Source of the DNA: Acinetobacter phage VB_ApiP_XC38
DNA: 64,000 nucleotides
Direction: 5' to 3' (one strand)
Sequence record: MN508356.1
Both the position numbers and the translations under genes were made by a program. Positions 1 through 64,000 of the stretch are shown here, one piece after another (within the stretch, counting starts at the first letter, position 1; every line of letters begins with the position of its first letter). A model generated the notes under the pieces. That model ran no database searches and was not told the DNA's origin. It saw only the letters and a program-made list of their open reading frames with translations.

Positions 1-538
1 ATGTTTAGTACTTATCTCTCTTACTCCCTATATAAGCGTAGCTATTCATAACCTATGGTTAGATGATTCATAACTAAAAGTTTGATCATTCATAACTATA
101 AGTAATTAGACAGTTCAGAATATACTGGTACACTGCGCTTAAGGTGCCAAGCAAAGTGTAAACCTATAATATAAGTAATATATAAGTATTATATATACAT
201 ACATACTACTCATCATTAAAACTGTACGGAGTACAGTGAATTTAGGTAATTAGTTATAAACTAAATGACCTATGGTTTATTAGTATAAAGTGATATCGCT
301 ATTCACAAAATTTACTGTTTTTCCAGATAGTTTGCCACTGTCAAGCGCGCCTTACTGTCACATGTGTATTGTGTAATGTGTAATATGTGTAAAACAAAAT
401 GGATACACGCTAAGAGCGCATATCCATAACGATTAAGATAATGAGTAGTATAAATACACCAGCCCACATAAGTTCATAGATGTGATTCATCTCACAACTC
501 CTATTGATTAAGAAGAGTGAGATAACTCACTCTATTGA

Positions 539-817
539 TTAGTCAAATGACATAACACCATCTGCATTAACAGACACACCTAACTCTTTCATCTTATCTG
601 CTAACTCTTTCTTAGCTATCACTAGCTTAAGAGTATCAGCAGTATCAGAGATCTCTGCTAGATTAGATGCCTTTGATTCAGCTATGTATGTGATGCGTTC
701 AACAGCACCAATGCCTTGCTCTGCAGCTTGGAAGGTACGATCTATCATCTTAAGACCACGCATAGCTGTACCAGTTAATGCACCTACTAATGTTTGAGGT
801 TGTTGTGCTTGAGACAT
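539..817 (-). CDS. hypothetical protein (ORF extends to 847; likely starts at the internal ATG at 817)
   Basis: ORF track 539..847. AGGAG sits 7 nt upstream of the ATG at 817 (MSQAQQ...). Lies at the left-end noncoding region. Confidence 0.4.
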   Translation of the reverse strand: MSQAQQPQTLVGALTGTAMRGLKMIDRTFQAAEQGIGAVERITYIAESKASNLAEISDTADTLKLVIAKKELADKMKELGVSVNADGVMSFD

Positions 818-1059
818 GGAAATACTCCTGATTGGTTGATTGAACATTCCATCTATAAGCGTAGCGATTACCTCTTGAGTAAGAATCCTTTTTCTAACGA
901 GACATAGGGGGGAGGGTACTAAGATAGATCGAAGGGGGAGTAGATAGACCTACTACTGTACTAAAATATAAAAAATATGAAAAAGTTGAAGACCTTCTAG
1001 TTTTGACTATACCTAAACTTACCTATATCCTATCTGCAAATGAACACTAGGACTTAAAC

Positions 1060-1743
1060 ATGTTAACTAAAGACGAACTCATAGAAGCCTTACCTCCTTC
1101 TGTGCAAGGAGGAGTATCAGATGCGTTGGTTAATGAGCTTAACCAGGTAATCACTGATCCTGATTTCAGAGAAGCATTCAGAGACAACATGATCTCTTAT
1201 AACAGAGTACTTCAAGAAGGTAAGTTCAAACTATCTTCATACTTGAATGCTGTTATGTATGTATCCTACAAGTTGATGGGATATAACAACATGGATGCTT
1301 ACTCTCTTACATTCCCTCAGAAGTTTAAACAATGGGTAACTTCAGGTAAGACTAATCAAACCATCTCTGCTTCAGTAGCAATGTATAACAAGTCTAAGCT
1401 TGTTAACTTGGTTTACGCTCAAGCGGTTATTCCTACTCATGTACTTAATCAGGATAAGTTCCAAGAAGCTATTAATCATCAATACTACTTGATGAAGAAT
1501 GCTGCTAGTGAGAAGGTTCAATCTGATGCAGCTAACTCTTTGCTTATTCATCTTAAGCCACCTGAAGAGAAGAACATCAACCTTAATGTTGGTATTGAAG
1601 AGACAGACTCAATTAAAGAGTTGTATGCAGCAATTGGTAACTTGGCTGAAGCGCAGGTTAAATCAATTAAAGATAAACATTGGGATGCAGGAGCTATGGC
1701 AGCATCTCGTATTATTGAAGCAGAGGTTGTAGATGTTAGCTAA
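1060..1743 (+). CDS. hypothetical protein; possible small terminase subunit by position
   Basis: 227-aa ORF immediately upstream of the large terminase and translationally coupled to it (stop overlaps terL ATG, 'ATGTTAGCTAA'). No diagnostic motif seen. Confidence 0.35.
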   Translation: MLTKDELIEALPPSVQGGVSDALVNELNQVITDPDFREAFRDNMISYNRVLQEGKFKLSSYLNAVMYVSYKLMGYNNMDAYSLTFPQKFKQWVTSGKTNQTISASVAMYNKSKLVNLVYAQAVIPTHVLNQDKFQEAINHQYYLMKNAASEKVQSDAANSLLIHLKPPEEKNINLNVGIEETDSIKELYAAIGNLAEAQVKSIKDKHWDAGAMAASRIIEAEVVDVS

Positions 1744-3382
1744 TCCAGAACTGTTGTTAGAAGATGATGACAACACCTTTACTGATGACCTTGGTTTAGA
1801 AGTAAAGACAGTAGAAGAGTGGTTGAATACAGTATCGTATGCGCCTGATCCAAACTATGTACCAAGTAAGTTTGCAACTATGTTTGTTAACTTTATTAAG
1901 TTGGTTAATGGTGGACAAGGTGAAGAGAACGTAACACCTACTCTACACTTAAAGATGCTTGATCAAATTGATCAACCTAACTCACGTAAGATTGCAAACA
2001 TGGTACATCGTGGTGCAGCTAAGACAACTGTACTAGGTGAGTACTTGATTCTTTACTTGGCTACCTTTGGTGAGTTACCTACCTTCGGTAGAGTGGACTT
2101 TGCATTGTATGTATCGGACTCTATCGATAACGGTGTGAAGAACATGCGTAAGAACTTAGAGTATCGTTGGGAGAACTCAGACTTCTTGAAGAAGTATGTA
2201 CCTATGGCTAAGTTCACGGACATTCATTGGCACTTTAAGAACAAGGAAGGTAAAGAGTTTATTGTTAAAGGTTATGGTGCTAAGACAGGTGTTCGTGGTA
2301 CTAAGGCCAATGGTAAGCGACCACAGTTAGCTATCCTAGATGACTTGGTATCGGATGAGGATGCTCGTTCTAAGACAATGATTGCTGCTATTGAAGATAC
2401 AGTTCATAAAGCAATTGACCATGCGATGCATCCAACTAGAAGTAAGATCATCTGGTCAGGTACTCCCTTTAATGCGAGTGATCCTTTGTATAAAGCATTA
2501 GAGTCTGGTGCATGGGCAGTTAACTGTTATCCAGTATGTGAGCGATTCCCTTGTACACGTGCAGAGTTCAGAGGATCATGGGAAGATCGCTTTACTTATG
2601 ACTATGTGAAGCGTAAGTACTTAGAAGCAATGAAGTCAGGTACTATTCATACGTTTAACCAGGAGCTTATGCTTCGTATTATGTCTGATGAAGATCGTCT
2701 AGTTCATGATGGGGATATCAACTGGTATAAGCGTGGTGATGTACTTAAGGAGATGCATAAGTACAACTTCTACATCACTACTGACTATGCAACTACAGAA
2801 GATCAGTCTGGTGACTTTGCCTTTACTTCAGTATGGGCTGTTAACTCTAGTGGTCACAAGTTCTGGGTAGATGGTGTATGTGCTCGTCAATCAATGGATA
2901 AGAACGTAGATGATCTGTTCCGGTTTGCTCAGCGATATAAACCAATGAGTGTTGGTATTGAGGTCACTGGTCAACAAGAAGGATTCATTTCATGGATTCG
3001 TGCAGAGATGGGAAGACGCAAAGTTTACTTCAATCTGGCAAGTAGCGGAAACTCATCACGTGCAGGTATCAGACCTAACACAAATAAATTACAGCGATTC
3101 ATGACTGTTGTTCCTTGGTTTAAGTTAGGTGAGATGTTCTTCCCTGAAGAATGTAGAAATGATCCTACTATGATTGAGATGATGGAAGAATTGAAGTTAG
3201 CATCTGCCAATGGTCTTAAGTCTAAGCATGATGACGCTATTGATACTATCAGTATGCTAGGTTTAATGAATATACTGTTGCCTGGAGAAGAAGCTCCTAT
3301 GCAATACAATGAGTCCTCTGGTGTGTTTGAAGCTTATGTTTCACATGACGAGGTTACTACTTTCTCAACATATACGGTGTAA
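1733..3382 (+). CDS. terL: terminase large subunit
   Basis: Deviant Walker A 'HRGAAKTTV', Walker B-like 'LAILDDLVSDED'. C-terminal RNase H-like nuclease motifs 'ITTDYATTED' and 'SKHDDAIDTISM' typical of terminase nuclease domains. 549 aa, followed by portal. Confidence 0.85.
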   Translation: MLANPELLLEDDDNTFTDDLGLEVKTVEEWLNTVSYAPDPNYVPSKFATMFVNFIKLVNGGQGEENVTPTLHLKMLDQIDQPNSRKIANMVHRGAAKTTVLGEYLILYLATFGELPTFGRVDFALYVSDSIDNGVKNMRKNLEYRWENSDFLKKYVPMAKFTDIHWHFKNKEGKEFIVKGYGAKTGVRGTKANGKRPQLAILDDLVSDEDARSKTMIAAIEDTVHKAIDHAMHPTRSKIIWSGTPFNASDPLYKALESGAWAVNCYPVCERFPCTRAEFRGSWEDRFTYDYVKRKYLEAMKSGTIHTFNQELMLRIMSDEDRLVHDGDINWYKRGDVLKEMHKYNFYITTDYATTEDQSGDFAFTSVWAVNSSGHKFWVDGVCARQSMDKNVDDLFRFAQRYKPMSVGIEVTGQQEGFISWIRAEMGRRKVYFNLASSGNSSRAGIRPNTNKLQRFMTVVPWFKLGEMFFPEECRNDPTMIEMMEELKLASANGLKSKHDDAIDTISMLGLMNILLPGEEAPMQYNESSGVFEAYVSHDEVTTFSTYTV

Positions 3383-3385
3383 TCT

Positions 3386-4138
3386 ATGTTCCTACAAGAT
3401 GTATACGATGCGCTATGCGCTGCAGAGTTCCAACTATCATCCATTGGTGATACTGGTGAAATTAAACCAGAGAAGAGAGCTTTAGTTAATACTATTATCC
3501 AATCTGGTATTACTGATATTAATAAGTACTTCACTCTTAAAGAGGGTGAGCTATTACTTCGTACGAAGAATGGTAAGAACAAGTACGAGTTAGTGCCGGA
3601 GAATGCTGTATCTACTGGTAATCAGTTTGGGTTTATTATTGATAGTGTAGATGATCCTTTTATTGGGGATATTCTGCAGATTACTCAGATACATGACTCA
3701 AAAGGTAAGTCTCTTTGGCTGAATGCTGACACTACTCATCGTGTTGATACTGATGATATCTTTGGGTATCACCCAGGATTAGTACAGAAGAGTGGTATCA
3801 ATATGGTGAATTATAATACCCTTAAGTTCCCTGAAGGCCATGAAGCTGATGATTACTTGGTGAAGTATAAGGCCAAGCTTAAACCAGTAGAAAGAAACTC
3901 AGATCCTACTACTACATTCTTGGAATTACCTGATGTTTACTTAGGTGCATTGTGTAACTACGTTGCGTCACGTTTCTTCAACCCTAAGGGTGCAGAGACT
4001 ATTGGTCGTGGTATGTTCCATGGTGGTAATAACTACTGGACTAAGTATAAAGAGGACATTGAAACTCTACGTGCTAACATGGCAAGTATTAGTTCATTAG
4101 GTGAAACTACCAAGTTTGAAACTGGTGGATGGGTATAA
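3386..4138 (+). CDS. hypothetical protein (packaging/structural module)
   Basis: 250-aa ORF 4 nt after terL, same operon. Followed by a terminator. Confidence 0.4.
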   Translation: MFLQDVYDALCAAEFQLSSIGDTGEIKPEKRALVNTIIQSGITDINKYFTLKEGELLLRTKNGKNKYELVPENAVSTGNQFGFIIDSVDDPFIGDILQITQIHDSKGKSLWLNADTTHRVDTDDIFGYHPGLVQKSGINMVNYNTLKFPEGHEADDYLVKYKAKLKPVERNSDPTTTFLELPDVYLGALCNYVASRFFNPKGAETIGRGMFHGGNNYWTKYKEDIETLRANMASISSLGETTKFETGGWV

Positions 4139-4154
4139 ACCCTAGATACAAAGA

Positions 4155-4181
4155 AGCCCTCAATTAAGAGGGCTTTTTGTT
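4155..4181 (+). terminator. rho-independent terminator
   Basis: Hairpin 'gccctc-aattaa-gagggc' followed by TTTTT. Confidence 0.6.
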
Positions 4182-4286
4182 TCGGAATGACAACCAATCA
4201 GGCTTGACTTGATATTAGTTATCTTAAGGATAGAAGTCAACACTTAATTTAATGTAGACTTGCTACATCTTAAATAGGAATGCGTT

Positions 4287-6491
4287 ATGGAAATTAATTT
4301 AAACCAACCTGTTCAGGTTCAGGGTAAGTTAACGAACTGGAAAAATGAACCAGATATTCGTGATCTTAAACAGGATCTGACAGAAGCAACTAGCTACTAC
4401 TCTACCCAAACCGGGAAGATTGAACGCTGGCTAAACGTGCTTCACATGGAAGGTAGTGCTAAACCAGTTACAGCTGATGGTAAGAGTAAGGTTGCTCCTA
4501 AGCTTGTGCGTACACAAGCAGAGTGGCGTTATTCAGCCTTGTCAGAAGTATTCTTGTCTAGTACTGACTTGTTTAATGTGAATCCTGTTACATGGGAAGA
4601 CGTTAAGGCAGCAGAACAGAATGAGCTAATTCTGAATAATCAGTTTGATACTAAGATTGATAAGGTTGCTTTCATCGATAAGATGATTCGTACTTGTGTC
4701 AATGAAGGTACTGCTATTCTCCGTACTGGATGGAACCACAAAGTAGAGAAGGTTACTCAAGAAGTACCTAACTTTATGATGTATGAAGATCCTTCTTTTA
4801 TGCCTGAATTACAGCAGCATCTACAGATGATGCAACAGCAACCAGATTATTTAGAAGATCAACCTGAAGAAATCAAATTAGCTGTAGAGCAATCACAAAT
4901 TCAAGGTGTACCTATTCGTGTATTCAAACAAGGTACTCGAATGGAGACTACTGAGAAGGTAATTGCAAACCACCCAACAGTAGAAGTAGTAGACTTCACT
5001 TCAATCTATGTTGACCCTACTTGCCAAGGCGATTTAAGTAGGGCCAATTTCATTATTCATAAGTTCGAGACTTCTATGTCTGACCTAAAGAGAGATGGTC
5101 GATATAAGAACCTTGATAAAATTGTTGTTCAGAATGCAACAGTAACATCCGATATAGGAAGCCAATATGACTCATCAAACCCACCAGGTTCATTCACCTT
5201 CAAAGATGAAGCGCGTAAAAAAATGTATGCATACGAGTACTGGGGATATTACGATTTTGACGATTCTGGCATTGCTCGCCCTATGGTATGCACTTGGGTT
5301 GGTGACACGATAATCCGATTAGAAGAGAACCCTTATCCTGATAAGCAGTTCCCTTTTGTATTCATTCCATTCATGCCTGTTAAGGGATCTTTGTATGGCG
5401 AACCTGATGCTGAGTTACTGGAAGATAACCAGAAGATTAAAGGTGCTGTAACACGAGGCATCATTGATCTGTTAGCTAAGACTTCTGCAGGTCAGACTGG
5501 ATTCATGAAAGGAGCTATGGATTCTGTAAACATGCATAAGTTCCGTACTGGTCAAGACTTCGAGTTCAATCCTGGACAACACCCACAGTATGCCATTCAA
5601 ACTCAGACCTTTGCTGATATTCCAGAGTCTGCTCCATTTATGTTGCAGATGGTGAATACGGATTCTGAATCATTGACTGGTGTGCGTGCCTTTGCAGGAA
5701 CAGGTGTTACTGGTGTTAACTTAGGACAAACAGCAGAAGCTGTACGTACTGCTACAGATGCAGCAACCAAACGTGAGATTGGTATTGTTCGTAGACTTGG
5801 TAATGGTATGGTTCAAGTAGCACGTAAGTTCTTAACCATGAATGCTATGTTCTTGGAAGAGGAAGAAGTAGTACGTGTTACTAATGACAACTTTGTTCCT
5901 GTTAAACGTGATGACTTAGCAGGTAACTTTGATCTACGTATTAATATCTCTACTCCAGAGGAAGACGTAAGTAGATCTCAACAGCTTAGCTTTATGATGC
6001 AAACTCTAGGTAATAACTTACCTCCTGAATTGCCTATTAAGATTATGGCTAAGATTGCTAAGTTGCATAAGATGCCTGATCTAGCTAACTACTTGGATAA
6101 CTGGCAACCTCAGCCTGATCCAATGCAAGAAGCTCTTAAACAACTTGAGATTGCTAAGATCCAAGCAGAAACTGCATTGCTTAATGCTCAAGCTCGTGAA
6201 GCAGATGCTAAGTCATTTGTACAAGGTGCTAAGGTTGGTGTTGAACAAGCTCGTGCAGGTCAGATGCAAAGTCAGACTGACAAGAACAACTTGGACTTCT
6301 ACAACAAAGCCAATGGCATTGATCATGCAAATGCTAAAGACTTGCAACAACAGAAGTTGGATACTGATATTGTTAAGGATACCCTTAAGAATCAGAACAA
6401 CCTTGACTTGGCTAACAAGCAACATAACACTGCTTTGTTGTTAGAGCATGCTAAGGCAAGTTTGCAACCAAAAGAAAAATCTGTATCATAG
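4287..6491 (+). CDS. portal protein (N4 gp59-like by size and position)
   Basis: 734-aa ORF just downstream of terL. Q/N/K-rich coiled-coil C-terminal tail. Gene order terminase>portal>scaffold>capsid. Confidence 0.6.
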   Translation: MEINLNQPVQVQGKLTNWKNEPDIRDLKQDLTEATSYYSTQTGKIERWLNVLHMEGSAKPVTADGKSKVAPKLVRTQAEWRYSALSEVFLSSTDLFNVNPVTWEDVKAAEQNELILNNQFDTKIDKVAFIDKMIRTCVNEGTAILRTGWNHKVEKVTQEVPNFMMYEDPSFMPELQQHLQMMQQQPDYLEDQPEEIKLAVEQSQIQGVPIRVFKQGTRMETTEKVIANHPTVEVVDFTSIYVDPTCQGDLSRANFIIHKFETSMSDLKRDGRYKNLDKIVVQNATVTSDIGSQYDSSNPPGSFTFKDEARKKMYAYEYWGYYDFDDSGIARPMVCTWVGDTIIRLEENPYPDKQFPFVFIPFMPVKGSLYGEPDAELLEDNQKIKGAVTRGIIDLLAKTSAGQTGFMKGAMDSVNMHKFRTGQDFEFNPGQHPQYAIQTQTFADIPESAPFMLQMVNTDSESLTGVRAFAGTGVTGVNLGQTAEAVRTATDAATKREIGIVRRLGNGMVQVARKFLTMNAMFLEEEEVVRVTNDNFVPVKRDDLAGNFDLRINISTPEEDVSRSQQLSFMMQTLGNNLPPELPIKIMAKIAKLHKMPDLANYLDNWQPQPDPMQEALKQLEIAKIQAETALLNAQAREADAKSFVQGAKVGVEQARAGQMQSQTDKNNLDFYNKANGIDHANAKDLQQQKLDTDIVKDTLKNQNNLDLANKQHNTALLLEHAKASLQPKEKSVS

Positions 6492-6536
6492 GCCACAACA
6501 GGGTTAGGTAACTAACCCTTTACTTTAGGAAGAGCA

Positions 6537-6851
6537 ATGAACAAGTTAGACCAAGATATCCTAGACCTCCAAGAACTAAAGAAGACGTTAGTGTCTTTAG
6601 AGAGACTCAATCGTAATCCAGACTTTCAAAGAGTAATCTTAAAGAACTTCTTGGAAGAACACCCTCTTGCACTTGTGAAGAGTAAAGGTACATTAGGAAT
6701 CAAACCAGAAACCATTGTAGACATAGAAAGACAACTCGATTGTGTAGCACTGTTTAATATGTATCTACAGAACTTAAATGCTCAGATAGCTGACATTGAC
6801 TTAAGAATAGTTGAAGCAGAAACCTTAAGAGCAAACGAAACAAGGAACTAA
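6537..6851 (+). CDS. hypothetical protein
   Basis: 104-aa ORF between portal and scaffold-like gene. Weak hairpin 'gggttag-gtaa-ctaaccc' upstream. Confidence 0.4.
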   Translation: MNKLDQDILDLQELKKTLVSLERLNRNPDFQRVILKNFLEEHPLALVKSKGTLGIKPETIVDIERQLDCVALFNMYLQNLNAQIADIDLRIVEAETLRANETRN

Positions 6852-6853
6852 AT

Positions 6854-8098
6854 ATGTCTATCGACTACGCAAACTTAACACTTGAGCAATTGGAATCTAT
6901 GTCAGATGAAGACTTTGCTAAGTTAGATCCATCTAAGTTAGGTGAAGCAACTCCATCTACAGAAGAACAACCTCCAGTAGAAGCGCCAGTAGATACTCCT
7001 CCAGTAGCTGATGAACCACCTCCTGTAGAGCAGGAACCAGAACAACAACCACAACCTGATCCTGAGCCTGCGAGTGAAGACACAGCAAATGGGACTGCGA
7101 GCGAAGCGGAGCAGACCCAAGCAGCTGATGTCGTAACGGAGCAAGGCGAAGGTATTAACCCAACACAAGAACAGCAACCTCAAGAACAACAGCCTACTAC
7201 CGTAGCTGATTCACCTGAGAAAGCTTTCTATGACAAGGTTACTGCAGGGTTTAAAGCCAATGGTAAGACCTACAAGATTGATAACCCTGATGACTTAATT
7301 GCATTAGCTCAACAAGGTCTTAACTACAATCAGAAGATGGCAGCTATTAAACCATCATTAAAGATTGTACGTGCTTTACAAGAACGTGGTATTGAATCAC
7401 TTGAACAGTTAGGTGAATTGTTTGACTTACATGACAGAAAGCCTGAAGCAATTGCTGCTTTAGTACAGAAGTCAGGTATTGATACATATCAACTGGAAGA
7501 ACAAGCTAAGGCTTATGTTCCGTCAGTACCTCAAGTCAATGATCAACTCTTTGAGTTTGAACAAGCTGCTAAAGCATTAGAGGGTAATCCTCACTTTGGT
7601 ACAGTGGTTCAAAACTTACAGACGTATGATGATCAAACACGACAAGAGATCTTTACTAAACCACACTTGTTGAATGTATTAACAGACCATGTAGCTAATG
7701 GTTATTATGATCAGATTATGGCTCGTCTTGAAATTGAACAAGCAACAGGTCGTACTCGTGGTATGTCATTCCTACAAGCTTATGATGCAATTGGACAGCA
7801 AATGTTTGGTCAGCCACAGCAGCAACCAGTTAATGTACCACCTGCTAACTACCAGAGTAACATCTCTGCTCACGGTAACCCACCTGTTCAATTAGCAACC
7901 CAATCTGCTCCTGTGCAAGTAGTTGCTAAACCAGTACATGTTGCACAAAAACAAAATACAAGTAATAATGCAGCACGAAAGGCTGCTGCTAGTACAACTG
8001 GCACAGCTACAACAGTTCAGAAGATAGTAATGACCCCCGATGAGTTATGGGCACTATCTGATGAAGAGTTTGCAAAGATTAATCCGAAATACCTTTAA
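6854..8098 (+). CDS. scaffolding-like protein (acidic, Pro/Gln-rich, terminal repeat motif)
   Basis: Sits between portal and capsid. N-terminal acidic PPVE/PEQQ low-complexity tract. Near-identical motif at both termini ('LTLEQLESMSDEDFAKLDPSKL' and 'TPDELWALSDEEFAKINPKYL'). Confidence 0.45.
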   Translation: MSIDYANLTLEQLESMSDEDFAKLDPSKLGEATPSTEEQPPVEAPVDTPPVADEPPPVEQEPEQQPQPDPEPASEDTANGTASEAEQTQAADVVTEQGEGINPTQEQQPQEQQPTTVADSPEKAFYDKVTAGFKANGKTYKIDNPDDLIALAQQGLNYNQKMAAIKPSLKIVRALQERGIESLEQLGELFDLHDRKPEAIAALVQKSGIDTYQLEEQAKAYVPSVPQVNDQLFEFEQAAKALEGNPHFGTVVQNLQTYDDQTRQEIFTKPHLLNVLTDHVANGYYDQIMARLEIEQATGRTRGMSFLQAYDAIGQQMFGQPQQQPVNVPPANYQSNISAHGNPPVQLATQSAPVQVVAKPVHVAQKQNTSNNAARKAAASTTGTATTVQKIVMTPDELWALSDEEFAKINPKYL

Positions 8099-8112
8099 AG
8101 GAAATTTAAACT

Positions 8113-9282
8113 ATGGCACATTTTTATAATGATCCTACAGGTGGTAACCCATCTACAGTTGGTACTCAATTACGCGACTTCTACTATGCTCGTGATGCAA
8201 TCACAGAAGTAGCAAAAGAACAGTACTTCTCTCAACTTGCTTCTGTTACAGATATGCCTAAGCATTATGGTAAGCGTATTAAACGTTATATCTATGTGCC
8301 TTTACTTGATGACCGTAACAAAAACGATCAGGGTATTGACGCTACTGGTGTTGCGATTAAAGACGGTAACCTTTACGGCTCTAGTAAAGACGTAGGCTTT
8401 ATTGCAGGCAAGATGCCAGTATTATCTGAAACAGGTGGTCGTGTTAACCGTGTAGGTTTCGTACGTAAAACTCTTGAAGGTACGTTCCAGAACTACGGTT
8501 ACTTCATGGAATACTCAGAAGACTCATTGAACTTCGATACAGATGAACAGTTGATGCAACACATTAACCGCGAAATGTTGAAAGGTGCAAACGAAATCTC
8601 TGAAGCTCTTATCCAGTTAGACTTGCTTAACAACGCAGGCGTTACTAAATATGCAGGTGTTGCTACTTCAGCTGCTGAAATTGGTAAAGACAGTATCGTT
8701 ACTTTTGAAGACCTTGTTAACCTCGTTACTGACCTGGACAACAACCGTACTCCAAAAGATACGAAGATCATCTCTGGTTCTACAAATATCGATACTAAAA
8801 CCATTAACGCTGCTCGCTTAATGTATATCGGTTCTGAACTTAAGAACACTCTTCGTAAACAAACAGACTTCTTCAATAACCCTGCATTTGTTGGTGTTCA
8901 ACACTACGCTGCTGCAACCAAACCTCTTCGTGGTGAAATTGGTTCTATCGATGAGTTCCGTATCATCGTAGTTCCTGAAATGATGAAGTGGGCAGGTGCT
9001 GGTCAAGCTGCAACTACTGGTGATGGCGTACACGTTACTGACGGTAAAGTAGACGTATTCCCAATGTTGGTTGTTGGTTCTGAATCATTCACTACTATCG
9101 GCTTCCAATCAGATGCCAAGTCTGTGAAGTTCAAGATCATCCACAAAAAGCCTGGGCCTGAGATGGCTACTCCTGCAGATCCATACGGTAAGATGGGCTT
9201 TATGTCTATTCAATGGTGGTATGGCTTCATGGTAATCCGTCCAGAGCGTATTGCCTTGATCAAAACTGCTGCATTAATCTAA
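8113..9282 (+). CDS. major capsid protein (by position, size and flanking strong terminator)
   Basis: 389-aa ORF after scaffold-like gene with AGGAAA RBS. Immediately followed by a strong terminator. Size matches N4-type MCP (~400 aa). Confidence 0.6.
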   Translation: MAHFYNDPTGGNPSTVGTQLRDFYYARDAITEVAKEQYFSQLASVTDMPKHYGKRIKRYIYVPLLDDRNKNDQGIDATGVAIKDGNLYGSSKDVGFIAGKMPVLSETGGRVNRVGFVRKTLEGTFQNYGYFMEYSEDSLNFDTDEQLMQHINREMLKGANEISEALIQLDLLNNAGVTKYAGVATSAAEIGKDSIVTFEDLVNLVTDLDNNRTPKDTKIISGSTNIDTKTINAARLMYIGSELKNTLRKQTDFFNNPAFVGVQHYAAATKPLRGEIGSIDEFRIIVVPEMMKWAGAGQAATTGDGVHVTDGKVDVFPMLVVGSESFTTIGFQSDAKSVKFKIIHKKPGPEMATPADPYGKMGFMSIQWWYGFMVIRPERIALIKTAALI

Positions 9283-9291
9283 TATCACTAA

Positions 9292-9319
9292 AGGGGAGCT
9301 AAGCCTCCCCTTTATTTTC
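9292..9319 (+). terminator. rho-independent terminator after capsid gene
   Basis: Hairpin 'aggggag-ctaagc-ctcccct' followed by TTATTTT. Confidence 0.7.
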
Positions 9320-9345
9320 AGCTTAATATTCGTAAAGGAAATCCC

Positions 9346-9936
9346 ATGTCAGATGTTCAACAAACTCAAAACACTCTTAGTGAAGAACAGCAAGTTCAAG
9401 CAATTGCATCTCTTAAGAAACAAGCAGATCGCTTGGGTGTTACATATAAATCAAACGTATCAGTGGCAACATTGCAAAAAGCTATTCAAGCTAAGCTTGA
9501 TGGCGAACCAGACGAAAGTGAGGGTAATACAGAAGTGGATACTAAATCGAAACGCCAATCAGAAGCAGAACAGCTTGAAGCTCTCCACGACAAGGCTATG
9601 AAGCTTGTACGTGTAATCGTTACACCTATGGAAGCGACTAAAGCAGCTAACCTTGAATCAGAAATCTTCTGTGCAGGTAACTCTAAACTAGGTACAGTTA
9701 AACGCTTAGTAGTATTTGGTGAACCATGGCACGTAGAGCAAATCCTTCTTAACTCTATTAAAGAGAAGAAGTACCAAATGTTTACAACTAAGAAGAATGC
9801 TCGTGGTATCGAGATTACTTCTGCAAAATTAGTCCCTGCTTATGCGATTAACGTTCTTCCTGACTTAACAGAAGAAGAATTAAAAGAGCTTGCAGATCAC
9901 CAAGTTCGTACACGCTCATTAGCTGACGAAGATTAA
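9346..9936 (+). CDS. hypothetical virion-module protein
   Basis: 196-aa ORF with AGGAAA RBS. The overlapping 82-aa alternate-frame ORF 9353..9601 is judged spurious. Confidence 0.45.
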   Translation: MSDVQQTQNTLSEEQQVQAIASLKKQADRLGVTYKSNVSVATLQKAIQAKLDGEPDESEGNTEVDTKSKRQSEAEQLEALHDKAMKLVRVIVTPMEATKAANLESEIFCAGNSKLGTVKRLVVFGEPWHVEQILLNSIKEKKYQMFTTKKNARGIEITSAKLVPAYAINVLPDLTEEELKELADHQVRTRSLADED

Positions 9937-9947
9937 GGATAAACATC

Positions 9948-11390
9948 ATGGCTAGTACTAACATTGATTTAACATTAGCTCAGTTAGATAACTTAGATAT
10001 TAAGGAACTAACTACAGCTACTATTGGTGGTACTGGTGTATTTGATGTCTTGATGAAAACCACTGCCTTACATATCCGTGCTGAATATGATGCTAACCGG
10101 ATTACAGGCCCTGAGTATTCACAAGTTTATCTGGGTGGCCTACAAGCCACCCTTGCTACTTCTGTACAGTACTTAAACGAAGCTAAGCTTCTAGGTATTC
10201 GTATCAAGAATGAAGAAAAGCAAGGTGAGTTAATTGCTGCTCAAACCAAACTTGCCGAAGCACAAGCGAATCAAGTTAAGTTAGAGACTGAGCTTAAGCT
10301 TCCTGTAGAAGTAGCCAACATCGAAGCATCAACTGCATTATCTGCCGCTAATAAGGAACAGGTTGTAACTACAACTACCACTATGCTTCCAGCACAGGTA
10401 GCAAACGTACAAGCAACAACCTTACTTACTGACACTAACCGTGATCGTGTTAAAGAAGAGATTACTCTCATCCCTAAACAAGGTGAGATGCTTACAGCAC
10501 AGATAGGTCAAACAGCTAAGCAGACTGAGTTAGTAAATGTACAGATTGATCAGTTAACTCAAGAGCTTGCTAAGATCCCTGTAGAAGTACAGATCTTAGA
10601 GAAACAGCTTGAAGGTCAAATGGCTCAGATTAGTCTTACTAATGCACAAACTGAAGGTGTTGAACTTAGTAATACTAAGATCCCTAAAGAAATTGTTTTA
10701 CTTGAGAAGCAGTCACTACAGGCAGATTCAGCTATTGCATTAACTACCGCTCAGAAAGATCAAATCACTGCAGAGACTACTACTCGTTTGCCAGTAGAAG
10801 TAGCTAACTTGACTAAGCAAGGTGAGAACTTAGCTAAGCAAGTATTAATGACAGACGCTCAAACCAATCAAGTAATTGAACAAACTAAGCGCTTCCCTTA
10901 TGACATTGAAGAGATTCAAGCTCGTATTACTAGCATGACCAAGCAAACACTCAGTACTGAAAAAGATATTGAATTGAAGCAAGGTCAGTTAGAACTTCAA
11001 GAGAAACAGTTACTCTTATCTCAAGCAGAACTTGAAGTTAAGAAACAGGAACTTGAAGTACAGCGTGCTGCTATTGATTCTCAGAAGGCTCAAGCAGAGT
11101 TATATGGTCAAAAGGTTAAGACAGAGAAAGCTCAGACTGAAGGTTCTGTTGCACAACCAGGTTCTGTACTTGGTGCTAACGTAGCAGTTCTTATGGCTCA
11201 GGCTGATGGTTATACTTCTGATAAGCTACAGAAAGCTACTAAGATCTTAGTTGATACTTGGAATGCTAGACGTAGTACAGATGACGGTACTGAAGCTAAC
11301 GTCACTAACCAATTGCATGATGCCAACATTGGTGTTGTAGTAAAAGGTTTAATGACTGATGCAGGCTTACAGCCAAACATCTCAGGCTAA
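9948..11390 (+). CDS. repeat-rich coiled-coil structural protein
   Basis: About 7 copies of a ~33-aa repeat with core [KR][LI]P[VK][EQ][VI] (KLPVEVANIEA, MLPAQVANVQA, KIPVEVQILEK, KIPKEIVLLEK, RLPVEVANLTK...). Nucleotide repeat 'cctgtagaagtagc' recurs. Q/T/E-rich. Confidence 0.5.
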   Translation: MASTNIDLTLAQLDNLDIKELTTATIGGTGVFDVLMKTTALHIRAEYDANRITGPEYSQVYLGGLQATLATSVQYLNEAKLLGIRIKNEEKQGELIAAQTKLAEAQANQVKLETELKLPVEVANIEASTALSAANKEQVVTTTTTMLPAQVANVQATTLLTDTNRDRVKEEITLIPKQGEMLTAQIGQTAKQTELVNVQIDQLTQELAKIPVEVQILEKQLEGQMAQISLTNAQTEGVELSNTKIPKEIVLLEKQSLQADSAIALTTAQKDQITAETTTRLPVEVANLTKQGENLAKQVLMTDAQTNQVIEQTKRFPYDIEEIQARITSMTKQTLSTEKDIELKQGQLELQEKQLLLSQAELEVKKQELEVQRAAIDSQKAQAELYGQKVKTEKAQTEGSVAQPGSVLGANVAVLMAQADGYTSDKLQKATKILVDTWNARRSTDDGTEANVTNQLHDANIGVVVKGLMTDAGLQPNISG

Positions 11391-11408
11391 GTAACTTAGT
11401 ATAGAATA

Positions 11409-11434
11409 GGGAGCAAATAGCTCCCTTTCTTTTT
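11409..11434 (+). terminator. rho-independent terminator
   Basis: Hairpin 'gggagc-aaata-gctccc' followed by TTTCTTTTT. Confidence 0.7.
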
Positions 11435-11445
11435 AGGAATATATT

Positions 11446-13833
11446 ATGGGTTTACTCAAAACAAAGAAGAAGACCTACGTTAATACATCAGTGTCTCGTA
11501 TGGTTGCTGATGAAGATATCGTACCTTCTCATCGTATGGCAGTACTAGACTATGCTATGTCTCAGTCTTCTTCGTCTGTACGTTTAAGTGCTGCATCCCT
11601 ATCAGATTACTTAATCCGTGCTACTACTAATAACATCGTAGCTCGTGCACGTAAGACGCGTAGAATGGCTAAACGTGATAACTATGTGTTTGGTTTACCT
11701 GAATCTACTATGTATCAAGATGATGGTATAGATATCAAAGCAGCAGTTACTGAAGTTCTAGAAACTATGTATCCAGGTGGTGTAATAGTTAAGGATGCTT
11801 ACTTTGGGCCAATGAATAACTTCTATTTTTTACGTCCTATTCTTAATCGTAAATATGGTTATAACTATGACACTAACGAACTAGTAGAAGAATCTAGACG
11901 TATTGGTTTTAAGTGTTATATGGAATCTGCTCGTATTGAATATAGTATCTATACCGATACAGCTTTAATTGATCCAGATACTCTTATGCAATATGGGGAA
12001 TCTGCAGAAGCAGGATATACACCATTCAGAGCAGCTAATCCTAATGCAGCTCAAGTACCTTGGTCTAAAGCAGGTATATCTGATTATGATGTAGCTAAGG
12101 TAAAGGTTGTATATGCAGATGCTGAAGGTAAGAAACAAACCTATACTTTGACTATTGATTATCTAGAGTATGAAAACAGTTCCAAACCCCCTGTTAATGG
12201 TTTAGACGATAGCGATACTAATAATATTGACCCAGATGCTCAGGCTCCTATAGTAGACCAGACTCTTGATGGTCAGCATTATTACCAAGCTAACTATGAA
12301 TACATTGATAACGGTGTAGCCCATAAGGATACCTTTATATATCTATATGGTTCTGGTTTAAATACTAAGCTTGATAACCTATTTAAAGTAGGTGATAAGT
12401 TTGGTGAGTACATTCCTCGTATCTATGCTCGTTTAGGTGGTAAGAAGCTCAACGAAGATAAGGATACAGATGAGTACAAATCAATGACTCGTATCTGTAG
12501 AACTCAAGGAATGAACTGGACTAACTGGGTAGATGAAGTACATAAATCTGTAGGCTCTCTAGAGTACGTGACTCAGATTTATATGACCTACTCTGCTCCG
12601 GCTAATACTCAGGATCAGACTATTCTAGATTACCTCTTCAGGTATTTTGAAGGTATGTATGGTCAGCTTCCTGATAAAAGACCTACTACAAACTTTGGTG
12701 ATTTAAATAGGGAGTTCTTAAAGGGAGGAACTAAGTTAGGTCAGACCTATGAGATCAAGGATAACTATTACACTCAACGTATGAACCTTGATGCTCTTGG
12801 TTATGAAGATATTGTAGGTAGTATCGGTGAGGTAGGTACACTTAATTCTGAACTTAAAACCAATGTAGTTACTATAGGCAGACCCGGCAGTACTTCATCC
12901 TTCCGACCTAAATCTACAGTTAAGTGTCACTACTATCGTAAGCAGTTAACCCCTACTGTATACCGTGAATACCGAGTATACGGTTTATCTATTGTTGAGG
13001 TTGTAGCAGGTGGTAACTATACCACTGCAGCAGGTGGCGATGAAAATTTACTTATACCTTTAGACTTATCTATTGATCACGGTATATCTCCTCGTAAGAT
13101 GGAGGAACTCTACACTAAGTGTATGTATATTGTTCTTAATACACTTCAAGTAGTTAAAACTAAGTGGTATCAGACAGGTATATTCAAAGCTATTATGTTT
13201 ATTGTTGCTGTGGTGGTTTCCTATTTCTTCCCTCCCGCAGGTGTAGCAATGTGGACATGGATGGCAGCAGCTTATGCTGTTATTCAAGCTGTAGTGATAG
13301 GTTTACTGATCCAAGTTGCAGTAAAGCTATTAGTTAAACTTGGGGTAGATGTAGGTACGGCTGCAGCTGTTATTGCAGCAGTGGCTCTTGTTTATGGTGG
13401 TTTTACAGCACTTTCTAAAACTACTGGTTTAGGTGGTATGTCTACCATTCAACTTTTACAGTTATCTTCTCAAGCATTTTCTGCATCCTCGCAAGGTTAT
13501 GCATTACAAACTAAGAATGCTATTAAAGAGTTCAACTCATTAATGACTGAACTAAGCGAAGAAAACAAGGAAATTCAACGTAAAGCTAGAGAGTTAGGTA
13601 TGGGTAACCATGGGCCACTCTTATTATATGAACAACCTTATGACATTGGAATACGTATTGGTGAGTCACCAGATGACTACATTGAAAGATCGATACATAC
13701 TACAAACGTAGCTAGTACTGTATACTCGCTAATTGAAATGAACGTAGATATGGGATTACAACTCCCAACTACTACAGGAATCTTACGAAATCTTCAGGAG
13801 CAAACTGATGAACTATCCATTCTTGGGATATAA
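11446..13833 (+). CDS. virion protein with multi-helix hydrophobic (membrane-spanning) domain; candidate ejection/channel protein
   Basis: 795 aa. Residues ~560-650 form several consecutive hydrophobic helices ('AIMFIVAVVVSYFFPPAGVAMWTWMAAAYAVIQAVVIGLLIQVAVKLLV...AAVIAAVALVYGGF'). Located between structural genes and the vRNAP. Confidence 0.45.
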   Translation: MGLLKTKKKTYVNTSVSRMVADEDIVPSHRMAVLDYAMSQSSSSVRLSAASLSDYLIRATTNNIVARARKTRRMAKRDNYVFGLPESTMYQDDGIDIKAAVTEVLETMYPGGVIVKDAYFGPMNNFYFLRPILNRKYGYNYDTNELVEESRRIGFKCYMESARIEYSIYTDTALIDPDTLMQYGESAEAGYTPFRAANPNAAQVPWSKAGISDYDVAKVKVVYADAEGKKQTYTLTIDYLEYENSSKPPVNGLDDSDTNNIDPDAQAPIVDQTLDGQHYYQANYEYIDNGVAHKDTFIYLYGSGLNTKLDNLFKVGDKFGEYIPRIYARLGGKKLNEDKDTDEYKSMTRICRTQGMNWTNWVDEVHKSVGSLEYVTQIYMTYSAPANTQDQTILDYLFRYFEGMYGQLPDKRPTTNFGDLNREFLKGGTKLGQTYEIKDNYYTQRMNLDALGYEDIVGSIGEVGTLNSELKTNVVTIGRPGSTSSFRPKSTVKCHYYRKQLTPTVYREYRVYGLSIVEVVAGGNYTTAAGGDENLLIPLDLSIDHGISPRKMEELYTKCMYIVLNTLQVVKTKWYQTGIFKAIMFIVAVVVSYFFPPAGVAMWTWMAAAYAVIQAVVIGLLIQVAVKLLVKLGVDVGTAAAVIAAVALVYGGFTALSKTTGLGGMSTIQLLQLSSQAFSASSQGYALQTKNAIKEFNSLMTELSEENKEIQRKARELGMGNHGPLLLYEQPYDIGIRIGESPDDYIERSIHTTNVASTVYSLIEMNVDMGLQLPTTTGILRNLQEQTDELSILGI

Positions 13834-14308
13834 CACTCCTGGCCTTCAACTAGGTCAGGATAGCTGGATGACTGCAGCCACACCTGCATATCAACCTTTA
13901 ACTACAACCCCTACTCCTTTTGCTAATGCTGTACAGCCTTGGCAGAGTGATCTAAGTTCAGCTATGCAGAACAACACGTATAGCGCATTAGGTCTTAATA
14001 GCGATGGTTTATACACCCCTTCACCCTCTAGCGGAGGCTTAGCTAATTGGTTATCAGGTAATACAGAATTGGTTAAAGCAGGTGTTGGTTTACTAACAGG
14101 AGGTATGAGCGCATGGAATGGTTTCCAACAAAACAGACTGCTTAAGTCCAACATGAACATGCAGGCTAACCAGTTCCGTGAACAAATGGACTTATCTAAG
14201 TCTAACTACAACTCTAAGCTTGAGGACAGACAGCGTGCACGTGTAGCATCTAACCCTACAGCCTATGAGTCAGTAGATTCATACATGAAGAAATATGGAG
14301 CTAAGTAA
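13808..14308 (+). CDS. hypothetical Gly/Ser/Thr/Asn-rich protein
   Basis: 166-aa ORF overlapping the previous gene end and coupled to the next gene (ATGA overlap). Confidence 0.4.
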   Translation: MNYPFLGYNTPGLQLGQDSWMTAATPAYQPLTTTPTPFANAVQPWQSDLSSAMQNNTYSALGLNSDGLYTPSPSSGGLANWLSGNTELVKAGVGLLTGGMSAWNGFQQNRLLKSNMNMQANQFREQMDLSKSNYNSKLEDRQRARVASNPTAYESVDSYMKKYGAK

Positions 14309-16335
14309 TGGCACAAATTGATTGGCGGTTCATGCAACCACTAGATCAGTCTAACCAAATCGCTGCTATGGCGGCAGGGAACCAGCAAATCAATGCTGGC
14401 CTTGCTGCTATGGGTGGAGCAGTTACAGGTTATGCTGATGCACTTAAACAACGAAATACAGATGAGATACTTAATGCGTTATATCAAGCACAAAACACTG
14501 ATCAGCTTCCTGATGCTATGGCTGCTGTTGCTAATCTACAAAAACAGTACGGCAGGGGGTTTGACCAAGCTGCTGTAAGAAATGCCGTTGATGCTCGTGG
14601 TTCTACGTTAATGCAACGTGACCTACAAGGTATCAACTTACAGCAGGCCCAAGCAGCACAAGCTGCTATTCCTCAATTAAACCAGATGGCTCTAGCTCAG
14701 GCTAAAGCTCGTGGTGTGGATGTATCAGGCTTTGAAAACGCAGCGAATCTAGGTATTGATACATCAAGCCAAATTAATAGTTTTGCTAATCAAATGGTGA
14801 ATGACACTCGTGATACGAGAGACTTTAACTACCGTAGTGAGAAAGATGCTCGTGATTTTAATTACCGTAAAGAACGAGATTTAACATTAGATGAACAATG
14901 GAAAGCAGCAAATGATAGAGCAAACATGGATTCAGCTTACCGTTACGCAGAGGGTTTTACTACACCTGCTCAAAGTGGGTATAGTGTTAACCCTGATGGA
15001 ACTATCAGTACATATTCCACTCCTGGGGTAACAAGAGGTAATGCATTTGCTGCTTTAATGCCTTCTTTGTTCCAACAAGAGTCTGGTAATAGACATCGTG
15101 ATGCCAATGGTAATTTAATTACTTCTCCTAAAGGAGCATCAGGTATTGCACAGATTATGCCTAATACTGCAGCTAAACCCGGCTATGGTATGAAGCCTAT
15201 TAACTTACAGACTTCTACTCCAGAACAGCAGATGCAGTGGGCTACTGAGTATATTGGACGTATTGCAGATCACCATAAGTTTACTGTACCTCAAGCTCTG
15301 GCTGCTTATAACGCAGGGCCTGGAGCAGTAGAAGATGCTATTGCTAAAGCCAAGAAATCAGGTGGAGACTTCTTACAGTACTTACCTAAAGAAACCCAGA
15401 ACTATGTACCTTCTATCCTTAACCGTGCAGGGCAAGGTAACGCACAGCAAGCAGTTAATGCTGTAGGTGGTACAGGTCTATCTCAAGCTAGTATGGCTAA
15501 GATTACTGGTGGATATAATGATGCAATAGCTAAGCTCAATGCTGACTATAATGCTCAAGGTGCTAAAGATCAGATCAAAGGCTCTGTAGCTACTACAGGT
15601 AAGAACGTAGATACTTGGGTTGCTAGTAAGAAGGATAAAGGACTAATCTTCTCTAACAACAATACATTCTTCACTAAAGCTACTGATCTAGCTAAGATGG
15701 CTAAAGCAGACCCTGCATTTAATAAGCTTCCTGAGAATGCTCAGATGAACGTATTAGAAGGTGCATACGCTAAGATGAATGATGTAAATGCATTCCAGTA
15801 TGTACCTGATGGTGACTTGAAGAAGTTCATTAGTCGTGAATCTCAGAACTATCAGAAGGATCGTGTGAATCAATTTAACCAACAGAAAGAAGCTGCTTTT
15901 GAGCAGGCTTATCAATCTGCAGTTAAAGAGTTTCGTGCAGTAGGGCAACAACCCCCTAGTCGTGAAGGCTTTAGACAGTTGGTAGATCCACAAGCTCCTG
16001 CTCCTAAGAAGCAACAGAGTAATGCACAGAAGGCAACTGCAGCTGTAACTCCTAGAGCTACACGAGCTGTACAAGCTCCAAGTTATATTACTCAAGGTGC
16101 TCGTATTAACTCTCGTAATGAAGCTCTAAGCCAAGCTAGGGAGAGAAGTACTAACGTAGCAAACGCTCCAACACGTAAAGAGTTAGATGCACTGAAGGCT
16201 GAAGCCTTGCGTAAAGCTAATACTAAGCGAGAGGAAGAGGCTGCAAAAGCAGCATTTAAGAAACTCCAAGAGGCTAATAAGAACAAGCCTTTGAGTCCTG
16301 AAATGCAGAAACTACTCAAACGATATGGAGGGTGA
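14308..16335 (+). CDS. virion-associated lytic transglycosylase (SLT domain) protein
   Basis: SLT motifs 'QQESGNRHRD', 'GASGIAQIMPNTA', 'AAYNAGPGAV'. 675 aa with Q/A-rich N-terminus and K/E/A-rich C-terminus. Immediately upstream of the vRNAP. Confidence 0.7.
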   Translation: MAQIDWRFMQPLDQSNQIAAMAAGNQQINAGLAAMGGAVTGYADALKQRNTDEILNALYQAQNTDQLPDAMAAVANLQKQYGRGFDQAAVRNAVDARGSTLMQRDLQGINLQQAQAAQAAIPQLNQMALAQAKARGVDVSGFENAANLGIDTSSQINSFANQMVNDTRDTRDFNYRSEKDARDFNYRKERDLTLDEQWKAANDRANMDSAYRYAEGFTTPAQSGYSVNPDGTISTYSTPGVTRGNAFAALMPSLFQQESGNRHRDANGNLITSPKGASGIAQIMPNTAAKPGYGMKPINLQTSTPEQQMQWATEYIGRIADHHKFTVPQALAAYNAGPGAVEDAIAKAKKSGGDFLQYLPKETQNYVPSILNRAGQGNAQQAVNAVGGTGLSQASMAKITGGYNDAIAKLNADYNAQGAKDQIKGSVATTGKNVDTWVASKKDKGLIFSNNNTFFTKATDLAKMAKADPAFNKLPENAQMNVLEGAYAKMNDVNAFQYVPDGDLKKFISRESQNYQKDRVNQFNQQKEAAFEQAYQSAVKEFRAVGQQPPSREGFRQLVDPQAPAPKKQQSNAQKATAAVTPRATRAVQAPSYITQGARINSRNEALSQARERSTNVANAPTRKELDALKAEALRKANTKREEEAAKAAFKKLQEANKNKPLSPEMQKLLKRYGG

Positions 16336-16369
16336 TTAATCAATTAACCTAAATACTATGATAGGATAG

Positions 16370-16398
16370 GCACGTATTAACATACGTGCTTTTTCTTT
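16370..16398 (+). terminator. rho-independent terminator before vRNAP gene
   Basis: Hairpin 'gcacgtat-taac-atacgtgc' followed by TTTTTCTTT. Confidence 0.65.
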
Positions 16399-16413
16399 AT
16401 ATAGGATTTAATT

Positions 16414-19400
16414 ATGGCAGGCTATAAATCATTACAAGTTGCTGATGCCTTGAACCGAGTAACCCAACAGTTAACACCTCAAGTAACAACAGGTACGTTG
16501 GCTAACTCTGTTTATGGCCGCAACACTAATGCTCCAGATGCTACTGCTCAAACCATTCAAGACTTAGGCCAAGCACAGAATTACTATAATAGTATCTATA
16601 GTAAGACTGGTTCTGATTATGCTCAGGACGCAGCTGTAGCATTAGGTAAAGGTATTGTGGCTGTTCCTCAAGCAGCTGCAGGTATCGTTGATCTAGCTGA
16701 TGCAGGTGTACAAGCGCTTACTGGACAAGAAGTCCAAGGTGGTCGCTTCACTAAGTTATTGGATGATTCAGGCGTACGCTTCAAAGAGACTCAAGACATT
16801 CTATCTGGATTGTATTCAGATGGTACTCAACGTCAGCTTCAAGGCTTAGCAGCTTTACCTGGAATGAGTACAGAACAGTCATTAGGACAGAACCTTAGCT
16901 CTCTTGGTTCAACCTTTGGTTATGTGTTGGATAACCCATCATTAGCTGTTAACACTATTATCGAATCATTACCTCAGATTGCTGCAGGTGGTGTAGTAGG
17001 TCGTGGTGCTGCTGCTCTAGGTGCTAGATCTGCATCTGGTGCTATTGGTGAAGGTGTCACTATGGCAGGTAGTGCTCAAGCTAATATGGACAGAAACGCA
17101 GAAGGTTATACTACTGGCAACCAAGCATTAGGTGCTGCTGCTATTGGTGTACTTGGTGGAGCTGTAGGTTTAGCAGGTGCTCGTTTTGCAGGTCATCAAG
17201 GTGCTCAAGATATTAACAACCTTGCTGCAGGTATCTCTGCTCAGACAGCTAACAAAGGATTCAGATCTCTTGGTGTAGGTACTGCAACAGAAGCTGCAGA
17301 AGAAGCTGCTCAGTCATCTCTAGAGAACGTAATCACTAACATCTCATCTGGTAAAGATGCTATTCAAGGTTTAAACCAAGATTTAGTATTAGGCACTCTT
17401 GCAGGTGCTGGTATGGGTGGTGTTGTTAACGCTCGTAGTTCTGTAGCAGGTGCTGCACTAGATGCTGTACAACGTGCTGTAGAGAAGCAAGCTGAACGCA
17501 TTAAACAAGCTCAACCGGAACGTAGTGATACACCTACTGAAGAGTTAGCCAATACTCAATCTACTGCTTATAACCCTACTGCTGCTATCGTACGAGAAGC
17601 TAAATCAATTACTTCAGAATCTACCCCTGAAGAGATTGCTGCTGCTAAGCAACGTACTGATGAAGTATTAAACCAAGCAGAAGAAAGCTTAGCTAACCTA
17701 CAAGAAATGAAAGTAGAGTTGGAAGCTGAACCTGTAGTTCTTCAAAACATTCAAGGTGCTCAAGCTGCTATTGAACGCTTTACTGCATCTGGCGAAGTAG
17801 AGAAAGCTCAACGTGCTCAAGCTATCCTTGAACAAGTACTTCAACCCCGTCTTGAAAAGATTCAACAAATTAAAGAAGTAGCATCATTAGATACTATTGA
17901 TGGTGTGCTTGCTGAACGCCAAGCTAAGGTAGATGAAGCTCGTGATATGCACTCTAAGTACTCTGGTTTATTAAACCAAGTAACAGAGAATCAGACTCCT
18001 TCTGCTCAAGTGTTTGGTGCTCCACAAAGCTTTACTGCTGCACAGATTGAATCTGTAATTGCTGATCCTAATACTCCTGAATTAGATAAGCCTGTACTTC
18101 GTGCATTGGCTGATGCTGTTATTGCACAGAATGCTGTTAAAGATATTGATGCAGTAAACCAACAAGTAGTAGGTAAGAAGTTTGATCCTAACTATCGTAG
18201 TACTCCTCAATATATGGAACAGTTTGCTAAAGCTATTCAGTCTGGTTCTGTTCCTGCACAGGTGAACTTACTCCGTGAGATTAAGTCATTTGAACAATCA
18301 CATGTACAGAAAGCTGAGTTGGTTGCTCAAGCATTAGAAGCTGCACAGACTCAAGGTATTCGTAGTCAGATCATTCGTACTGCTCAAGGCCAATGGACAT
18401 TCAACCAAGGTGAATTACTTAAAGGTGATGAAGCTAAACAGAATGGTGCTATTACAGTACATCCTACTCCTCGTGGTATTGCTGCAATGGTTAAAACCAA
18501 TGAGTACATGCAAGCAGAAGCTCAAGCTATTACAGCTACTCGTAATGCTATGGAGCAAATGCAGAGTGCTACTGGACAGACTCTTCCACAACAGGTACAA
18601 CCAGAACAACCATTGTCATTTGATGATGCAATGGATTCTTATAACCTAGATGCGAGAGCCAACTATGACTTCCAACCTGAGCGCAGAATTGAAGATCCAC
18701 GCACAAATACAGCACCTGTTAGCACTGATGGAATTGGATCAACAGAAGCGGCAGTTCCTACAAGAACACAACCTACCGCAAGAACCGAGTCTGGTAGTGA
18801 TACCACCCAAGTTCAAACCAATAACACTGGAGCAGCTAATCCGGTAGCGGAGGCTGAACGTGTAGCAAGTCGTAGCGTAAGCGAAGACGCAGCTACGGAA
18901 GTTCAGACAAGCGTAGATGAAGCAACCAAAGCTACTAATGAGGAACAAGTAGATGAAGTGGTACAACCTGAAGTTAAGACAGAAGCTGAACCTGAAGCTG
19001 TTAGCTCTGCTGAAAAAGCTGAAAAGAATCCTGAGCGTACTGCAGAACGTAAGAAAGAGCCAAAGCAACGGAACCTTGTTATTGATGGTTTCAATAAACG
19101 TGATACCGTTCTTAATCGTAATCCTGACTTTGCTTCTCGCTTTCTTAGCCGCTCAAGCAATATTGCAGCTGTAGAATCTATCGTAGGTGAAGAGCTTACT
19201 GATAAGCAGAAAACTGCTGTAAATGACTTCTCTAAGTTTGCTGCTTACTTTGATAGTAAGTTAGATGGTTTAATTGGAGATAAGCAACTTGAGTATCGCT
19301 TCCAGGACTTTAACCAATTCTTATTAGAAGACGGTAAGTTACCTGAGAATGTTAAGACTGCTGTATCTGCTGCCATGTATTCATGGTTAGCGGAGAATGG

Positions 19401-22400
19401 CTCTAAGACTCTTAACAATGAAAAAGATGTTGCAAAGCTGCTACTGCTTAATAACGTAGAAACTGTACCTACCTCTGTGTTTAATGACTTTACTGCTGTA
19501 GGTGGTCATCAACAATTAATCATAGCATCGTTAGGTCAAAAAGCTATGCAAGCACTTGGCCTAAAAGTAGTATCTGACGTAGACCCTGCACGCAAGACAA
19601 AACTTGAATCAGGTCTAGGCGCACTTGCGATGGTTTCCCTAGTTAACGCGGGTTATCTAGAAAGACATACAATTAAGGTAGTTGACTTTCTAAAAGCGCA
19701 GCGAATGTCAAATACTGAACTCAGTGATAAAGAGCAGTCTTCTCTAAATAAAGCTATTCTAAAAGCAGGTAATAAAGAAATGTCTTTCTTACGCCCTGCT
19801 GTTGTTGACAGTGCAGGTACTCCAGCAACTCGTGTCACTAAAGTAATTGACTCTGCTAAAGAAACTAAAGGTATTATCCAGAAGATGTTTGGTGTACAGC
19901 GTGACATTAAACTACCTTCACTTGAGCCTGTAACAACTACTCCTAATACGTTTAACCGTATGGGTAGTCAATTACCTTCTTACACTAAAGAGATGTTAGA
20001 AGCTGCTCAGAAGAATGGATACAAGATGTCAGCTCCTGCTATGCAGTTCATTGACAACGTTAAGCGTGAAGATCTACGTGAGTTATTTGGTTACGTAAAT
20101 CCTAATGCTGATGGTTCATTTGATGGTATGCACAAGAAGTTCTGGGAAGGCCAATTAGCTGCTAACCAAGCAGTAGAACGTGCTATCGATATCATTGCAG
20201 AACAACGTGTTAACTTAGGTGATGATTCTAAAGAGTTCTTCTTTGAACATACTTCATGGACTAACACTCGTTCTGGCTATGATGCTGCATTCAACTTACA
20301 AGCTAACAAGATGCACCGTGCTGTAGCAGGTATGTCAGCTCATGTAGTTGAAGTAGGTTTTGAGCCTGTTATGAGAGACGGACAAACCACTAAGTTTGGT
20401 GAGTTCTTAATGGCAGTAGCTATGAGTGCTGAAGGTGTATCTGATGCTCTAGGTATTCAAACTGTAGATAAGATGTCTGCTGAATCTTTTCTTCCTAAGT
20501 TCCAAGAATACCTAGCACGCGACTACGTACAAGAAGGTATTGAAGCTATGGCTTCTATCCTTGAAGGTCAAGGCGACAAATCTGATATGGCTAAAGTTAA
20601 GTCTTTAGTTAAAGAGTTTGATATGGGCGCTATGTCTGTACGTGCATTACAAGCATTAGCACAGATGCATATTGCCCAACGTGATGGACAACGTACGTTT
20701 ACTTCTGACATTGGTTTTGAATCTGATGGTGTTACTAACGGCCCAGTAATTACTAACGTAGTTTTAAACACAGCTGATGCTGACATGTTAGAAGCTGGTG
20801 GTGTATTTACTGACGCTAGTAAAACTAACGTACCTACCAACAAAGAGTTAGGCACCAAAGATATCTATGAGCAACTTGGTGAAGTAATTAAGACTGCATG
20901 GGTTAAGTATAAAGCTAACGCTAAATCATACGCCTTAGCTTCTGCAAAAGGACTAGATAGTATCTACTCTGCCTTTGGTGAACGTAAAGGTGCTAAACCA
21001 ATCGTAACTACCTCTACCTATGGGGCAGGGATCTTATCAATCAAACGTGCGAACGCACGCGAGGTTTTAGATGCTTTTTACAGAGGTCTAGAGAAAGCAG
21101 GTAAAAACAATGATATGAGTGCAGCACAAAATCTTATTGATGCTGTAAACCAAACCATTAAGTTCAGTAACTATGAGCAAGGTTTACGTACTCCATTAGC
21201 ACAAGTTAAAGGTAATTTATTAGAGTTAATGCTTACTCCTGAACAAGAATCTGCATTGTTCTATGCTGCTGACAAGCAACATGGTGAAGCTATTAAGAAC
21301 ACTCTTGATACTGCTATGGCAGACTTCAACACAGTACGCGATAACTTAACCAAGCAAGCAGTAAGTGGTTTTGCTGTATATGACTTGATTCGTAATGAAG
21401 CAATTAATGAAGCGTTGAAAGACACTACTGATGTAATTGTTGATAGTAAAGGTAATCGCCAAGAAGGTCTTACTTCTGATCAGATGAAGAAAGTGCTCAA
21501 GTCTATTGAACGCTATACCCCTTCTGTTGTGTCAGGTATGGGTAATATGTCTACCAATAAGAAGCAGTCTTCTATCCCACTGATGAAGCAAAACACAGTT
21601 TGGGACGATACAGCTATGGGAGATCAACAGCATGTATTTAAAGGTATGTGGCAAGGAGTAAATAAAAGCAAGTTTACTATACGTTCATCCATTAAGCGTG
21701 ATGCTGTACAAAACCCTGGTGTATCTGGCCTAGTACTTATCATTCAGTCTATTGATGCAATGATTACTCATACTACTATCGGTAAGATTCCTTCACAGAA
21801 CTATCACGATGCTGACGCATCTGCTGTAGGTAAAGGCAAGGAAATGGCACGTATACAGAATGAAGCTTTTGTTGATGGTGTTATGAATACTCATGTAAAC
21901 CGTGAGTTTGTACGTGCATTGCTTAATCCATTGTCTATTGCTTTGGATAACCCCGCATTTGCTAAGGCCAATAAAGCTGCTCTACAAGAAGCATCTACTG
22001 ACTTGGTTAAGTCTGTTAAAGATGCGTATGCTCGTGATGACGCTAAGTTAGTTAATATGCTTACCTGGAAGAACGTTAACCAATACGGTACACAAGGTGG
22101 TCATTTTGTAATGACTAACGCTAAGCGTAAGCAGATTGTAGATGCACGTGATCAACTTAAGAAAGACTTGGCTAAGGATTTAGCTCTAGCTACTAAGATT
22201 GTTGATGCTGTATCTGATAAAGCTAAGCCTACAACTATCGAAGGTAAGTTAATCGCTGATGGTACTATGAAGGGTTCTGAGCTTGTTCCTATGCTACAAG
22301 CTGAGCTTAAACAGTTCCAAGGTAAGTCTGGTGATACAGGTAAGTTCTCTCAGTTCTATGACAGCATGCTTGATCTTATTACTAAGCAATTACCTAGCAA

Positions 22401-25400
22401 CCTAGAAGTGAACTACTTCAATGAAGTAGATGCTCCATCTAATGTTGTTGGTTTAGAGGAAGCTGTTAAGAACAATAACCCTGCTTGGTACACAACTGGC
22501 AAGAATGGTAACCCACAGATTAATATCTTACGTGGTGATAAGCCTATTCGCGCACAGGTTCTCGTACATGAGCTAGTTCATGCTATTACAGTAGAATCTA
22601 TTGCCCAAGTACGTAAAGAGCCTATAGCGCACGCTAAGGCTGCAGAATCGCTATCTAAACTAGATGCTTTGTATGAAGACATAAAAGCTAAGGTTAAAGC
22701 TGATCCTAACGCTACTGACTTGATGAAGTACGCTACTCAGAACGTAGAAGAGTTTATTGCTACTGGTTTCTCATACCCTGAGTTTGTTAACTACTTAGAT
22801 AGTCAATTAGCTCCTAAAGCTGCTCGTGGTAAGAATCGTATCGTTACTGCATTACGTGCATTCGTAGACTCTATTATGGGTGTATTAGAAAGCTTTACTG
22901 GTCGTAAGTATTCATCTAAAGATGCAACTGCACTAGAAGCATTGATTTTGGATACTACTGAATTCTTAGGTCGTGCTCCTGTACAGACTACTGGTACTCA
23001 AGCAACTATCTTTGGTGCTCCAGAACAAGCTCGTAGCAAAGTAGCTACGTTTACTTCTCGTCAAGTATTTGATGCATTGGACTCTAACTTAGATCCTAAG
23101 TTTAAGCTTCACTTGCAATCAATGATGACTCATGTGTCTGACACTATTTATGGTGGTTTGAATGATCAACTAACAAGTAACCCTGATGGTACATGGTCAC
23201 CTGAACGTGCATGGGAAGAGTACTTAGAGAAAGGAAGTTTAGATACTACTGAGTCTTCTACTACTGCAGGTTTCCGTATGACTGAACAAGAGACTTTCGC
23301 TGTTGAGTCTTTATATGCTGCTCTTGTAGCCGGGTTGAAAGATAAGTCTATGTCTCAAGTTTATGCTGAGCTTAACAAGTCATTTAATGCTGCAGCTAAA
23401 AAGCTTAAACCAGAAAACTTCTATGAAGGTGATTGGGCTACTGCTTCTCGTGAAGATAAGCGTGATGCTCAAGACATGTATGACTTCATCTTTAAGTACG
23501 GCCCTGAGAACAAAGAACCATTAGCTCGCTTTACTGCTATGGCTATTGGCTCTGAACAGTTCAATAAGTTACTTGGCTTCTCTGCTAAAGACGAAGCTTC
23601 TGGTACTACTGATACTTTTGAAAAGTTAGTTGAGCATACTAATACTGCTCTTGATTATGTAGGTGGTTTGATGACTAACTCATCCGCTAACCAACAGATT
23701 AAGAATCGTGTTGCTTTACTTGCTAAAGAATTAGCTCGTATTGATGCCAAGACTCGTGAGCAATCTATCAGTAAGGTTGAACAACAGTTAGAGAAGATCA
23801 CTGATTTTACAGATGGTTTATCTGACAAGTTACGTGACCAAGTAGTTAAATTAGCTAACCATGACAAGATTGCTAACTCTCGTTTCACTAGTGTTCGTTT
23901 AGCTTCTAACGTTACTCGCTTATCTGCTCGTGGTGATCTATGGACTACTCTTGATGTAGTTAAAGATCTTCATAACTTCCATAGCCCTAATGAGCGCTTA
24001 GGCATCATTGGTGAGATTGTGAATGAAGCAGGTAATAACGATGCTACTAAGAACAGTGTTGAAAAGCTTATGCGTATTACTAAGCTTAATAACCAGATGA
24101 AAGAGAACATTCGTGATACCACTACTAAGAACGTTATGTCTACGTTTGAAGAGAATGGTCAGTACTTAACTAAAGATGATAAGACTGCAATCACTACTAT
24201 GCTACGTGCTGATGTACAGTCATTGACTGGTAACTACAGTACTAAAGAGATCGCTGATCTTTACATGAATGAATCATTCTTGAATAAAGAAATTGCTGCT
24301 CTTGAGAAGCAAGTAAATGATTGGACTATGCTTAACCGTGCTAAGCAGTTAGGTAAGTACATGATTACAGGTTTGGGTTCTCCTGGTCTTGCTAAGAATG
24401 CTCAGCTTATTGTCTCTGGTTTCAGTGGTGAAGTTGTTGATATTCGTGATAAGCGTGTAGATCTTATTGATCGTGTAGCTACTCTCTACGCTATTCGTTA
24501 TACAGACTCTAAGACTAAAGGCAGACTTGCAGCTGTAATGAAACGTGAGCTTAAGAACAAGACTAACGGTATTGATACGTCTATCAAGTTCCATAAGGAA
24601 TTAGCTGACAATGCTAAGAAAGTTTTGTTTGCTGACAACATTACATCTGTAATGAAAGGCTATGTACCAGAGGTTACTAACCCTAACAAGGACGTACGTA
24701 TTGCTCATAATGAAGCAGAGACTAAGTTGCTTAAAGAACAGTTCTATACTGAAGTTAAAACTTTAGGTAAGGATAAGTCAGACCCGACTAAGTCTACTGC
24801 TCGTTTGTTCTATACAGAAGAAGCTAACTTACAGCGTTTGGTTTCTGGTGCTATTGAGATTGTATCTACTAACCGTAAAGGTACAGCAGTGTCTATGGAT
24901 TCTAAGGAGTTCAACAGAGCATTGGCAGCAGCTAAGCAAGTTCCTACTTCACCTAGCTATGACCCAATGGCAGACAAAGAAATCTATATGATTCCTTCGT
25001 ACGACACCAAGGGTAATGTAACTGGTTTCAACTATGAAATGTCTGCACATAACCGTGACACTTTACTTGAACGTAATAACGACTTTGCTGAGTTACTAGG
25101 TTCTTATGCAGCTACTAACTTTAACAAGGTTACAGTTCCTAACCAGAATGATGCAGTTATTGAAGCAGCTTATCAGGACTACAAAGATAACTTTGCTGAT
25201 AACCCACGTGCATACGTAACAGTAGGCCCTTCATCTAATGATGTAGGTTTACGTGAAGTATGGGCAATGCTTCCTGAGTCTAGCCGTAAGAAAGCTATTG
25301 CTACCTTTGGCCCGGATGGAATGGTAGTTCGTAACGATGTATTGCTTACTATGTTTGGATACCGTAAGTACTCAGCTAACCAATCTTTTGACAAGATGGA

Positions 25401-26385
25401 AGATGCTAAGTCTATGTTTGAAAAACTGTACACAGGTACTATGACTGAGATCTTTGGTTCTAAAGCTAAAGTTCGTGGTGTTCAGATAGAACGTAGTTGG
25501 CAAGAGTCTGTACGCTTGATGAAAGATATTATTGTTATTCGTAACGTTAAGACTTTGGTTTCTAACTTAATGTCTAACGCTATGTTGTTATCTGCTCACG
25601 GTATTAGTCCTTCTGATATTGTTAAAGATACAATGATGTCTATTCGTGCAGGTATGCAGTACCGTAAGGATATGGCTCGCTTAATGTCTTTACGTCAAAG
25701 ACAAAGAGCTGGTGTAGGTGACTTCAATGCTCAAGAGCAAGAAGCACTTAAGTTGGAAGATTCATTATCTCGTAACCCATTAGCAGGTTTTATTGAGGAA
25801 GGTATGATGCCTACAATCGTAGAAGATGTAGATCCATCTACTGACCATTACTCATATAAATCTAAGATGCAACAACGTATTGATGATCTTACTGAGAACG
25901 TACCTGCGTCTGTTAAGACTGCAGCTAAGTGGGCATTAGTATCTCCAGATACCCCGCTTTATAAGTTCTTGAACAACGCTACACAGATGTCAGACTTTAG
26001 TTCTAAGTATGTGATGTACAAGTACTACACTACTAAGGCTAAGGAAAAGCTAAGCCATGATGAAGCATTACAGATTGCTTCTGATAACTTTGTTAACTAT
26101 GACGTACCAACAGCTAAAGGCTTACAGTACTTAAACGATATGGGTATCGTAATGTTTACGAAGTATAACCTTCGTATTCAGAAAGCTTTATTCCAGTTAC
26201 TTAAGAAGCGTCCTGCTACTGCATTAGCTCAAGCTTTACTGGTTCACAGTTTCACTAACCTTGAAGCAGGTATTGATCCTATCGTTTGGAATCAGATTGG
26301 TAACCCACTCCGTAGTGGTGCTATGGGATTACCTTCTGCTCTAGATGAGCCATTACCTATCAAGATGATGACTAGCGTCTTCTGA
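16414..26385 (+). CDS. giant virion-encapsidated RNA polymerase (N4 gp50-like vRNAP)
   Basis: 3323-aa single ORF. T7-like RNAP motifs in the central region: A 'FESDGVTNGP' (~aa 1433), B 'KPIVTTSTYGAG' (~aa 1530), C 'NYHDADASA' (~aa 1796), with spacing similar to the N4 mini-vRNAP. Size and position are hallmarks of N4-like phages. Confidence 0.85.
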   Translation: MAGYKSLQVADALNRVTQQLTPQVTTGTLANSVYGRNTNAPDATAQTIQDLGQAQNYYNSIYSKTGSDYAQDAAVALGKGIVAVPQAAAGIVDLADAGVQALTGQEVQGGRFTKLLDDSGVRFKETQDILSGLYSDGTQRQLQGLAALPGMSTEQSLGQNLSSLGSTFGYVLDNPSLAVNTIIESLPQIAAGGVVGRGAAALGARSASGAIGEGVTMAGSAQANMDRNAEGYTTGNQALGAAAIGVLGGAVGLAGARFAGHQGAQDINNLAAGISAQTANKGFRSLGVGTATEAAEEAAQSSLENVITNISSGKDAIQGLNQDLVLGTLAGAGMGGVVNARSSVAGAALDAVQRAVEKQAERIKQAQPERSDTPTEELANTQSTAYNPTAAIVREAKSITSESTPEEIAAAKQRTDEVLNQAEESLANLQEMKVELEAEPVVLQNIQGAQAAIERFTASGEVEKAQRAQAILEQVLQPRLEKIQQIKEVASLDTIDGVLAERQAKVDEARDMHSKYSGLLNQVTENQTPSAQVFGAPQSFTAAQIESVIADPNTPELDKPVLRALADAVIAQNAVKDIDAVNQQVVGKKFDPNYRSTPQYMEQFAKAIQSGSVPAQVNLLREIKSFEQSHVQKAELVAQALEAAQTQGIRSQIIRTAQGQWTFNQGELLKGDEAKQNGAITVHPTPRGIAAMVKTNEYMQAEAQAITATRNAMEQMQSATGQTLPQQVQPEQPLSFDDAMDSYNLDARANYDFQPERRIEDPRTNTAPVSTDGIGSTEAAVPTRTQPTARTESGSDTTQVQTNNTGAANPVAEAERVASRSVSEDAATEVQTSVDEATKATNEEQVDEVVQPEVKTEAEPEAVSSAEKAEKNPERTAERKKEPKQRNLVIDGFNKRDTVLNRNPDFASRFLSRSSNIAAVESIVGEELTDKQKTAVNDFSKFAAYFDSKLDGLIGDKQLEYRFQDFNQFLLEDGKLPENVKTAVSAAMYSWLAENGSKTLNNEKDVAKLLLLNNVETVPTSVFNDFTAVGGHQQLIIASLGQKAMQALGLKVVSDVDPARKTKLESGLGALAMVSLVNAGYLERHTIKVVDFLKAQRMSNTELSDKEQSSLNKAILKAGNKEMSFLRPAVVDSAGTPATRVTKVIDSAKETKGIIQKMFGVQRDIKLPSLEPVTTTPNTFNRMGSQLPSYTKEMLEAAQKNGYKMSAPAMQFIDNVKREDLRELFGYVNPNADGSFDGMHKKFWEGQLAANQAVERAIDIIAEQRVNLGDDSKEFFFEHTSWTNTRSGYDAAFNLQANKMHRAVAGMSAHVVEVGFEPVMRDGQTTKFGEFLMAVAMSAEGVSDALGIQTVDKMSAESFLPKFQEYLARDYVQEGIEAMASILEGQGDKSDMAKVKSLVKEFDMGAMSVRALQALAQMHIAQRDGQRTFTSDIGFESDGVTNGPVITNVVLNTADADMLEAGGVFTDASKTNVPTNKELGTKDIYEQLGEVIKTAWVKYKANAKSYALASAKGLDSIYSAFGERKGAKPIVTTSTYGAGILSIKRANAREVLDAFYRGLEKAGKNNDMSAAQNLIDAVNQTIKFSNYEQGLRTPLAQVKGNLLELMLTPEQESALFYAADKQHGEAIKNTLDTAMADFNTVRDNLTKQAVSGFAVYDLIRNEAINEALKDTTDVIVDSKGNRQEGLTSDQMKKVLKSIERYTPSVVSGMGNMSTNKKQSSIPLMKQNTVWDDTAMGDQQHVFKGMWQGVNKSKFTIRSSIKRDAVQNPGVSGLVLIIQSIDAMITHTTIGKIPSQNYHDADASAVGKGKEMARIQNEAFVDGVMNTHVNREFVRALLNPLSIALDNPAFAKANKAALQEASTDLVKSVKDAYARDDAKLVNMLTWKNVNQYGTQGGHFVMTNAKRKQIVDARDQLKKDLAKDLALATKIVDAVSDKAKPTTIEGKLIADGTMKGSELVPMLQAELKQFQGKSGDTGKFSQFYDSMLDLITKQLPSNLEVNYFNEVDAPSNVVGLEEAVKNNNPAWYTTGKNGNPQINILRGDKPIRAQVLVHELVHAITVESIAQVRKEPIAHAKAAESLSKLDALYEDIKAKVKADPNATDLMKYATQNVEEFIATGFSYPEFVNYLDSQLAPKAARGKNRIVTALRAFVDSIMGVLESFTGRKYSSKDATALEALILDTTEFLGRAPVQTTGTQATIFGAPEQARSKVATFTSRQVFDALDSNLDPKFKLHLQSMMTHVSDTIYGGLNDQLTSNPDGTWSPERAWEEYLEKGSLDTTESSTTAGFRMTEQETFAVESLYAALVAGLKDKSMSQVYAELNKSFNAAAKKLKPENFYEGDWATASREDKRDAQDMYDFIFKYGPENKEPLARFTAMAIGSEQFNKLLGFSAKDEASGTTDTFEKLVEHTNTALDYVGGLMTNSSANQQIKNRVALLAKELARIDAKTREQSISKVEQQLEKITDFTDGLSDKLRDQVVKLANHDKIANSRFTSVRLASNVTRLSARGDLWTTLDVVKDLHNFHSPNERLGIIGEIVNEAGNNDATKNSVEKLMRITKLNNQMKENIRDTTTKNVMSTFEENGQYLTKDDKTAITTMLRADVQSLTGNYSTKEIADLYMNESFLNKEIAALEKQVNDWTMLNRAKQLGKYMITGLGSPGLAKNAQLIVSGFSGEVVDIRDKRVDLIDRVATLYAIRYTDSKTKGRLAAVMKRELKNKTNGIDTSIKFHKELADNAKKVLFADNITSVMKGYVPEVTNPNKDVRIAHNEAETKLLKEQFYTEVKTLGKDKSDPTKSTARLFYTEEANLQRLVSGAIEIVSTNRKGTAVSMDSKEFNRALAAAKQVPTSPSYDPMADKEIYMIPSYDTKGNVTGFNYEMSAHNRDTLLERNNDFAELLGSYAATNFNKVTVPNQNDAVIEAAYQDYKDNFADNPRAYVTVGPSSNDVGLREVWAMLPESSRKKAIATFGPDGMVVRNDVLLTMFGYRKYSANQSFDKMEDAKSMFEKLYTGTMTEIFGSKAKVRGVQIERSWQESVRLMKDIIVIRNVKTLVSNLMSNAMLLSAHGISPSDIVKDTMMSIRAGMQYRKDMARLMSLRQRQRAGVGDFNAQEQEALKLEDSLSRNPLAGFIEEGMMPTIVEDVDPSTDHYSYKSKMQQRIDDLTENVPASVKTAAKWALVSPDTPLYKFLNNATQMSDFSSKYVMYKYYTTKAKEKLSHDEALQIASDNFVNYDVPTAKGLQYLNDMGIVMFTKYNLRIQKALFQLLKKRPATALAQALLVHSFTNLEAGIDPIVWNQIGNPLRSGAMGLPSALDEPLPIKMMTSVF

Positions 26386-26389
26386 CATT

Positions 26390-26422
26390 AAAAAGCCCCT
26401 CAGTAGAGGGGCTATTCTTTTT
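26390..26422. terminator. bidirectional rho-independent terminator between convergent genes
   Basis: A-run, hairpin 'gcccctc-agta-gaggggc', then TATTCTTTTT. vRNAP (+) and the 82-aa ORF (−) converge here. Confidence 0.7.
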
Positions 26423-26429
26423 GTGCTAC

Positions 26430-26678
26430 CTAAGTAGCGATATCAAGCTGTACATCAACACCAGAGCTAAGCTCACTAATAGTCTTTCCATGTTTACTAT
26501 TTCCTAAGTGCTTGCGTGGATTACCGCACATATCACAGGAACATCGAGTAGGAGTTTCAGCATGAATGCCTATGGCTTTCTCACTTGCTTTCCAATCATT
26601 GTCCTTAAACTGTTTTGCAGCTAATTGCTTCTTGCGTTTAGCTTGACGGATACGATATTCACGACCACGTTGATTCAT
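26430..26678 (-). CDS. hypothetical basic protein with Cys cluster
   Basis: 82 aa. 'RCSCDMCGNPRKH' suggests possible metal binding. K/R-rich N-terminus. Confidence 0.4.
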   Translation of the reverse strand: MNQRGREYRIRQAKRKKQLAAKQFKDNDWKASEKAIGIHAETPTRCSCDMCGNPRKHLGNSKHGKTISELSSGVDVQLDIAT

Positions 26679-26688
26679 TGGTACATCC

Positions 26689-27075
26689 TTATTTGATACG
26701 TTTCATTTTGCGTAAGAAGTTTTCTAACGGCTTACACCATACTAAATCATTCTCACCTCTGTATACAACAGTAGGTGGATATTCAGGTCTAGTAGAGTGC
26801 TCATTAGCAATAGCCATAATGGTATAGATATTACCGTTGATATGTTGGTACAGCTGTCCGTGTTTTGGGTAGTAGTATTGAGCTACCTTACGGACTGCTT
26901 CTTTAAGAGACTTGGTTCCATCAATACCTGATGCACGACCTATAAGATCCTTAATACTGATATTGAAGTTAACACCGTCAAAGTTAATATCAATTAGATT
27001 ATCTGGTGTTTTAAAAGAAGCTATCTGACCCTTATACATTGGTGCGAGTACTGCACGTATTTCATCTGGTGTCAT
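26689..27075 (-). CDS. hypothetical protein
   Basis: 128-aa ORF, coding-like composition. Confidence 0.45.
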   Translation of the reverse strand: MTPDEIRAVLAPMYKGQIASFKTPDNLIDINFDGVNFNISIKDLIGRASGIDGTKSLKEAVRKVAQYYYPKHGQLYQHINGNIYTIMAIANEHSTRPEYPPTVVYRGENDLVWCKPLENFLRKMKRIK

Positions 27076-27097
27076 GGTTTAATCCTTAACAAAAAAT

Positions 27098-27121
27098 AGC
27101 CACCTATTCAGGTGGCTTTTT
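27098..27121. terminator. bidirectional hairpin terminator overlapping stop of the small membrane protein gene
   Basis: AAAAAAT then 'agccacc-tattca-ggtggct' then TTTTT. The TAG of the 27104..27286 gene lies in the stem. Confidence 0.55.
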
Positions 27122-27286
27122 CTTTAGTTTATTAAAGGCTCTTGCTGCATAGACAATTGCCCAACATAAACCAATGAATGCAGCAATGATTGCTACAACT
27201 TGGAATACAAGGACTAATGCACTAACTACAGTAAAAGCCATACATACTGCAGCTACTATGCCGCAAAGCCAATAAACAATACGCAT
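27104..27286 (-). CDS. small two-TM membrane protein (class II holin-like topology)
   Basis: 60 aa with two hydrophobic helices and a charged C-terminus 'RAFNKLKKKPPE'. Confidence 0.45.
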   Translation of the reverse strand: MRIVYWLCGIVAAVCMAFTVVSALVLVFQVVAIIAAFIGLCWAIVYAARAFNKLKKKPPE

Positions 27287-27720
27287 TAGAACAATGAAGT
27301 ACGTAACTGTTCAGGAGATGGAACATCACTGTTTGCAGCAGGTTCTGCTACCATAGTTTTGATTTCATCAACGCTAGGCATTACATCTTCAACAGTAGAA
27401 GGTTCTACTTGACCAGGTTCTTCAGCTTGTGGCTCTGGCTCAGGTTCTGGCTCCACAGGAGCTGTTACTTGAGGTTCATGAACTTCAGCCTTAACTACAT
27501 CAGTAGGAGTGCCATTTACAACACTTGCAGTATCAACAGATTCCTCTGTTACTTTGAGAGTTGCACGGATGCCTGTTTGTGGTGAGTTAATGAACTTAAC
27601 TTCTTCCAGTTCTGCATCAGAGATTACTTGACCGTGTTTAGCAAGTAAGTCACGTACAGCTTCTAATAAGTCGCTACGATCTAACTCGATATCGATTTGT
27701 TTCTTAAACTTGATTTGCAT
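27286..27720 (-). CDS. hypothetical acidic protein with PEPEPEPEP tract
   Basis: 144 aa. '(PE)n' repeat and acidic C-terminal half. Confidence 0.45.
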   Translation of the reverse strand: MQIKFKKQIDIELDRSDLLEAVRDLLAKHGQVISDAELEEVKFINSPQTGIRATLKVTEESVDTASVVNGTPTDVVKAEVHEPQVTAPVEPEPEPEPQAEEPGQVEPSTVEDVMPSVDEIKTMVAEPAANSDVPSPEQLRTSLF

Positions 27721-28279
27721 TTTTGTATTCCGAAATTAGCTGCTTGAACTCTTTGGTTTGAGCTGCAGCGTAGATTGATACGATGGCATCTGCCATGTGT
27801 TCAGCTTTGCTGATATTTACTTTACCTTGATGCATAGGCCAAGGTGCTTCTGGATGTCTAGCTACACACCATCGTACGACATCCCCTTTGGTGGCTTTAG
27901 GGTCACCGATAATCTTCTTCACGGATTGGGGAGTTACATATACGAAGTGGTCTTCTTTGACTGAACCAAGTACACCCATACAGATGCCTTGGCCTTTTGC
28001 TGCAGATGCGTTCTGACTACCATACGGTACTTCAACAGTTACAATGTCTGCACCATCGATAGCATTACGCACACCTTCACATAGCAGTTCAGCAGACTCA
28101 ATATCTAGCTGACTTTTACGTTTGGTATGATCCTCTTTGATACCTGTGAGAATCACACGCATGTCAATGATCTTTAGATCACCTGTGGCTAATGAGACAT
28201 TACCAATGGCAATGCCCCAGTTACGCCAAGAAGGATCACACCCTACAATTTTAAGTGAGGTCTTCATCTTCCGGTACAC
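27704..28279 (-). CDS. RuvC-like Holliday junction resolvase / RNase H-fold endonuclease
   Basis: 'LKIVGCDPSWRNWGIAIG' resembles the RuvC N-terminal 'LGIDPGSRVTGYGV'. 'VEVPYGSQNASAAKGQG' resembles RuvC '[20 protein letters not shown]'. 'EHMADAIVSIYAA' resembles 'DAADALAIAITHC'. Confidence 0.55.
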   Translation of the reverse strand: MYRKMKTSLKIVGCDPSWRNWGIAIGNVSLATGDLKIIDMRVILTGIKEDHTKRKSQLDIESAELLCEGVRNAIDGADIVTVEVPYGSQNASAAKGQGICMGVLGSVKEDHFVYVTPQSVKKIIGDPKATKGDVVRWCVARHPEAPWPMHQGKVNISKAEHMADAIVSIYAAAQTKEFKQLISEYKNANQV

Positions 28280-28607
28280 CCTTAATAGGGAATGTATCTA
28301 AACGCTCAAGCGCATAGTTTAAACCTGCTAAGAAGCCTGCTTTGTGATCTTCGTTACCATCGATAACGATATCTTTACCTTCAGAATCAACTTCACCTGT
28401 AGGAATATCAATACCCACATCAGCAGGCATTTGAAGCTTGTGATGCAGGTCTTGAACAAGGCCAGCATGCCATGCAGTAACTAAGTTACCCATCTTTTGC
28501 ACATCATCAAGATAGATAGCATTGGGACTTACATCCATTGCTTTCAGATCTTTTTCTGTAGGCATTTTACGTGCAAACGGGATTACTTTGTTTTCAGATT
28601 CAGACAT
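28251..28607 (-). CDS. hypothetical protein (start reassigned to ATG at 28607)
   Basis: ORF track 28251..28673. AAGGAA RBS sits 6 nt before the ATG at 28607 (MSESENK...), which removes a 74-nt overlap. Confidence 0.4.
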   Translation of the reverse strand: MSESENKVIPFARKMPTEKDLKAMDVSPNAIYLDDVQKMGNLVTAWHAGLVQDLHHKLQMPADVGIDIPTGEVDSEGKDIVIDGNEDHKAGFLAGLNYALERLDTFPIKGVPEDEDLT

Positions 28608-28785
28608 CTTGTTTTCCTTGTACCATGATTGGACGACCTTCACGCTTAGCAGCATCAAGGAGTTCTGCAGCACGTAAACGTGCTAATTCAGCTTCGTAGT
28701 GATACTTACGAGCCAATGCGTTTGACTTAGCGTCCAAGTCTTTAGCCGGAACGAAGTCAATAAGTTTAGCTTGTTTATAAGCCAT
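28600..28785 (-). CDS. hypothetical small protein
   Basis: 61 aa. AGGAAT RBS 'aggaattaaaccATG'. Immediately downstream of a UUCG-tetraloop hairpin. Confidence 0.4.
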   Translation of the reverse strand: MAYKQAKLIDFVPAKDLDAKSNALARKYHYEAELARLRAAELLDAAKREGRPIMVQGKQDV

Positions 28786-28805
28786 GGTTTAATTCCTTGA
28801 ATGGT

Positions 28806-28821
28806 AGGGGCCGAAGCCCCT
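28806..28821 (-). other. stable RNA hairpin (UUCG tetraloop on − strand transcript) 3' of the SSB-candidate gene
   Basis: 'aggggc-cgaa-gcccct' (+ strand); the − strand loop is 'ttcg'. No T-run after it. Confidence 0.45.
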
Positions 28822-28827
28822 AGTTAA

Positions 28828-29532
28828 TTAGAACAAGCCAGATGGAGTTGCAGGAGCTGCACCTACAGACTTCTGATTAGCAGAGGCAGTACCTTTAACT
28901 TCTACAGCTTTAAGTTTGCCTTTGTTGCTCTTTAACCAACCATCAAGAGCAGAAGCTTCAGCACCATCACGTAGTTCAACTACTGATTGACGAGTGTCAG
29001 GGTGGTAAGCTTTGTTGATTGAGTTTTTAACACGAACTTCACCAGTGAACTCACGAGTGTTAGTTTCTTTGTTGTAGTTGGTCTTTTCATATTCTTCTTC
29101 AGTAATACCGAGAAGAACACGTTTACCCATCATTGGAATGATTGCAGGTACGTCTTGAGGAAGCTCTTTCTTAGCATCCCAGTCATACAGCTTAACTGTA
29201 CGAGTTTCAACTTCACCTGCTAATTCAAACAAGCCTTTGCCTGTAGTTAACAATGCAATGTTGTTTACCAATTGGAAACCTGGAAGGTAATGTTGCTTAC
29301 CATCTTTTTCGTAGGTGTTACCACCATTTTTGTTACTGATGTAGATCTGTTCGCTGTAGTCTTTACCGTTGTCCAATTTGAACATTAGTGTAACGAAGCG
29401 AGCACCTGAAGCTGCTGCACCTGCAAATGCCATAGTTAATACGCCAGGATATGCGTCTGTATCTAATGTGCGTTTGCTATAATCTTGTTCTTGCTCAACT
29501 GTACCAGTAGCGCCTGTACCAAATAATGACAT
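28828..29532 (-). CDS. candidate N4-type single-stranded DNA-binding protein (by position after the primase and gp44-like genes)
   Basis: 234 aa. Gene order primase > P-loop ATPase > this ORF mirrors N4 gp43-gp44-gp45 (SSB). No OB-fold motif recognisable by eye. Confidence 0.35.
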   Translation of the reverse strand: MSLFGTGATGTVEQEQDYSKRTLDTDAYPGVLTMAFAGAAASGARFVTLMFKLDNGKDYSEQIYISNKNGGNTYEKDGKQHYLPGFQLVNNIALLTTGKGLFELAGEVETRTVKLYDWDAKKELPQDVPAIIPMMGKRVLLGITEEEYEKTNYNKETNTREFTGEVRVKNSINKAYHPDTRQSVVELRDGAEASALDGWLKSNKGKLKAVEVKGTASANQKSVGAAPATPSGLF

Positions 29533-29543
29533 GATTGTAATTC

Positions 29544-30074
29544 CTATTTAATACTTCCATGGTTTTCATGGAAGCCTAATTCAAGTGATTTTGCCTTTCG
29601 TTCCTCGACTGCTTTGTCAGGATCATCGAAAGACTTCTGATAAACCTTCTTACCATTTAAGGTAATTTCGGCTACGTATTTACCCGTACGTTCGTTATAC
29701 CAAATGCCATGCTCACCAACTTTGGTGTCTGGTCTTCTAGACCTGTTACGCGCATTCTCTGCTTTGGTTACTTCACGTAGGTTTGTCCAACTGTTATTGC
29801 TTCGATTCTGGTCTATGTGATCTACTTCACCAGTAGGCCATTTGCCTGTTTTAATAAACCAGATTAAGCGATGCTCAGCATAGGACTTTCCAAACAAGGA
29901 CACCTGACGGTATCCAGTTCGCTTAATTACACACCCAGCACGGCTACCCGGAACAACAGACTTACTGTGTTGATTACCAAGCCAAGTAAGATGTCCAGAA
30001 AGATCATCATATTTTAATACCTTTGCTAAAAGCTCTTGAGTAAGTTCGTCTTTACTCTTCTTTGTAAAAATCAT
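29544..30074 (-). CDS. HNH homing endonuclease with AP2-type DNA-binding domain (paralog 1 of 3)
   Basis: 'EHRLIWFIKTGKWPTGEVDHIDQNRSNNSWTNLREVTKAENARN' (HNH) plus 'GIWYNERTGKYVAEITLNGKKVYQKSFDDPDKAVEER' (AP2-like). Confidence 0.75.
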   Translation of the reverse strand: MIFTKKSKDELTQELLAKVLKYDDLSGHLTWLGNQHSKSVVPGSRAGCVIKRTGYRQVSLFGKSYAEHRLIWFIKTGKWPTGEVDHIDQNRSNNSWTNLREVTKAENARNRSRRPDTKVGEHGIWYNERTGKYVAEITLNGKKVYQKSFDDPDKAVEERKAKSLELGFHENHGSIK

Positions 30075-30795
30075 GAACTATATCCAATAACTGTTGTGCA
30101 TCGTTATCAATATATGTTTCAGTCTGTGAGAACATTCCAATAGGGCCACGAATACGTTCACCAGTGGTGTTCTTTGTAATGCGTGTTTGGAATACGTGCT
30201 TATAACCAACAAGCTTGTCATCTTCAGTGATGTTCAAGTATTGGTTTTCGTACTCTGTAAGGTCGCGTAATGGAACCTTCTTCGTGTTCACGTTAAGCGA
30301 GAAGAATGATTCAATACCTACAGCTTTTAGAGCACCTTTAACTTTTGACTGGACTTTACGTAAACCTGTAGTCTCGTCAATCATCTCTTCGATATGAGTT
30401 AATATGATGACGTTCTTTGTAGACTTAGCAACATACTGCTGCATCAAGTTTTTAAAGAACTGTGAGTAGTCCTGCCAACGAGCGCGAGTGTCTGCTGCAC
30501 CTACAATGTGTACAGACTCAAACATTTCCATCATGAATGTTGCAGTATCGATAACGATAGTATGCACATGAGGTTGAGACTCAGCCCATACAAAGCCTTC
30601 ATAGATCTGATAAGGATCTGTGATTACTTTACGAATGAACTGGTTACGGAATGGTAACTTCTTACCTGCTTCACAGTTTAAGTAAAGCACCCCTTCTGGA
30701 TTACGGAGATTCATCAAAGATGCAGACTTACCTGCACCAGACTCTCCTCCAATAAGGATTAAGTTATCATTTGTTTGTTGAACTGCGGCTGTCAT
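30052..30795 (-). CDS. RecA-like P-loop ATPase (Sak4-like / N4 gp44-like)
   Basis: Walker A 'GGESGAGKS', Walker B-like 'HTIVIDTATF'. True start likely the ATG at 30795 (GGAG 7 nt upstream); the track start at 30807 is TTG. Confidence 0.5.
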   Translation of the reverse strand: MTAAVQQTNDNLILIGGESGAGKSASLMNLRNPEGVLYLNCEAGKKLPFRNQFIRKVITDPYQIYEGFVWAESQPHVHTIVIDTATFMMEMFESVHIVGAADTRARWQDYSQFFKNLMQQYVAKSTKNVIILTHIEEMIDETTGLRKVQSKVKGALKAVGIESFFSLNVNTKKVPLRDLTEYENQYLNITEDDKLVGYKHVFQTRITKNTTGERIRGPIGMFSQTETYIDNDAQQLLDIVHDFYKEE

Positions 30796-30857
30796 GTATA
30801 GCTCCAAAATGGTTAAGAGATTTCTCTCTTATTTGCGTAAGAGCGCACGGAGTGCGC

Positions 30858-33008
30858 CTACTTACTTTTACTTTGAATTGATTTCAAGATGGTTTGCTGT
30901 AACTCGTCTTCCGACAACTTATCAACAAGTTTGTTATTGAGTGATTTAACACGATCACCAATCTCAACGAAGTTTAGACCACTTTCGTAAAGCACCATTG
31001 CATAGTTATACAACTGCTTATTACGGTTACCGTCACCAGTGTTGTTAATCATCCAACGTTCAAGATTGTCTAATTGTCCTTGGTCTTTGAAACGAGCTTC
31101 ACGCTCTTCACTCTTAGACGTACGAGGGATGTATGGAAGTACATCAAACAATTGACCATCGTTAATCCATACTTCATCAGACTCAGCAGTAAGCCATTTC
31201 TTATTACGTTGATTGCAAGACTCATCCATTTCAAATGGTAGGTCTTTCATAACAGCATTCATAAATTGCTTATATTCTTCTTTGTCTAATTTCAGAATGT
31301 AATTAGTTGGAATGATTACACGATAGCGATCTAAACCATCAGCATCTTGATGACGCTTGGTTGTATAGAATACCGCTTTGTAATCCTTCAATAGTTCTTT
31401 GGCTGTGGCTAATGGAAGTGTTCCATCAACGTCAAGCACAATCATATTGAATCCAGGGATTGTAGATTCATCACGGCGTAAGCCATTATCGAAATGATGG
31501 TTTGCCCAATGAAGATCTTTGACCTTACCGAAGTTAGCCAGTTTATCGAACTGGGTCAGCTTAGGCTCGTACCCTTCAGCAAGCTTATTACTTACTGACA
31601 TGATTAGTTCATCCAAGTTTGTTTGCTTGAGTGATTCACCACGCAAGAACAAAATGGAGCCATCATAAGACTTCTTGATGATTACGTTGTTACGGTATCC
31701 CCAAGCTGTAGCATATTCAATTAACTGATCTTTCTGTGGTTTAGAACCACGGAAGCAAGGTAATGCTTGCTCAAGGTCAGGTAATGTAATGCCTGTTTCA
31801 CAATCCGCTAAATACTTAGCTACCTTTTCATAATCGTACTCAGGTTTCATTAGACGGGCAAAGTGTTCACCAGAATCTTCTGTTAAACGCATTGCTGCTT
31901 CAAGATGAGCAATTGTGATGTTTGGTGAGTAATCACGGAATGCGTAAGCACCTGCTAATTTAAGTACCTTAAAGAAGCGGTTAACTAATTCTGAATGCAG
32001 AATAGTCTCATGCTCTTTGAGTTCCTCAGCTCGTTTATCACAGCTGATTTTGTACTCCATTAGGTAGATAGCTTCTGCCTGCTCGATACGAATGATCTTG
32101 TTCAAGTTAGAGATGTCAGCTAGTTGTTCTAATGAACAAGACAGCGCATCCAACTGAGCATCGTTACTGCTATTGAACATCTGGTTTACGAGAGTTGCTG
32201 CATCATCTGTAACGACCTTACGGACTTTTGGAATATATCCAAACAGACAGCGGCGAGCATATCCCATCTCCAACATTTCAACTAAGTGCTTCTGAGTTAA
32301 ACCAGAATCAAGAAGTTTAGATGGAGTACCAAACAACAACATGTTTGTAGGCGTGTTGCCTTCAATACGTTCGTATCGTGTAGTCTCCGCAGATGACTTC
32401 ACCAATTTATCCTTGATCGTACCTGTATCGTACAATTCTAAGAATGCGTTAGTTACTTCAGTCTGCCCAACCAGGTTAGCTCCAATTTCATCAATCTGTA
32501 GATTGACTCCACCTGCTTTAGCTAAGTTGAGTTTATGACGTAACTGTTTAACTGCAGGAACAGTAGCAGAGTCAAATGAGAACAGTAGAGCACCAATTGA
32601 GTTGAACTCTTTTAATAAGCCTTCGTACTCATCAGTAGGTTGTGTTCCTTTTCGGATCGCACGACTGTGTGCAATCTTATTCATGTTCTGTTCTGCAGCT
32701 AATGGGAATGTATTTTCCATGAACGAATCACGGAAGCGATTAATGACACTATTCTCAATCAGACCAGTAGAGTAGCCCTTACCAGTACCTGAAGGAGATA
32801 AGTTCATTGCATAGATATTAATTGGAAGAGTTGATCCTCCCCAACCTTGAATACCTGCATGCATCTGAGAAGCCAGTACTCCCCAGTAGTAAGAACTAGC
32901 TATACGAAAGAACATACGTTCTGAGTTCTGAGTCTTAGCACACATGATGTCTGTAAGCATCTCAGTAACCGGATCGTAAGCCATGTCTTCAAAATTTTTA
33001 AGTTGCAT
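30858..33008 (-). CDS. DNA primase-like replication protein (N4 gp43-like)
   Basis: 716 aa. P-loop-like 'LSPSGTGKGYS'. TOPRIM-like DxD segment 'NMIVLDVDGTLPLATAKELLKD'. Sits between nuclease and ATPase genes in the replication module. Confidence 0.45.
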   Translation of the reverse strand: MQLKNFEDMAYDPVTEMLTDIMCAKTQNSERMFFRIASSYYWGVLASQMHAGIQGWGGSTLPINIYAMNLSPSGTGKGYSTGLIENSVINRFRDSFMENTFPLAAEQNMNKIAHSRAIRKGTQPTDEYEGLLKEFNSIGALLFSFDSATVPAVKQLRHKLNLAKAGGVNLQIDEIGANLVGQTEVTNAFLELYDTGTIKDKLVKSSAETTRYERIEGNTPTNMLLFGTPSKLLDSGLTQKHLVEMLEMGYARRCLFGYIPKVRKVVTDDAATLVNQMFNSSNDAQLDALSCSLEQLADISNLNKIIRIEQAEAIYLMEYKISCDKRAEELKEHETILHSELVNRFFKVLKLAGAYAFRDYSPNITIAHLEAAMRLTEDSGEHFARLMKPEYDYEKVAKYLADCETGITLPDLEQALPCFRGSKPQKDQLIEYATAWGYRNNVIIKKSYDGSILFLRGESLKQTNLDELIMSVSNKLAEGYEPKLTQFDKLANFGKVKDLHWANHHFDNGLRRDESTIPGFNMIVLDVDGTLPLATAKELLKDYKAVFYTTKRHQDADGLDRYRVIIPTNYILKLDKEEYKQFMNAVMKDLPFEMDESCNQRNKKWLTAESDEVWINDGQLFDVLPYIPRTSKSEEREARFKDQGQLDNLERWMINNTGDGNRNKQLYNYAMVLYESGLNFVEIGDRVKSLNNKLVDKLSEDELQQTILKSIQSKSK

Positions 33009-33009
33009 T

Positions 33010-33624
33010 TTAAGTACCGTGCTTTGGGTTAAAGTTTAATCGTGCATACTCGGAATCTCTTGCTGCTAATGCGTCAGCAATCTTATCAAAAGTTCCTATA
33101 TGCTTTTGAGCTACACGTACCACAAATTTACCTAAAGGCGTTGTGCGTATGCCTGTGTGCCCAGAGCTGTTATCTGTACGTTTAGACATGTTTCTATTGT
33201 TCTCAGCTTGAGTAACCTCTGCTAAGTTACAAAGTCTGTTATCTAATCCATTATGGTTATCGTGATCAATGATAGTAGGAAGGTAGCCATGTACGTACAA
33301 CCAAATAATGTGATGCACCTTATAAAGTACGTTACCTATACTGACTTGCTTATAACCATTTGATACAGCTCCAACAGAATCGCCTACGTTAGAGTTTCTT
33401 GTAGGAAGTCTCCAAGTAAGTTCTCCAGTTAAAGCATCGTAGTTAAAAAACTTTTTAACCAGTGCTTGATTAACTACTTGATTAGATAAACTAGAGCACA
33501 AGTCACATAGATGACTTATCTTGTTTAACTTGGATGGTTTATGGTTCACTTTGTAATGGGAATTACATTCATGACACTCACATAATGAATGCGAGCTGCT
33601 AAGCTTTTGTATAATCTTAAGCAC
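33010..33624 (-). CDS. HNH-AP2 homing endonuclease (paralog 2 of 3)
   Basis: 'HHIIWLYVHGYLPTIIDHDNHNGLDNRLCNLAEVTQAENNRN' plus 'GHTGIRTTPLGKFVVRVAQKHIGTFDKIADALAARD'. Cys-rich N-terminal extension. Confidence 0.7.
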   Translation of the reverse strand: MLKIIQKLSSSHSLCECHECNSHYKVNHKPSKLNKISHLCDLCSSLSNQVVNQALVKKFFNYDALTGELTWRLPTRNSNVGDSVGAVSNGYKQVSIGNVLYKVHHIIWLYVHGYLPTIIDHDNHNGLDNRLCNLAEVTQAENNRNMSKRTDNSSGHTGIRTTPLGKFVVRVAQKHIGTFDKIADALAARDSEYARLNFNPKHGT

Positions 33625-33634
33625 TGGTTAGTTC

Positions 33635-34615
33635 CTAAATTTTTAATTCACCCGATTCAAGATATGCATCCTTTTGGGTACATACACTGAATGCGGAACA
33701 ATAAGCACATGCTGTTACTTGTCCTTTAACTACGTCAATACGACCAACACTCCCATCGTTAATGAACTTGATTTGAGCGTCACGAGGGTTGTCAAAGTTT
33801 TTGGTACTACGACCAGTAGCTTTAGGATCCTTGTAGTACTTCCAAGTGTCAGGCTTACGCCATAACTCATCATCAGTACAGTGTGGTAGATCCTTCTCAT
33901 CTAAGTTTTGACACTCAATGAGTTTACGAACCTTGTTAGTAACAAAGCGTTCTACTTCCTCAACTGGAAGTAATTCAAATTCACGTGCAATGATTTGTGC
34001 TGGAGGATAATTATCACGATCTGATAGATAGCGATTCTTATTCCAGTCTGTAAAGATGAAGATAATGGACATACGTTCATCAGTAATAATGTCGGGATTA
34101 AGCCAACGATAGATACTGCCTTGCAAGATATAGTCTTGGTCTTTATTTCCAGACGTATACGAGAAGGTTCCTGTAGTCTTAAAGTCAAACACACGACCAT
34201 CTGCAATGAAGTCAAACTTACCAGAGATAGTTACTCCTAGTACTTCGCGTTTCTTACGAAGTTCTAAGTACACTGGTATTGTTGGTTTACCAGAAGGTAC
34301 GCTTTCAGGGTTTACCATAAAGCGTTTAACAACCTTATCTGATACACCAAGACTTGCTAGGATTTCAGGAAGCTTGTCTGATAGCCAAGCTCTTTCAATA
34401 GCATCGTGGATAGCTGTACCAATACGAGATTTAATCATTCCGCTTACATCAACCTCACCAAGTCCTGGAGGGACTCGTTTAGATAAGATGACTTGGCGTA
34501 CTGACTTCATGAGACTTGTAGCAGATAAACCTGCTTCAGTTCTGTCATACGTATCGTGAGCTAACCAGACTGCTACTGGCAGTGGTAGTTCTGTTCTATT
34601 TGAATAGTTAGCCAT
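33635..34615 (-). CDS. PD-(D/E)XK nuclease with C-terminal Cys cluster (Cas4/RecB-like exonuclease)
   Basis: 'ISGKFDFIADGRVFDFKTTG' (D...D/ExK). C-terminal 'CAYCSAFSVC' Fe-S-type cysteines. Start reassigned to the ATG at 34615 (AAAGGAG RBS). Confidence 0.5.
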   Translation of the reverse strand: MANYSNRTELPLPVAVWLAHDTYDRTEAGLSATSLMKSVRQVILSKRVPPGLGEVDVSGMIKSRIGTAIHDAIERAWLSDKLPEILASLGVSDKVVKRFMVNPESVPSGKPTIPVYLELRKKREVLGVTISGKFDFIADGRVFDFKTTGTFSYTSGNKDQDYILQGSIYRWLNPDIITDERMSIIFIFTDWNKNRYLSDRDNYPPAQIIAREFELLPVEEVERFVTNKVRKLIECQNLDEKDLPHCTDDELWRKPDTWKYYKDPKATGRSTKNFDNPRDAQIKFINDGSVGRIDVVKGQVTACAYCSAFSVCTQKDAYLESGELKI

Positions 34616-34662
34616 TACTTCTCCTTTGAGAGCACACGACCACCCGAAGGGTGGCCTGTAGA

Positions 34663-34887
34663 TTACTCTGCAACTACAATCCAATCTTCAGATAAAAGAT
34701 CAGTTTGACTGGCTAACCAAGGCACTCGATCACCTTGAGCTGTATACATGTAGATATACGGTAAGGTCATCTTAGAATGTTCGTCTGGTTCCTGTAATGC
34801 TAAATGCATACCTTTACCATTCCACCCTGTCCGTGCAACACGGAAGCCTTGTTTAAGTAATTCAATTGCTTCACCGAACTTAACCAT
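34663..34887 (-). CDS. hypothetical protein
   Basis: 74-aa ORF coupled to nrdB (overlapping stop/start). Confidence 0.35.
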   Translation of the reverse strand: MVKFGEAIELLKQGFRVARTGWNGKGMHLALQEPDEHSKMTLPYIYMYTAQGDRVPWLASQTDLLSEDWIVVAE

Positions 34888-35926
34888 TGAGGATCTCCTG
34901 TTCTAGTTCGTAGTCTGTTTTAAAGTCAGGATCTGGATAAGCCCATGCACCTGTTAAGCTGCCAATAGAATAGTTTGTACTAGCTGCTTCAAAGAAGTTC
35001 ACTAGACTAGACTTGGCAAATAGAAGTCCTACTTGTGGAAGGATTTCATCTGTTACATCAGGGTAGAGTTTATCTACACCAATGTTTAATTGACTGATAC
35101 GAGCATTAGCTAACTGCTTTAAGAACACTTCAATCTGATCAATAGATAGATCACGTAAGCTACCCTTAGCGTAAGCACACTTAGCTAAAGCAATTCCTCG
35201 CTTTACTGCATTGTGGAACATACCCATAATGGTTTGAATTTCATGATCATCTAATAGCTCATCATGTTCTTCTAGTTCTTGGTTGAATAACCAAGTAAGA
35301 CCTTCACAGTGTTGGTTTTCATCACGTGCTGACCATGCAACTACTTCTTGACCTAAACAGGTCATCTTACCGAAACGCTGAGCGTTAATAAGCATTAAGA
35401 AGATTCCATAGATACCAATACCTTCACCACATAGGTGTTTAACCAGTGTGTAGATACGATCTTGGAATGAGCCAGATTCTGCTTGAGCAATCATGAACTC
35501 ACGCTGATTAAAGACTTCATCAATCTCTAACATCTCGGAGTATTTGATTTTCTCAATACCGAACTGGTCAGGCAGCATGTCATAACACTGTACGTGTGTA
35601 GCTTCACGCTGAATGGTCTGTGCTAACCAGAAGCGTTGTTCCGGTTGTGTGTACCACTTAGCTAGGTTCTCAAAGTAAGAACCTGCTACATCTACGTCTG
35701 CTTGAGTGAAGTATAGAAGTAAGAACTCGTAGATAGCTTTTTCATCTTTATCTAGAGTTTTCCAATCCTTAACGTCTTGGCCTAACTTCTTAACTTCTTC
35801 TATAGTCCAGTTCATCTTACGATGGGTTTCAGCTAAGTTATATAGCTCTGGATAACGGAAAGGTTTCCAGTAATCGCGTGAGTCTGTTAGACCCAACGCA
35901 TCATGTTTTTCTTGGTTAAAGGCCAT
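34880..35926 (-). CDS. nrdB: ribonucleotide reductase small (beta) subunit
   Basis: 348 aa. Ferritin-like E/H-containing helices ('EATHVQCY', 'NQHCEGL'). Adjacent to the alpha subunit. Confidence 0.6.
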   Translation of the reverse strand: MAFNQEKHDALGLTDSRDYWKPFRYPELYNLAETHRKMNWTIEEVKKLGQDVKDWKTLDKDEKAIYEFLLLYFTQADVDVAGSYFENLAKWYTQPEQRFWLAQTIQREATHVQCYDMLPDQFGIEKIKYSEMLEIDEVFNQREFMIAQAESGSFQDRIYTLVKHLCGEGIGIYGIFLMLINAQRFGKMTCLGQEVVAWSARDENQHCEGLTWLFNQELEEHDELLDDHEIQTIMGMFHNAVKRGIALAKCAYAKGSLRDLSIDQIEVFLKQLANARISQLNIGVDKLYPDVTDEILPQVGLLFAKSSLVNFFEAASTNYSIGSLTGAWAYPDPDFKTDYELEQEILNG

Positions 35927-36182
35927 TGATTAGCTCCAATAATTCAGGGTGGTATTCATAGTGAAAGTCAGATCTACGTTCTAGGATTTTTTCAGCCATG
36001 TTTTTAGCTGATGGTGTTCCAAAACGAGACTCTACTCCTACGAATAAATGAAAGTAGTTATGCCGTTTAAACACAATCGTACCTTCACTCTTACTGATAG
36101 GCAGGTACTTACGTGTACCTGCTATTGTTTCTATGGCCTTGGTTAACTGCTCTACAGTTAGTTCCATTGGTTTATCCTTCAC
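35916..36182 (-). CDS. hypothetical protein between nrdA and nrdB
   Basis: 88 aa with no CxxC motif, so not an obvious glutaredoxin. Confidence 0.4.
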   Translation of the reverse strand: MKDKPMELTVEQLTKAIETIAGTRKYLPISKSEGTIVFKRHNYFHLFVGVESRFGTPSAKNMAEKILERRSDFHYEYHPELLELINGL

Positions 36183-38166
36183 AACTTACACATGCAGTGA
36201 ATAAGTCTGCACGGTTATAATCAACCGTATCTTCTGATTTGGTTTCCTTAGCAAAGGCATTAGATGATGCCAAAGCTTTCGTACGAATGTAGTAGCGAGA
36301 CTTACAGCCTTTCTTCCACATTTGGAAATGCACAGCATTCACGTATGTACGAGGTACACCCGGTAAGAAGAATAAGTTAGTAGAGATAGCTTGACATACA
36401 AACTGTTGGGCACATGCTACATGTTCAACAATCCACATCTGATCAATCTCAAATGCTGTACGTAGAACTTTCTTCTCATGAGCTGACAAGAAGTCTAAGT
36501 GCTGAACTGAACCATCGTTATCAACGATAGATTTAATTACAGCTGCATTATTCTTACCGTACTTCTCAAGACACTTGAGTAGGTATGGTTCGATCATCTG
36601 GAATGTTCCAGAAGTAGTTTGCTGAGGGTAGATGTTTTGGAATCGTGGTTCACGACTTGGAGTTACACCACCACAGATTAAGCTGTTAGTTGCGGTAGGT
36701 GCATCAGCAAGTAAGTGACTATTACGATGACCAGACTTCTGCATATCAGGAGCAGGGCCACGTTTAGCACCTAGTTCACAAGTAGCTTCAACAGCTACAC
36801 CTTTTACCCATTTGGTTACGTTGTATGTGATGTCTAAAGCTTCACGAGATTCGTAAGGTAGGTCACATAGTTTGAAATAAGAATCCCAACCCATAGAACC
36901 AAGACCTACAGCTCGTTCTTGCTTAGCAGAGAATACTGCTTTACGTAAACCCATGAATCGCTCTTCAACAATGTTGAGACAGATTGCTTCTACTTCTGTG
37001 TCACTGAGCATAACGCCAGTAGCATCGAAGTGTGATGTACGTAATGACTTAGCTAACTCTTCCCATGGGAAGTCTTTGGTACAAGACCAGATAGCATTCT
37101 GAATGAAGTACTCAAGTACGTTATCCAAGAACTCAATCATGTCTTTAATGAACTGGCGGTTACCCTTCCACTCATTATAAGTAAGCATGTTGTATGAGCT
37201 TAGACAGCATACTGCTGTACGTTCTTCATTGTTTGCTAACGTAATTTCTGTACAGATATTCACGTTGTTAAAGCGTAGACCTAGTGCTACTTGCTCTTTT
37301 GGTAGAGCACGCTGACATGTATCTTCAAAGACGATAAATGGACAGCCTGTTTCAAAAGGTAATTCAAGGATTAGTTCCCATAGATAGCGAGCACTAATTA
37401 CATCCTTGGTTACGCCTTTATGGTCAACAAGATGCCACTCTTCATCATTAAGTACTGCATGCATAAACTTGTCAGTAATCTTAATGGCTTGGAAGATGTT
37501 ACGGCTACGCTTGTTTGGATCACCAGACATCTTACGAGATTCAACGAACTCTACGACTTCTGGATGGTCACAACGGATGTTTCCACCATATACAGCACGG
37601 CGGTTAGAACCTTGATGCGCTGCAGTGACCATAGAATCCTCTACGTGGTAGAAAGGAACTAAACCTCCTGATACTCCACCTGTAGATGTTTTCGAGCCAC
37701 TAGGACGCAATGGTGACCAATCAGCTGCATATCCACCACCATTAGATGCAATCCATAAAGATTCACTAAGATGGTCTGCAATACCTACACGACTATCAGG
37801 TACATAACCTGTGTAGCATGAAATAGGTAATGGGCCGTATACAGACTCGTATGCATGATGACTAAAGTTCTTAGCCATGTCGTTATAGAACTTAATACGT
37901 ACTGGTGCGTTGGCTAGAACAGGTGATGCAGGCCCGGCCCAGTGGCGTTTGAAATAACCGTACATACGGAGGGCATGAGCTTCATTACTAGCAAACGCAG
38001 TTGCACAACGCATGTATGCGTCTTGAGGAGATTTTTCATTTTGTACCAAGTAACGATCTTTTACTGTTTCACGACCTGCTTCAACCATGTGGTTATCAGC
38101 AGTGTAATCAATATGTTCAGATAGTAGACGTTTAGGGAGTGGTGCATTAATAGAAGGACGAATCAT
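36172..38166 (-). CDS. nrdA: ribonucleotide reductase large (alpha) subunit, class I
   Basis: Catalytic 'VNICTEITL' (NxCxE) and C-terminal 'ACVSCEG' redox cysteines. Start reassigned to the ATG at 38166 (AGGAA RBS), which removes the 68-nt overlap with thyX. Confidence 0.85.
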   Translation of the reverse strand: MIRPSINAPLPKRLLSEHIDYTADNHMVEAGRETVKDRYLVQNEKSPQDAYMRCATAFASNEAHALRMYGYFKRHWAGPASPVLANAPVRIKFYNDMAKNFSHHAYESVYGPLPISCYTGYVPDSRVGIADHLSESLWIASNGGGYAADWSPLRPSGSKTSTGGVSGGLVPFYHVEDSMVTAAHQGSNRRAVYGGNIRCDHPEVVEFVESRKMSGDPNKRSRNIFQAIKITDKFMHAVLNDEEWHLVDHKGVTKDVISARYLWELILELPFETGCPFIVFEDTCQRALPKEQVALGLRFNNVNICTEITLANNEERTAVCCLSSYNMLTYNEWKGNRQFIKDMIEFLDNVLEYFIQNAIWSCTKDFPWEELAKSLRTSHFDATGVMLSDTEVEAICLNIVEERFMGLRKAVFSAKQERAVGLGSMGWDSYFKLCDLPYESREALDITYNVTKWVKGVAVEATCELGAKRGPAPDMQKSGHRNSHLLADAPTATNSLICGGVTPSREPRFQNIYPQQTTSGTFQMIEPYLLKCLEKYGKNNAAVIKSIVDNDGSVQHLDFLSAHEKKVLRTAFEIDQMWIVEHVACAQQFVCQAISTNLFFLPGVPRTYVNAVHFQMWKKGCKSRYYIRTKALASSNAFAKETKSEDTVDYNRADLFTACVSCEG

Positions 38167-38197
38167 TTTTATTTCCTGTATTAGAGGGAGCGGGATG

Positions 38198-38827
38198 TTA
38201 CCAGTTAAGAGCCTTAGCCACAATCGGAAGATTGTTAACGAAGACTTCTTTAGCAGCTTCCGCAATCATCATGTGTTCCTTCTGTGTACCGTTACCACTA
38301 CGTAGTTGAATGTAGTGAATCCATTGACGTACGTTACCAGACATATAAATTTTAGTACCTGTATTGAGAGGTAACACTTTACGAGCACATTCTTTAGCTA
38401 CGCCCTTTTCAAGCATAGACTCATAAATGCTTTGTGCTTCCTGAAAATGCTGTTCAATTTGGCGTTCAAAGTCTGCCATCCATACTAAGTCTTCTTCAGA
38501 AGGCTCAATAGAGTTCTGGCGGTTCTTGCTATCCTGTAAACGTAATTCAGGTACTTCTGCTACTTCAGTTACTGCAGCGTAACGCTGACTAAACTCTTGG
38601 AAATAGAAACTACGGTGACGTAGGATTTGTGCTCCTATGTCGCGTGTAGTATCAATTTCAAGTGTCATGAAGGCATGTTCAAATACAGACCAATGTGCAT
38701 GATTAATGCAGTAACGTAGCAGCCCTGCTACATCTTCATTGTTTTGGTTTGCTGGATTTGAAACACGGGCAATATAGCCCATTAGTTTTTCAGCATTAGT
38801 ACTAATACTGATAAGTTCTACTGACAT
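38198..38827 (-). CDS. thyX: flavin-dependent thymidylate synthase
   Basis: ThyX signature 'RHRSFYFQEFS' (RHR-x7-S). 209 aa. Confidence 0.85.
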   Translation of the reverse strand: MSVELISISTNAEKLMGYIARVSNPANQNNEDVAGLLRYCINHAHWSVFEHAFMTLEIDTTRDIGAQILRHRSFYFQEFSQRYAAVTEVAEVPELRLQDSKNRQNSIEPSEEDLVWMADFERQIEQHFQEAQSIYESMLEKGVAKECARKVLPLNTGTKIYMSGNVRQWIHYIQLRSGNGTQKEHMMIAEAAKEVFVNNLPIVAKALNW

Positions 38828-38830
38828 AAT

Positions 38831-39079
38831 TTATTCCTGATCAGGGTTAAATTTAATTTGCTGTGCTACATAGGCTCGATACTCTGTACCGAGGATTAAC
38901 ACCGTACCGTGGGCTGTAGCTTCCACTGGTGTTTCTGGTTCCCACTCTGCATACAATGAACCATCATCGTATTCTACAGAGCAGTGATCTTCATCGTCAT
39001 ACCACTGTGGGTACAGTAATAAACCAGAAGGTTCAGATACTAGATAATCACATTGATCGAGTAGCTCTTTTACATTCAT
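38831..39079 (-). CDS. hypothetical acidic protein
   Basis: 82-aa ORF, first gene of the − strand nucleotide-metabolism operon. Confidence 0.4.
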   Translation of the reverse strand: MNVKELLDQCDYLVSEPSGLLLYPQWYDDEDHCSVEYDDGSLYAEWEPETPVEATAHGTVLILGTEYRAYVAQQIKFNPDQE

Positions 39080-39108
39080 AGCTTTTTCCTAATTATTAAA
39101 GTCAAAAG

Positions 39109-42100
39109 ATGGCAGGGACTGCCAAACCCAAGGACTATGTGTATAATCAGCTGCATGATTATGAGGTAACTATTATGACTAATTTATCCCCACAAGACGT
39201 AGATACTCGCTTAACTGAGACTCGTGAAGAGTTTTCAGCTGAGCATGATCGTCTATGGAATAGTTTGGATGATGAACGCATCTCTCGTATTGCAGGGGAT
39301 GAGACTAACGCTCAGTCACTACAACAGAACGTAGATGCTTTGTTGTCTAACGAATCACGATTGTCTACAGAAGTAGTACAACGTGAAGAAGGTGATTTAA
39401 GAAATATTAAATCATTAACTGAATTAGCGAAAGCTCTTTCGGATTATCGGATTAAAACTGATTTAGAAATTAACAATGAAAAGATTGCTAGAGAACAACT
39501 GGGTATTGATTTAAATACCCGTGTAGATAACTTCATCTCTACTTTTGATCATAAGTTTCTATTGGTTTATCAAACAATTGAAAATCTTCGTATAGAAACA
39601 CACTCATCTTTATCTTTGTTTGATGAGCGCATCAAGAAGTACGAAGAAATGCTTCAGGATATTACTACAGACTCAATTCAGATCACTATGGATAATGGTG
39701 AGATCAATATGGGTGCTTGGACAATTCTGTCTCAGGCTCGTCAATGGGACTTGGAAATCCTAGGCAAGTTTAAGGACTACCAGACTTCTACAAACCAGGA
39801 TATTGAAGACGCTCTTAAAGATATTCAGGATAACCTGCCTATTGAACAGGATATTATTGATAAAGCAATTGATGCCTTGTCTAACGCTACTGTTATTCAG
39901 GAGTTGGATAATAAGATTACAGGTAACATAGGAACTACTAACTTACTGTATGAAGCATTAATTAAAGAAGCCTCTGACCGTCAAAATGAGATGATTCTAT
40001 ACTCACAAACTATCGCTAATGAATTACAGGCAAATCAAGATGCCTTGTTAGCAGAAGTAAGAAGTGAGTCAGAAGCACGTGTTGATGCTTTACAGCGTGA
40101 AGCTTCTATTAGACAGCAAGAGCTGCTTAATGAAGCACTAGAGCGCTCTGCAGAAATTGATGAGCGTATCAAAGATATCGAAGGTGGTGTAACTACTGAC
40201 TTAACAGAAGCTTATCGCCGTATCGATGAAGTAAACGAAAAGGCTGAAAACTATAAAGCAGATTCTGATCGTAAACTTCAAGAATTAAATGATGAAGCAG
40301 ATCAGATCCACTCTGACATATCTGCTGAACAAGATGCTCGTATTGCAGCTATTAAGAAAGTAGAAGATGGTTTAACACAAGAAATTGCCTTCCGTAAGGA
40401 AGGTGATAATGCTTCTATGCTTGCCATTGATAACTATAAGACATCTAACGATTTAGCTCTTGCTAACGTACGAGAAGAGTTGGCTACTAACGTTACAGCT
40501 ACTACAGCTAACGCTACAGCTATTCAAGCTTTGGATACTCAATTAGTTATTGTAGGTGATGAAGCTACTGCTGCCAAAAATTTAGCTGCTAGTGCTACTC
40601 AGAAAGCAGAAACTGCTCTTAATGAGACTTCTTCATTAGCTTCTCAGATGACTACTGTTAATGCTTCTATTGATGGTATTCAGAATGATTTAGCTGATAA
40701 AGCGGATGCTGCAGCGTTTAACAATTTAAAAGCGCAAGTGACAGATCTTGATGGTGTAGTACAAACCACAGCTTCAGATGTTACTGCCCTTAAGACGCAG
40801 GTATCAGATATTGATAGTACAGTCACTGGTCAGGCTTCTGCTATTTCAGAACTTAATAGTACTCAAACTGCACATGGTGAAAATCTAACTCAGCTAAATA
40901 ACAGCACTACTGCCTTAAGATCTGAACTTGATATTGTTAAAGAAGACATGTCTCAGAAGGTAGGTGTAACTGCATTTAATGAGCTTAAAACAGAAGTAGA
41001 TAGGCATGATAATAGCATCACTGTTATATCTCAGGATGTTACTAATCTAAGTGCTAGCCTTGATACTGTTACTGCAACTTTAGAGACTAAAGCAGAAGCA
41101 GGTGCTGTATCTGCACTACAATCTAAAGTCGAATCCATTGATGGTAAAGTAGTATCTAACTCAGAGTCTATTCTTAGATTAGATGGGCAAGTAGCTACTA
41201 TTGAAGAGGGCTTAAATAATAAGCTAGACGCTTCTGTTATTCAGTCTTACTACACTAAGGTGGAGACTGATCAAGTAGTAGCAGGGGAGATTTCTGAGTA
41301 CGATACAAACTTGTATATTGGTGGGCAGAACCTTTGGTCTGTTGTAGATAATCCGCTAGTTAATGTAAACGGTACATCAACTAAATCGGTAATAAACAGT
41401 GCTGAGGAGCACTACCGTACTACGGTAAATACTTTTAATGCTTCTAGTGTATGTCAAGCAGTGATACATAATGCACTTGTAGATACTGGTTATATTTTTA
41501 AACAAGGTGATGACTTCACTTTATCTTTTGAAGTAAGAGCTGTACGTAACTCTAAAATAGCTTCTTTGTATTTTTATATGGGTGGTCAAGGAGTTAACCT
41601 TGTTAATAACCAAAATGTAACTACTGATTGGGTACGCGTAGTATTGCCAGTAAAAGCTAATGGAATACTTACATCTAATGATTCTCAGATGTTTGGTACT
41701 AGCCTACGATCCTCTGATGGGTGGGCAGTTAATGACTGGATTGAGTTTCGTCATGTACAGCTGCAACGTGGTAAAAAGGCTACTGAATATCAGAAGGCTT
41801 CAGCTAAAATTCTACAAACAGCTACTGCTAATGCTACTGCAATTAGCGGTATTAAATCCTCTATTGAAAACCTAGATGGTCGTATTACGTCTAACAGTAA
41901 TAGCATTACTAGTCTCAGCAATGATGTCACTCAGATTAATAATGAACTATCTACTAAAGCTAGTTCTGATGCTTTAAATGATCTTAAATCTACTGTTGAA
42001 GTTATGGATGGAAAGGTTACATCTAACGCTCAGAATGTAGTTCAGTTAACTAACGATGTTACTCAAATTAAAGGTGATATTCAGAACATGGCTACATCTA

Positions 42101-45100
42101 GTGCTTTAGAAGCATTGGATAGTCGTGTAGTAACTGCAGAAGGTAAGCTTGAATCTCAACAGTCTTCTATTACTAAGCTACAAGGTGACTTGGCAACTAC
42201 TGCTTCTGATGTTAGTAAGAAAGCAGATGCTTCAGCATTGAATGCCTTAGATCAACGTGTTGTTCAAACAGAAGCTAAAGTTGTTTCACAAGGTACTTCA
42301 ATAACAAACCTTCAAAATAATGTCTCTACTCTTAATAGTGAACTTGCAAAGAAAGCAGATTCAAGTGCCCTTACTTCTTTAAGCTCCCGTGTATCTGCTA
42401 ATGAAGATAGTATTACATCCCAAGGAAGTACCCTTACTAGTTTGCAAAACTCTATAAGCAGTGTTGGGGTAAACTTAGTTGCTCTTGCTGATCAGTTAAA
42501 AACTGTATCAATGACTTCAACTGCAGGCGAAAGCTATATCACTTGGTCTTTAACAGATCCTGCGCTTAAACCAGACACTTTCTACACTTTGTCATTTTGG
42601 GCATTACGCACCCCTAACGTAAAGAGCGTTGAATCCTTCTTAATTGCTAGTAGTGGTGCACATCACAAATCAAGTTATGTGACAGTTGGGACAACGAATC
42701 TTGTTCGATATTCAGTAACATTTAAAACCAATGCTAATGCTACTGGTGTTACTTATTCACTACGCTTTGATCTTAACGGTTCTAGTGATGGCAATAATGC
42801 GACATTAACAGTTCAGAAACCTCAGCTAGAGGAAGGACAAGTTGTAACGTACTGGAAACCATCTACTTACGATAAAGCAGATGCCAGTGCGCTAAGCACC
42901 CTTCAAAACACAGTTACGCAACAAGGTAATGCGTTAACTTCAAATAGTAATGCTATTACTACCTTACAAAATAACGTGAGTACCCTTAACGACTCTTTAG
43001 CAACTAAAGCTGATGCATCTGCATTAAGCATATTAGATTCTAAGGTTGTTGCTATTGATGGTAAAGTTACGTCTAATACCGCATCTCTTACTGCGTTAAG
43101 TAATGCAGTAACCAACGGTAGTAATAACTTATTATTTAATACCTTGTATAACAACTTATCCTATATATTAGCTAATGGTAACCATAGTGTAGCAATAGAC
43201 AGTGCAACGTATGCGCGATCTAAGGTTTTAAAGATTACTGCTACAGGCCCTGGGCAAGATGGTGTACATCAGGCTCTAATGACTGCAAGTGTTGCTACTG
43301 TTCCTAGTGCTACTGATCCTCTTGTCTTATCGTTTTTTGCAAAAGCAGATACCTCAGTATCTGTTAGGATTCAGCTTTTTGGTGGTGTTGGTCTTCAAAG
43401 TATTGCATTAACTAATACATGGACAAAGTACACTATCTCTACTCTAAGAAAGACAGCAGCGCATCTAGATACAACTACTTTGTATTTATCGTTGCTTTCT
43501 GCAGGTGTTGCATATTTTACTAATGTTCAGTTAGAGAGAGGAACAATACCAACTTCATATTCAGCAGCTTCTACTGAAACAGGTAATTTAATTGCTGCAA
43601 ACTCTACTGCACTTTCTTCTTTAAGCTCTACTGTTACTCAGCACGGGAACGCATTAACAAGCCAAGGTAATTCTATTACCTCTCTTAATAATAGTCTGGT
43701 AATTACAAACAGTAATGTAGAGAAAGCACAGAATACTGCTAATAATGCAGCAGCAGCAGCAGCTACAGCTCAAAATACGGCAGATACAAAAGCAGACGCT
43801 TCAGCCTTTAATGCCTTGTCTAATGCTGTGTCAAATCAAGGTGATACTATATCTTCACAGGGTAGTGCTATTACAGCGTTGAATAACACATTGAATAGCT
43901 TATCAGTTGGTTCAACTAACTTATTACCTGGCACTGACTTATCTACTCATACGAGTAAAGATGGTACTTTTAAGAGTGGTAATATGATTTCAGCTACTGC
44001 TACAACAGCAGGTAGTGTTGATATGCTTGCACTTAAATCTACTGTTGAACTGCTTGCTGGAGAATATGTAGTAAGTTTCTGGGCTAAAGCAGAAACTGCA
44101 GGTACTCAGTTTGGTGTTTATTTTTATAATCCAAATACCACAGTATCTGGAGTAGGGTCAAATGGGGCATCATCAAGCCGTGCTGATGGGCAGATTATAT
44201 TTACTCTGACTACCGTAATGACTAAGTACTTTGTTAAGTATAAGCAGTCAGGTAATACATCTAAAAAAGATGTGTTATTCCGTATTCAGGCTCCAGCATC
44301 AGGAACCAATAAAGTATGGTTAGCCTTACCTCAGTTGGAGGAAGGCAATGTTGTTACTGACTGGTCTCCTTCAACTAATGATATTGCTTCTTCTGCTGCA
44401 GTTAATTCATTGTCTTCTACAGTGAAGCAACAAGGAGATACTATAGTATCTCAAGGTAATTCAATCACTACCTTAAACAACAACATCACTACTATTAATG
44501 GGACATTAAGTACAAAGGCAGACTCTAGTGCCCTAGCTGCTTTAGATGGTCGTGTAACACAGACAGAAAATGGTTTAACTACCACTAACACAGATATTGT
44601 AAGACTACAGTCTGCAATCCAGTCACAGGGTGATGCTCTAAATTTAGACCCAAATTTTAAAGAGGGTCTGAAATTTATAATTACTGGAGAGCTTGCAACT
44701 GGCAACTCTGTAGTTGCTGGTAGTTATGGTGAAAGTGGTGGTTCAGGTTTACGAGTAACTAAAGCTAACGATGCTGGTACTTCAAACACTAATACGTTAG
44801 TAAGAGTACCTACTACCGGAGTATGGTTAAAAGCGGGACGTACTTATCGAGCTACTGTAAGAGCACGTAAGGTATCTGGAACAGCAGGTTTATTGTTACG
44901 TTGGATTAGAGCAAGTGATAATGTCGCAGTAGCAGTAAGGCAAGTAACGGCCACAGATACGACCAATTTTGTTGATTTCTCTTTAGACTATGCACCAACC
45001 TCAGATGTATTCGCATGGTTTGGCGTATGGGTGTACCCAAATGCGTGTGTTATCGATTACTCGTCAATTCGTTTAATAGATAGAACCTCTTCTGTAGAAA

Positions 45101-46548
45101 ACAGTGCAACAGCTTCAGCTTTGTCTTCACTAACTACACGTGTTTCAGATGTGGAAGGTGTGAACACAAGTCAAAGCAACAGCATTACTTCTCTTAATAA
45201 TAGTGTAACGGTTATTAGGAGCGACTTAGATACTAAAGCTAGTAACAGTGCAGTATCTAGTTTAGAAAGTCGCGTTATTGATGCAGAAAATAGTTTAACT
45301 AGTCAGAGTACTCAACTAACAACCTTAAAGTCAGGTATTGATGCTGCAGCTGTTATAGGTACTAACATGCTAATTAACACTGCAGAACCTTCCTCTGCAA
45401 ATGCGCCCAAAACTTCAGATGGTGTATCTTCAGTATCTGGTATGCTTGTTAGCTATGGTGTGGACACAGTGTTTACAATTAACAGTACAAGTGCTGAACG
45501 CTACTACAGAATGACATCACCAGTTAATGCATCTGCTGTCTTAAAACCAGGAAACACTTACACAATAAGTGCTGATATGAGAGGTAATGTCCTACCTGTG
45601 AGATGGCGTATTATTAGTTTTGCTAATAACGCATGGGCTGATATAGCCGTTAAAGTTCTCAGTACTATTACTAGTAATCAGTACACCAGACAGTCTTGTA
45701 CTTTTACAATACCAGCAAATGCTACAAACCTTATTATGTCTTTTCAGTCAGAGTCAACTGTTGTTGGTAACACTCTGTCAGTAAGACGATTAAAGCTTGA
45801 AGCAGGTAGTAATGCTACTTTGTGGGAACAACCTACTAGCGAGATTGCAACTACAAAAGCATTGAACCTACTAGATACTAGAGTAGTTAGTATTGATGGT
45901 AAGGTTACTTCTCACAGTAGCTCTATAACCAGATTAGAAACAGATGTAAGTGATAGCAGTGCTAAGTTAGATGTTGTTGCTGAATCCGTTAATGGTATGT
46001 CAGCATCTTACTTTGTTAAGACTGATGTTGATGGCCTAGTTTCAGGTTTTGGTTTATATAACGATGGCGTTGGTTCTGCGTTTGGTGTAAATGCGGACTA
46101 CTTTTACATTGGTAGAGGATCTGGCGGTAAGAAGCCATTTATTGTGACTACTACCCCACAAACTATTGATGGAGTTACATACCCTGTAGGTACATGGATT
46201 AGTGTAGCACTTATTGCTAATGCTACTATTGGTTCAGCACATATTGCTGATGCAGCAATTACTACAGCTAAGATCGCAAATGCAGCAATTACCAACGCTA
46301 AAATTGCTAGCCTAGATGCAGGCAAGATTAATACAGGAACTTTAGACGCTGCACGTATTGGGGCTGATTCTATTACTGCAGATAAGCTTCAGGTAGATGA
46401 GCTTAGTGCAATCAGTGCTAACTTAGGTACTTTGATTACTTATAAAGATCCAAGTCAGCCCCTTAAAGCCCGTATGGTAATACAAGGCAGCTTGATTACC
46501 GTGTATGATGACAACAACAAGTTACGTGTAAGGATGGGATTATGGTAG
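39109..46548 (+). CDS. giant modular tail fibre / receptor-binding protein (2479 aa). Alternative start at 39175.
   Basis: N-terminal alpha-helical region, then long coiled-coil heptad-like repeats ('ITSLxNxVTxLxxxLxxKADxSAL...'). These alternate with at least 5 beta-rich modules, each ending 'LQRGKKATEYQ', 'LEEGQVVTYWKPS', 'LERGTIPTSYS', 'LEEGNVVTDWSPS', 'LEAGSNATLWEQP' (CBM-like hallmark). C-terminal 'AxIxxAKIANAAITNAKIA' repeats. Confidence 0.6.
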   Translation: MAGTAKPKDYVYNQLHDYEVTIMTNLSPQDVDTRLTETREEFSAEHDRLWNSLDDERISRIAGDETNAQSLQQNVDALLSNESRLSTEVVQREEGDLRNIKSLTELAKALSDYRIKTDLEINNEKIAREQLGIDLNTRVDNFISTFDHKFLLVYQTIENLRIETHSSLSLFDERIKKYEEMLQDITTDSIQITMDNGEINMGAWTILSQARQWDLEILGKFKDYQTSTNQDIEDALKDIQDNLPIEQDIIDKAIDALSNATVIQELDNKITGNIGTTNLLYEALIKEASDRQNEMILYSQTIANELQANQDALLAEVRSESEARVDALQREASIRQQELLNEALERSAEIDERIKDIEGGVTTDLTEAYRRIDEVNEKAENYKADSDRKLQELNDEADQIHSDISAEQDARIAAIKKVEDGLTQEIAFRKEGDNASMLAIDNYKTSNDLALANVREELATNVTATTANATAIQALDTQLVIVGDEATAAKNLAASATQKAETALNETSSLASQMTTVNASIDGIQNDLADKADAAAFNNLKAQVTDLDGVVQTTASDVTALKTQVSDIDSTVTGQASAISELNSTQTAHGENLTQLNNSTTALRSELDIVKEDMSQKVGVTAFNELKTEVDRHDNSITVISQDVTNLSASLDTVTATLETKAEAGAVSALQSKVESIDGKVVSNSESILRLDGQVATIEEGLNNKLDASVIQSYYTKVETDQVVAGEISEYDTNLYIGGQNLWSVVDNPLVNVNGTSTKSVINSAEEHYRTTVNTFNASSVCQAVIHNALVDTGYIFKQGDDFTLSFEVRAVRNSKIASLYFYMGGQGVNLVNNQNVTTDWVRVVLPVKANGILTSNDSQMFGTSLRSSDGWAVNDWIEFRHVQLQRGKKATEYQKASAKILQTATANATAISGIKSSIENLDGRITSNSNSITSLSNDVTQINNELSTKASSDALNDLKSTVEVMDGKVTSNAQNVVQLTNDVTQIKGDIQNMATSSALEALDSRVVTAEGKLESQQSSITKLQGDLATTASDVSKKADASALNALDQRVVQTEAKVVSQGTSITNLQNNVSTLNSELAKKADSSALTSLSSRVSANEDSITSQGSTLTSLQNSISSVGVNLVALADQLKTVSMTSTAGESYITWSLTDPALKPDTFYTLSFWALRTPNVKSVESFLIASSGAHHKSSYVTVGTTNLVRYSVTFKTNANATGVTYSLRFDLNGSSDGNNATLTVQKPQLEEGQVVTYWKPSTYDKADASALSTLQNTVTQQGNALTSNSNAITTLQNNVSTLNDSLATKADASALSILDSKVVAIDGKVTSNTASLTALSNAVTNGSNNLLFNTLYNNLSYILANGNHSVAIDSATYARSKVLKITATGPGQDGVHQALMTASVATVPSATDPLVLSFFAKADTSVSVRIQLFGGVGLQSIALTNTWTKYTISTLRKTAAHLDTTTLYLSLLSAGVAYFTNVQLERGTIPTSYSAASTETGNLIAANSTALSSLSSTVTQHGNALTSQGNSITSLNNSLVITNSNVEKAQNTANNAAAAAATAQNTADTKADASAFNALSNAVSNQGDTISSQGSAITALNNTLNSLSVGSTNLLPGTDLSTHTSKDGTFKSGNMISATATTAGSVDMLALKSTVELLAGEYVVSFWAKAETAGTQFGVYFYNPNTTVSGVGSNGASSSRADGQIIFTLTTVMTKYFVKYKQSGNTSKKDVLFRIQAPASGTNKVWLALPQLEEGNVVTDWSPSTNDIASSAAVNSLSSTVKQQGDTIVSQGNSITTLNNNITTINGTLSTKADSSALAALDGRVTQTENGLTTTNTDIVRLQSAIQSQGDALNLDPNFKEGLKFIITGELATGNSVVAGSYGESGGSGLRVTKANDAGTSNTNTLVRVPTTGVWLKAGRTYRATVRARKVSGTAGLLLRWIRASDNVAVAVRQVTATDTTNFVDFSLDYAPTSDVFAWFGVWVYPNACVIDYSSIRLIDRTSSVENSATASALSSLTTRVSDVEGVNTSQSNSITSLNNSVTVIRSDLDTKASNSAVSSLESRVIDAENSLTSQSTQLTTLKSGIDAAAVIGTNMLINTAEPSSANAPKTSDGVSSVSGMLVSYGVDTVFTINSTSAERYYRMTSPVNASAVLKPGNTYTISADMRGNVLPVRWRIISFANNAWADIAVKVLSTITSNQYTRQSCTFTIPANATNLIMSFQSESTVVGNTLSVRRLKLEAGSNATLWEQPTSEIATTKALNLLDTRVVSIDGKVTSHSSSITRLETDVSDSSAKLDVVAESVNGMSASYFVKTDVDGLVSGFGLYNDGVGSAFGVNADYFYIGRGSGGKKPFIVTTTPQTIDGVTYPVGTWISVALIANATIGSAHIADAAITTAKIANAAITNAKIASLDAGKINTGTLDAARIGADSITADKLQVDELSAISANLGTLITYKDPSQPLKARMVIQGSLITVYDDNNKLRVRMGLW

Positions 46549-46946
46549 TAACCATTACCATTGTATTAATTTTTATATATGCTCTGTTGATGCTTCGGCA
46601 TCACAGAGCTAAGGAGATAGATGTGCCACAAGGTTTACAAGCTTGGGATGCTGACGGAAAGAACGTAGTTGACCTGACAGATAGACAATTAACACTATTT
46701 AAAAGATATGTTCTGCAAAATACAGATACTAACGTGTATACCAGAGATTACACATTAGTTGGTATTTCCCCAGAAATTACTGTTGCTTATATTGAGACTA
46801 AGCAAATAGGTACTGAAACACAGCGTTTAGCACGTAAAGATGGCATTGCCGTAACTATTGTCGGTAAAGATACCTTCAGGCTTACGTCTGTATTGCCTCT
46901 TTCTACAGCTAATCCTTATATAATTAACTTTTACTACTTTAGGTGA
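46542..46946 (+). CDS. membrane-anchored protein (N-terminal signal-anchor), possibly fibre assembly or lysis-associated
   Basis: 134 aa, N-terminal TM 'VVTITIVLIFIYALLML'. Start overlaps the fibre gene stop (ATGGTAG). Confidence 0.4.
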   Translation: MVVTITIVLIFIYALLMLRHHRAKEIDVPQGLQAWDADGKNVVDLTDRQLTLFKRYVLQNTDTNVYTRDYTLVGISPEITVAYIETKQIGTETQRLARKDGIAVTIVGKDTFRLTSVLPLSTANPYIINFYYFR

Positions 46947-46949
46947 TTT

Positions 46950-47606
46950 ATGGAAGGTTTTAGTGTATTCAATGATCGTGGTGAGCTTATTATTGACTCT
47001 ACCATTAAAAACATAGGTACTGTATCTACACAACCTATTGGTGAAATTATAGGTTGGTATGATAGCTCTGTTACTAATGCGCCATCTTGGGTAGATAAAG
47101 ATATAGGTGTTACATCTTTACCTGATATAGGAGGGCAAGTACCTCTTACACTTCTTCGCCCTAATGATGGGGCTTGTGGCTGTGGTGAGACATACTATTC
47201 AAAAAACGCAGGTGATCTTATCCATTTACGTAACGACTACTCTATTGATACTGGTTATTTAGATGTATTTGATGCTGATGGTAACCTTATATGGTCTGCT
47301 AATAGTGCAGCTAAAGTACCTAGGGTAACAAAAGTAATTAATGTTACTGCTCAGCAAATTAAAGACGGTACTTCTCAATTCTATATAGGTAATGGATGTC
47401 TTATGATGAATGGATTACCTTGTATTATGTATCCAGGGCCTATGGGAACACTGCGTGTTGGTGGATTATTTTGGAGATACACAAAATCTACAGGTATGCT
47501 TAACGTTGGGTGGGGTTACTTCGGTAATGCAGGAATTGCTGACTATGTACAAATGGCTTATGGGGATGTAGGGTTAAACCTATACATATACGAATTTGGT
47601 GTATAA
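46950..47606 (+). CDS. hypothetical protein
   Basis: 218-aa ORF containing 'GACGCGETYY'. Confidence 0.4.
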   Translation: MEGFSVFNDRGELIIDSTIKNIGTVSTQPIGEIIGWYDSSVTNAPSWVDKDIGVTSLPDIGGQVPLTLLRPNDGACGCGETYYSKNAGDLIHLRNDYSIDTGYLDVFDADGNLIWSANSAAKVPRVTKVINVTAQQIKDGTSQFYIGNGCLMMNGLPCIMYPGPMGTLRVGGLFWRYTKSTGMLNVGWGYFGNAGIADYVQMAYGDVGLNLYIYEFGV

Positions 47607-47778
47607 ACAAGTCTTGTTAAGCCAAGGATACAAGTCAGAAGAAGTAGATAAGATTATTGTGGTTATGAATGATCCAGTAGCTTATCAACACGCACTGACT
47701 ACTGATGCAGTGGATAAGCTTATTGCTAAGCATGCTTCTAAGCTGCATGGTTTGCTCCATGCTAGAGCTGCTGAATAA
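47596..47778 (+). CDS. hypothetical small protein
   Basis: 60-aa ORF overlapping the previous stop. Followed by a terminator. Confidence 0.3.
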   Translation: MVYKQVLLSQGYKSEEVDKIIVVMNDPVAYQHALTTDAVDKLIAKHASKLHGLLHARAAE

Positions 47779-47794
47779 GAAGCCTAAAAAGAAA

Positions 47795-47819
47795 AAGACC
47801 TCTATTGAGGTCTTTTTTT
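47795..47819. terminator. rho-independent terminator (bidirectional)
   Basis: AAAAAG, hairpin 'agacctc-tatt-gaggtct', then TTTTTTT. Confidence 0.7.
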
Positions 47820-47835
47820 ATACCTAGAGTATTAC

Positions 47836-48045
47836 TTAGGTAGGCACTACTTCTGGTTGTGTAGATACAAGTGGAGTTTCTGTAAGTTCGATAGTAAAGC
47901 CAGCAGTCTCTTCATAAGATAACACTAACTTTTTAATTTTAACTTGTTTAGTAAACTCACGAGAAGTAACTACGTTACTAAAGTCGCTAAGCAACTTCAT
48001 CTCGTCTACGCTTAAACCTTTTACTGTTTCTGATGTTTCTGCCAT
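47836..48045 (-). CDS. hypothetical small protein on the opposite strand within the + island
   Basis: 69-aa ORF with no TM segment. Flanked by a bidirectional terminator. Confidence 0.3.
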   Translation of the reverse strand: MAETSETVKGLSVDEMKLLSDFSNVVTSREFTKQVKIKKLVLSYEETAGFTIELTETPLVSTQPEVVPT

Positions 48046-48117
48046 AACAATAGCCTTTTTGATTACTTGATAAGAGTCTGTAATAATACAACATCTATAT
48101 TGGTATAGGAAATTCCT

Positions 48118-48705
48118 ATGGGTAAGTTTATTACTGATGCAGAGATTGCATCTAAAGCAAAAGAGTATGGCATTGAAGAAGCAGCATTACGTGCTGTTAT
48201 GGATGTAGAGTGTAAAGGTCGTGGTTTCAATGATGACGGTACACCTGTAATCCTCTTTGAACGTCATAAGTTCTACAATGGCTTAATAGCTATTAATTGG
48301 GTAACCAAAGCTAAAGAGTGGGCTAAACAGTATCCTGACATCTGTAATCCTACATGGGGTGGATACGGTAAAGAATCTGCTCAGCATGGTCGCTTACAAC
48401 GAGCTAGTGCTCTTAATCGAGATGTAGCGCTTGCTAGTGCGTCTTGGGGATTAGGACAGGTGTTAGGTGAGAACTGGAAGGATCTTGGCTATAAGAGCCT
48501 ACAGAGCTTCGTTAACGCTATGTATAAAGATGAAGTCTCACAACTAGATGCAATGTGCCGCTTCATTAAACACAATGGCCTAATAAAGCATATTCAGAAT
48601 AAAGACTGGGCTAAGTTTGCTCGTGCTTATAATGGCCCTAAATATGCTGAAAACAAATACGATACCAAACTAGCTGCTGCCTATAAAAAGAACGGAGGTA
48701 AGTAA
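48118..48705 (+). CDS. endolysin, N-acetylmuramidase family (N4 gp61-like)
   Basis: 'ITDAEIASKAKEYGIEEAALRAVMDVECKGRGFNDDGTPVILFERHKFY' matches the conserved N-terminus of the phage muramidase (DUF3380-type) family as I recall it. 195 aa, followed by spanins. Confidence 0.7.
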   Translation: MGKFITDAEIASKAKEYGIEEAALRAVMDVECKGRGFNDDGTPVILFERHKFYNGLIAINWVTKAKEWAKQYPDICNPTWGGYGKESAQHGRLQRASALNRDVALASASWGLGQVLGENWKDLGYKSLQSFVNAMYKDEVSQLDAMCRFIKHNGLIKHIQNKDWAKFARAYNGPKYAENKYDTKLAAAYKKNGGK

Positions 48706-49100
48706 TGGTATTATTAATCTATAGAAAGATTGCTCCTTACTTATGTCTGTTCTTGGCACTTACTACTCTTGGCTTCGCCTTGGGTAATGTATGGCAAGGT
48801 AAAGTTATTGTTGACTTACAATCGCAATTACTTAAGGATCGTGATCAACAAGTCAAGGTTGTAATTGAACAGCAACATGCAGCCAATCAGGTAAGCCAAG
48901 AATATGAACAGCGTAAAGCTGATCGTGAACAGACTAAGGTAGTAGTAACTCATGAAATTGAAAAAATTGTTAGTGTCCCTATGTACAGCAACCTATGTTT
49001 TGATACTGATGGGTTGCACCTCCTCAATGACTCAATACGGGCCATTAACGGTTCCAGCCAACTTAAGACAGCCATGTCCGAAGATACAGGAGCTAAGTGA
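48705..49100 (+). CDS. i-spanin (Rz-like)
   Basis: N-terminal TM 'YLCLFLALTTLGFALGNVW', then a charged coiled-coil periplasmic domain. Start overlaps the endolysin stop (ATGG/TAA). Confidence 0.55.
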   Translation: MVLLIYRKIAPYLCLFLALTTLGFALGNVWQGKVIVDLQSQLLKDRDQQVKVVIEQQHAANQVSQEYEQRKADREQTKVVVTHEIEKIVSVPMYSNLCFDTDGLHLLNDSIRAINGSSQLKTAMSEDTGAK

Positions 49101-49230
49101 TGGAAAAAATAGCACAGTATTTAGATGGAGTAATGATCTTGTTTATTCTTATGGTGATTGCAGTGACCGTCACGAGAGCACTATCAGGTTGATAGACGAA
49201 TACAACAGGAGCTTCACTAATGGCAACTAA
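48952..49230 (+). CDS. o-spanin (Rz1-like lipoprotein), embedded/overlapping in the +1 frame of the i-spanin
   Basis: Signal peptide plus lipobox 'LILMGC'. Starts inside the i-spanin gene and extends beyond it. Confidence 0.55.
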   Translation: MKLKKLLVSLCTATYVLILMGCTSSMTQYGPLTVPANLRQPCPKIQELSDGKNSTVFRWSNDLVYSYGDCSDRHESTIRLIDEYNRSFTNGN

Positions 49231-49795
49231 TCTATCTCAGTGGGAGCGTGAACGCTTTAACTACGGTGAAGCAGCCAATGACAAGAAAGGTGATCCTATA
49301 CGTGTACATGCTATCAAAGCAGAACATACAGATAACCTATTGTTTACTTGGCTTAGTGGTGGCAGGTCTGAAGTGAAGCTACCTGATGCTTTACCTATTG
49401 AACGTGGAGGTACAGGTGCTACTTCAGTAACTTCTGCAATTCGTAATTTAGGTTATTTTGAAGATTGTAATTATTGTCTTAGACGAGGTATCAAAGTTCT
49501 GACAACCAATGGTACAGGTATTGTTGATCGCTTTAAGAATCTTCCCAATGCATCTATTAGTCATGTAGATACTGGTACTTACGATATTACAGGTATTACA
49601 CACAGTACTGATATGTGGTCGCATGTGGTTCCTTTAAATACGTCTCACCAGCCTACACTCAATTTGGAATTTACCACTATAGAGAATGGCGTACAGATGA
49701 AGGTAAGTACTATCAACTATGCTAATGGTGCTCCTGTAATAGGAACACTAATTGACTTACCTTCCACAGTGAAGGTTGATATTGAATGTAAATAA
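49220..49795 (+). CDS. hypothetical protein with tail-fibre-like Gly-rich motif
   Basis: 191 aa. 'LPIERGGTGATSVTSAIRNLG' resembles the GGTGA...NLG element seen near fibre N-termini. Weak evidence. Confidence 0.3.
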   Translation: MATNLSQWERERFNYGEAANDKKGDPIRVHAIKAEHTDNLLFTWLSGGRSEVKLPDALPIERGGTGATSVTSAIRNLGYFEDCNYCLRRGIKVLTTNGTGIVDRFKNLPNASISHVDTGTYDITGITHSTDMWSHVVPLNTSHQPTLNLEFTTIENGVQMKVSTINYANGAPVIGTLIDLPSTVKVDIECK

Positions 49796-49826
49796 AAATA
49801 GCCCTCGTAAGAGGGCTTATTTTTTA
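49794..49826. terminator. rho-independent terminator (bidirectional, between convergent genes)
   Basis: AAATAAAAAT, hairpin 'agccctc-gtaa-gagggct', then TATTTTTT. Confidence 0.7.
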
Positions 49827-50492
49827 GTAGCTATCTACCAAGATTTGTGACCAAGTTTCAAACTCTAAACCAGAGGTTTTAAGTTCTTCTTTAGTCATCC
49901 ACTTAAAGTTACAGAACTCTGATGGGTCAAGCTTCAAGCTTTCTAAGGCCCAACTATCAAGTTGTAATTCCATTGGAATACCAACGTGCACAGATGACGT
50001 AGGGTCATTCATAGAACATAATACATGTTCTACTTGTTCACTGAAGTCTTCACTACCGCCTGCGAACGCTTCAAGGTTACTAAGCTCTACGTTTAGTTCT
50101 TCAAGGATTTCACGCTCTGCACCTTGATAGATAATCTCCTGAAGCGATGGGTAGTTATCTAAATTCGTAGATGCTAACTCGCACAGGTCTTCACTGCTTA
50201 CATGACCACCTACACCAATAGACCATTTACCGAATAGACCTTTCTCTTTGCCTTTACGTTGATAGGCTAAGATTTTACCTTCAGGATTAACAACCTGGAA
50301 GTAACCAAGGATTTGAGGTAATAGAGCGCCTAATTGAATAGCTGCAGGAGACTTACAGTCTGCATGAGCACGAGGTAGGTATGCATAGTCTTGTGGGTCA
50401 ATAGCATCAAAGTTGATTGGGTATAAACCATGAGTACCAACATGTTGTTTAGCTAGTTGTACACGGTTAATTGCTAATACTAATTCAGACAT
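49824..50492 (-). CDS. Nudix (MutT-like) hydrolase
   Basis: 'FGKWSIGVGGHVSSED' resembles MutT 'GKWEFPGGKIEMGE'. 'AEREILEELNVEL' resembles the Nudix box 'REUxEExGU'. Has an insertion between the two elements. Confidence 0.45.
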   Translation of the reverse strand: MSELVLAINRVQLAKQHVGTHGLYPINFDAIDPQDYAYLPRAHADCKSPAAIQLGALLPQILGYFQVVNPEGKILAYQRKGKEKGLFGKWSIGVGGHVSSEDLCELASTNLDNYPSLQEIIYQGAEREILEELNVELSNLEAFAGGSEDFSEQVEHVLCSMNDPTSSVHVGIPMELQLDSWALESLKLDPSEFCNFKWMTKEELKTSGLEFETWSQILVDSY

Positions 50493-50832
50493 TACTATTT
50501 CCTTTGTTTAGTTTGTGGTATTCGTTCAGTGTGTCGAAGCACAGGCTATCAAAAGATTCTTTGGCCTTACCTAGCGTAAAGTAGTAGCGGGTATTAGTTA
50601 CCTTACCTTCATCACCGGATACCTGTACTGTTAAGTAGTTTGGTTTGATTTCCATCTTACACGTGTTGTTACCAAGTGCTTCTAAAAACTCTTGAGAGTA
50701 TTCCATAGTACCTGAGTGCCACTTGTTGAACTTAACACCAACGTAGTAATCAACTGCTACAGTAGCTGCGATAACCAGTAGAACTATTGATGCTATAAAC
50801 AGCACAATAATTAAGATATTTTCCATTGTCAT
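50485..50832 (-). CDS. membrane protein (single N-terminal TM)
   Basis: 115 aa. 'ILIIVLFIASIVLLVIAATVAV'. Confidence 0.4.
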   Translation of the reverse strand: MTMENILIIVLFIASIVLLVIAATVAVDYYVGVKFNKWHSGTMEYSQEFLEALGNNTCKMEIKPNYLTVQVSGDEGKVTNTRYYFTLGKAKESFDSLCFDTLNEYHKLNKGNSNV

Positions 50833-50890
50833 TCCTTTAGCACGAACAGCAGCAAGCAGCTTTAGCTGCGATAGCTGCGGTGTGAGTGCG

Positions 50891-51247
50891 TTAAATTGAT
50901 CGTAATCCGTGTTCTTTACGGATCTTGTTTAAGTAGCCCTTAATTGTCATAACAGCAGCTGTAGTAAGCGCAATGTTATTTAAATAGTAGGCTGTGGTGA
51001 ATGTTGATACTGTAGAGATCAACTTGACGTAAGCATGTACTGAAACAGGTTCAATAAACACTTCTTGAGGGTCAGCATAAGACTTCCATTTATCTTTATT
51101 GGGAATGTCTTTAACCATTTCGTTAACCATGTTCATGATTACTTTGGTTTGTTCATTAACCGTCTTCTTATCAGATTCAACTGTTAAACCTAATAAGCTT
51201 ACTTGATTAATAAGTTCTGAGAACTTAATTTGAATTGCTTTCTCCAT
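50891..51247 (-). CDS. hypothetical protein (probable start at internal ATG MEKAIQ...)
   Basis: Track ORF 50891..51283 starts on TTG. The ATG 12 codons in is more plausible. Confidence 0.4.
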   Translation of the reverse strand: MEKAIQIKFSELINQVSLLGLTVESDKKTVNEQTKVIMNMVNEMVKDIPNKDKWKSYADPQEVFIEPVSVHAYVKLISTVSTFTTAYYLNNIALTTAAVMTIKGYLNKIRKEHGLRSI

Positions 51248-51386
51248 CTTTTGAATCCTTTGGTTTAGGCCAGGCGAGATCAACCAATTTTGATATGCCT
51301 GTTAGTAATGCAAATGCTACAGCTAAAGCTAGTAGCACACCTAATGTGAAGAAGAAGCCAACTGATAAGAAGAAGGCATAGAATGC
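51225..51386 (-). CDS. unlisted small membrane protein (~53 aa)
   Basis: GGAG 7 nt upstream of the ATG at 51386. 'MPDAFYAFFLSVGFFFTLGVLLALAVAFALLTGISKLVDLAWPKPKDSKDGESNSN' has one hydrophobic helix. Below the 60-aa track cutoff. Confidence 0.35.
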   Translation of the reverse strand, partial: AFYAFFLSVGFFFTLGVLLALAVAFALLTGISKLVDLAWPKPKDSKDGESNSN

Positions 51387-51387
51387 A

Positions 51388-51999
51388 TCAGGCATTGATA
51401 AACTCCAATACGTATTTCATACGTTCAGTTATGTCAGTCATGGTTTCAGGCATAATGCGTCTCTCTACACTCAGTTCAGGTCTTAGGAACATTGAGGTAT
51501 AAATAGCATTAAGGTCATCAACCATTTCTATAGGGCCGGACTTATTGTCAGGCACAAAAGGAATACCCGGTTGAATAAGTACAAGCTTTTTAAAGTATAT
51601 GTTAGTAGTTGCTATACACTCCTTAATGTAATCAGCTTGCCATTGCTTAGAATCCTGCCAAGGATCATTAACTAAGTTAATCAAAGCATAACCAATCAGA
51701 TCTATAGGGGTACGATCAGCTATTACCAAATGATGTTTGTGTTCATCTACACGACCAAGTGAGATTATAGGATCTGCTGCATGTCGTAAGTGACGAGTCA
51801 TCTGTTTTAATAGGTGAGCTTGAATATGTCTTCTTTCATGAGGTTTGTAGCTCTGGTTTCCAGAGTGGTAACCTAGATATCGCTGTTCTCTACCAATGCT
51901 AAAGTCAAAGCACTTTGCTCCTAGTACTGTAGTCAGGTGATCGCGTAGATAGGATTTACCTACACGATGTGCACCCACTAAGCCAATAATCTCAGACAC
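51388..51999 (-). CDS. P-loop nucleotide kinase-like protein (dNMP/deoxynucleoside kinase-like)
   Basis: Walker A 'GLVGAHRVGKSYL' at the N-terminus, 'VIADRTPIDL' downstream. 203 aa. Confidence 0.4.
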   Translation of the reverse strand: MSEIIGLVGAHRVGKSYLRDHLTTVLGAKCFDFSIGREQRYLGYHSGNQSYKPHERRHIQAHLLKQMTRHLRHAADPIISLGRVDEHKHHLVIADRTPIDLIGYALINLVNDPWQDSKQWQADYIKECIATTNIYFKKLVLIQPGIPFVPDNKSGPIEMVDDLNAIYTSMFLRPELSVERRIMPETMTDITERMKYVLEFINA

Positions 52000-52315
52000 T
52001 CTTATCCTCCCTGTTTATTATTCCAAGGGCTACAGATGTAGGCTGTACTAAGTACTCATCTAACTTAATGTCAGGATACTCTTTCTGAGCACCTTCCCAT
52101 CCTACTGCTAATATACGACCTAGAAGCATAACTAATGTTGCTGTGTCTTCAGTTCTGCCTTGTACAGCAAACTGATTATTAGTGACAGACCCAACAATAA
52201 CGTTATCTGCCTCTAGGTATGTTTTAACAAGCTGTAAAACTTCTTTACGCTTGGCTATAAGTTTTCGGACAAATCCGATATTGTGGGTAATCATATAGAT
52301 CTCCAATAATGACAA
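51992..52315 (-). CDS. hypothetical protein
   Basis: 107-aa ORF. Confidence 0.4.
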   Translation of the reverse strand: MSLLEIYMITHNIGFVRKLIAKRKEVLQLVKTYLEADNVIVGSVTNNQFAVQGRTEDTATLVMLLGRILAVGWEGAQKEYPDIKLDEYLVQPTSVALGIINREDKSV

Positions 52316-52330
52316 AGCACCCGAAGGTGC

Positions 52331-52636
52331 TTATGAGGATGAAAGAGCACGATTAACACGCTCTTCCAGAAACATGACAAGCCTACTACTCATGTGTACG
52401 CAAGTTGATGCAAAGATCGCTTTAGTCATGAATGCAGGCATTAATGAAGCTAAATGTGGATACAACTCCAGTGCAATCAAAAAGGCTAGTAAACACATCA
52501 TAACTTCGCTTGACAGCCAGAGCTTAGTGATCTTACCTCGCTTACGCATAACTTTTCGTACAATAGAGACATACGCTGTAACGCATGACATTAGTATGGC
52601 TACCATGAAAGAAATGATTTCTTGATCACGGTACAT
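52331..52636 (-). CDS. small multi-TM membrane protein (holin-like candidate)
   Basis: 101 aa with ~3 hydrophobic helices and a charged C-terminus. Confidence 0.4.
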   Translation of the reverse strand: MYRDQEIISFMVAILMSCVTAYVSIVRKVMRKRGKITKLWLSSEVMMCLLAFLIALELYPHLASLMPAFMTKAIFASTCVHMSSRLVMFLEERVNRALSSS

Positions 52637-52667
52637 TAGACACTCCTAGACTAGACCAGGTTGTATT

Positions 52668-52877
52668 CTATGTTGGTTTGTCTTTTAAATCCAATTTTTG
52701 AAGCACATCTTTAACGTAGAAGGTTGCTGCTATCCAATCTCCTCCTACAAGAATCCATCCTGTACCGTCTTCAAGGATACGAATAGGTGTTTGTGGATTA
52801 TAATGTTTTCTGCTTAATATGCGACCATTGTAGGCTATGTATGCTATGTACATAGCTTCTAAGGTTGATTTAATCAT
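52668..52877 (-). CDS. hypothetical protein
   Basis: 69-aa ORF coupled to the upstream gene. Confidence 0.35.
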   Translation of the reverse strand: MIKSTLEAMYIAYIAYNGRILSRKHYNPQTPIRILEDGTGWILVGGDWIAATFYVKDVLQKLDLKDKPT

Positions 52878-53218
52878 TTTGATTTCTCCAAGACACGAGC
52901 TAGTAACACATTCTCTGCAGTAGCAAGAACACCATGTACCTTATAGAAAGCTACAGGATGTTCAACGTTCTGTACGTATATAAGTACTTTGTCCTCTCTA
53001 CTTGTCTCGAACACTTCTGTTTCATCTGTGAAGTACGTAGCAGTTCCTTGTCTCCTGTCTTCACCAGATTTGTATTCATATACATCTGGTATAGCAGTAC
53101 TCTTATAAATGATGAAACCATCAGTGTCTCTGTAGATGGGAACATTACCAAATTGGTCTGGTTTGAATAAGTCTTTAAGTTGCATAGGTATTACCTTTAA
53201 TAAATTGTGTGGTATCAT
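52874..53218 (-). CDS. hypothetical protein
   Basis: 114-aa ORF. Confidence 0.4.
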   Translation of the reverse strand: MIPHNLLKVIPMQLKDLFKPDQFGNVPIYRDTDGFIIYKSTAIPDVYEYKSGEDRRQGTATYFTDETEVFETSREDKVLIYVQNVEHPVAFYKVHGVLATAENVLLARVLEKSK

Positions 53219-53254
53219 CTAGGCTCATTTAAACCAAACCTATAGGATTGTAAT

Positions 53255-53449
53255 ATGCCACGTGATGCAGAAGGTAATATCACTACTACCCCATCGGTAG
53301 AAGTCAAAACCATCTTTGATGTAATGCATGAAGAAAAAGTTGATGTTGTTCCACTCTTTAAAGGTGGTATGGCTCGGATTGCTGAAGACAAAGCAGATGG
53401 TAAAGGTGTAACTATTTCCACAGCAGCTGCTGATGCAGCTGGTGCTTAG
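53255..53449 (+). CDS. small hypothetical protein on + strand inside the − strand block
   Basis: 64-aa charged ORF. The competing − strand ORF 53215..53421 is low-complexity and less coding-like. Weak hairpin 'aaagcacc-atta-ggtgcttt' after the stop. Confidence 0.3.
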   Translation: MPRDAEGNITTTPSVEVKTIFDVMHEEKVDVVPLFKGGMARIAEDKADGKGVTISTAAADAAGA

Positions 53450-53507
53450 TAACTAAACCAACCAAACTAAAGCACCATTAGGTGCTTTATTTAAATAAGG
53501 AATCAAC

Positions 53508-53681
53508 ATGAGTAATCGTAAACCTCGTTTCACACCAATCACTATTAATGCCACTACTCTGAATGCTTTAGCAGATGAAGTAGCTGCACTAACTGAAGAA
53601 GTAGCTAGTCTTAAAAAACAACTTGCTTCTAAAGGTGGAACACCAAAACCAAAAGAAACACCTCCAGAAGGTGAAGGTTAA
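53508..53681 (+). CDS. small hypothetical protein (57 aa, Ala/Thr/Pro/Lys-rich), unlisted
   Basis: AAGGAA RBS 7 nt before the ATG at 53508. 'MSNRKPRFTPITINATTLNALADEVAALTEEVASLKKQLASKGGTPKPKETPPEGEG'. Followed by a strong + strand terminator. Confidence 0.35.
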   Translation: MSNRKPRFTPITINATTLNALADEVAALTEEVASLKKQLASKGGTPKPKETPPEGEG

Positions 53682-53686
53682 TAAGT

Positions 53687-53712
53687 AGGACTCTTCGGAG
53701 TCCTTTTTATTT
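53687..53712 (+). terminator. rho-independent terminator (UUCG-loop hairpin plus T-run)
   Basis: 'aggactc-ttcg-gagtcct' then TTTTTAT. Confidence 0.65.
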
Positions 53713-54211
53713 AGAAAGAACCTTTAGGTTTAGACCAGGGTTGTAGTGCCTCAAGTGGCACAGTAACTCCAGAATTTCTGAGTTGGTCTGCAGCTCTTGC
53801 TGCTCTTGCTTGTTGTTCAAGCATACTACTTATGCTGTCTGAGGACTGCTCAAATATTCCAATACCTGCCTGTTCTCGCATGCTTCTTCTTTGGTTACGA
53901 ATGTTAGTTTGAGTTACCGCGTCACTTAACATGTGGTTAGCAGCTTCATCAATGATGTCTTTACGATTTAACGGTGCAACACCAGAAGGTAATAACAGGG
54001 TAGATGCTAGTTCTTCCGAGAATTTAACAGTAGCTGATAGCACCATAACATCATTAGGTACAGTAAAGTCTTCAGATACACATTCATTTCTTTCACCAGA
54101 CAATGTGAAGTCATAGACTTGATTCTCTTTTATATGTCTGATGTTTAATACAGCTCTCCCTCTGAAGTGGGTAACTGTAAATCCTGCTTTTAATGCCATA
54201 CTTAATTTCAT
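53711..54211 (-). CDS. hypothetical protein, paralog of 54222..54530 with C-terminal extension
   Basis: Shares 'MKL..A.K.GF' start and 'KFSEELASTLLLPSGVAPLNRKDI' (vs 'RFTEDIANSLSLVGVAPITADNI') with the neighbouring gene. Confidence 0.45.
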   Translation of the reverse strand: MKLSMALKAGFTVTHFRGRAVLNIRHIKENQVYDFTLSGERNECVSEDFTVPNDVMVLSATVKFSEELASTLLLPSGVAPLNRKDIIDEAANHMLSDAVTQTNIRNQRRSMREQAGIGIFEQSSDSISSMLEQQARAARAADQLRNSGVTVPLEALQPWSKPKGSF

Positions 54212-54221
54212 GGTTTACTCC

Positions 54222-54530
54222 TTATCTCTTAAATCGAGTGTTCTTGATGTTGTCTGCAGTAATAGGTGCAACACCTACTAGACTGAGTGAATTGGCAATG
54301 TCCTCAGTAAAGCGTACGTACAAGACTAATTCCATAATCTCATTATCTATCTCTGTATCGATAGGCAGGAAAAATTCTTCTCTGATAGGCTCTCTAGTAC
54401 CTTCTTTAAAGCCTGCGTGTACCCTGACCTTAATTAATTCGTCATTAGCTGTAGTGAGTCCGCTATATACCGTACAGTCTTTGTATCGGCGTAACACGAA
54501 GCCTAGTTTGAATGCATCTATTAGTTTCAC
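54222..54530 (-). CDS. hypothetical protein, paralog of 53711..54211
   Basis: 102 aa. See the paralog evidence for 53711..54211. Confidence 0.45.
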   Translation of the reverse strand: MKLIDAFKLGFVLRRYKDCTVYSGLTTANDELIKVRVHAGFKEGTREPIREEFFLPIDTEIDNEIMELVLYVRFTEDIANSLSLVGVAPITADNIKNTRFKR

Positions 54531-54538
54531 AGATCTCT

Positions 54539-54566
54539 CCTAAAAGAAAAGCAGCCTAAGCTGCTT
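54539..54566 (-). terminator. − strand terminator overlapping the DNA polymerase stop codon
   Basis: − strand reads 'aagcagc-ttag-gctgctt' then TTTCTTTTA. The polymerase TAG lies in the loop. Confidence 0.5.
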
Positions 54567-57183
54567 CCTTGAGTTTTGCGTAGTACTTTGCCATGGCTGT
54601 ATCAACCACATTACATAGTTCTACTTTGTTTGCAGTCCTCGGTAATGTAATACCGTGTGACCAGTTAGGGTGGAATAAATCCAAATCACCACCTAATTTA
54701 ACTTCGTCATGCCAGATCTCAGGAAGACCTTGCCACTCCATCTCTTTAGTGAGGTGTTTGTTTGCGAACTCTACTACCTCTAAGTCATCTTCGATAACTA
54801 GATAGATAGCATCATGAATTAGAGCTACAGGCATAATCCGATACTTGTATGGAGATGCCCAGACTTTCTTCATGAATGCCACAGCAGCACGGTTATTCAA
54901 TAGGCCGTATGATTGACCCATAGCATTACCTGCTGTTCTGGCTTCAGCTTGTGCTTCGTACGTAGTGTAGGAGTTACCTAACACTGTCTTCTTGAGAAGA
55001 GGTGTACGTAGTTTCAAACCAAAGGCTAAGATAACAAAGCCTTGTTCTACAGCTTCCTTCTGAATACGATTGGCAATGAACTTATCTGAGTGTTCATAAA
55101 GCTCGTGATATAGAGCTTCAATCTGCTTAGCAACTTCTTCGCTAAAACCGCAGTTCTTAATTAAGCCGTGGTAAGTACCACCATACGTAAGTAAGAAGGT
55201 AGGTGCTTTAGAGTCTTGACGTTCATCTGGATACTTCTTTTCAATACTGTTAATTGACTCTACAGAAGTAGGATCAATACCAGTCATCTTGTGACCAAAG
55301 TATGAGAAAGCACGTAGACAGTGACCATCGTAACCATCTGTATAAACCTTTAACTTGTTAGGGTCTTTGGTTAATAGAGCTGAGATACGGTCTTCTAATG
55401 ATGCAAAGTCTGCACCACAGAAAATCTTACCTACAGGCCCGGCAAAGCAAGTCTTAATTAACTTACCTAAAGGCCCAGATGCAGGGATCTGTTGTAGGTT
55501 AGGTTCACTACCAGATAAGCGACCTGACTTAGTACCACCAATGTTGAACGAACCATGAAGGTAAGCTCTACCATCAGCTTTAAGCCAAGCATCTTCAAAT
55601 GCAGGTATGAAGGCAGATAGAATCTTAGCGATCTTAGAATACTTGCGTAATGCATTAAGTACTTCAAGCTTCTCTTCATCACCTGTATGTTTGGTTAGAG
55701 ATTTAATAATCTTTTCACCAGTGGCTCTATCTCCTTCTTTGGTGTATTCCAGTACTGGCATTTCCATTACGTCATACAGAAGGATTGCTAGTTGCTGACC
55801 GCTGTTGTAGTTAATAGGATCATTAAACTTCTCACGTGGATGCTGCTTAGTTTTGAGCTTAGCATTAGTCTTCATCATCTCACTGAGCTGAATCCGGTTA
55901 GTTGCTTCTTTCACGTAAGCATTAGCTTCCATGATGTCAATAAGCTCTTTACATTCGCTTTCTAGCTGAGCTTTTACTTCCTGAACTCGTTCAGGTATTA
56001 AAGGCATACCATGACACTCAATCTGGATAATCAGAACTGCAGAAGGAATCATCAAATTAAGATAGATCTCTTCTTGGTTCTCCTCAACCATGATTGGGTA
56101 GTAGGTTTGATGTACGTACCACGTAGATAGACAATCCACTAAGTTATAGCGTAATAGTCTGTCAGGTGGGATACGTCTAATATCCTTGATATCGTCCTCT
56201 GCCCAGTTACCTGCAAACTTGTGAGCTAGGCTTTTTAAACCATAGCTTTCACGTGCAGTACTGTTAAGACTCAGATACGCAATGATCTTAGTATCATCAA
56301 AGCAACGAGTTAATACCTCAATTCCTTTGAGCATACCTTCGTAATCTAGTGGATGTTTCATCCATAGAGCATGAACCAAACACTTGAAGTCAAAGGTAGC
56401 GTTATGTGCAATGAGCTTACCTCGATAACCCTCAAAGAACTTACGGAGTAATTCCTTGGTTCTAGGAGCTTCTCCACGTACACCGTGGAATCCGTTCTCT
56501 GGTTGAACAGGTGTGTACTCAACAAAGAATGCACAGCCTGAATCAATAGAATCAGCAAATGCAATAGTACCTAAACCTGCATCACGTAGGTTCAATGAGA
56601 AAGTCTCAATATCTACTACTAGCTGAGGTTGGTTATGCAAGTAAGCTAACTCTTTCTTGATACCGGATAAACTGTTTGGGTAACGCTCTTCACGAATGAT
56701 GTCTGCACCTATCTCCACATACGCACCATGGTAGTGAGTAGTAACTGCTTCGATAGACAGATCAATCTTTTCTTGTTGGTTTGGGTTATGGATCAATGCA
56801 CCATAGCCTAACGAGTAGACTACGAACATATCTTCATAACCTGGAATACCACAAGGCAGAACATAACCTAAGTTGGTGTCTGCTTTAGGTGTCTTGGCTA
56901 ATACCTTGAAATAAGCAGAGTCTGCACAGAATAGGTACTTGACTCCTGCAGCTTTGAACTGCTCAAGCCATGTACCTAAATAGTCCTTAATCAAACTAGC
57001 AGGTGCTTTGTTTGACTTAAGATACTCAAGGCTGAATGCAACAATCTCTTCACGAGGAATACCTGCATCAACCATAGGGTTTACATAGTGTTGTACTAGC
57101 TTGCCTTCTCTGAAAGCAGACTCTTTAATGAGAATCCCAATCTTAGGATTAGGATCTCCATCAACAAACTTTAGTGTCTTCAC
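54556..57183 (-). CDS. DNA polymerase, family A with 3'-5' exonuclease domain (N4 gp39-like)
   Basis: Exo I 'VVDIETFSL' (DxE). Pol motif A 'GADFASLEDRISAL'. Motif B 'RQDSKAPTFLLTYGG'. Motif C 'ALIHDAIYLV'. 875 aa. Confidence 0.9.
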   Translation of the reverse strand: MKTLKFVDGDPNPKIGILIKESAFREGKLVQHYVNPMVDAGIPREEIVAFSLEYLKSNKAPASLIKDYLGTWLEQFKAAGVKYLFCADSAYFKVLAKTPKADTNLGYVLPCGIPGYEDMFVVYSLGYGALIHNPNQQEKIDLSIEAVTTHYHGAYVEIGADIIREERYPNSLSGIKKELAYLHNQPQLVVDIETFSLNLRDAGLGTIAFADSIDSGCAFFVEYTPVQPENGFHGVRGEAPRTKELLRKFFEGYRGKLIAHNATFDFKCLVHALWMKHPLDYEGMLKGIEVLTRCFDDTKIIAYLSLNSTARESYGLKSLAHKFAGNWAEDDIKDIRRIPPDRLLRYNLVDCLSTWYVHQTYYPIMVEENQEEIYLNLMIPSAVLIIQIECHGMPLIPERVQEVKAQLESECKELIDIMEANAYVKEATNRIQLSEMMKTNAKLKTKQHPREKFNDPINYNSGQQLAILLYDVMEMPVLEYTKEGDRATGEKIIKSLTKHTGDEEKLEVLNALRKYSKIAKILSAFIPAFEDAWLKADGRAYLHGSFNIGGTKSGRLSGSEPNLQQIPASGPLGKLIKTCFAGPVGKIFCGADFASLEDRISALLTKDPNKLKVYTDGYDGHCLRAFSYFGHKMTGIDPTSVESINSIEKKYPDERQDSKAPTFLLTYGGTYHGLIKNCGFSEEVAKQIEALYHELYEHSDKFIANRIQKEAVEQGFVILAFGLKLRTPLLKKTVLGNSYTTYEAQAEARTAGNAMGQSYGLLNNRAAVAFMKKVWASPYKYRIMPVALIHDAIYLVIEDDLEVVEFANKHLTKEMEWQGLPEIWHDEVKLGGDLDLFHPNWSHGITLPRTANKVELCNVVDTAMAKYYAKLKEAA

Positions 57184-57194
57184 ATAGTGGCTCC

Positions 57195-57671
57195 TTAGTT
57201 ACCATGGTTTACGTGATAACCTAAATCATTCTCTGCCTTTTTACGGGCAGCTACTGCTTCTTCTATAGTTTTAAAACTACCAAGTGACTTAGCCTTACCT
57301 TTGTGACCAATAATCGCCCTAAACTTACCTCTTTCTGCATATACTCCTGTATAACCAGTAGTGTTGGCTTTAGAGGTAGTTTTATTTCTAGCATTTTCAG
57401 TACGAGTAACTTCTCTTAAGTTACTCCACTTATTATTGCTTCTGTCGTGATCTATGTGATCTACAAATTCAGGCAAGTAACCTTTTTGGTGTAACCATAT
57501 AAGTCTGTGAACACCTATCTGTTTACCGCATATATAAACCCTGTAATAACCCTTATCAGAAATAGAACCTACTGTTTTTCCTACCATATTGCTCATACGA
57601 TGGGTTTTCCAGGTAGCAACTCCTGTATTTGGGTCATAGTTAATACGGCTTCTGATGTAATCAGCATCCAT
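57195..57671 (-). CDS. HNH-AP2 homing endonuclease (paralog 3 of 3), immediately upstream of the DNA polymerase gene
   Basis: 'HRLIWLHQKGYLPEFVDHIDHDRSNNKWSNLREVTRTENARN' plus 'GYTGVYAERGKFRAIIGHKGKAKSLGSFKTIEEAVAARK'. Confidence 0.75.
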   Translation of the reverse strand: MDADYIRSRINYDPNTGVATWKTHRMSNMVGKTVGSISDKGYYRVYICGKQIGVHRLIWLHQKGYLPEFVDHIDHDRSNNKWSNLREVTRTENARNKTTSKANTTGYTGVYAERGKFRAIIGHKGKAKSLGSFKTIEEAVAARKKAENDLGYHVNHGN

Positions 57672-58198
57672 TACATTGCTACTCCAATCATGCGGCGCAT
57701 ATCAAACATTCCAAAGTGTTGTTCGTATATACGATTAAACTCTTCAACATCTGACATAAGCATTTCTGGTTTACTTGGTAATTGGAAGAACTGAGCTTCT
57801 TGAATGGAAGGGTGTAACACTTCAGGTAGAAGCTGTAATAGATCTTCCTGATACTTTGCGATACGGATTGCGTGTGCAACCATATTCTGAAGAATACGCT
57901 TCTCTTCAGTAACTTCTTCTACAAACATTGCAAAGCTTGGTTGGAACTCAGGTACGAGAGTTTCGTGTAATGGTTTAACACCACCACGTAGAGGAACATC
58001 CTCATCCATAAAGTAATGAATACCTTTGTACTTAAACTGCATTATACCATTGTGGTAGGCTTCAGCTTGACGCTTACAAAACTGAGCTACAATACGCTTC
58101 CATGCTCCGTTTGCAGATTCAAATAGATCTCTATGCATCTGTCTAAGTAAACGCGCATTAGAGTCCATTACCTGCTTACGGGCTAAATAATCAGACAT
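57671..58198 (-). CDS. hypothetical protein
   Basis: 175-aa ORF coupled between the helicase and HNH genes. Confidence 0.45.
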   Translation of the reverse strand: MSDYLARKQVMDSNARLLRQMHRDLFESANGAWKRIVAQFCKRQAEAYHNGIMQFKYKGIHYFMDEDVPLRGGVKPLHETLVPEFQPSFAMFVEEVTEEKRILQNMVAHAIRIAKYQEDLLQLLPEVLHPSIQEAQFFQLPSKPEMLMSDVEEFNRIYEQHFGMFDMRRMIGVAM

Positions 58199-59436
58199 TA
58201 GATATCTCCTGTAAATACAACACGGTCACGTGCACGACTTGCAGCTACATAAAGTAAGCGATGCTTAAGAGAGGTTTCTCTACAGCGACCAATATTATTA
58301 AGGTCAACAAACACAGTATCGTAAGTACTGCCTTGTGCTTTATTAACCGTAGCACCGTAAGGATGACGGATGTCAGCGTAGCGCTTCTCAAGTACTTCTA
58401 CTTTGTTAAAGTCCTTATTTGCATAAGCTTCTTTGGTAGCTGCATCTACTTCCTCAAATGAGTAAGGCTGAATAAGTACATGGTTGTTCTGGTTAGTTAT
58501 ATTTCTACAAGCAATACCATACCCATCTTTGTACCAATGGCCTATATCCATTACTGTCATAGTTGCATCAGCAGCATATTTGAAGTTATCTCCTGTTCTG
58601 CTTCCGCGTCTGTAAGTCTTAGCTAGGATTACAGTGTCACCTTCTTGGATGTCACCAGATCCATTGAGTATCTGGCTTACGTACTGGTTATAGTAATCAG
58701 CACGATCATTAGTCCAAGCAAGTACACGGCAATTGAGAGACTGAGAGAACGTATTACTAATTTCTGCTAAGAAGTCTTCTTGGTTTAAGTGGAGAATATT
58801 AACACCATCTACACCTGCCTTCGGCATTGCCCCACCAGTACGCACCAATTCTCGTAGATTGCGAGATAGGACTTGAATAGGGGAATTATGCCCCTGACGT
58901 TTAATCTCCTTCATAACGACTGTTTGAAAGCCTTTATTGAATAAGGGGGATTCTGTATAGCCTACTGGAGGTAATTGGTAGGGATCACCCATAAGAATAA
59001 ACTTACAGTTACGAGTCTTAGTTTTGATCGCTACCCATAGCTCTTCAGATACAAACGATACTTCATCAATGATGATAATAGAGTCTTCAATAGCTACACC
59101 TGGCTCATACTGAATCTGAGACTGCTTAAAACCAATAGAACGAACTCGAATACCTAACAATGAATTGATGGTAGTAACTTCTCGTCCTGTGGCTTGTGAG
59201 AGCGCATCAGCTGCTTTGTTTGTGGTAGCAGTAAGATAGATAGGTTGATCTTCAAAAGCACCTGCAGTGAGAGCTACAGTAGTCTTCCACTCAATCATGA
59301 ATGTATTAATCAGAGTGGTCTTGCCTGTCCCGGCCCCACCTTCAATTACTAGATACTTTTGAGAAGGGTCTGTAATTAGTTTAACAATAGCTGCGTATGC
59401 AGCTTCTTGACACTTTGTCAGTGTTATTGCTGTCAT
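58198..59436 (-). CDS. SF1 DNA helicase (Dda/RecD-like)
   Basis: Walker A 'GGAGTGKTT', Walker B 'IIIDEVSFV', motif III 'ILMGDPYQLPPV', motif V/VI 'ATVNKAQGSTYDTVFV' and 'VAASRARD'. Confidence 0.85.
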   Translation of the reverse strand: MTAITLTKCQEAAYAAIVKLITDPSQKYLVIEGGAGTGKTTLINTFMIEWKTTVALTAGAFEDQPIYLTATTNKAADALSQATGREVTTINSLLGIRVRSIGFKQSQIQYEPGVAIEDSIIIIDEVSFVSEELWVAIKTKTRNCKFILMGDPYQLPPVGYTESPLFNKGFQTVVMKEIKRQGHNSPIQVLSRNLRELVRTGGAMPKAGVDGVNILHLNQEDFLAEISNTFSQSLNCRVLAWTNDRADYYNQYVSQILNGSGDIQEGDTVILAKTYRRGSRTGDNFKYAADATMTVMDIGHWYKDGYGIACRNITNQNNHVLIQPYSFEEVDAATKEAYANKDFNKVEVLEKRYADIRHPYGATVNKAQGSTYDTVFVDLNNIGRCRETSLKHRLLYVAASRARDRVVFTGDI

Positions 59437-59489
59437 GGTTTTTCCTAATAAAAATAGCTAGACCGAAGCCTAGCTATGCAGACCTAAGC

Positions 59490-60716
59490 CTAGTTGTTGA
59501 AGTGGATTGCTGTACCGAATAAAGGTTTGAATCCAGGGTTGTCGTAGATACACCAGATCACAGGTTTCTTAGGATCTAGTCTAATGTCTTGATGTAAGTA
59601 ACCATCAGTAAGAATGATTAAAGCTTTAGACTTTTGGTCATCCTTGAATACTTCAAGTACTGGATCAATATTAGTACCACCACCACCTTTGAACTCTAAC
59701 TGCATAAAGTCACGTACAGAACAGCATTGATCGTTACCTTGTAACTGATGGTCAAACTGCATTACGTTAATCTCTTTAGGCTGAAAGTTCTTAAATACAT
59801 AAGCGATTTCAGACATGAAGCGGTTAAAGTCAGATACAGATACTGAACCAGAAGTATCAATAGCAAAGCTGATACGTCCAATACCTTCACTGTATAGTGA
59901 TGGCATTACAATATTCTGACTGATGAAGCGGCGGTTAGGTTTACGCCATGAGTAATCATTCTTGTTAATACTGAACAAGAACTTAGCAAGGATCTTAGTC
60001 CAAGGTAACTTAGGATTAAGTAAGTCCTCTAGATGACGCTCTAACTCGCCAGGGATTGTACCTGGTTTATCACCACTCATCTGTGAAATCTGAGTAGCTG
60101 AAGCAAGTAAATCCTTGTTGTGCTCTTCTGCTTGTGCAGCGGTAGGTTTAGGGATACCACCGATACCGTTACCACCGTTACCTTGGTTTCCGTCTCCATC
60201 ACCATCCTGTCCTGGATCTTGTAGATCAGGCCATGGGTTAGAAGGGCCAGTACCCTTACCTTCATCTTGCTTCTGCATTAGATCTGCGTAGATCTCATCT
60301 GCAGACATGTCACGATAGTCTACGTTGTGTAAACCACCTTTAGGCATCTTGAAGTTACGCTTAATCAACTCATCGTTAATTACATAGTCACCTGCTTTGT
60401 TCCACAGTTCATGATCACGGAATCCTTTACGAATGCCATGGTCATATACGTTATGCATGATTTCATGTAGCAGCAAGAAAATCTTCTCTTCGTTATCTAG
60501 ACTCATGAAGAAGTCTGGATTGAAGAATAGATTGATACCATCTGTAGCAGCTGTAGGTACTTCATCTGCAGTAACCCAGTGAACAGGAGACTGTAGGATA
60601 AGAGTTGAGAAGAACGCACAGTCCTTCTTCAACATTAATTTCACTTTGGCTTTAGATAAAGATTCAACTGCAGCCTGTGGTGGCGGATTAATTAGTGCCA
60701 TTTGGTTTAACTCCAA
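59490..60716 (-). CDS. VWA-domain protein with N-terminal HExxH metallopeptidase-like motif (N4 gp25-like)
   Basis: MIDAS 'ISFAIDTSGSVS'. 'LLLHEIMHNVYDHG' (HExxH). Gly/Asp/Asn-rich linker 'GQDGDGDGNQGNGGNG'. Confidence 0.65.
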   Translation of the reverse strand: MELNQMALINPPPQAAVESLSKAKVKLMLKKDCAFFSTLILQSPVHWVTADEVPTAATDGINLFFNPDFFMSLDNEEKIFLLLHEIMHNVYDHGIRKGFRDHELWNKAGDYVINDELIKRNFKMPKGGLHNVDYRDMSADEIYADLMQKQDEGKGTGPSNPWPDLQDPGQDGDGDGNQGNGGNGIGGIPKPTAAQAEEHNKDLLASATQISQMSGDKPGTIPGELERHLEDLLNPKLPWTKILAKFLFSINKNDYSWRKPNRRFISQNIVMPSLYSEGIGRISFAIDTSGSVSVSDFNRFMSEIAYVFKNFQPKEINVMQFDHQLQGNDQCCSVRDFMQLEFKGGGGTNIDPVLEVFKDDQKSKALIILTDGYLHQDIRLDPKKPVIWCIYDNPGFKPLFGTAIHFNN

Positions 60717-61095
60717 TAGTGTGTAACAGCCAGTTGGCTGCAGAGATTTCTTCGAGTTCCTTAACCTTTTTCTTGGTTATTCTTGGAATACCCTTACGCT
60801 TTCCATCCTTCTTGTATTGAACAAGTTGGTTTGGTTTATCAATTGTTGGGAAATTATACGCAAAGTAGGAATAATCCTCTGTGAGTTCATATTCCCAAAT
60901 AAAAGCTACTCCTATATCAGCAGCTACTTGTAGAAAGTCCGGGTAGATGTCTGAGTTCCAGATCATGTACTCATTCCAATAGGAGCAATCTTCATCCATG
61001 TTGTTGTATCCGATACACAGATAATTAAGTAGGTTATGATGGGGTGTCCATAAGTGGCCTATATCAGCCTGACATATTGTTTCAAAGTTACTCAT
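60688..61095 (-). CDS. hypothetical protein (start reassigned to ATG at 61095)
   Basis: Track start is TTG. AGGAA sits 6 nt before the ATG (MSNFETI...). Confidence 0.4.
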   Translation of the reverse strand: MSNFETICQADIGHLWTPHHNLLNYLCIGYNNMDEDCSYWNEYMIWNSDIYPDFLQVAADIGVAFIWEYELTEDYSYFAYNFPTIDKPNQLVQYKKDGKRKGIPRITKKKVKELEEISAANWLLHTIGVKPNGTN

Positions 61096-61103
61096 ATAAT
61101 TTC

Positions 61104-61135
61104 CTAACAAAAAATAGGGACTCCGTAGAGTCCCT
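61104..61135 (-). terminator. − strand rho-independent terminator after the AAA+ gene
   Basis: − strand reads 'gggactc-tacg-gagtccc' then ATTTTTTGTT. Confidence 0.55.
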
Positions 61136-61142
61136 TGTTTAC

Positions 61143-62189
61143 TTAATCAGACATTAAGTGTTTTGCGTTCTTAGTTAACCAAGCACGTACATCTGCATTA
61201 GTTACTAACATAGGATCACGGCGTGTAAAGTCAGTGAACGTACGTAACTGGAACTCAGCAGGCATACGAGCAATGAACTTCATTACTTGAGATACAGAAT
61301 CAAGTTTAGTTTGAGCACCAATAGAGCCTGACAATGCAAACAATGTAGACATTTCTTTTGGTACATCAATGTTTTCTGGATCTTTAATAATGTCTGCATA
61401 AGTAGGCAAGTTAGTAAAGTTCTTACAGAAGTTCATGAAGTTGGTTGCTACACCATCAGAGATTGCACCAGAAACTAAGTCTTTAAGCATCTTAGAGTTC
61501 ATGCCTGTAGTCTTAACGATACTATCTACCATTCCCCAAGTACGAGGACATGGGAATGTATCAGCATCACTGGTAGCATCAAAGCGATGTAAATCATCTG
61601 GTTTGAACTTAATGTATGAAGTGATTTCATGACATACACCAGTAGATAATGCCCAGTCTAACCATGCATCAACAGATACTTGAATGTTGATATGTGCCAT
61701 ACGTGATTTCAATGCTGTAGACATCTCACCAGTAACAGCAGCACCATCATCAATTAAGTTACCTGCAGATACGATACGTACCTTTTCATGGATTGGGTTC
61801 TGACCTACTTGACGATCAAGAACTAACTGATAAGCAGCTGCTTGTACAGCCATAGGAGCGTTAGTGATTTCGTCTAAGAACAGCAACCAACCTTCATAAC
61901 CATCAGGTACTTCATCAGTAGATAATGGGAATGCTTCGTTAGGCATATAGCGACTGCGATTGTCAGAGATGAACGGAATACCAGATAAGTCTGTTGGATC
62001 ACAAGTAGACAAACGGAAGTCAATAACTTTAAGTTTTAACTTGTCTGCTACTGTACGAATGATGTCAGATTTACCAATACCTGGAGAACCAAGTAGGTTT
62101 ACAGGAATATCCGCTTTTACATATTCAACAATTAATTGAGCTGCTTTATCGATTGTTACTTTCATTTTGCTTATCCTTTTCCACAACAA
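61143..62189 (-). CDS. MoxR-type AAA+ ATPase (N4 gp24-like)
   Basis: Walker A 'LLGSPGIGKSDI'. MoxR-style Walker B 'LLFLDEITNAPMAVQAAAYQLVLDRQV'. 348 aa. Confidence 0.65.
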   Translation of the reverse strand: MLWKRISKMKVTIDKAAQLIVEYVKADIPVNLLGSPGIGKSDIIRTVADKLKLKVIDFRLSTCDPTDLSGIPFISDNRSRYMPNEAFPLSTDEVPDGYEGWLLFLDEITNAPMAVQAAAYQLVLDRQVGQNPIHEKVRIVSAGNLIDDGAAVTGEMSTALKSRMAHINIQVSVDAWLDWALSTGVCHEITSYIKFKPDDLHRFDATSDADTFPCPRTWGMVDSIVKTTGMNSKMLKDLVSGAISDGVATNFMNFCKNFTNLPTYADIIKDPENIDVPKEMSTLFALSGSIGAQTKLDSVSQVMKFIARMPAEFQLRTFTDFTRRDPMLVTNADVRAWLTKNAKHLMSD

Positions 62190-62358
62190 ATGTGTTGTGA
62201 TAATTCATGATTAGACCTTTAAGGTCGTTAACGTCTGTGATTGGAAGTTGACTCTTGATTAGTTCCCAAGAGTCATCTAATGAATCTGATACTGTGTATA
62301 GAGGTACAAATTCTGGTTTGATCTTACTTGGCATTACTACCTTTTCTTGCCTTAACAA
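62146..62358 (-). CDS. hypothetical small protein
   Basis: 70-aa ORF overlapping neighbours on both sides. Confidence 0.35.
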   Translation of the reverse strand: MLRQEKVVMPSKIKPEFVPLYTVSDSLDDSWELIKSQLPITDVNDLKGLIMNYHNTFVVEKDKQNESNNR

Positions 62359-62611
62359 CGAAGTTCTGCAACTTCTTCAAAGTGTTAAGACCTTGAGCTT
62401 CCAAGAAGTTGATCATTGATTCGTGAGTAGGTGACATGTGGCCTTTTAATTTAACTAAGCCTTCGTCTGCCAATGCACGGCGAATTGTGATCTCTGCTAC
62501 GTTAAAACGTAATGCTAACTCACGTTGAGTCATACGTTCTTTTTTAGGTAGCTTCCATTCAGCAACAACAAGTTTGATTTCAGCAGGTGTAAGAGATTTT
62601 TTAACTTTCAT
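62324..62611 (-). CDS. small helix-turn-helix DNA-binding protein (putative early transcription regulator)
   Basis: 'MTQRELALRFNVAEITIRRALADEG' is a classic HTH. 95 aa, AGGAA RBS. Confidence 0.55.
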   Translation of the reverse strand: MKVKKSLTPAEIKLVVAEWKLPKKERMTQRELALRFNVAEITIRRALADEGLVKLKGHMSPTHESMINFLEAQGLNTLKKLQNFVVKARKGSNAK

Positions 62612-62714
62612 GGTTTCATTCCTATGAGAATTGATTTAGGTAAGTTGCCTTACCTAAAGCAACTTTGTTTATCGCAGTTGGAGAACCCAACCACAAAGGG
62701 GCACGTAGTGCCCA

Positions 62715-63050
62715 TTAATCTAAATTAATAATAGTACAGTCTGAGATCTTAACTAAGGATCTACTCCATATACCAAGACCCATCTGTTCTGAGTCTCCTA
62801 ATTCTGGGATAGCCTTCGTATAGTTACCTAACTCAAATACTTGAAGACCTGCAACACCATCATCATGACTACGTAGAGGTGAGTGCCAGTACAAGTTGTC
62901 TTTTTTAGGCTCTGTATAGTAAGCCTATACAGTACCGTCTACATCCATTGCTATGTATCCATTTTCTAAGAACTCTGTAGGTACACTTATAGCTATACCT
63001 AAGTAGTTAATTACAGTTACCTTGGCTGCCCAAGCTACGAATAGTGACAT
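62715..63050 (-). pseudogene. gene with strong start interrupted by a single in-frame TAG after codon 41 (amber mutant, readthrough gene or sequencing error)
   Basis: AGGAG RBS plus ATG at 63050. 41 codons, then TAG (62925-62927), then 69 further in-frame sense codons with no internal start until Met ~48. The TAG sits in the hairpin 62912-62932. Confidence 0.45.
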
Positions 63051-63061
63051 GATTACTCCTA

Positions 63062-63104
63062 AATAAAAAAAGCCCTATATACCAACGGAGAGATATATAG
63101 GGCT
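63062..63104 (-). terminator. − strand rho-independent terminator (11-bp stem)
   Basis: + strand: AAAAAAAAA 'agccctatata-ccaacggagaga-tatatagggct'. On the − strand the hairpin is followed by the T-run. Confidence 0.6.
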
Positions 63105-63716
63105 ATAAATGGAGAGCATGCTCTCCGGGGGAAACTGGGTGATCCGTATCGACACAGTGGATCATTCTGCCTTTAAGTACGAGCACTCGTCTGACTTGTT
63201 ACACGCTCTATTACATGGCCAACGAAAATAAACCAGTAAGGAAGATCGTACCCGGAGGTATGACTGTATGGATACAGTCGGGTATATGCCACAAGCTAGG
63301 GCCATGAATCACATTCACTAAAGAACGTGTTACCCCTAGAGCCGGGGTCGGGCTATATTGCTCTCATTGGTGATGTGAATACCAGAGATTGCGAGTCTCT
63401 GTAAGTTTTAAGCCGAAGTCTATAACTCTCGTACTCTATGGGATTAACTGTATTAAAGCCCTTATTCAGTGTGTGTATTTCCAAAGTCTGACAGGCTGTG
63501 TCAAAGTCTTCCATACACGGTTCTGGTTCGCATATTCACATCCCAATGAGAACTTAACACGGATGTACTCTAGCACCAGGCTGAAGCATTGATCCATGTG
63601 ATTCTCATTGACCTATTTAAACCATAGGTGGTTGCATGAGCAAGGGAAGTGAGTATCTAGAATCTCTTACCATATCCGCAAACAGCGTACAGGGGCTGCA
63701 GACCTCCTGTTACTGA

Positions 63717-63998
63717 TCATCCTCTTGGCTTGCTCAATTCTTTAATGCCTTCATTGTAGGCATCCTTAATGATAGCTGCAAGGTATTCCTCACGAGCTTC
63801 TTTAGGTACTAATTTGATTGCTTCAAACACATCCTGTGGGATGGTTATAGCACGTTTAAAGTGCATGTTGTTTCTGCTCTCAGCATAGAACTCTACAATA
63901 GTTCCATCTGAAAGAGCTAATACAGATATCATGGTATATCTAGGAGTGCCTAAGTGATTGTACGTAGTGAAATAGAACTTATCTATATCTATAGACAA
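63717..63998 (-). CDS. hypothetical protein (may be truncated by window end)
   Basis: 93-aa ORF at the right edge. Confidence 0.35.
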   Translation of the reverse strand: MSIDIDKFYFTTYNHLGTPRYTMISVLALSDGTIVEFYAESRNNMHFKRAITIPQDVFEAIKLVPKEAREEYLAAIIKDAYNEGIKELSKPRG

Positions 63999-64000
63999 CT

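Follow-up and report, generated by a model that had tools for sequence, protein, structure and literature searches.

Which polymerase, if any, reads the short perfect inverted repeat at 30843-30857 between the primase-like and the Sak4-like gene of Acinetobacter phage VB_ApiP_XC38 (MN508356.1) is the question raised by this locus. The DNA analysed here, a stretch of 64,000 nt referred to as the window, belongs to an N4-like phage (Schitoviridae) and is reversed in orientation relative to N4. A sequence-only reading had grouped the repeat with three others (221-237, 62699-62713 and 63262-63279) as candidate hairpin promoters of the type used by the virion RNA polymerase (vRNAP) of N4. All four hairpins are present as written, their loops all lie on the + strand, the template for leftward genes, and the placements of 30843 and 62699 ahead of the ATPase and HTH genes were found to be correct (Table 1). 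By analogy with the phages N4 and LUZ7 it is held with good confidence that the hairpins of the class defined below are promoters for a phage RNA polymerase, a known mechanism in a new lineage, although the membership of the family differs from that first proposed.

The family consists of perfect stems of 6-8 bp with a C:G closing pair and a G-N-A triloop on the + strand, the strand that serves as template for the early and middle genes encoded on the minus strand. Scanning for perfect stems of at least 6 bp with this closing pair and loop gave four hairpins on the + strand of the window against 0.14 expected from 200 dinucleotide shuffles (shuffle maximum 2), and one on the − strand, within a small minus-strand ORF. 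One of the four, 34640-34654, was absent from the first list. In the full-length relatives nACB1 and At2 the + strand carried 9 and 7 such hairpins, respectively, and the opposite strand none, and 80 N4-like contigs (611 kb) carried 49 hairpins of the class on the template strand versus 8 on the non-template strand. The class recurs at orthologous positions, on one strand only, in every relative examined. All four members on the + strand of the window are intergenic (P ~2e-5, because just 6.7% of the window is intergenic), and 30843, 34640 and 62699 start 0-8 nt past the upstream stop codon and 25-87 nt ahead of the next ATG, while no family hairpin was found in the + strand late-gene blocks of the window. 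A minus-strand hairpin before the endolysin gene (47965-47979) was treated as chance because nACB1 lacks it and because the small minus-strand ORF that contains it is a homologue of nACB1_040; an exact-protein look-up for its region gave no match.

Table 1. Coordinates of the hairpins and associated features in the window; family members have a stem of at least 6 bp, a C:G closing pair and a G-N-A loop.
Feature	Coordinates	Strand	Location	Remark
ACTGTAC-GGA-GTACAGT, 7 bp, C-GGA-G triloop	221-237	+	inside presumed terminal repeat	family member
GCGCAC-GGA-GTGCGC, 6 bp	30843-30857	+	adjoins primase-like stop codon (30858); 44 nt to ATG 30798 of Sak4-like AAA_24 gene	family member
Initiation-region flank tttGCGTaaga	30832-30842	+	left of hairpin 30843
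CCACCC-GAA-GGGTGG, 6 bp	34640-34654	+	8 nt past Tad2-like stop; 25 nt to ATG 34614 of gp42-like gene	family member
GGGCAC-GTA-GTGCCC, 6 bp	62699-62713	+	1 nt past upstream stop; 87 nt to ATG 62611 of HTH gene	family member
TGGCAG-GGA-CTGCCA, G:C closing pair	39110-39124	+	divergent control region	membership uncertain
Variable stem-loop, RNA sense GACUGUA-UCCA-UACAGUC	63262-63279	−	helix of structured RNA 63062-63716
Conserved ORF-free structured RNA, ~650 nt	63062-63716	−		covariation in alignment of 7 sequences
Presumed left terminal direct repeat	1-338			inner boundary inferred from nACB1 homology

Neither the loop sequence nor the tip as originally described defines the family. The loops of 221 and 30843 are GGA, but those of 34640 and 62699 are GAA and GTA, GAA being the commonest in this Acinetobacter clade, and the inverted repeats at 39110 and 44495 have a GGA loop closed by G:C, so that GGA was rejected as the defining trait; for 44495, which is coding, chance is the best reading. 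The proposed A-C-[GGA]-G-T tip did not hold, as its second-pair position is variable across 39 unique sites, and the corresponding heptamer ACGGAGT was ruled out as a signal, since it is not enriched (6 matches on both strands versus 3.3 expected, 13 of 100 shuffles reaching 6). The genome-wide scan for GGA hairpins that had been suggested shows nothing special about GGA itself; the C-GNA-G class is both strand-biased and intergenic. For GNA loops with closing pairs other than C:G strand bias is absent. Nearest-neighbour DNA folding energies are alike for the two strands, because the triloop bonus is outside the nearest-neighbour model.

At orthologous sites the hairpin is kept and the stem sequence altered. 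The primase-Sak4 junction has CTGAGC-GAA-GCTCAG in nACB1, CCGTAC-GAA-GTACGG in At2 and AGTGCAC-GTA-GTGCACT even in relatives with a 98% identical Sak4-like protein. A template-strand GNA-triloop hairpin was found at this junction in 26 of 80 diverse N4-like contigs, about one third of those sampled, versus 2 of 80 for the other strand, and it is absent from N4. The junction set holds 21 distinct sequences with 99.2% of cells paired, double changes at 6 of 6 pairs and a covariation score reached by none of 500 shuffles, the pairing statistics being inflated because the set was drawn from perfect hairpins. Compensatory changes were also seen at 34640 (A:T to T:A, CCTCCC-GTA-GGGAGG in close relatives) and 221 (C:G to G:C, AGTGTAC-GGA-GTACACT in At2). 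At the 62699 site the flank 'gaacccaaccac' is conserved and the stems differ, with CCGTAC-GAA in nACB1, ACAGGGC-GAA in At2 and CGGTAC-GAA in L100 and L101, L103 having the same stem as the window. In close relatives four further hairpins of the family lie just past the right end of the window, giving ~7 outside the terminal repeat in this phage species, and at one of these sites (window-equivalent ~70759) ACCCTCC-GGA-GGAGGGT in L010 corresponds to ACCCTGC-GGA-GCAGGGT in L009 and L013. The earlier claim of a selected structure with covarying stems is borne out at the orthologous sites of 221, 30843 and 62699, though not for the shared A-C/G-T second pair. No matches came from exact-protein look-ups or from scanning viral contigs with a single protein.

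Next to the hairpins a flank of the form AASCAC-NN-AA is conserved, which places one C 12 nt and another 14 nt away from the centre of the loop. In a loop-anchored profile of the 39 unique sites, A8 was present in 35, C12 in 25, A13 in 30 and C14 in 33, and the register is fixed relative to the loop and not to the stem base. The template C at 14 nt falls on 30836, 34633 and 62692 for 30843, 34640 and 62699, of which 34640 has the flank 'gaGCACacga' and 62699 the flank AACCCAACCAC-aaag (62684-62698); all of the intergenic space at 34640, ribosome-binding site, flank and hairpin, amounts to 48 nt. In LUZ7 the start lies 13-14 nt (early) or ~15 nt (middle) from the loop or hairpin centre and the start base is G (PMC9163698), and in N4 the template start C is 11 nt from the loop centre, as opposed to the conserved C at 12/14 here. 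Taking N4 and LUZ7 as the guide to exact start sites in this phage, minus-strand transcripts are predicted to start near 30836, 34633-34635 and 62692-62694. Sigma-70-like matches are depleted in the minus-strand blocks (12 versus 36 expected and 15 versus 41 expected).

Hairpin 221-237 is probably an early promoter for vRNAP and the positional equivalent of N4 P1, because it lies in the terminal repeat as P1 does. N4 P1 (90-102) and a LUZ7 hairpin (81-91) both lie in terminal repeats at a similar distance from the end. The ends of nACB1 are a 301-bp exact direct repeat with the identical hairpin at 183-199 and 79520-79536; its repeat (1-301) ends '...cagatagttttt', and a homologous motif is found near 325-338 of the window. 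The start of the window is the junction seen in L013, a collapsed assembly in which the 221 hairpin stands immediately right of the early genes, that is, upstream for leftward transcription. The right genome end is outside the window; the functional copy of 221 would sit there, in the right-end repeat, firing leftward into the early genes. The vRNAP setting assumed for the whole set applies in this way to 221, at the early end, and not to 30843 and 62699, which like 34640 are in the replication/middle region downstream of the RNAPII genes.

The core of the family is that of d(GCGAAGC)-type GNA-triloop DNA mini-hairpins, a structural motif rather than a genetic element, in which a C-GNA-G core with a sheared G-A pair would let only one strand of an inverted repeat form an exceptionally stable hairpin. 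This geometry is likewise described for the promoter complex in a review of N4, where hairpin extrusion and stability need a C:G closing pair and a loop that begins with G and ends with A (PMC4496689). The loop cores of 221, 30843, 34640 and 62699 (C-GGA-G, C-GGA-G, C-GAA-G and C-GTA-G) have these features, unlike those of 63262 (A-TGGA-T) and 39110 (G-GGA-C), and their stems (7 bp for 221, 6 bp for the others), 3-nt loops and template-strand location agree with N4, whose template-strand hairpins have stems of 5-7 bp and loops of 3 nt. The same scan gave GTTGC-GAA-GCAAC, AAGAAGC-GGA-GCTTCTT and AAGCTGC-GGA-GCAGCTT for the mapped N4 promoters, all on the template strand. In common with N4 P1-P3, stem bases away from the loop vary freely while pairing is kept, and the terminal repeat contains one copy at ~100 nt from the end that enters first. 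N4-type promoter anatomy (stem, loop, covariation, strand and flank C) was correctly recognised for 221, 30843 and 62699 and mistakenly for 63262.

The finer sequence features of N4 vRNAP promoters are shared only in part. Loop 5′ G, 3′ A and C:G closing are present, but -8G, the determinant contacted by the specificity loop of N4 vRNAP, is replaced by A in 221, 30843 and 62699 and by C in 34640, this second stem base from the loop being variable across the 39 sites. The purine needed by N4 at the loop centre (-11) is G in 221 and 30843 and A in 34640, but T in 62699, and the clade seems to be without this requirement because in close relatives the hairpins at both the 30843 and the 34640 site have a GTA loop. 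The flank AASCAC-NN-AA also differs from CCA-(A/T)AA in N4. Initiation by N4-type vRNAP takes place on single-stranded or supercoiled templates and depends on SSB and gyrase. The vRNAP of this phage (3323 aa) aligned by BLASTP in the C-terminal domain only and, with a three-sequence profile, in a catalytic block only, and phmmer against PDB gave no match; it is too diverged for the hairpin-reading residues of N4 mini-vRNAP (K114, R119, W129, D901 and R904) to be located.

Hairpins 30843, 34640 and 62699 are candidate middle-stage promoters and resemble those of LUZ7, where ONT-cappable-seq located four middle promoters, attributed to RNAPII acting with Drc. Each of these is a GC-rich hairpin whose stem has 6 bp or more and whose loop has 3-4 nt, and the G start follows ~15 nt downstream (PMC9163698). 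The three hairpins of the window each have 5 of 6 GC pairs and a 3-nt loop. A scan of LUZ7 gave GGA hairpins that are GC-rich and have stems of 6 bp or more, located after the RNAPII gene (8238), at the head of a middle block (35252) and at the primase-Sak4-like junction (GCCGCT-GGA-AGCGGC, 39354-39368), which presumably are the mapped middle promoters, the match being by the count and description in that paper. At that junction the LUZ7 flank, tCGaAAGA, is similar to gCGtAAGA of the window, but the closing pair of the LUZ7 hairpin is T:A in place of C:G, and the four LUZ7 middle promoters compare with ~7 hairpins outside the terminal repeat here. With the LUZ7 early (vRNAP) hairpin promoters (PMC9163698, PMC3715699) the family has in common the G-N-A 3-nt loop, C:G closing, the template strand and one copy in the terminal repeat; the tandem hairpins upstream of Drc in LUZ7 have GTA loops and match the published tandem early start sites (PMC9163698). 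In close relatives both RNAPII subunits are clear, with matches to phrog_2166 (1.5e-88) and phrog_2051 (4e-146), and an early 104-aa protein of one relative matches the LUZ7 Drc family phrog_6271 weakly (E 1.6e-5) but is not similar to Drc itself in a pairwise BLAST comparison; these genes are located outside the window. Early proteins gave no match to the N4 gp2 family.

In the proposed mechanism, template-strand DNA hairpins, single-stranded and extruded, would be read by the phage's own T7-like RNA polymerases as in N4 and LUZ7. Negative supercoiling would extrude the short inverted repeat, the G-N-A triloop and C:G closing pair would form an unusually stable mini-hairpin with a sheared G-A pair on the template strand, and the polymerase would dock on loop and stem, begin the RNA with a G templated by a C that lies ~12-14 nt to the 5′ side of the loop centre, within the conserved flank, and proceed leftward into the minus-strand genes. 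Both extrusion and the identity of the polymerases are taken over from N4 and LUZ7. In a version with two polymerases, which is mildly favoured, 221-237, ~110 nt from the first-entering end, would be the early promoter for the injected virion RNAP (ORF 16414-26385), and 30843, 34640, 62699 and the four hairpins past the right window end would be used at the middle stage by the heterodimeric RNAPII with a Drc-type ssDNA-binding cofactor. Genes expressed from the middle hairpins would be those for the Sak4-like protein, SSB and recombination, those for the gp42-like protein and primase, and the block of HTH, helicase and DNA polymerase.

The alternative that survives best, although it is considered unlikely, is that all the hairpins, including those 30-45 kb from the early end, are promoters for the injected virion RNA polymerase, early transcription then covering, and helping to pull in, most of the minus-strand half. 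Every member has the loop and closing-pair anatomy of N4 vRNAP promoters, 30843 resembles 221 in its GGA loop and in the T found 12 nt from the centre of that loop, and with stems of 6-8 bp throughout there is no distinct short-stem early class corresponding to the 4-5 bp early stems of LUZ7. In the early region of relatives, moreover, a single candidate hairpin of the family is visible, compared with 3 in N4 and nine early start sites in LUZ7, so vRNAP may need the others. On the other hand, scanning N4 from 1 to 50 kb gave no such hairpin upstream of middle genes, in LUZ7 it is at the middle stage that GC-rich hairpins with stems of 6 bp or more are active (PMC9163698), a Drc-family protein is found in a relative, and the 221 flank, CATTAAA, is unlike the AASCAC of the other sites, being without C12 and C14 and having T at 12-13 and C at 15. 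Their middle/replication location and match to LUZ7 middle promoters make vRNAP probably the wrong polymerase for 30843, 34640 and 62699.

Hairpins abutting stop codons also sit where terminators or RNA-stability elements would, which counts against the promoter reading, and the hairpins could work at the RNA level, as stem-loops at the 3′ end of the preceding messages that terminate transcription, guide processing or confer stability, with the flank as an RNA signal. Their position 0-8 nt past stop codons, the necessary presence of the stem-loop in read-through transcripts and the weakly T-rich tail on the RNA strand of 62699, which was picked up by a lax terminator scan, all fit this, but it is judged improbable. 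Hairpins 30843 and 34640 lack a U-rich tail and were not called as terminators, the genuine terminators of the same blocks having stems of 7-13 bp, loops of 4-8 nt and T-runs, and 221 has no upstream gene in the repeat. The asymmetry is in G-N-A closed by C:G on the non-coding strand, the DNA mini-hairpin motif required in N4, and the RNA version with its U-N-C triloop is not known to be especially stable. The register of the flank fits the start sites of N4 and LUZ7, and in nACB1 one family hairpin stands alone ahead of the structured RNA described below.

Less probable still is that promoter activity is absent and the repeats are priming signals or double-stranded palindromes bound by a phage regulator or by a factor for replication or recombination. 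Their being intergenic inverted repeats fits this, and the related repeat 39110 is operator-like, with the core GGCAG-GGA-CTGCC unchanged across 7 lineages. The stems of the true family, however, vary freely with pairing kept, which is the signature of a structure and not of a sequence-specific duplex site, and a symmetric site would not give loop strand biases of 26 to 2 and 9 to 0. Chance inverted repeats, of which the 137 hairpins in the window with stems of at least 6 bp and loops of 3-5 nt and the lack of heptamer enrichment might be reminders, are effectively refuted for 221, 30843, 34640 and 62699 by the excess of the C-GNA-G class, all intergenic and recurrent at orthologous positions on one strand.

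Because its stem never varies across lineages, so that covariation is absent, 39110 was not accepted as a firm member and was left out of the family. It is 30 nt right of ATG 39079, the first gene of a minus-strand block, and ~17 nt upstream of a conserved rightward TATAAT; its flank 'gtCAAAAGA' has C at 14 and a sigma-70-like match (CTGCCA-17-TATAAT) overlaps it. Either role, head promoter or protein-binding site, is conceivable for it, as are the two together.

One of the four hairpins first listed, 63262-63279 (GACTGTA-TGGA-TACAGTC), belongs to a different and more unusual object. Its 4-nt loop and A:T closing pair place it outside the C-GNA-G class, it is without the flank motif, and it was rejected as a promoter. 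It had been thought to head a long leader in that role, but is instead a variable, covarying helix inside a conserved structured RNA. At the aligned place homologues carry other small helices (GCCATA/TATGGC, CCCT/AGGG, CCTG/CAGG and CCTT/AAGG). The alignment of the RNA has 114 consensus pairs, 46 with compensatory changes, and includes a 22-bp long-range helix, and the RNA is closed by an intrinsic terminator (63071-63104) followed by a T-run. In Rfam searches the window as a whole produced no match that reached the gathering threshold, 62900-63800 produced none even when E values up to 1 were allowed, and no tRNAs were found in the window. An exact 20-mer search of viral contigs gave no match, a two-block pattern gave only the contig already known there, and three matches to a pattern of this type in metagenome contigs were spurious. 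The ~650-nt RNA is a conserved structured RNA that is undescribed and unclassified.

It is proposed more tentatively that a template-strand C-GNA-G hairpin with a C ~14 nt away is a general middle-promoter code in much of the Schitoviridae, or else that in this clade the injected vRNAP itself reads hairpins scattered across ~50 kb. If the former is true, hairpin recognition, long held to be peculiar to the giant virion polymerase, would be how the small heterodimeric RNAPII normally works as well, and the AT-rich middle promoters of coliphage N4 would be the exception. Experimentally mapped hairpin promoters before middle or replication genes are those of LUZ7 only, and recurrence, with stems that covary, in about one third of diverse N4-like contigs makes RNAPII promoter recognition testable on many natural variants. 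For this uncharacterised Acinetobacter N4-like clade a testable promoter map is obtained, with a consensus (AASCAC-NN-AA, 6-bp stem, G-N-A) and start sites predicted to ~2 nt precision. In the engineering of therapeutic Acinetobacter phages these elements of 15-17 nt would be units to preserve or reuse when genes are inserted. The small accessory ORFs around hairpin 34640 already differ between close relatives.

All four hairpins quoted in the sequence-only reading as candidate N4-type hairpin promoters (221, 30843, 62699 and 63262, named by first coordinate) are present in the sequence as given. Their proposed signature fails as stated, the heptamer ACGGAGT being matched 6 times against 3.3 expected, which is no enrichment, and a GGA loop being found in two more hairpins, 39110 and 44495, with the opposite closing pair. 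Scans of the related Acinetobacter phages nACB1 and At2 redefined the family as a G-N-A triloop closed by a C:G pair on a perfect stem, nearly always of 6 bp and at times of 7-8 bp. At stem lengths of 6 bp or more, the + strand of the window holds four members against 0.14 expected (maximum 2 in 200 dinucleotide shuffles), all of them intergenic, with an intergenic share of the window of only 6.7% (P ~2e-5). On the equivalent strand nACB1 has 9 members and At2 has 7, with none on the opposite strand of either, and close relatives carry four further members on the same strand as those of the window, at window-equivalents ~64.4, 67.9, 69.5 and 70.8 kb, just past the window end. No strand bias was found for GNA loops with other closing pairs. 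The lone minus-strand match (47965-47979, AGTAAC-GTA-GTTACT), ~140 nt ahead of the endolysin gene, is probably a chance hairpin, since nACB1 lacks it and a small minus-strand ORF, a homologue of nACB1_040, encloses it.

Hairpins and structured RNA located in the window
Feature	Position	Strand	Description
Family member	221-237	+	From hairpin scan
Family member	30843-30857	+	From hairpin scan
Family member	34640-34654	+	From hairpin scan; CCACCC-GAA-GGGTGG; overlooked in the sequence-only reading
Family member	62699-62713	+	From hairpin scan
Hairpin 39110	39110	+	TGGCAG-GGA-CTGCCA; 30 nt to the right of the ATG with which the minus-strand gene block opens
Structured RNA	63062-63716	-	Conserved ORF-free stretch, 655 nt; contains 63262

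The stems differ between relatives at each site compared. At the junction of the primase-like and Sak4-like genes, the site of 30843, the hairpin is GCGCAC-GGA-GTGCGC in the window, CTGAGC-GAA-GCTCAG in nACB1, CCGTAC-GAA-GTACGG in At2 and AGTGCAC-GTA-GTGCACT, a C:G to T:A double change, in contigs with a 98%-identical Sak4-like protein. In these same contigs the 34640 site reads CCTCCC-GTA-GGGAGG, an A:T to T:A change, and the adjoining small ORFs differ. The site upstream of the HTH gene keeps the flank 'gaacccaaccac' with varying stems (GGGCAC, CCGTAC, CGGTAC, ACAGGGC). The window and nACB1 share the terminal-repeat stem ACTGTAC, which in At2 is AGTGTAC/GTACACT, and at window-equivalent ~70759 ACCCTCC-GGA-GGAGGGT in one contig (L010) corresponds to ACCCTGC-GGA-GCAGGGT in two others (L009, L013), a C:G to G:C change. 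In a wider sample of 80 diverse N4-like contigs retrieved via the Sak4-like protein (611 kb total), a GNA-triloop hairpin at most 150 nt upstream of the Sak4-like gene was found on the template strand in 26 contigs and on the other strand in 2, with 49 versus 8 hairpins over the whole 611 kb. Among 21 distinct sequences of this junction 99.2% of cells pair, a figure inflated because the sequences were picked as perfect hairpins, and double changes occur at each of the six pairs; neither shuffling this set nor sliding its register came near the observed value. That selection affects neither the strand bias nor the repeated occurrence at a single gene junction. Stems that change with pairing kept are, on these comparisons of sequence, evidence for selection on the hairpin structure.

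A flank profile of 39 unique clade sites, aligned on the loop centre, shows on the template strand A at 8 nt from the centre (35/39), C at 12 (25/39), A at 13 (30/39), C at 14 (33/39) and A at 16-17, giving the consensus AASCAC-NN-AA-[stem]-GNA. Anchoring on the stem base blurred this signal; the register of the flank is therefore set by the loop, which would suit a protein that docks there and initiates at a constant distance. Minus-strand starts are predicted near 30836, 34633 and 62692, with leaders of ~38, 19 and 81 nt that include the ribosome-binding sites. Just downstream of 30843 and 62699 the predicted leaders hold perfect stem-loops (30814-30831, 7 bp and 4-nt loop; 62635-62658, 10 bp and 4-nt loop), which may be 5′ stabilising or regulatory hairpins.

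By BLAST the window falls among the N4-like phages, and it shows the usual N4 map in reverse complement, since 1445-2991 aligns in reverse to N4 67002-68500. The + strand carries terminase, portal and capsid genes, as well as the 3323-aa ORF (16414-26385) that is the candidate virion RNA polymerase (vRNAP), and replication genes are on the minus strand. The nearest deposited genomes are nACB1, in the same orientation, and At2, with ~70-82% nucleotide identity. The heterodimeric RNA polymerase (RNAPII) genes and early genes of nACB1 lie at 73-79.6 kb, and the early region of XC38 is therefore past the right end of the window; this missing part could be read from metagenomic contigs that share 93-99.7% identity with the window. 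The minus-strand blocks contain about a third of the sigma-70-like promoter matches expected (12 versus 36 in 26000-40000; 15 versus 41 in 49000-64000), which fits transcription by phage polymerases and avoidance of host promoters.

In N4 promoters extrusion and stability depend on a C:G closing pair and on a loop with 5′ G and 3′ A; the N4 enzyme reads -11A/G, -10G, -8G and +1C (PMC4496689). Scanning N4 (1-50 kb) gave GTTGC-GAA-GCAAC at 90-102, within the 390-440 bp terminal repeat, AAGAAGC-GGA-GCTTCTT at 557-573 and AAGCTGC-GGA-GCAGCTT at 4546-4562, all on the template strand with CC at 11-12 nt; within these 50 kb there was no hairpin ahead of gp44, the counterpart of the Sak4-like gene. 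In LUZ7, ONT-cappable-seq mapped nine early start sites, mostly hairpins with a stem of at least 4 bp and a 3-nt loop and starting at a G 13-14 nt from the hairpin centre, and four middle start sites, each a G lying ~15 nt downstream of a GC-rich hairpin with at least 6 bp, the latter credited to RNAPII brought in by the ssDNA-binding cofactor Drc (PMC9163698). Our LUZ7 scan found short C-GNA-G hairpins at 81-91 (in the repeat) and 792-802 and a tandem pair at 3663 and 3695 with GTA loops, 32 nt apart ahead of Drc, in agreement with the published tandem early sites. It also found four GC-rich GGA hairpins, at 8238, 9521, 35252 and 39354, which we infer to be the four mapped middle promoters; the 39354 hairpin occupies the primase|Sak4-like junction, and its flank reads tCGaAAGA where the window has gCGtAAGA. 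An identical 17-nt hairpin, AGCGTTC-GGA-GAACGCT, occurs at LUZ7 9521-9537 and on the template strand of an Acinetobacter-phage-like contig (L100, 31-47), which is possibly a sign that a GGA, 7-bp subclass is recognised by its sequence. A variant, AGCGTCT-GGA-AGACGCT, lies at nACB1 72475, ~1 kb downstream of the RNAPII gene, the distance being ~1.3 kb for the LUZ7 9521 copy.

A phage polymerase probably uses the family hairpins as promoters. 221 is located in the presumed terminal repeat, and nACB1, whose genome ends form an exact 301-bp direct repeat, has the identical hairpin in both copies. In the collapsed assembly of a close relative (L013) the 221-type hairpin is immediately upstream, in the leftward sense, of early genes, and its distance from the entering end is ~110 nt, compared with 96 in N4 and 86 in LUZ7; 221 is thus the counterpart of N4 P1. 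The non-repeat members, 30843, 34640 and 62699 included, lie downstream of the genes for RNAPII; their 6-bp stems are rich in GC, and their common flank is missing from 221. Outside the window, L013 encodes a 104-aa early protein (6101-6415, minus strand) beside its gene for the RNAPII small subunit. The protein matches phrog_6271 over nearly its full length (E 1.6e-5), a family including LUZ7 Drc (gp14, E 5e-37); pairwise BLAST gave no similarity between this protein and Drc, and no early protein of the close relative matched the family of N4 gp2. The location of 221 in the repeat, the position, stem and flank of the others and the Drc-family match lead us to lean towards assigning 221 to vRNAP, and 30843, 34640 and 62699 to RNAPII acting with a Drc-like cofactor; vRNAP reading every family hairpin appears less likely. 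The earlier interpretation is supported for 221, 30843 and 62699 as promoter-type hairpins and not for 63262, and its choice of vRNAP for 30843 and 62699 probably has to be changed. The element is of a known kind, with a sharper definition, 34640 added, 63262 removed and the polymerase for three sites probably reassigned. A role at the RNA level, as terminator or stability element, fits hairpins placed directly behind stop codons, and a weak T-rich tail follows 62699; 30843 and 34640 however have no such tail, true terminators in the same blocks have 7-13 bp stems, 4-8 nt loops and T-runs, and the asymmetric feature is on the non-coding strand. Protein sites in duplex DNA are unlikely because the stems vary freely, and a chance origin of 221, 30843, 34640 and 62699 is excluded.

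63262 is instead a helix of a conserved structured RNA. Seven homologues (window, nACB1, At2 and four metagenomic contigs) aligned on the minus, transcribed strand show invariant blocks alternating with variable helices. The RNAalifold structure has 114 consensus pairs, of which 46 show compensatory changes; it contains a long-range helix of 22 bp and ends in an intrinsic terminator (63071-63104). Each lineage has a different small helix at the position of 63262, which is therefore not a promoter. The RNA matched no family in Rfam, was found only in this Acinetobacter N4-like clade and may be a new large phage RNA. In nACB1 a candidate hairpin promoter is directly ahead of it and a tRNA cluster also precedes it, a placement beside tRNA genes that recalls ROOL and GOLLD.

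Membership of 39110 in the family is uncertain. It has C at 14 nt, but its closing pair is reversed and its core GGCAG-GGA-CTGCC is invariant in 7 lineages; the hairpin also overlaps the -35 position of a conserved rightward TATAAT. This inverted repeat, ~17 nt upstream of the TATAAT, lies where the minus-strand block and the tail-fibre gene diverge, and 39110-39147 is probably the late-promoter control region; ATG 39175 is the more likely start of the tail-fibre ORF than 39109.

Beside 34640, a 74-aa ORF (34663-34887, minus strand) encodes a Tad2-like Thoeris anti-defence domain protein (PF11195, E 1.5e-26). The Tad2-like gene is absent from all relatives with a 98%-identical Sak4-like protein, among which a 46-aa ORF lies downstream of the conserved hairpin in L108 and L109 and L110 has no small ORF at all. 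A 111-aa gene intact in L010 (99.7% identical) is broken in the window (62715-63050, minus strand) into ORFs of 41 and 59 aa by a nonsense change, TGG to TAG (W42*). HNH endonuclease ORFs beside the MoxR-like ATPase gene and ahead of the helicase gene differ in presence among otherwise near-identical relatives (L007, L011 and L012 versus L008 and L010; L009) and look like active homing elements; in nACB1 an HNH gene interrupts the DNA polymerase gene.

Follow-up and report, generated by a model that had tools for sequence, protein, structure and literature searches.

The described proteins closest to the one analyzed here are tail needles and short tip fibers. The SU10 needle gp18, a trimer, combines a coiled coil like that of gp26 with a beta-prism; it plugs the nozzle until its release, which precedes ejection (PMC9509320). 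In phage DEV, gp56, the counterpart of LUZ7 gp59, has been described as a short fiber and tail plug, with a placement based on low-resolution docking (PMC11445570). For globular domains of the kind found here, a described case is the prophage tail protein PblB, whose adhesion is specific for galactose (PMC4508584). Phage therapy counts Acinetobacter among its priority targets; in the literature on Presley, nACB1, At2 and Acinetobacter phage diversity, the corresponding gene is named only "tail protein" or "tail fiber", and the molecular basis of the host range of Acinetobacter N4-like phages is not described there.

Here, a giant tail protein gene was analyzed within a 64,000-nucleotide stretch of DNA (the window) from the Acinetobacter pittii phage vB_ApiP_XC38, an N4-like phage whose core genes for a 3323-aa vRNAP, portal, capsid and terminase lie in the same window. 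On balance, the gene appears to encode the receptor-binding fiber of XC38, a tail needle or short tail-tip fiber that has expanded greatly and carries inserted lectin-like cassettes. This reading follows from the homology of the C-terminus, the gp26-like shaft, a gene position equal to that of LUZ7 gp59, and the size range of the family.

Gene identity and organization

The gene is a single ORF with no internal stops (Table 1), as a first-pass annotation had stated. By exact-sequence look-up, its product is the annotated "tail protein" of vB_ApiP_XC38, which agrees with the earlier assignment to a fiber or receptor-binding protein of an N4-like phage. Translation probably starts at M23 (position 39175), since this codon is preceded by a GAGGT Shine-Dalgarno sequence and most homologues begin at its equivalent. 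Two antisense ORFs within the gene (42903-43154 and 44451-44705) were taken as chance ORFs.

Table 1. Features of the XC38 tail protein gene and its downstream neighbors (nucleotide positions in the window; M, globular module; cc, coiled-coil segment)
Feature	Residues (aa)	Position (nt)	Strand	Description
Whole ORF		39109..46548	+	2479 aa + stop; identical to QFR59721.1 / YP_010105024.1
Conserved N-terminal helical anchor	23-450	39175..40458	+	Family-defining; common to 93 homologues
Near-invariant motif	177-217	39637..39759	+	YExMLQDITxDSxQITxDNGExxxGAWTILSQARxWDLEI; invariant alignment columns
cc0	451-734	40459..41310	+	Lag-44 and lag-7 periodicity, hydrophobic period 3.45, no proline; resembles later linkers
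M1	735-897	41311..41799	+	CBM-like, end LQRGKKATEYQ; leave-out HMM 79 bits; CBM_4_9 15 bits
cc1	898-1117	41800..42459	+	44-aa repeat, ~five copies, lag-44 autocorrelation 1.93
M2	1118-1252	42460..42864	+	End LEEGQVVTYWKPS; leave-out HMM 59 bits; BLAST similarity to M4
cc2	1253-1335	42865..43113	+	Self-similarity, periodicity
M3	1336-1487	43114..43569	+	End LERGTIPTSYS; leave-out HMM 51.5 bits
cc3	1488-1598	43570..43902	+	Ala/Asn/Ser-rich; self-similarity, periodicity
M4	1599-1755	43903..44373	+	End LEEGNVVTDWSPS; module chosen for structure model
cc4	1756-1839	44374..44625	+	Self-similarity, periodicity; matches P22 gp26 (2poh, 3c9i, 4zkp)
M5	1840-1995	44626..45093	+	End IDYSSIRLIDRT; leave-out HMM 17 bits
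cc5	1996-2081	45094..45351	+	Self-similarity, periodicity
M6	2082-2242	45352..45834	+	End LEAGSNATLWEQP; CBM_4_9 26.0 bits (cut-off 25.9); leave-out HMM 63 bits
Tip domain	2243-2479	45835..46545	+	Short coiled coil, then Phage_Tail_Tip-type domain, then terminal element
Small downstream gene		46623..46946	+	~107 aa from GTG 46623 (listed ORF start 46542)
Second downstream gene		46950..47606	+	218 aa; related to Presley gp58 (phrog_4524, phrog_4062)
Terminator-like hairpin		47792..47817	.	11-bp stem, flanking A and T runs

Gene neighborhood

The tail protein gene occupies the position of gp59 in LUZ7 (Schitoviridae). In LUZ7 and in the window, the order runs from primase and exonuclease genes on the opposite strand upstream to the fiber gene, a gene of ~105 aa and a gene of ~230 aa, the small genes being tied by shared PHROGs. 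The first small gene of XC38 belongs to the family of Presley gp59, nACB1 gp38 and LUZ7 gp58 (phrog_7961, phrog_2427), with a weak BLAST match to LUZ7 gp58. The second has weaker links to nACB1 gp39 and LUZ7 gp57, the latter consisting of a weak shared phrog_4062 match alone, as the 218-aa ORF gave no hit to LUZ7 gp57 in direct BLAST. LUZ7 gp58 and gp57 gave no useful match against the PDB, where no relative of gp57 was found. The hairpin is the likely end of this three-gene unit.

No other fiber-sized gene was found in the collinear complete genome of nACB1 or in the 64,000-nt window, which makes the tail protein the sole fiber candidate; it is probably the only host-recognition device of the phage.

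Anchor, shaft and tip

An AF2 model of the N-terminal 360 aa leaves residues 1-26 disordered and places long helices over aa 28-359, so that the region is predicted to be almost wholly helical, as had been claimed. The model is an extended set of helices with a pTM of 0.23, unfit for a fold search. Against 1.84 billion representatives, the anchor returned 67 clusters at E<=1e-30. Comparison of the anchor profile with LUZ7 gp59 by hhalign gave no match, and the profile match to the helical region of 9ze4_N was weak (E 0.005). The anchor has no convincing homology to the N-termini of LUZ7 gp59, SU10 gp18 or P22 gp26, so that its attachment to the tail tip is tentative; the anchor is presumed to be the site of attachment to the virion. 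Over aa 181-240, identity is at least 50% in 92 of the 93 homologues, and the near-invariant motif, with a pLDDT of 44-53 in the monomer model, is a candidate for contacts to the tail or among subunits.

The fibrous segments have no proline, show lag-7, lag-14 and lag-21 autocorrelation with a hydrophobic period of 3.4-3.65 residues, and match gp26 needle chains in phmmer (4lin, E 2.7e-6; 2poh, 3c9i and 4zkp, ~6e-4; also 4zxq). Sequence searches relate the linkers to trimeric gp26 needles and reovirus sigma-1, with cc1 matching the gp26 needles 4lin and 4zxq as well as sigma-1. The stretch from aa 896 to 1118 consists of a 44-aa unit repeated ~five times. Heptad periodicity, zero proline and these matches bear out the earlier description of the repeats as coiled coil. 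By analogy with the homologues, the shaft would be trimeric, and its ~1,300 helical residues would give a fiber near 200 nm if fully extended. By TEM, short tail fibers alone have been described for nACB1 (PMC10057805); set against that estimate, this suggests that the shaft may fold back or that thin fibers may escape negative stain.

The tip carries (A)AIT(x)AKI repeats, with the AAITTAKIANAAITNAKIA stretch located at aa 2382-2400, and the protein terminates in a ...VYDxxNKLRVRMGLW element. The domain matches Phage_Tail_Tip (PF09327) with 27.8 bits (cut-off 22). The last 237 aa align with the SU10 tail needle (7z4b_EA, E 2.9e-12), reaching the last residue. Similarly, the tip aligns with 9ze4_N (E 7e-9) to the final residues and with LUZ7 gp59 (E 1e-14) to the last residue, in the latter case together with a collinear helical match; LUZ7 gp59 equates to 9ze4_N (E 4e-171), from an entry that holds three such chains. 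The comparison with other N4-like fibers that the first-pass annotation had recommended thus returned a homologous tip at the same gene position. By homology, the scaffold is that of a tail needle or tail-tip fiber, a new point that this annotation had missed. The same C-terminal domain is also present in Acinetobacter myophage tail proteins and siphophage J proteins, so that alone it cannot fix the position in a podovirus.

Since the PF09327 domain is homologous to the SU10 beta-prism tip, the C-terminal repeats probably form strands in a beta-structure that is trimeric, which agrees only loosely with the trimerization element suggested before. An intramolecular chaperone, the other half of that suggestion, is rejected, as Pfam found no Peptidase_S74 or other chaperone family at the C-terminus, which aligns with the mature ends of SU10 gp18 and LUZ7 gp59.

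Globular modules

Iterated and leave-out HMMs delimit six globular modules of 135-165 aa between the coiled-coil segments. "Five or more" beta-rich modules of ~200 aa had been proposed to alternate with coiled-coil repeats; the alternation is retained, the count becomes six, with M5 lacking the shared ending, and the size is revised downward. The LExGxxxTxW signature closes M1, M2, M3, M4 and M6 (at aa 885, 1240, 1475, 1743 and 2230), and all five copies quoted earlier were found. The pattern L[EQ].G.{3,4}[TS].[WY] occurs five times, whereas 20,000 shuffles gave 0.015 occurrences on average and never more than 2, far below the observed count.

M5 has no LExG signature and closes in IDYSSIRLIDRT, like classical CBM4/9 domains; M5 and its relatives have the classical ...IDxxxV.D ending. 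The leave-out module HMM, built with no sequence from the window and reaching at most 8.1 bits over 300 shuffles, gives 51-79 bits for the other five modules and 17 bits for M5. By hhalign, M5 matches the module family, whose alignment includes M5, with a probability of 92% and E 6e-7. Judged by these sequence comparisons, M5 is a divergent relative of the other five. The self-similarity was seen after the protein had been cut into chunks for BLAST, a whole-protein self-BLAST giving the identity hit alone. The nearest relative of M1 is the first module of nACB1.

Pfam scans were run module by module, as those of the full-length protein gave noise. M6 scored 26.0 bits with CBM_4_9 (PF02018), 0.1 above the cut-off of 25.9; M4 (20.0) and M1 (15.0) were below it, and M2, M3 and M5 had no Pfam match. 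Structure prediction, which had been suggested as a check and was run for M4, returned a CBM-type beta-jelly-roll (galactose-binding-like) fold with a pLDDT of 85.4. Fold matches of this model include CBM4-2, CBM16, CBM22, CBM29, CBM61, a Bacteroides sugar-binding protein and phage receptor-binding components, and in BFVD also streptococcal PblB. The Pfam scores and the model support the earlier proposal that the modules are beta-sandwich, CBM-like domains, which may bind glycans. In the M4 model, the signature lies at the end of the last beta-strand and in the turn leading to the next helix. It therefore marks a domain boundary and is not a sugar-binding motif, so the idea that it marks the end of CBM domains holds in the first sense only.

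Family and variability

The full-length query retrieved 122 homologues from a 5.8-billion-protein collection, and the aligned family has 93; the five-module alignment used as a profile matched just 2 proteins in that collection. Family members have 0-8 modules with a median of 4, and multi-module arrays are thus normal, where five tandem copies on one fiber had been called unusual. There are six modules in nACB1, four in Presley and eight in the Klebsiella J-like giants. Complete proteins of 589-721 aa have no module and keep the same N-terminal anchor and C-terminal domain, while the largest members reach 3914 aa. Of the 93 homologues, 91-92 conserve the anchor and the tip.

Within the family, hypervariability resides in the modules. 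For M2-M6, the only close relative among the 93 homologues is P0003, a 97%-identical natural variant of 2608 aa. Against this variant, identity is 90.4% for M2, 87.8% for M5 and 96-97% for M3 and M6, and 97.6-99.4% for the remaining segments (anchor, coiled coils, M1, M4 and C-terminal domain). Differences thus concentrate in M5 and M2, and the variant also has a swapped tip. The closest outside relatives of M4 and M5 are in Klebsiella J-like proteins (E 1e-31 and 1.6e-10).

Proposed function and alternatives

Here it is proposed that the ancestral scaffold consisted of a helical anchor conserved at the N-terminus, a shaft of trimeric coiled coil and a beta-prism tip at the C-terminus, and that the short family members (about 590-720 aa) retain just these three parts. 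In XC38, the shaft would have been lengthened and six mutually divergent CBM4/9-like jelly-rolls inserted between its coiled-coil segments; a trimer would then carry three lectin-like domains at each of six nodes, or 18 per fiber. The N-terminus would hold the fiber on the distal end of the tail tube and probably plug the tube, a central position that we infer together with the order of the following events. The modules would bind host surface polysaccharides (capsule or lipooligosaccharide) reversibly and with avidity, and separate modules may read separate glycans, so that the multivalent or multi-receptor binding suggested earlier would be conceivable. The conserved tip would then engage a terminal receptor or the outer membrane, after which release of the fiber would open the tail channel and the virion RNA polymerase and DNA would be ejected.

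A possible but distinctly less probable reading keeps the same domain functions in a lateral fiber, with several trimers around the neck or tail, in the manner of N4 gp66 appendages or DEV gp53, and a separate plug protein. Several lateral fibers usually perform primary adsorption, and because the Acinetobacter clade has no gene for the long fiber that follows the cassette in LUZ7, the XC38 protein may have assumed that role. The lack of hhalign homology between the anchor and the N-termini of needles and tip fibers would also allow it, as would the occurrence of the C-terminal domain in myophage tail fiber proteins. However, the all-helical N-terminus does not resemble the beta-barrel collar domain at the N-terminus of DEV gp53, and no alternative candidate for a plug gene was seen. 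The C-terminus, the shaft repeats and the gene position all indicate a needle or tip fiber, and the module-less short family members are needle-sized.

It is rather improbable that the jelly-rolls are spacers, protein-binding domains or immune-evasive decorations and that the tip alone recognizes the host. The residues conserved between modules (the GxNL start and the LExG end) are structural, and jelly-rolls are also found in toxin receptor-binding, MAM and GOLD domains; nevertheless, CBMs and phage receptor-binding components make up the great majority of the best structural matches. Near-identical variants differ by a tip swap, which would suit a specificity determinant, but the modules are hypervariable as well, with an excess of substitutions in M2 and M5 between 97%-identical variants that is unlike inert spacers, and they have been exchanged with Klebsiella phage tail-tip proteins. 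A head fiber or capsid decoration protein is rejected as highly improbable, since its sole support is the "minor head protein" label of phrog_1775 and phrog_18412, whose matches, located within the coiled-coil repeats at aa 903-1333, score far below those of tail-protein PHROGs, while the C-terminus is a tail-tip domain, the relatives are annotated as tail or tail fiber, and synteny is with tail fiber genes.

An extension of the expanded needle or tip fiber reading, offered tentatively and rather doubtful as it stands, is that in the Acinetobacter N4-like phages a single axial "fishing line" replaced both the lateral long fibers and the short tip plug. Such a needle, up to ~200 nm long, would use its coiled-coil shaft as a modular rack for 0 to 8 lectin cassettes, which would be inserted, individually diversified and swapped across unrelated lineages, including Klebsiella siphophage-type elements. 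Several surface glycans could be read in series while a thick capsule is crossed, and release of the same molecule would trigger genome ejection.

If the expanded needle or tip fiber reading is true, one gene holds all host-recognition information in readable modular form: the anchor and the tip are conserved, the tip has an insertion hotspot, and the lectin-like cassettes are interchangeable, with coiled-coil spacers between them. It would be a natural chassis for host-range engineering and a source of new Acinetobacter-specific glycan-binding domains. The family would also form an evolutionary series from a small tail plug to a giant adhesin, starting at ~590 aa without a cassette and reaching 3914 aa.

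Comparison with known systems

The jelly-rolls of CBM families 4/9/16/22/29/61 are related to the XC38 modules through weak to borderline Pfam matches of three modules and the classical ending of M5. However, identity is just 8-16%, five XC38 modules end in the phage-typical LExGxxxTxW, and they are set within a coiled-coil fiber, whereas classical CBMs adjoin a glycoside hydrolase. The same module type is present in Tuc2009 BppA, the phi812 baseplate "CBM-cenC", PblB and the Enterococcus EFP01 tail fiber, and a LEKGNKATDWSPAPED-like module ending found among the homologues is shared with Gram-positive phage adhesion devices. Like the XC38 protein, PblB has a coiled coil and repeats together with a galactose-binding-like domain, and it mediates galactose-specific adhesion (PMC4508584). 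The Gram-positive devices are found among the baseplates and tail-associated proteins of siphophages or myophages, in contrast to the podovirus needle-type scaffold of XC38 and its Gram-negative host.

The Klebsiella J-like "phage tail tip fiber" proteins (4244-4296 aa, from ~110 kb elements) have the same array of coiled coils and modules, with 8 modules. As they carry PF09327 and J-type domains, they are central fibers. Unlike the XC38 protein, they have J N-terminal domains (PF13550, FN3) and siphophage-type tails, and phmmer did not find the C-terminal domain of the XC38 protein family in them. In the XC38 protein, Pfam found PF09327 and neither PF13550 nor FN3, and a true lambda J protein was rejected on the absence of these two. 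An appendage fiber of the N4 gp66/DEV gp53 type was also rejected, as Pfam and PHROGs detected no esterase, pyocin-knob or N-terminal beta-barrel collar domain and the N-terminus is all-helical.

LUZ7 gp59, DEV gp56 and 9ze4 chain N share with the XC38 protein the phage family, the gene position, the small genes that follow and a homologous C-terminus. Unlike it, LUZ7 gp59 and DEV gp56 have 424-429 aa and a J/FN3-like N-terminus (phrog_31), with no CBM modules, and in LUZ7 and DEV the short tip fiber works with a separate long fiber that the Acinetobacter clade does not have. With SU10 gp18 (322 aa) and P22 gp26 (233 aa), the 2479-aa XC38 protein differs in size, in its six inserted jelly-rolls, in its ~1,300 helical residues, in an anchor unrelated in sequence and in a virion position deduced by homology. 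It shares with both the gp26-type coiled-coil shaft, whose sequence similarity is still detectable, and with SU10 gp18 a beta-prism tip that is homologous to its C-terminal domain through the last residue; the central, surface-sensing and released plug described for these needles is the role proposed here for the XC38 protein.

Gene and genomic neighbourhood

The giant fibre gene of vB_ApiP_XC38 (genome of 79,328 bp) is an intact ORF, as the first-pass annotation had read it, and an exact-sequence look-up identified its product (the XC38 protein) as an already deposited "tail protein"; BFVD also holds an entry of 100% identity. It lies at a divergent junction: thymidylate synthase, ribonucleotide reductase, exonuclease and primase are encoded upstream on the minus strand, and on the other side two small conserved plus-strand ORFs precede a terminator-like hairpin and the endolysin gene. 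The window also contains the core genes of N4-like phages (Schitoviridae): terminase, portal, capsid, tail and ejection proteins, and a 3323-aa virion RNA polymerase. Orthologues are found at the equivalent position in the Acinetobacter N4-like phages Presley (gp60, 2133 aa), nACB1 (gp37, 2489 aa) and At2 (1348 aa); in the literature that could be searched, these are labelled "tail protein" or "tail fiber" only, without analysis. Elsewhere in these genomes, the nACB1 DNA polymerase (53826-57641) is annotated in several pieces with an HNH homing endonuclease gene interrupting it, and the corresponding window region (54556-57183) is one single 875-aa ORF.

The annotated start, ATG 39109, leaves a gap of just 29 nt to the divergent gene upstream and lacks a clear Shine-Dalgarno sequence; ATG 39175 (M23) has GAGGT 7 nt upstream, the equivalent MSNLTP is the start in most orthologues, and residues 1-26 are disordered in the AlphaFold2 model. 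The real protein probably starts at M23 and has 2457 aa. Similarly, AAGGAG is located 6 nt upstream of the GTG at which the first downstream ORF probably begins, giving a product whose size fits Presley gp59 (106 aa), nACB1 gp38 (100 aa) and gp58 of the Pseudomonas phage LUZ7 (105 aa). This gene and the 218-aa ORF share PHROG families with their LUZ7, Presley and nACB1 counterparts and form a cassette conserved beside the tip-fibre gene in Acinetobacter and Pseudomonas N4-like phages; PDB searches with their LUZ7 counterparts gave no relative.

Features of the giant fibre gene and its surroundings (nt positions in the window; residues from the annotated start)
Feature	Position (nt)	Strand	Size or residues	Remarks
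Fibre gene	39109-46548	+	2479 aa	QFR59721.1 / YP_010105024.1
Anchor motif	39637-39759	+	aa 177-217	
M1			aa 735-897	
M2	42460-42864	+	aa 1118-1252	
M3			aa 1336-1487	
M4			aa 1599-1755	
M5	44626-45093	+	aa 1840-1995	
M6			aa 2082-2242	
Tip insertion hotspot	~46260-46400	+	aa 2385-2430	directly after ...AHIADAAIT
Antisense ORFs within fibre gene	42903-43154 and 44451-44705	-	83-84 aa	probably chance ORFs
First downstream gene	46542-46946	+	134-aa ORF	overlaps fibre stop codon; likely start GTG 46623, ~107 aa
Second downstream gene	46950-47606	+	218 aa	
Hairpin	47792-47817		11-bp stem	strong; A and T runs on flanks, hence possibly a bidirectional terminator; in 510-nt gap between 218-aa ORF and endolysin gene

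Shaft and module array

The long fibrous repeats described earlier were recovered by self-comparison as segments strongly alike among themselves; they are free of proline, show autocorrelation at lags 7, 14 and 21 and a hydrophobic period of ~3.5 residues, and include a 44-aa repeat at aa 896-1118. All five end signatures quoted in the first-pass annotation were found, with five matches to the regular expression against 0.015 expected from shuffles. The repeated globular modules stood, while their number and size did not: there are six, of 135-165 aa, instead of five of ~200 aa. Every module opens with G-x-N-L(L/V) and five of the six close with LExGxxxTxW, M5 closing with ...IDYSSIRLIDRT. A module HMM, first iterated over 122 homologues and afterwards rebuilt with window and near-identical sequences left out, gave 51-79 bits for M1-M4 and M6 and 17 bits for M5 (shuffle maximum, 8.1 bits). 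M5 together with its Klebsiella relatives aligned to the module family over the whole length in hhalign (probability 92%, E 6e-7), with a small circularity, as M5 is one of the 43 rows of the family alignment.

The N-terminal ~340-450 aa are common to 93 of the 122 homologues, which measure 1379-3914 aa (median 2182), many on 72-80 kb contigs; a search of 1.84 billion representatives with the anchor profile gave 67 clusters at E<=1e-30. These 93 members have 0-8 modules (median 4), so that six, at the high end, is not exceptional and the array is less unusual than had been thought. Some of the 67 clusters are complete short members (P0134, 622 aa; P0130, 721 aa; P0138, 589 aa) with zero modules and the anchor almost directly joined to the C-terminal domain, so the family extends from needle-sized proteins to giants.

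Fold of the modules

A Pfam scan of the full-length protein was uninformative; module by module, CBM_4_9 (PF02018) matched M6 (26.0 bits, cut-off 25.9), M4 (20.0) and M1 (15.0), and did not match M2, M3 or M5. M4 plus short flanks was modelled with AlphaFold2 from an alignment of 43 family module sequences; the model (pLDDT 85.4, pTM 0.82) is a beta-sandwich with one alpha-helix per side. In Foldseek searches of the PDB it matched CBM4-2, CBM16, CBM61, CBM4 and Bacteroides sugar-binding proteins, as well as the phi812 baseplate protein and Tuc2009 BppA (E 3e-7 to 1e-4). Among viral models (BFVD), an Enterococcus phage tail fibre and streptococcal PblB ranked next after XC38 itself; PblB mediates galactose-specific adhesion and combines coiled coil, repeats and a galactose-binding-like domain (PMC4508584). 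The CBM-like beta-sandwich proposed earlier is thus supported by the model for M4 and through homology for the remaining modules; all six would presumably bind sugar. CBM-decorated phage adhesins are already known. The LExG signature, previously taken to mark the end of carbohydrate-binding domains, lies in the M4 model where the last strand ends and the chain turns into the next helix and, together with the GxNL start, delimits the domain rather than a ligand site.

Variability and cassette exchange

Anchor residues 181-240 and tip residues 2281-2400 are kept in 91-92 of the 93 members. M2-M6 have no close family relative except one 97%-identical metagenomic variant (P0003, 2608 aa), to which identity is 87.8% in M5, 90.4% in M2, 96-97% in M3 and M6 and 97.6-99.4% in other segments. 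M2 and M5 (291 aa) hold 32 of the 68 substitutions over 2385 collinear aa, an excess that suggests that particular cassettes undergo diversifying selection or micro-recombination. At the tip hotspot, P0003 and nACB1 have ~130 additional residues, and Presley and several metagenomic relatives have a whole CBM-like module.

The nearest outside relatives of M4 and M5 are Klebsiella "phage tail tip fiber" (J-like) proteins of 4244-4296 aa. The lambda-J-like set on ~110 kb Klebsiella contigs (P0083-P0116, "phage tail tip fiber / DUF1983"; 4146-4296 aa, with P0112 of 3570 and P0113 of 3708 aa) has the same coiled-coil and module array, with eight modules in those listed, ~40% identical to XC38 M4. 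This points to cassettes travelling between lineages, across host genera and tail types.

Relation to tail needles and tip fibres

The C-terminal 237 aa matched Phage_Tail_Tip (PF09327; 27.8 bits, threshold 22) and, in the PDB, 7z4b chain EA (E 2.9e-12) and 9ze4 chain N (E 7e-9), both alignments reaching the final residues (...VYDxxxxLRVxxGxW). The former is gp18, the tail needle of SU10: its trimer combines a coiled coil resembling that of P22 gp26 with a beta-prism at the C-terminus, plugs the nozzle channel and is let go before ejection (PMC9509320). The latter is LUZ7 gp59 (424 aa; E 4e-171), present as three chains, whose counterpart in the Pseudomonas phage DEV, gp56 (429 aa), is described as a short fibre sealing the tail tube tip (PMC11445570). 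LUZ7 gp59 matched XC38 at the C-terminus (E 1e-14) and, collinearly, at aa 421-523 (E 5e-5). By tblastn, matches covering 90-95% of the tip were obtained in the "tail fiber" of Pseudomonas N4-like phages, LUZ7 and PA26 among them, and in Kuravirus needles. The coiled-coil repeats matched gp26 needles and reovirus sigma-1.

Here it is proposed that the XC38 protein is a tail-needle or tail-tip fibre in expanded form, which would serve as the sole receptor-binding protein of its clade, with a trimeric coiled coil racking hypervariable CBM-type cassettes and a conserved beta-prism tip; its trimeric state, axial position, glycan binding and trigger role are inferred. Against this reading stand an N-terminus unrelated to those of known needles, the presence of the tip domain in myophage and siphophage proteins too, and the TEM description of nACB1, in which a fully extended shaft of ~200 nm does not appear (PMC10057805). 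A lateral fibre instead of an axial needle retains a probability of about one quarter. The anchor (aa 28-359) was modelled as long, elongated helices (pTM 0.23); its profile gave a weak match to 9ze4_N, in the helical part (E 0.005), and hhalign found no match to LUZ7 gp59, which argues for a clade-specific attachment end. Within this otherwise variable region, a nearly invariant 40-residue motif (DITxDSxQITxDNGExxxGAWTILSQARxWDL) has low confidence in the monomer model, as expected if folding needs an oligomer or partner, and may contact the tail tube or fold only in the trimer.

In LUZ7, genes of 105 and 237 aa stand between gp59 and the long-fibre gene, and in XC38 the giant gene is likewise followed by the ~107-aa and 218-aa genes, a conserved order. 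No gene for a long fibre comes after the cassette either in the window or in nACB1, whose complete genome is collinear. The Klebsiella J-like proteins likewise carry their array on a central fibre.

Follow-up and report, generated by a model that had tools for sequence, protein, structure and literature searches.

The interrupted gene and its surroundings

The minus strand of Acinetobacter phage VB_ApiP_XC38 (sequence record MN508356.1; hereafter XC38) carries the whole of a small gene interrupted by a single in-frame TAG, with its start codon, ribosome-binding site, stop codon and a hairpin enclosing the stop at the positions collected in Table 1. All positions refer to the window, that is, to the entire stretch of 64,000 nucleotides that was analysed. 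AGGAG and ATG open a frame of 41 sense codons, which is followed by TAG, 69 more sense codons and TAA at 62717–62715, giving 111 codons if TAG is read through; this arrangement, proposed in the first-pass annotation made from the letters of the window, was reproduced in every detail. With TAG written as an asterisk the translation reads MSLFVAWAAKVTVINYLGIAISVPTEFLENGYIAMDVDGTV*AYYTEPKKDNLYWHSPLRSHDDGVAGLQVFELGNYTKAIPELGDSEQMGLGIWSRSLVKISDCTIINLD. In all relatives the gene lies upstream of a gene for a 95-aa HTH-like protein and of a gene for a MoxR-like AAA ATPase. The ATPase of the window shares 66% identity with its counterpart in Acinetobacter phage At2 and 51% with the one in nACB1. XC38 belongs to N4-like podophages of Schitoviridae and has a genome of 79,328 bp; the window holds an ORF of 3323 aa for the virion RNA polymerase and a gene order typical of N4-like podophages. 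The phage infects A. pittii and its RefSeq record is NC_055823 (PMC10057805).

Table 1. Features of the interrupted gene and its flanks, with positions in the window.
Feature	Position	Strand	Detail or basis
Strong intrinsic terminator	63071–63104	−	13-bp stem, then TTTTTTTATTT; compensatory changes in L009 and L011; other stem sequences in nACB1 and At2
Shine-Dalgarno AGGAG	63056–63060	−	5-nt spacer to ATG 63050–63048; sequence, conserved in relatives
Ancestral gene, 111 codons and TAA	62715–63050	−	translation, 24 uninterrupted homologues, synteny, dN/dS, PHROG 1972, AlphaFold
Translated 41 sense codons	62928–63050	−	ORF including TAG 62925–63050; exact-sequence look-up
Nonsense TAG, codon 42	62925–62927	−	DNA alignments with nine contigs; W/Y/F in 24/24 homologues
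Perfect 8-bp hairpin CTGTATAG / GCTTA / CTATACAG	62912–62932	−	arms 62932–62925 and 62919–62912; loop 5 nt
TTG-initiated 59-codon ORF (gp64)	62715–62894	−	C-terminal half of the ancestral gene, without Shine-Dalgarno sequence
Terminator-like hairpin GGGCAC-TAC-GTGCCC	62699–62713	−	directly 3′ of the TAA of the gene; sequence scan

The intrinsic terminator on the 5′ side of the gene ends 10 nt before AGGAG and represents the 3′ end of an upstream non-coding element. Scanning of the space between this terminator and AGGAG revealed no σ70-like promoters, so that the gene has to be expressed either via terminator readthrough or from a promoter of phage RNA polymerase outside the coverage of the scan.

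In GenBank the gene is split. Exact look-ups identified the 41-aa half as hypothetical protein gp65 (QFR59752.1 / YP_010105055.1), the 59-aa half as gp64 (QFR59751.1) and the adjoining 95-aa protein as gp63; the fragments gp64 and gp65 occur on one phage contig only, which is the XC38 record, and the contig index has no entry for the 41-aa product. The deposited annotation thus favours two genuine small genes, for a 41-aa gp65 and for a 59-aa gp64 started from TTG 62894, but it is hardly believable that they exist as such. Every relative has one continuous gene, the 59-aa ORF coincides with the C-terminal portion of the ancestral protein, and in the protein collection gp64 falls into one cluster with intact 111-aa proteins. 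The sequence in front of its start codon, AAAAAAGACAAC-TTG, contains no Shine-Dalgarno element, and an in-frame ATG is also present at codon 90 of the 111-codon frame, so the earlier remark that the downstream part has no usable internal start was essentially right. Accordingly, gp64 should be regarded as a gene-caller artefact.

Codon 42 in relatives of XC38

No near-identical sequence was retrieved with a 1.1-kb segment containing the gene from a collection of GenBank phages, in which the XC38 record is apparently missing; DNA of the relatives was drawn from Logan and ENA assemblies via protein searches. Uninterrupted frames of 82–121 aa (most of them 105–121 aa) were registered in all 24 homologues. 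None has a stop at codon 42, and the residue at this position is invariably aromatic (Trp in 17, Tyr in six and Phe in one). A search through approximately 5.8 billion proteins returned nine uninterrupted homologues of 107–121 aa with 37–98% identity, all having Trp42; the 90% cluster of the best match gave five further intact alleles of 110–111 aa on at least 12 contigs, and eight more distant small homologues were added by a search without word index. Phages nACB1 and At2 possess one uninterrupted syntenic gene of 110–120 aa with Tyr at the aligned position. The allele P0012, found in contigs L013 and L014, is the same as the XC38 product apart from W42, and among uncultured alleles of the closest clusters 14 out of 14 are intact. 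Thus, comparison of orthologues at codon 42, suggested in the first-pass annotation as a way to check the stop, gave a sense codon in every case. A pattern scan with the second base of the codon left free produced 0 matches in viral, metagenome and genome collections.

The dN/dS ratio among relatives was 0.17–0.51 for the whole gene, 0.16–0.40 for codons 1–41 and 0.11–0.54 for codons 43–111. Both sides of codon 42 are therefore under purifying selection in the relatives, and the frame that stays open downstream of TAG should be regarded as a remnant of a real gene rather than as evidence for readthrough.

At the DNA level the codon is TGG in nine contigs originated from different samples (L003, L004, L005, L006, L008, L009, L011, L013 and L014). 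Across 2.6–6.3 kb of alignment nucleotide identity to the window is 99.6–99.7% for L004, L005 and L014, 99.0% for L003 and 98.8% for L013. The number of gaps does not exceed two, being zero in L003, L004, L005 and L014. The more distant contigs L006, L008, L009 and L011 have TGG likewise. The changed base is 62926, where the coding strand of XC38 has A instead of G of the relatives and, correspondingly, the plus strand has T instead of C. Since TGG is found in the close relatives and TAG in XC38, the difference is attributable to a single G>A transition (C>T on the plus strand) derived in XC38, and the amber mutation, listed earlier among several options, gains support from the fact that the codon is one transition away from TGG of every close relative. 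Within the gene XC38 differs from L014 by G125A and one synonymous C/T substitution at nucleotide 156 and by nothing else, while the differences from L003 are G125A and Pro/Ser at codon 58, where XC38 retains the ancestral state. The gene shows no further decay, which means that the mutation is very recent.

It might be that the real XC38 genome also has TGG and that the deposited consensus is wrong at this one base. Sequencing or assembly error would be in line with the presence of the TAG allele in one public record only, with TGG in every near-identical genome and with the change being a single substitution. Consensus substitution errors are, however, rare at normal phage sequencing coverage, while accessory genes of phage isolates often carry nonsense mutations. 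Besides, there are no indels relative to L014 over 6.3 kb, and differences of the XC38 region from its closest relatives are ordinary, mostly synonymous SNPs, so that the assembly looks clean. We consider an error at this base unlikely and suppose that the phage stock truly contains TAG and that the base was called correctly.

Protein family and predicted consequences of truncation

Search of Pfam with the intact protein gave nothing significant (CesT with E = 0.029 was below the cut-off). PHROG 1972 was matched with E = 1.3e-8, the match covering only residues 12–59 against profile positions 31–77 of 160, which indicates a common N-terminal motif but not membership over the full length. The AlphaFold model obtained with 17 homologues (pLDDT 83, pTM 0.76), which replaced a poor earlier model built from 9 sequences (pLDDT 64), represents one compact, mostly beta domain. 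Strands are predicted for residues 11–16, 19–24, 32–35, 40–44 and 68–73, residue 42 belongs to the strand 40–44, and the domain continues to residue ~108. Foldseek found no match among solved structures (best E = 1.5); its matches were uncharacterised small proteins of diverse phages only, with the best TM of 0.62. Proteins of PHROG 1972 and BFVD matches from Aeromonas phage CC2, Enterobacteria phage JenP2, Cronobacter phage GAP32 and others have the same overall fold. With PHROG 1972-type proteins, which include no member with known function, the intact protein also shares the N-terminal aromatic-rich beta motif GYIAxDxxGxVWxY..P......W. Matches of this N-terminal motif to large repeat proteins had no coherent Pfam assignment and were treated as repeat or low-complexity similarity.

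In XC38 translation would start at AGGAG/ATG and be terminated by release factor 1 at UAG. The polypeptide expected from this has 41 residues and breaks off within the central beta-sheet of the single compact domain. It is deprived of the later strands and of the conserved W55, W95 and VKISDC motifs, so that truncation removes more than 60% of the model. Judging from the predicted fold the fragment is presumably non-functional, and its ending within the central beta-sheet suggests a null allele.

Hairpin enclosing the stop codon

The 8-bp hairpin holding TAG, noticed already in the first-pass annotation, is indeed a perfect inverted repeat. TAG closes its 5′ arm, and the 3′ arm takes positions +9 to +16. 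Together with three extra flanking pairs the RNA folds with −14.6 kcal/mol (z = −4.1 versus 35-mer shuffles). Perfect 8-bp hairpins with loops of 3–8 nt are, however, encountered in the window 30 times versus 8.9 ± 3.4 in dinucleotide shuffles, and with 30 such elements the occurrence of one inside a coding region is unremarkable. The values calculated with TGG and TAG are −14.3 and −14.6 kcal/mol, respectively, and the structures are identical in 35-nt and 83-nt contexts: the mutation merely turns a G·U pair of the stem into an A-U pair. Almost equal stability with ancestral TGG means that the hairpin is older than the mutation. It arises from codons GTA TGG GCT TAC TAT ACA G (Val-Trp-Ala-Tyr-Tyr-Thr). 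In L006, L008, L009 and L011, where the protein is 55–75% identical, TGG is kept, but the Tyr-Tyr-Thr codons are different and the 3′ arm does not exist. These comparisons show that the hairpin is an incidental by-product of the coding sequence, unconserved beyond the closest lineage.

A DNA-hairpin promoter for virion RNA polymerase of the N4 type was also considered as a role for this element. Promoters of this kind have 5–7-bp stems and 3-nt loops and are located upstream of early genes; the candidate was rejected on this ground and because of the lack of hairpin conservation.

The combination of an open downstream frame with a stable hairpin may imply that UAG is read through in a programmed or structure-stimulated manner, yielding functional 111-aa protein with the hairpin as a stimulator. 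This option of the first-pass annotation did not withstand comparison with relatives and is very hard to accept. A stop at codon 42 is absent from all 24 homologues, which points to an ordinary knocked-out gene rather than to programmed readthrough, and the mutation is recent enough to explain why the downstream frame is still open. The hairpin is as stable with TGG and disappears in relatives with 55–75% identical protein. Its geometry, too, does not fit any stimulator known so far. When UAG is in the A site, approximately 11–12 following nucleotides are within the mRNA channel; as UAG belongs to one arm and the other arm has the register given above, the stem must be unwound by this moment. 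In known cases of structure-stimulated readthrough a spacer of no less than 8 nt is required (PMC13517186). There is a related idea that UAG-G is read through in A. pittii at a low but meaningful level and that a down-tuned dose of the full-length protein was selected in the isolate; we find it very improbable.

TAG as a terminator and the search for suppressor tRNA

Some phage groups recode TAG, and decoding of codon 42 by a suppressor tRNA of phage or host, or reassignment of the code, would restore the full-length product. Out of 55 non-overlapping ORFs not shorter than 70 aa in the window, 8 end with TAG, including those for the 875-aa DNA polymerase, the 734-aa portal protein, a 408-aa DUF2201/vWA-like protein and the 2479-aa ORF. 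The lengths of the TAG-ended ORFs agree with gene calls in relatives, which is in line with the earlier observation that large genes contain no other in-frame TAG and with the opinion that global recoding is unlikely. The absence of a suppressor tRNA from the window, also stated before, was supported by ARAGORN, including a run with relaxed threshold, and by Rfam: neither found any tRNA there. Contigs L003 and L014 reach 9 kb past one end of the window, and L015, which overlaps L003, reaches 9 kb past the other one, so that the genome circle is closed. No tRNA with CUA anticodon was found in these three contigs covering the rest of the circle, where approximately 15 kb of XC38 outside the window are represented by 85–99% identical relatives, not by XC38 itself; the only tRNA-related feature there is the 97-nt element described below. 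The more distant contig L008 has tRNAs for Ser and Asn and two for Met, and no suppressor among them. Taken together, the regular use of TAG as a terminator at positions matching the protein lengths of relatives, and the results of the tRNA searches, make suppression or code reassignment practically negligible as an explanation. Insertion of pyrrolysine or selenocysteine at TAG was rejected as well, because relatives have Trp, Tyr or Phe at codon 42; to our knowledge, the corresponding machinery is not expected in Acinetobacter.

A conserved tRNA-like element of 97 nt was observed beyond the window, at a distance of approximately 4.3 kb upstream of the gene, at positions 5702–5798 in L003, L004, L013 and L014 and at 5082–5178 in L008. 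It has a perfect acceptor stem and T-arm, while its fold contains no canonical D arm or anticodon stem-loop. ARAGORN designates it as ‘tRNA-???’ with a 4-base anticodon agta, and its Rfam score for tRNA-Sec is 22.6 bits versus the threshold of 47. As an amber suppressor this element was rejected on these grounds, and the lack of an anticodon arm argues against suppression too. The element may have degenerated from a tRNA or may mimic one.

Candidate non-coding RNA upstream of the gene

Directly upstream of the TAG-containing gene there is a gene-free stretch of 666 nt (63051–63716, with the minus strand as the sense one). Its nucleotide identity in relatives is 87–90% versus 55–75% amino acid identity of the adjacent protein, its invariant cores persist in nACB1 and At2, and no genes were called within it in any relative. 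In nACB1 it follows a tRNA cluster. RNAalifold predicted 202 pairs forming 27 helices. Compensatory changes were registered in 17 pairs versus 5.0 ± 1.8 in shuffles (0 of 500 reached 17) and 0–3 in slid-register controls, the count being obtained from five distinct sequences only. The stretch ends at the intrinsic terminator 63071–63104, the stem of which (helix 27) covaries in L009 and L011.

No Rfam family matched this stretch, and it was found only in the group of XC38, nACB1 and At2. The covariance model of its 3′ domain scored 119–216 bits within this group and detected nothing in syntenic regions of N4-like phages of Vibrio, Salmonella and Pseudoalteromonas. Scans with the core motifs gave 0 viral matches and 11 matches in metagenomes and genomes; none of the latter has BLAST homology, and they should therefore be considered as chance matches. 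By its conservation and covariation pattern the stretch looks like a large structured phage non-coding RNA that is so far undescribed. As a by-product of this study this possibly new RNA is more interesting than the amber allele.

Homing endonuclease polymorphisms in the vicinity

Several presence/absence differences were noticed in the same part of the genome. A free-standing HNH_3 gene (57195–57671, minus strand; Pfam E = 1e-16) is located between a gene for a 175-aa protein and the DNA polymerase gene. It is absent from otherwise 93–99% identical L003, L013, L014 and L008. Nucleotide identity changes across this site from 99.7% to ~93%, which looks like a homing or recombination boundary. 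Contig L003 has at 13584–14000 a different HNH endonuclease (HNH_3 / zf-His_Me_endon + HTH), absent from XC38, whose site corresponds to ~59461–59491 of the window, between the DUF2201/vWA-like gene and a helicase. It represents the second such polymorphism of a homing endonuclease. The gene for the MoxR-like AAA ATPase (61143–62189 of the window) is interrupted in some relatives. In L009 the segment 3974–5847 comprises an ATPase fragment of 213 aa, a NUMOD4 endonuclease gene and an ORF of 129 aa, and in the record of Pseudoalteromonas phage pYD6-A (L032 9001–10886) the ATPase is annotated as a join of two pieces with an ORF embedded between them. In part of the family the ATPase gene thus seems to contain an intron or an endonuclease insertion.

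Origin and significance of the amber allele

Most probably (we would give it a probability of about 0.8), TAG at codon 42 is a genuine, recent and spontaneous TGG>TAG mutation, fixed in the XC38 isolate or stock, which truncates a dispensable accessory protein, while the hairpin around it is incidental. In this case the 69 codons beyond TAG have escaped decay so far solely because the mutation occurred very recently. Dispensability of the gene on the isolation host would have allowed the mutant to be isolated or to take over the stock; the gene does seem dispensable for growth on this host, judged by a single criterion, which is the viability of the isolate.

A real mutation could also have been fixed by selection, for instance if the intact protein is sensed by host defence or is costly. 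Such an adaptive knock-out shares the truncation mechanism with the preferred explanation and differs from it only in the cause of fixation. The mutation is unique to the cultured isolate, all 14 uncultured alleles of the closest clusters being intact, and the lack of further decay indicates that it arose around the time of isolation; both observations are compatible with selection. Neutral drift through plaque-purification bottlenecks, however, accounts for the same facts, and matches found with PHROGs and by fold search point only to uncharacterised proteins. We therefore regard adaptive fixation as quite unlikely.

As a kind of event the amber allele is already known: it is a textbook nonsense mutation, and it has no bearing on recoding biology. 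Spontaneous truncation, if correctly recognised here, implies that plaques can grow on the isolation host without this conserved accessory gene. There is also a direct value for annotation, since gp64 and gp65 of NC_055823, the genus exemplar, should be merged and flagged as one disrupted gene, and the intact 111-aa protein is recoverable from metagenomic relatives.

Comparison with known systems

An in-frame TAG inside a phage gene is a feature that XC38 shares with TAG-recoded phages, such as some crAss-like and Lak phages. There, however, in-frame TAGs are many, TAG is avoided as a terminator in affected genes and tRNA-CUA is encoded, while in XC38 a single in-frame TAG was noted, TAG serves as an ordinary terminator and no CUA tRNA was found in the window or in the relatives covering the rest of the genome. 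Leaky UGA of Q-beta A1 and UAG of MuLV gag-pol, with a pseudoknot 8 nt downstream, resemble the locus studied here in the combination of a stop codon, an open protein-like frame and a nearby structure. In these systems the stop and its stimulator are conserved across relatives and the structure is placed at least 8 nt downstream, whereas in XC38 the stop is confined to a single record and lies inside the stem of an unconserved hairpin. From classical phage amber mutants (T4, lambda, N4 am) XC38 differs in that the mutation arose spontaneously in a wild isolate and affects a presumably non-essential accessory gene; it was not selected as conditional-lethal, and no permissive suppressor host is known for it. 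In other respects the correspondence is close: the classical mutants have the same G>A change converting a Trp codon to UAG, give a truncated product in a non-suppressing host and keep the downstream frame intact, as XC38 does.

Follow-up and report, generated by a model that had tools for sequence, protein, structure and literature searches.

A probable gene for a large, modular, self-associating non-coding RNA in N4-like Acinetobacter phages

Acinetobacter phage VB_ApiP_XC38 (sequence record MN508356.1) carries, close to one end of the 64,000-nt stretch of DNA analysed here (the window), an interval in which no gene is apparent, and the question addressed is what this interval encodes. The window consists of minus-strand genes of an N4-like (Schitoviridae) phage, among them those for a MoxR-type ATPase, a vWA/DUF2201 protein, a helicase and a DNA polymerase. 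The gap is bounded by a small ORF (63717-63998) and a gene at 62715-63050, and the ORFs between them do not exceed 67 aa. A sequence-only reading of positions 63062-63716 had described the interval as ORF-free, locally GC-rich and densely palindromic, and had proposed a ~190-nt small RNA running on the minus strand from a hairpin promoter to a strong terminator. The descriptive part of that reading is borne out. The longest ORF within the interval is 67 aa (63389-63592, plus strand) and the remaining ones are ≤53 aa, the G+C fraction is 0.43-0.48 across the region as compared with 0.36-0.41 in the flanks (200-nt windows), and each of the palindromes was found when the sequence was read:

63111-63126: palindrome ggagagcatgctctcc
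63141-63163: palindrome gatcc-N13-ggatc
63262-63279: palindrome gactgta-tgga-tacagtc
63383-63401: palindrome cagaga-ttgcgag-tctctg

ARAGORN gave 0 tRNA and 0 tmRNA for the window, and no function was found in Pfam or PHROGs for the flanking small proteins.

A blastn search with positions 62600-64000 as query against 50,697 phage records returned a sole match, in an unannotated 750-nt gap of Acinetobacter phage nACB1. The non-coding stretch is conserved at the DNA level in this phage, whereas divergence of the flanking genes puts them beyond the reach of blastn. By ATPase identity (66%) the nearest relative is Acinetobacter phage At2, in which a copy of lower similarity occupies the syntenic 1-kb gap. 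The ATPase was also searched against a large protein collection, leading to 12 contig sets that were fetched, and 13 further copies were found on these metagenome contigs, all in the same place and on the gene strand. Homologues at the corresponding genomic location are accordingly known from 15 further N4-like phages or contigs (nACB1, At2, and contigs from sewage and other metagenomes). The family is counted here as 16 sequences that carry module A (the window and its 15 relatives), plus two contigs that carry module B only; the modules are described below.

Other searches added no members. Scans of IMG/VR with exact and degenerate DNA patterns gave 0 matches. A metagenome pattern scan yielded nine loci, a count consistent with chance expectation; these loci had no blastn similarity beyond the pattern, and their nhmmer similarity was weak and confined to the pattern region. 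Loci L009 (27 bits) and L004 (19 bits), which were pattern-selected and gave weak covariance model (CM) scores, were left out of the counts, and the two loci from a pattern scan of genome_contigs were both attributed to chance (14 bits or nothing). When the syntenic regions of Vibrio phage pVa5, Acinetobacter phage Ab2712, Pseudoalteromonas pYD6-A and Salmonella FSL SP-058 were searched with the CMs, neither module was detected; the first 30 kb of E. coli N4, searched for module B alone, gave no match.

The homologous regions of the relatives, including nACB1 and At2, share no conserved ORF. A pseudogene or coding reading was rejected on the absence of ORF conservation in these two phages and on the pairwise compensatory nature of the substitutions. 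With MAFFT alone, an alignment of three sequences over the whole RNA includes 135 predicted pairs, 43 of them compensatory. MAFFT-only alignments of the larger set gave 28 pairs (17 compensatory) for the 3' domain and 20 pairs (7 compensatory) for the 5' P1 domain, and 15 of 21 pairs were compensatory in the long helix closing the central domain. Structure-aware alignments were obtained from two CMs, R1 for the 3' domain and R2 for the P1 domain, by realigning the sequences and counting pairs. Under R1, 89.3% of the pairs are formed, as compared with 68.9% after shuffling and 35-44% after sliding, and 25 of 36 pairs changed on both sides. The corresponding values for R2 are 92.2%, 78.7% and 32-52%, with 12/22 pairs changed on both sides. 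For both models the observed values were reached by 0/500 shuffles on every measure. A CM alignment is biased towards the structure it models, but the results from MAFFT alone are concordant. With few members, all from one phage clade, the family shows covariation that is in part phylogenetically linked.

In the paired columns, G-U cells number 100 and A-C cells 27, and one G-U pair is invariant (15/15 sequences). This excess of G-U over A-C, together with the invariant pair, indicates that the RNA is encoded on the minus strand. Predicted folding energies are -219.6 kcal/mol for the minus strand (z = -3.4, equalled by 0/20 shuffles) and a weaker -202.1 kcal/mol for the plus strand (z = -1.8). 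Covariation, the G-U excess and the fold thus support a non-coding RNA on the minus strand, as had been proposed, and the palindromes listed above correspond to helices of this RNA, namely a pseudoknot, a central hairpin, an optional pre-terminator hairpin and a helix designated P3c.

The proposed length of ~190 nt is not upheld, because conservation and covarying helices span ~63743-63062 (~680 nt) and the long-range helix P1 closes the 5' domain. The nhmmer and CM matches extend from 63758/63746 to 63057. Upstream, conservation starts abruptly at a AAAGAAUUAAACC motif (AAAGAAUUAAACCAAKGCC), which lies upstream of the interval originally delimited. The start of family-wide conservation (AAAGAAUU...) was taken as the 5' limit and the U-run of the terminator as the 3' limit; the RNA 5' end itself is therefore a predicted one. 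Drawn in this way, the RNA overlaps the final nine codons of ORF 63717-63998. Taken together, the interval is probably the gene for a large, modular, highly structured and self-associating minus-strand non-coding RNA. Its predicted features are as follows:

63062-63743, minus strand: whole structured RNA, ~680 nt
63729-63736, minus strand: 5' strand of helix P1, UGAGCAAG, pairing with 63637-63644
63637-63644, minus strand: 3' strand of helix P1, CUUGCUCA, pairing with 63729-63736
63689-63710, minus strand: hairpin H0, covarying stem ACAGG/CCUGU, loop palindrome CUGCAG (63696-63701)
63644-63671, minus strand: hairpin P2 (GGUAAG...CUUCCC), loop hexamer UCUAGA (63656-63661)
63611-63630, minus strand: conserved hairpin H3, CACCUAUGG...AAAUAGGU
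63532-63553, minus strand: 5' strand of long helix b'/c (21 predicted pairs, 15 compensatory, 15 sequences)
63360-63382, minus strand: 3' strand of the same helix, 21-22 bp
63383-63531, minus strand: optional central module C, including the hairpin cagaga-ttgcgag-tctctg (63383-63401)
63305-63359, minus strand: lineage-specific inserted hairpins between modules A and B
63121-63304, minus strand: module B (3' domain), scoring 154 bits with R1 in the window
63262-63279, minus strand: helix P3c of module B, the TGGA-loop hairpin, 5/5 pairs changed on both sides
63140-63170, minus strand: H-type pseudoknot, including gatcc-N13-ggatc
63111-63126, minus strand: optional hairpin GGAGAG-CAUG-CUCUCC before the terminator
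63062-63104, minus strand: intrinsic terminator, 13-bp stem (63104-63071), C-rich loop, then a TTTTTTATTT U-run

Module A is present in all 16 family members and includes, in order, helix P1 enclosing H0 and P2, a variable insert, H3, a variable hairpin and the long b'/c hairpin. In most relatives the 5' strand of P1 is AUUAAACCAAKG and pairs with CAUUGGUUUAAU; by this helix the RNA 5' end would pair with a segment ~90 nt downstream and close module A. P1 is 98% paired in the 16 sequences, with 5/11 pairs changed on both sides. It alternates among relatives between CCAAGG/CCUUGG and CCAAUG/CAUUGG, and in the window and nACB1 both of its strands have a largely or wholly different sequence. Module C, which occupies the tip of the b'/c hairpin, is found in 12/16 module-A carriers and is absent from L015, L019, L027 and L032; the b'/c helix is kept where a short loop replaces the central module. 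Two partners, a' and b', are available for pairing to segment b (CAAUGAGA, 63603-63610), and these alternative pairings could make this part of the RNA a switch rather than a static scaffold.

Module B consists of a three-way junction, in which AUCUUCCUU / AAUAGAG is invariant and GUAAY is conserved, and of the H-type pseudoknot that comes after it. Stem 1 of the pseudoknot (GCAG at 63170-63167 with CUGU at 63157-63154) is 96.7% paired, with 3/4 pairs changed on both sides, and stem 2 (UGAUCC at 63164-63159 with GGAUCA at 63145-63140) is complementary in 15/15 sequences through at least 8 different sequence pairs. At the position of the pre-terminator hairpin, a hairpin of different sequence is present in L014, L015, nACB1, L026, L029 and L019; other relatives lack one. 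The strong minus-strand terminator that had been pointed out at 63104-63062 was recovered by the terminator scan, and the RNA ends there. A terminator with a C-rich (CCCCAA-like) loop and a stem of 12-13 bp is kept in every variant, including the RNAs that consist of module B only. Between modules A and B, inserted hairpins are found in the window, L014, L015 and L018, and shorter unrelated inserts in L019 and L031; nACB1, At2 and others lack them. A UGMGG element was also noted, for which the candidate tertiary partners are the terminator loop CCCCAA, the H0 loop or ACCUCC of module B.

The modules occur in several combinations: A+C+B in 11 sequences, A+B in two, A+C in one, A alone in two, and B alone in two more distant phages. 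Module B is absent from L021, L027 and L032 among the 16 module-A carriers, and is found without module A, followed by the same kind of terminator, in the distant N4-like contigs L030 (38 bits) and L013 (35 bits; both with R1). Such natural module deletions offer ready-made minimal constructs of ~300 nt for structure work. This distribution also bears on an alternative, which we consider rather unlikely, that the locus specifies individual small RNAs, two or three in number (A, alone or with C, and B), that are co-transcribed, cut apart and act singly. The occurrence of A without B and of B without A would be natural for separate RNAs, as would the lineage-specific inserts at 63305-63359. However, A precedes B wherever both are present, a single terminator stands at the end, no terminator or promoter was found between the modules, and no processing signal is recognisable. 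This alternative is compatible with most of the explanation preferred here and differs from it in the final molecule only; under the latter, modules A and B would stay in one molecule.

The prediction of self-association comes from the loops of H0 and P2. Exactly two positions emerged when the whole alignment was scanned for 6-nt Watson-Crick palindromes shared across the family. One is the H0 loop, which is CUGCAG in 16/16 sequences, on a stem that covaries with 5/5 pairs changed on both sides. The other is the P2 loop, where a Watson-Crick palindrome begins 4 nt after the GGUAAG-type 5' strand in 14/16 sequences and 3 nt after it in L025. Seven palindromic sequences are found there, UCUAGA (window), UACGUA, UAGCUA, UUGCAA, UGGCCA, UGCGCA and ACUAGU, and the nACB1 hexamer, UCGCGG, is self-complementary if G-U is allowed. 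By chance, a palindrome would fall at the P2 offset in ~2.2% of loops. Thus the palindromic character of the P2 loop is kept through sequence change, which is the sequence pattern looked for in a kissing loop. The covariation in P2 further includes two central adjacent positions, and these cannot pair within one hairpin loop, which argues for pairing between RNA copies.

The simplest reading of these loops is that the RNA would self-associate by kissing-loop contacts through CUGCAG (H0) and UCUAGA (P2). The H0 loop is invariant and does not covary; it could instead be a contact site for a protein or for a tertiary interaction. Elsewhere in the genome, hairpins with a CUGCAG loop, looked for in the promoter search, are weak and heterogeneous. 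Intermolecular kissing-loop bridges are known from the ROOL, GOLLD and OLE RNAs, and GOLLD and ROOL form RNA-only homo-oligomers through kissing loops and A-minor contacts (10.1101/2024.12.08.627333). The transcript proposed here would be a stable, trans-acting RNA, and two self-complementary loops per molecule would permit dimers, rings or larger assemblies, as with GOLLD and ROOL. The P2 loop resembles the dimerisation initiation site (DIS) of HIV-1 in having a loop of ~9-11 nt with a 6-nt self-complementary sequence, flanking purines, and a palindrome kept through sequence change. Natural variants of the DIS palindrome are GCGCGC and GUGCAC. Unlike the DIS, the present loops belong to a non-coding RNA of a DNA phage and not to a packaged genome, and with two of them per molecule more than a dimer is possible. 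The pRNA of phage phi29 multimerises by loops that are complementary to each other and acts on the packaging motor; in contrast, the loops described here are self-complementary, and no link to packaging genes was seen. Short oligomeric RNA motifs with compact RNA-RNA interfaces, manA and EGFOA, have also been described (10.64898/2026.07.01.735769). A covarying palindromic loop is a precise and cheap handle for testing RNA self-association.

A more specific picture can be offered tentatively, as one possibility: an undescribed self-assembling phage RNA, made as an early or middle transcript with tRNAs, whose kissing loops build rings, filaments or cages and whose modules carry the activity. If this were true, CUGCAG would be a universal loop and the P2 loop a phage-specific one that separates the RNAs of co-infecting relatives. 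The plug-in modules (C, B and the small inserts) would then decorate the core and might, for example, bind tRNAs, ribosomes or a host defence factor.

The surroundings of the gene vary. Genes for tRNAs lie ≤1 kb upstream on the same strand in 11/15 relatives, with a gap of 5 nt in L015; the window itself has none. The upstream neighbour is a tRNA gene in some relatives and a small ORF in others. Downstream, most loci have a gene of a ~100 aa family, five have one for a 60-aa membrane protein, and L026 has an HTH gene. In this clade, N4-type hairpin promoter-like elements consist of a perfect 6-bp GC-rich stem and a loop of TTC or TAC, downstream of which TTGNNTGGTT or TGTTGTGCTTT is conserved. 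They are situated ~57 nt before the first tRNA gene of each island and also before a conserved HTH gene. In nACB1, one of them (GCATCCttcGGATGC) lies directly upstream of the RNA, after a terminator-like hairpin that trails the tRNA genes. On the minus strand of the window the pattern was fitted only at 62699-62713 and ~34640-34653, neither of which is inside the RNA; the former is downstream of the RNA and precedes the next conserved gene block. No sigma-70-like site was found within the RNA. The arrangement suggests that a leftward transcription unit would start at an N4-type hairpin promoter, with a tRNA island or small ORF first and the RNA last. In nACB1 the RNA would form its own transcription unit, with the promoter hairpin directly in front; the promoter of the copy in the window is probably located past base 64000, upstream of ORF 63717-63998.

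Alternatively, the transcript could be a very long cis-acting leader or attenuator that senses a tRNA, metabolite or protein and sets stopping at 63104-63062 against readthrough into the middle genes. Consistent with this, the RBS and ATG of the next gene directly follow the terminator (~10-25 nt in every locus), the pairings of segment b with a' or b' are mutually exclusive, and the site adjoins tRNA genes. Nevertheless, the gene after the terminator differs among loci, which argues against a gene-specific leader, and the next conserved gene block has a separate promoter-like hairpin at 62699-62713. In every variant the terminator is strong, with a long stem (12-13 bp), and in the alignments, read by eye, nothing complementary to its 5' strand covaries with it. 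The promoter-like hairpin in front of the RNA in nACB1 also speaks for a separate gene, and no T-box or riboswitch of Rfam matched. An attenuator is on these grounds considered unlikely.

The original model, in which a ~190-nt RNA starts at the 63262-63279 hairpin and ends at the terminator, now appears very improbable. Both elements exist, and module B alone (~160-190 nt plus terminator) is free-standing in two distant phages. However, hairpin promoters of the N4 virion RNA polymerase have a GC-rich stem of 5-7 bp, a 3-nt loop and conserved flanking sequence and recur at several transcription starts, and the 63262-63279 hairpin, with its 7-bp stem, 4-nt loop and lack of conserved sequence, departs from this type and has none of the conserved features of the promoter-like hairpins of the clade. 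Every relative has a different sequence for this hairpin and yet maintains the pairing, as is characteristic of a structural helix; the hairpin lies inside module B between P3b and P3d, and a start at this point would halve the conserved helices P3a and P3b.

A DNA-level element (an origin or a cluster of early promoters, as had also been suggested), a self-splicing intron or a known ribozyme is largely refuted and can be given hardly any weight: inverted repeats are dense and DNA hairpins do serve N4 as promoters, but the helices join segments 90-190 nt apart with the G-U excess given above, the genome shows no repetition of the 5' motif (31 matches as compared with 30.6 expected), and no Rfam intron, RNase P or other family was detected at E≤10. 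Group I and group II introns were rejected specifically, since no gene is interrupted, relatives have different flanks, a terminator stands at the end of the RNA and no Rfam intron model matched; RNase P RNA and tmRNA were rejected on the lack of an Rfam match and of an ARAGORN tmRNA.

Comparison with catalogued RNAs leaves the RNA without a known family. In the Rfam 15 covariance search, the window and eight relatives together yielded matches to tRNAs and noise around terminators, and nothing else. The Rfam models of GOLLD and ROOL had no match in the 64-kb window at the gathering threshold, in 62600-64000 at E≤10, in nACB1 and At2 at E≤5, or in six more loci at E≤0.1. No description of the RNA was found in the literature, and the genome paper of nACB1 mentions just the four tRNAs of this phage. 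The RNA is akin to GOLLD and ROOL in kind yet separate from them as a family. Like these, it is several hundred nucleotides long, densely structured with pseudoknots, phage-encoded and often located beside tRNA islands; as in GOLLD, one part is universally conserved and another is variable. Unlike GOLLD and ROOL, which are found mainly in Firmicutes prophages or marine samples, it belongs to lytic N4-like (Schitoviridae) Acinetobacter phages; whole modules are present or absent, module B can stand alone, and oligomerisation is here a prediction from sequence. Large structured RNAs of unassigned function are rare, and cryo-EM showed GOLLD and ROOL to be RNA-only cages; the present RNA would add to them another family, unrelated in descent but likewise phage-borne and situated beside tRNA genes. 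As nACB1 and At2 are cultivable lytic phages of a tractable genus, knock-outs and infection transcriptomics are feasible. For annotation, the seemingly empty stretch of ~0.6-1 kb in these phage genomes deserves an RNA-gene label.

The linkage to tRNA islands hints at a role connected with tRNA or translation. In phage T4, the tRNA region gives rise to species 1 and 2, stable non-tRNA RNAs of ~140 nt that are co-transcribed with the phage tRNA cluster. The RNA described here is likewise a non-tRNA RNA encoded with a phage tRNA cluster, but it is unrelated to species 1 and 2 in sequence, is modular, and ranges from ~300 to 790 nt.

The segment 'b' (CAAUGAGA) of the RNA has two complementary partners, namely the 3′ strand of helix P1 and b' (UCUCAUUG), which is one strand of the long b'/c hairpin. 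The segments involved in the alternative pairing of 'b' in the window are as follows.

63603-63610, minus strand, segment 'b'
63543-63553, minus strand, within the 5′ strand of the long b'/c helix
63363-63373, minus strand, within the 3′ strand of the long b'/c helix

'b' and b' vary in step, G being matched with C in all five sequences concerned (5/5) and A with U in six of seven. The mutually exclusive pairings of 'b' may represent a folding intermediate or a switch. The C-rich loop of the terminator (CCCCAA-like; window 63083-63092) is kept in every variant, including the RNAs that consist of the 3′ domain (module B) only, and shows complementarity to UGMGG, a conserved element of the 5′ part, module A (UGCGGA at 63675-63680 in the window). 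There is a mismatch at the centre of this complementarity, in place of which the window has a C-G pair and phage nACB1 an A-U pair. The loop and UGMGG may form a tertiary contact closing the RNA ends.

Mini-modules of the RNA seem to shift between positions. A small sub-module, …CGGUAUCGYAAUCCG…ACGA…, lies in the variable insert after P1 at two loci of relatives and inside the central module at a third.

L014, about 2560-2625, sub-module in the insert after P1
L032, about 3790-3850, sub-module in the insert after P1
L031, about 3670-3720, sub-module inside the central module

A second sub-module (GGGUGAUCUUCGGAUCUAAAUAG) is common to L016, L023, L025 and L032. In a metagenome contig (L009), positions 5060-5193 on the minus strand matched the module-B model with 27 bits; the match covers only the first half of module B, i.e. 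the three-way junction without the pseudoknot. This could be a remote relative; alternatively, the similarity could be fortuitous, with a bias from the use of AUCUUCCUU…AAUAGAG..GUAAC as the pattern that selected the contig.

An in-frame amber codon (TAG, 62925-62927) is present in the gene that immediately follows the terminator of the RNA.

62715-63050, minus strand, gene with the in-frame amber codon

Its homologues in relatives (100-118 aa, PHROG 1972) are uninterrupted and have Trp/Tyr-type residues near the amber position. No tRNA genes are encoded within the 64-kb window, and therefore no suppressor is encoded there. In phage At2 (L002), the RNA is located just downstream of two tRNA genes, 3861-3930 and 3938-4009, which Rfam detects with scores of 44 and 38 bits, respectively; both genes are unannotated in the At2 record and were not called by ARAGORN.

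N4-type hairpin promoter-like elements recur, each with a GC-rich stem of 6 bp and a loop of TTC or TAC; TTGNNTGGTTGGGTTCTC or TGTTGTGCTTT is conserved downstream of them.

62699-62713, minus strand, promoter-like element in the window
about 34640-34653, minus strand, promoter-like element in the window
L014 1862, L016 2178 and L001 5566-5580, examples in relatives

Such hairpins occur ~57 nt 5′ of tRNA islands, upstream of a 95-aa HTH gene and, in nACB1, directly upstream of the RNA.

The surroundings of the RNA locus look like an adjoining homing-endonuclease hot spot. HNH endonuclease genes lie immediately 5′ of the neighbouring ATPase gene in L014/L015 (4458-4997), and in Pseudoalteromonas phage pYD6-A (L034; 8989-10874) an inserted ORF splits the ATPase gene, the two pieces of which are joined in the annotation.

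TCTGCAG occurs 32 times in the whole window versus 12.7 expected from shuffles, and a palindromic hairpin with a 7-bp stem and a CTGCAG loop is present at about 32545-32566.
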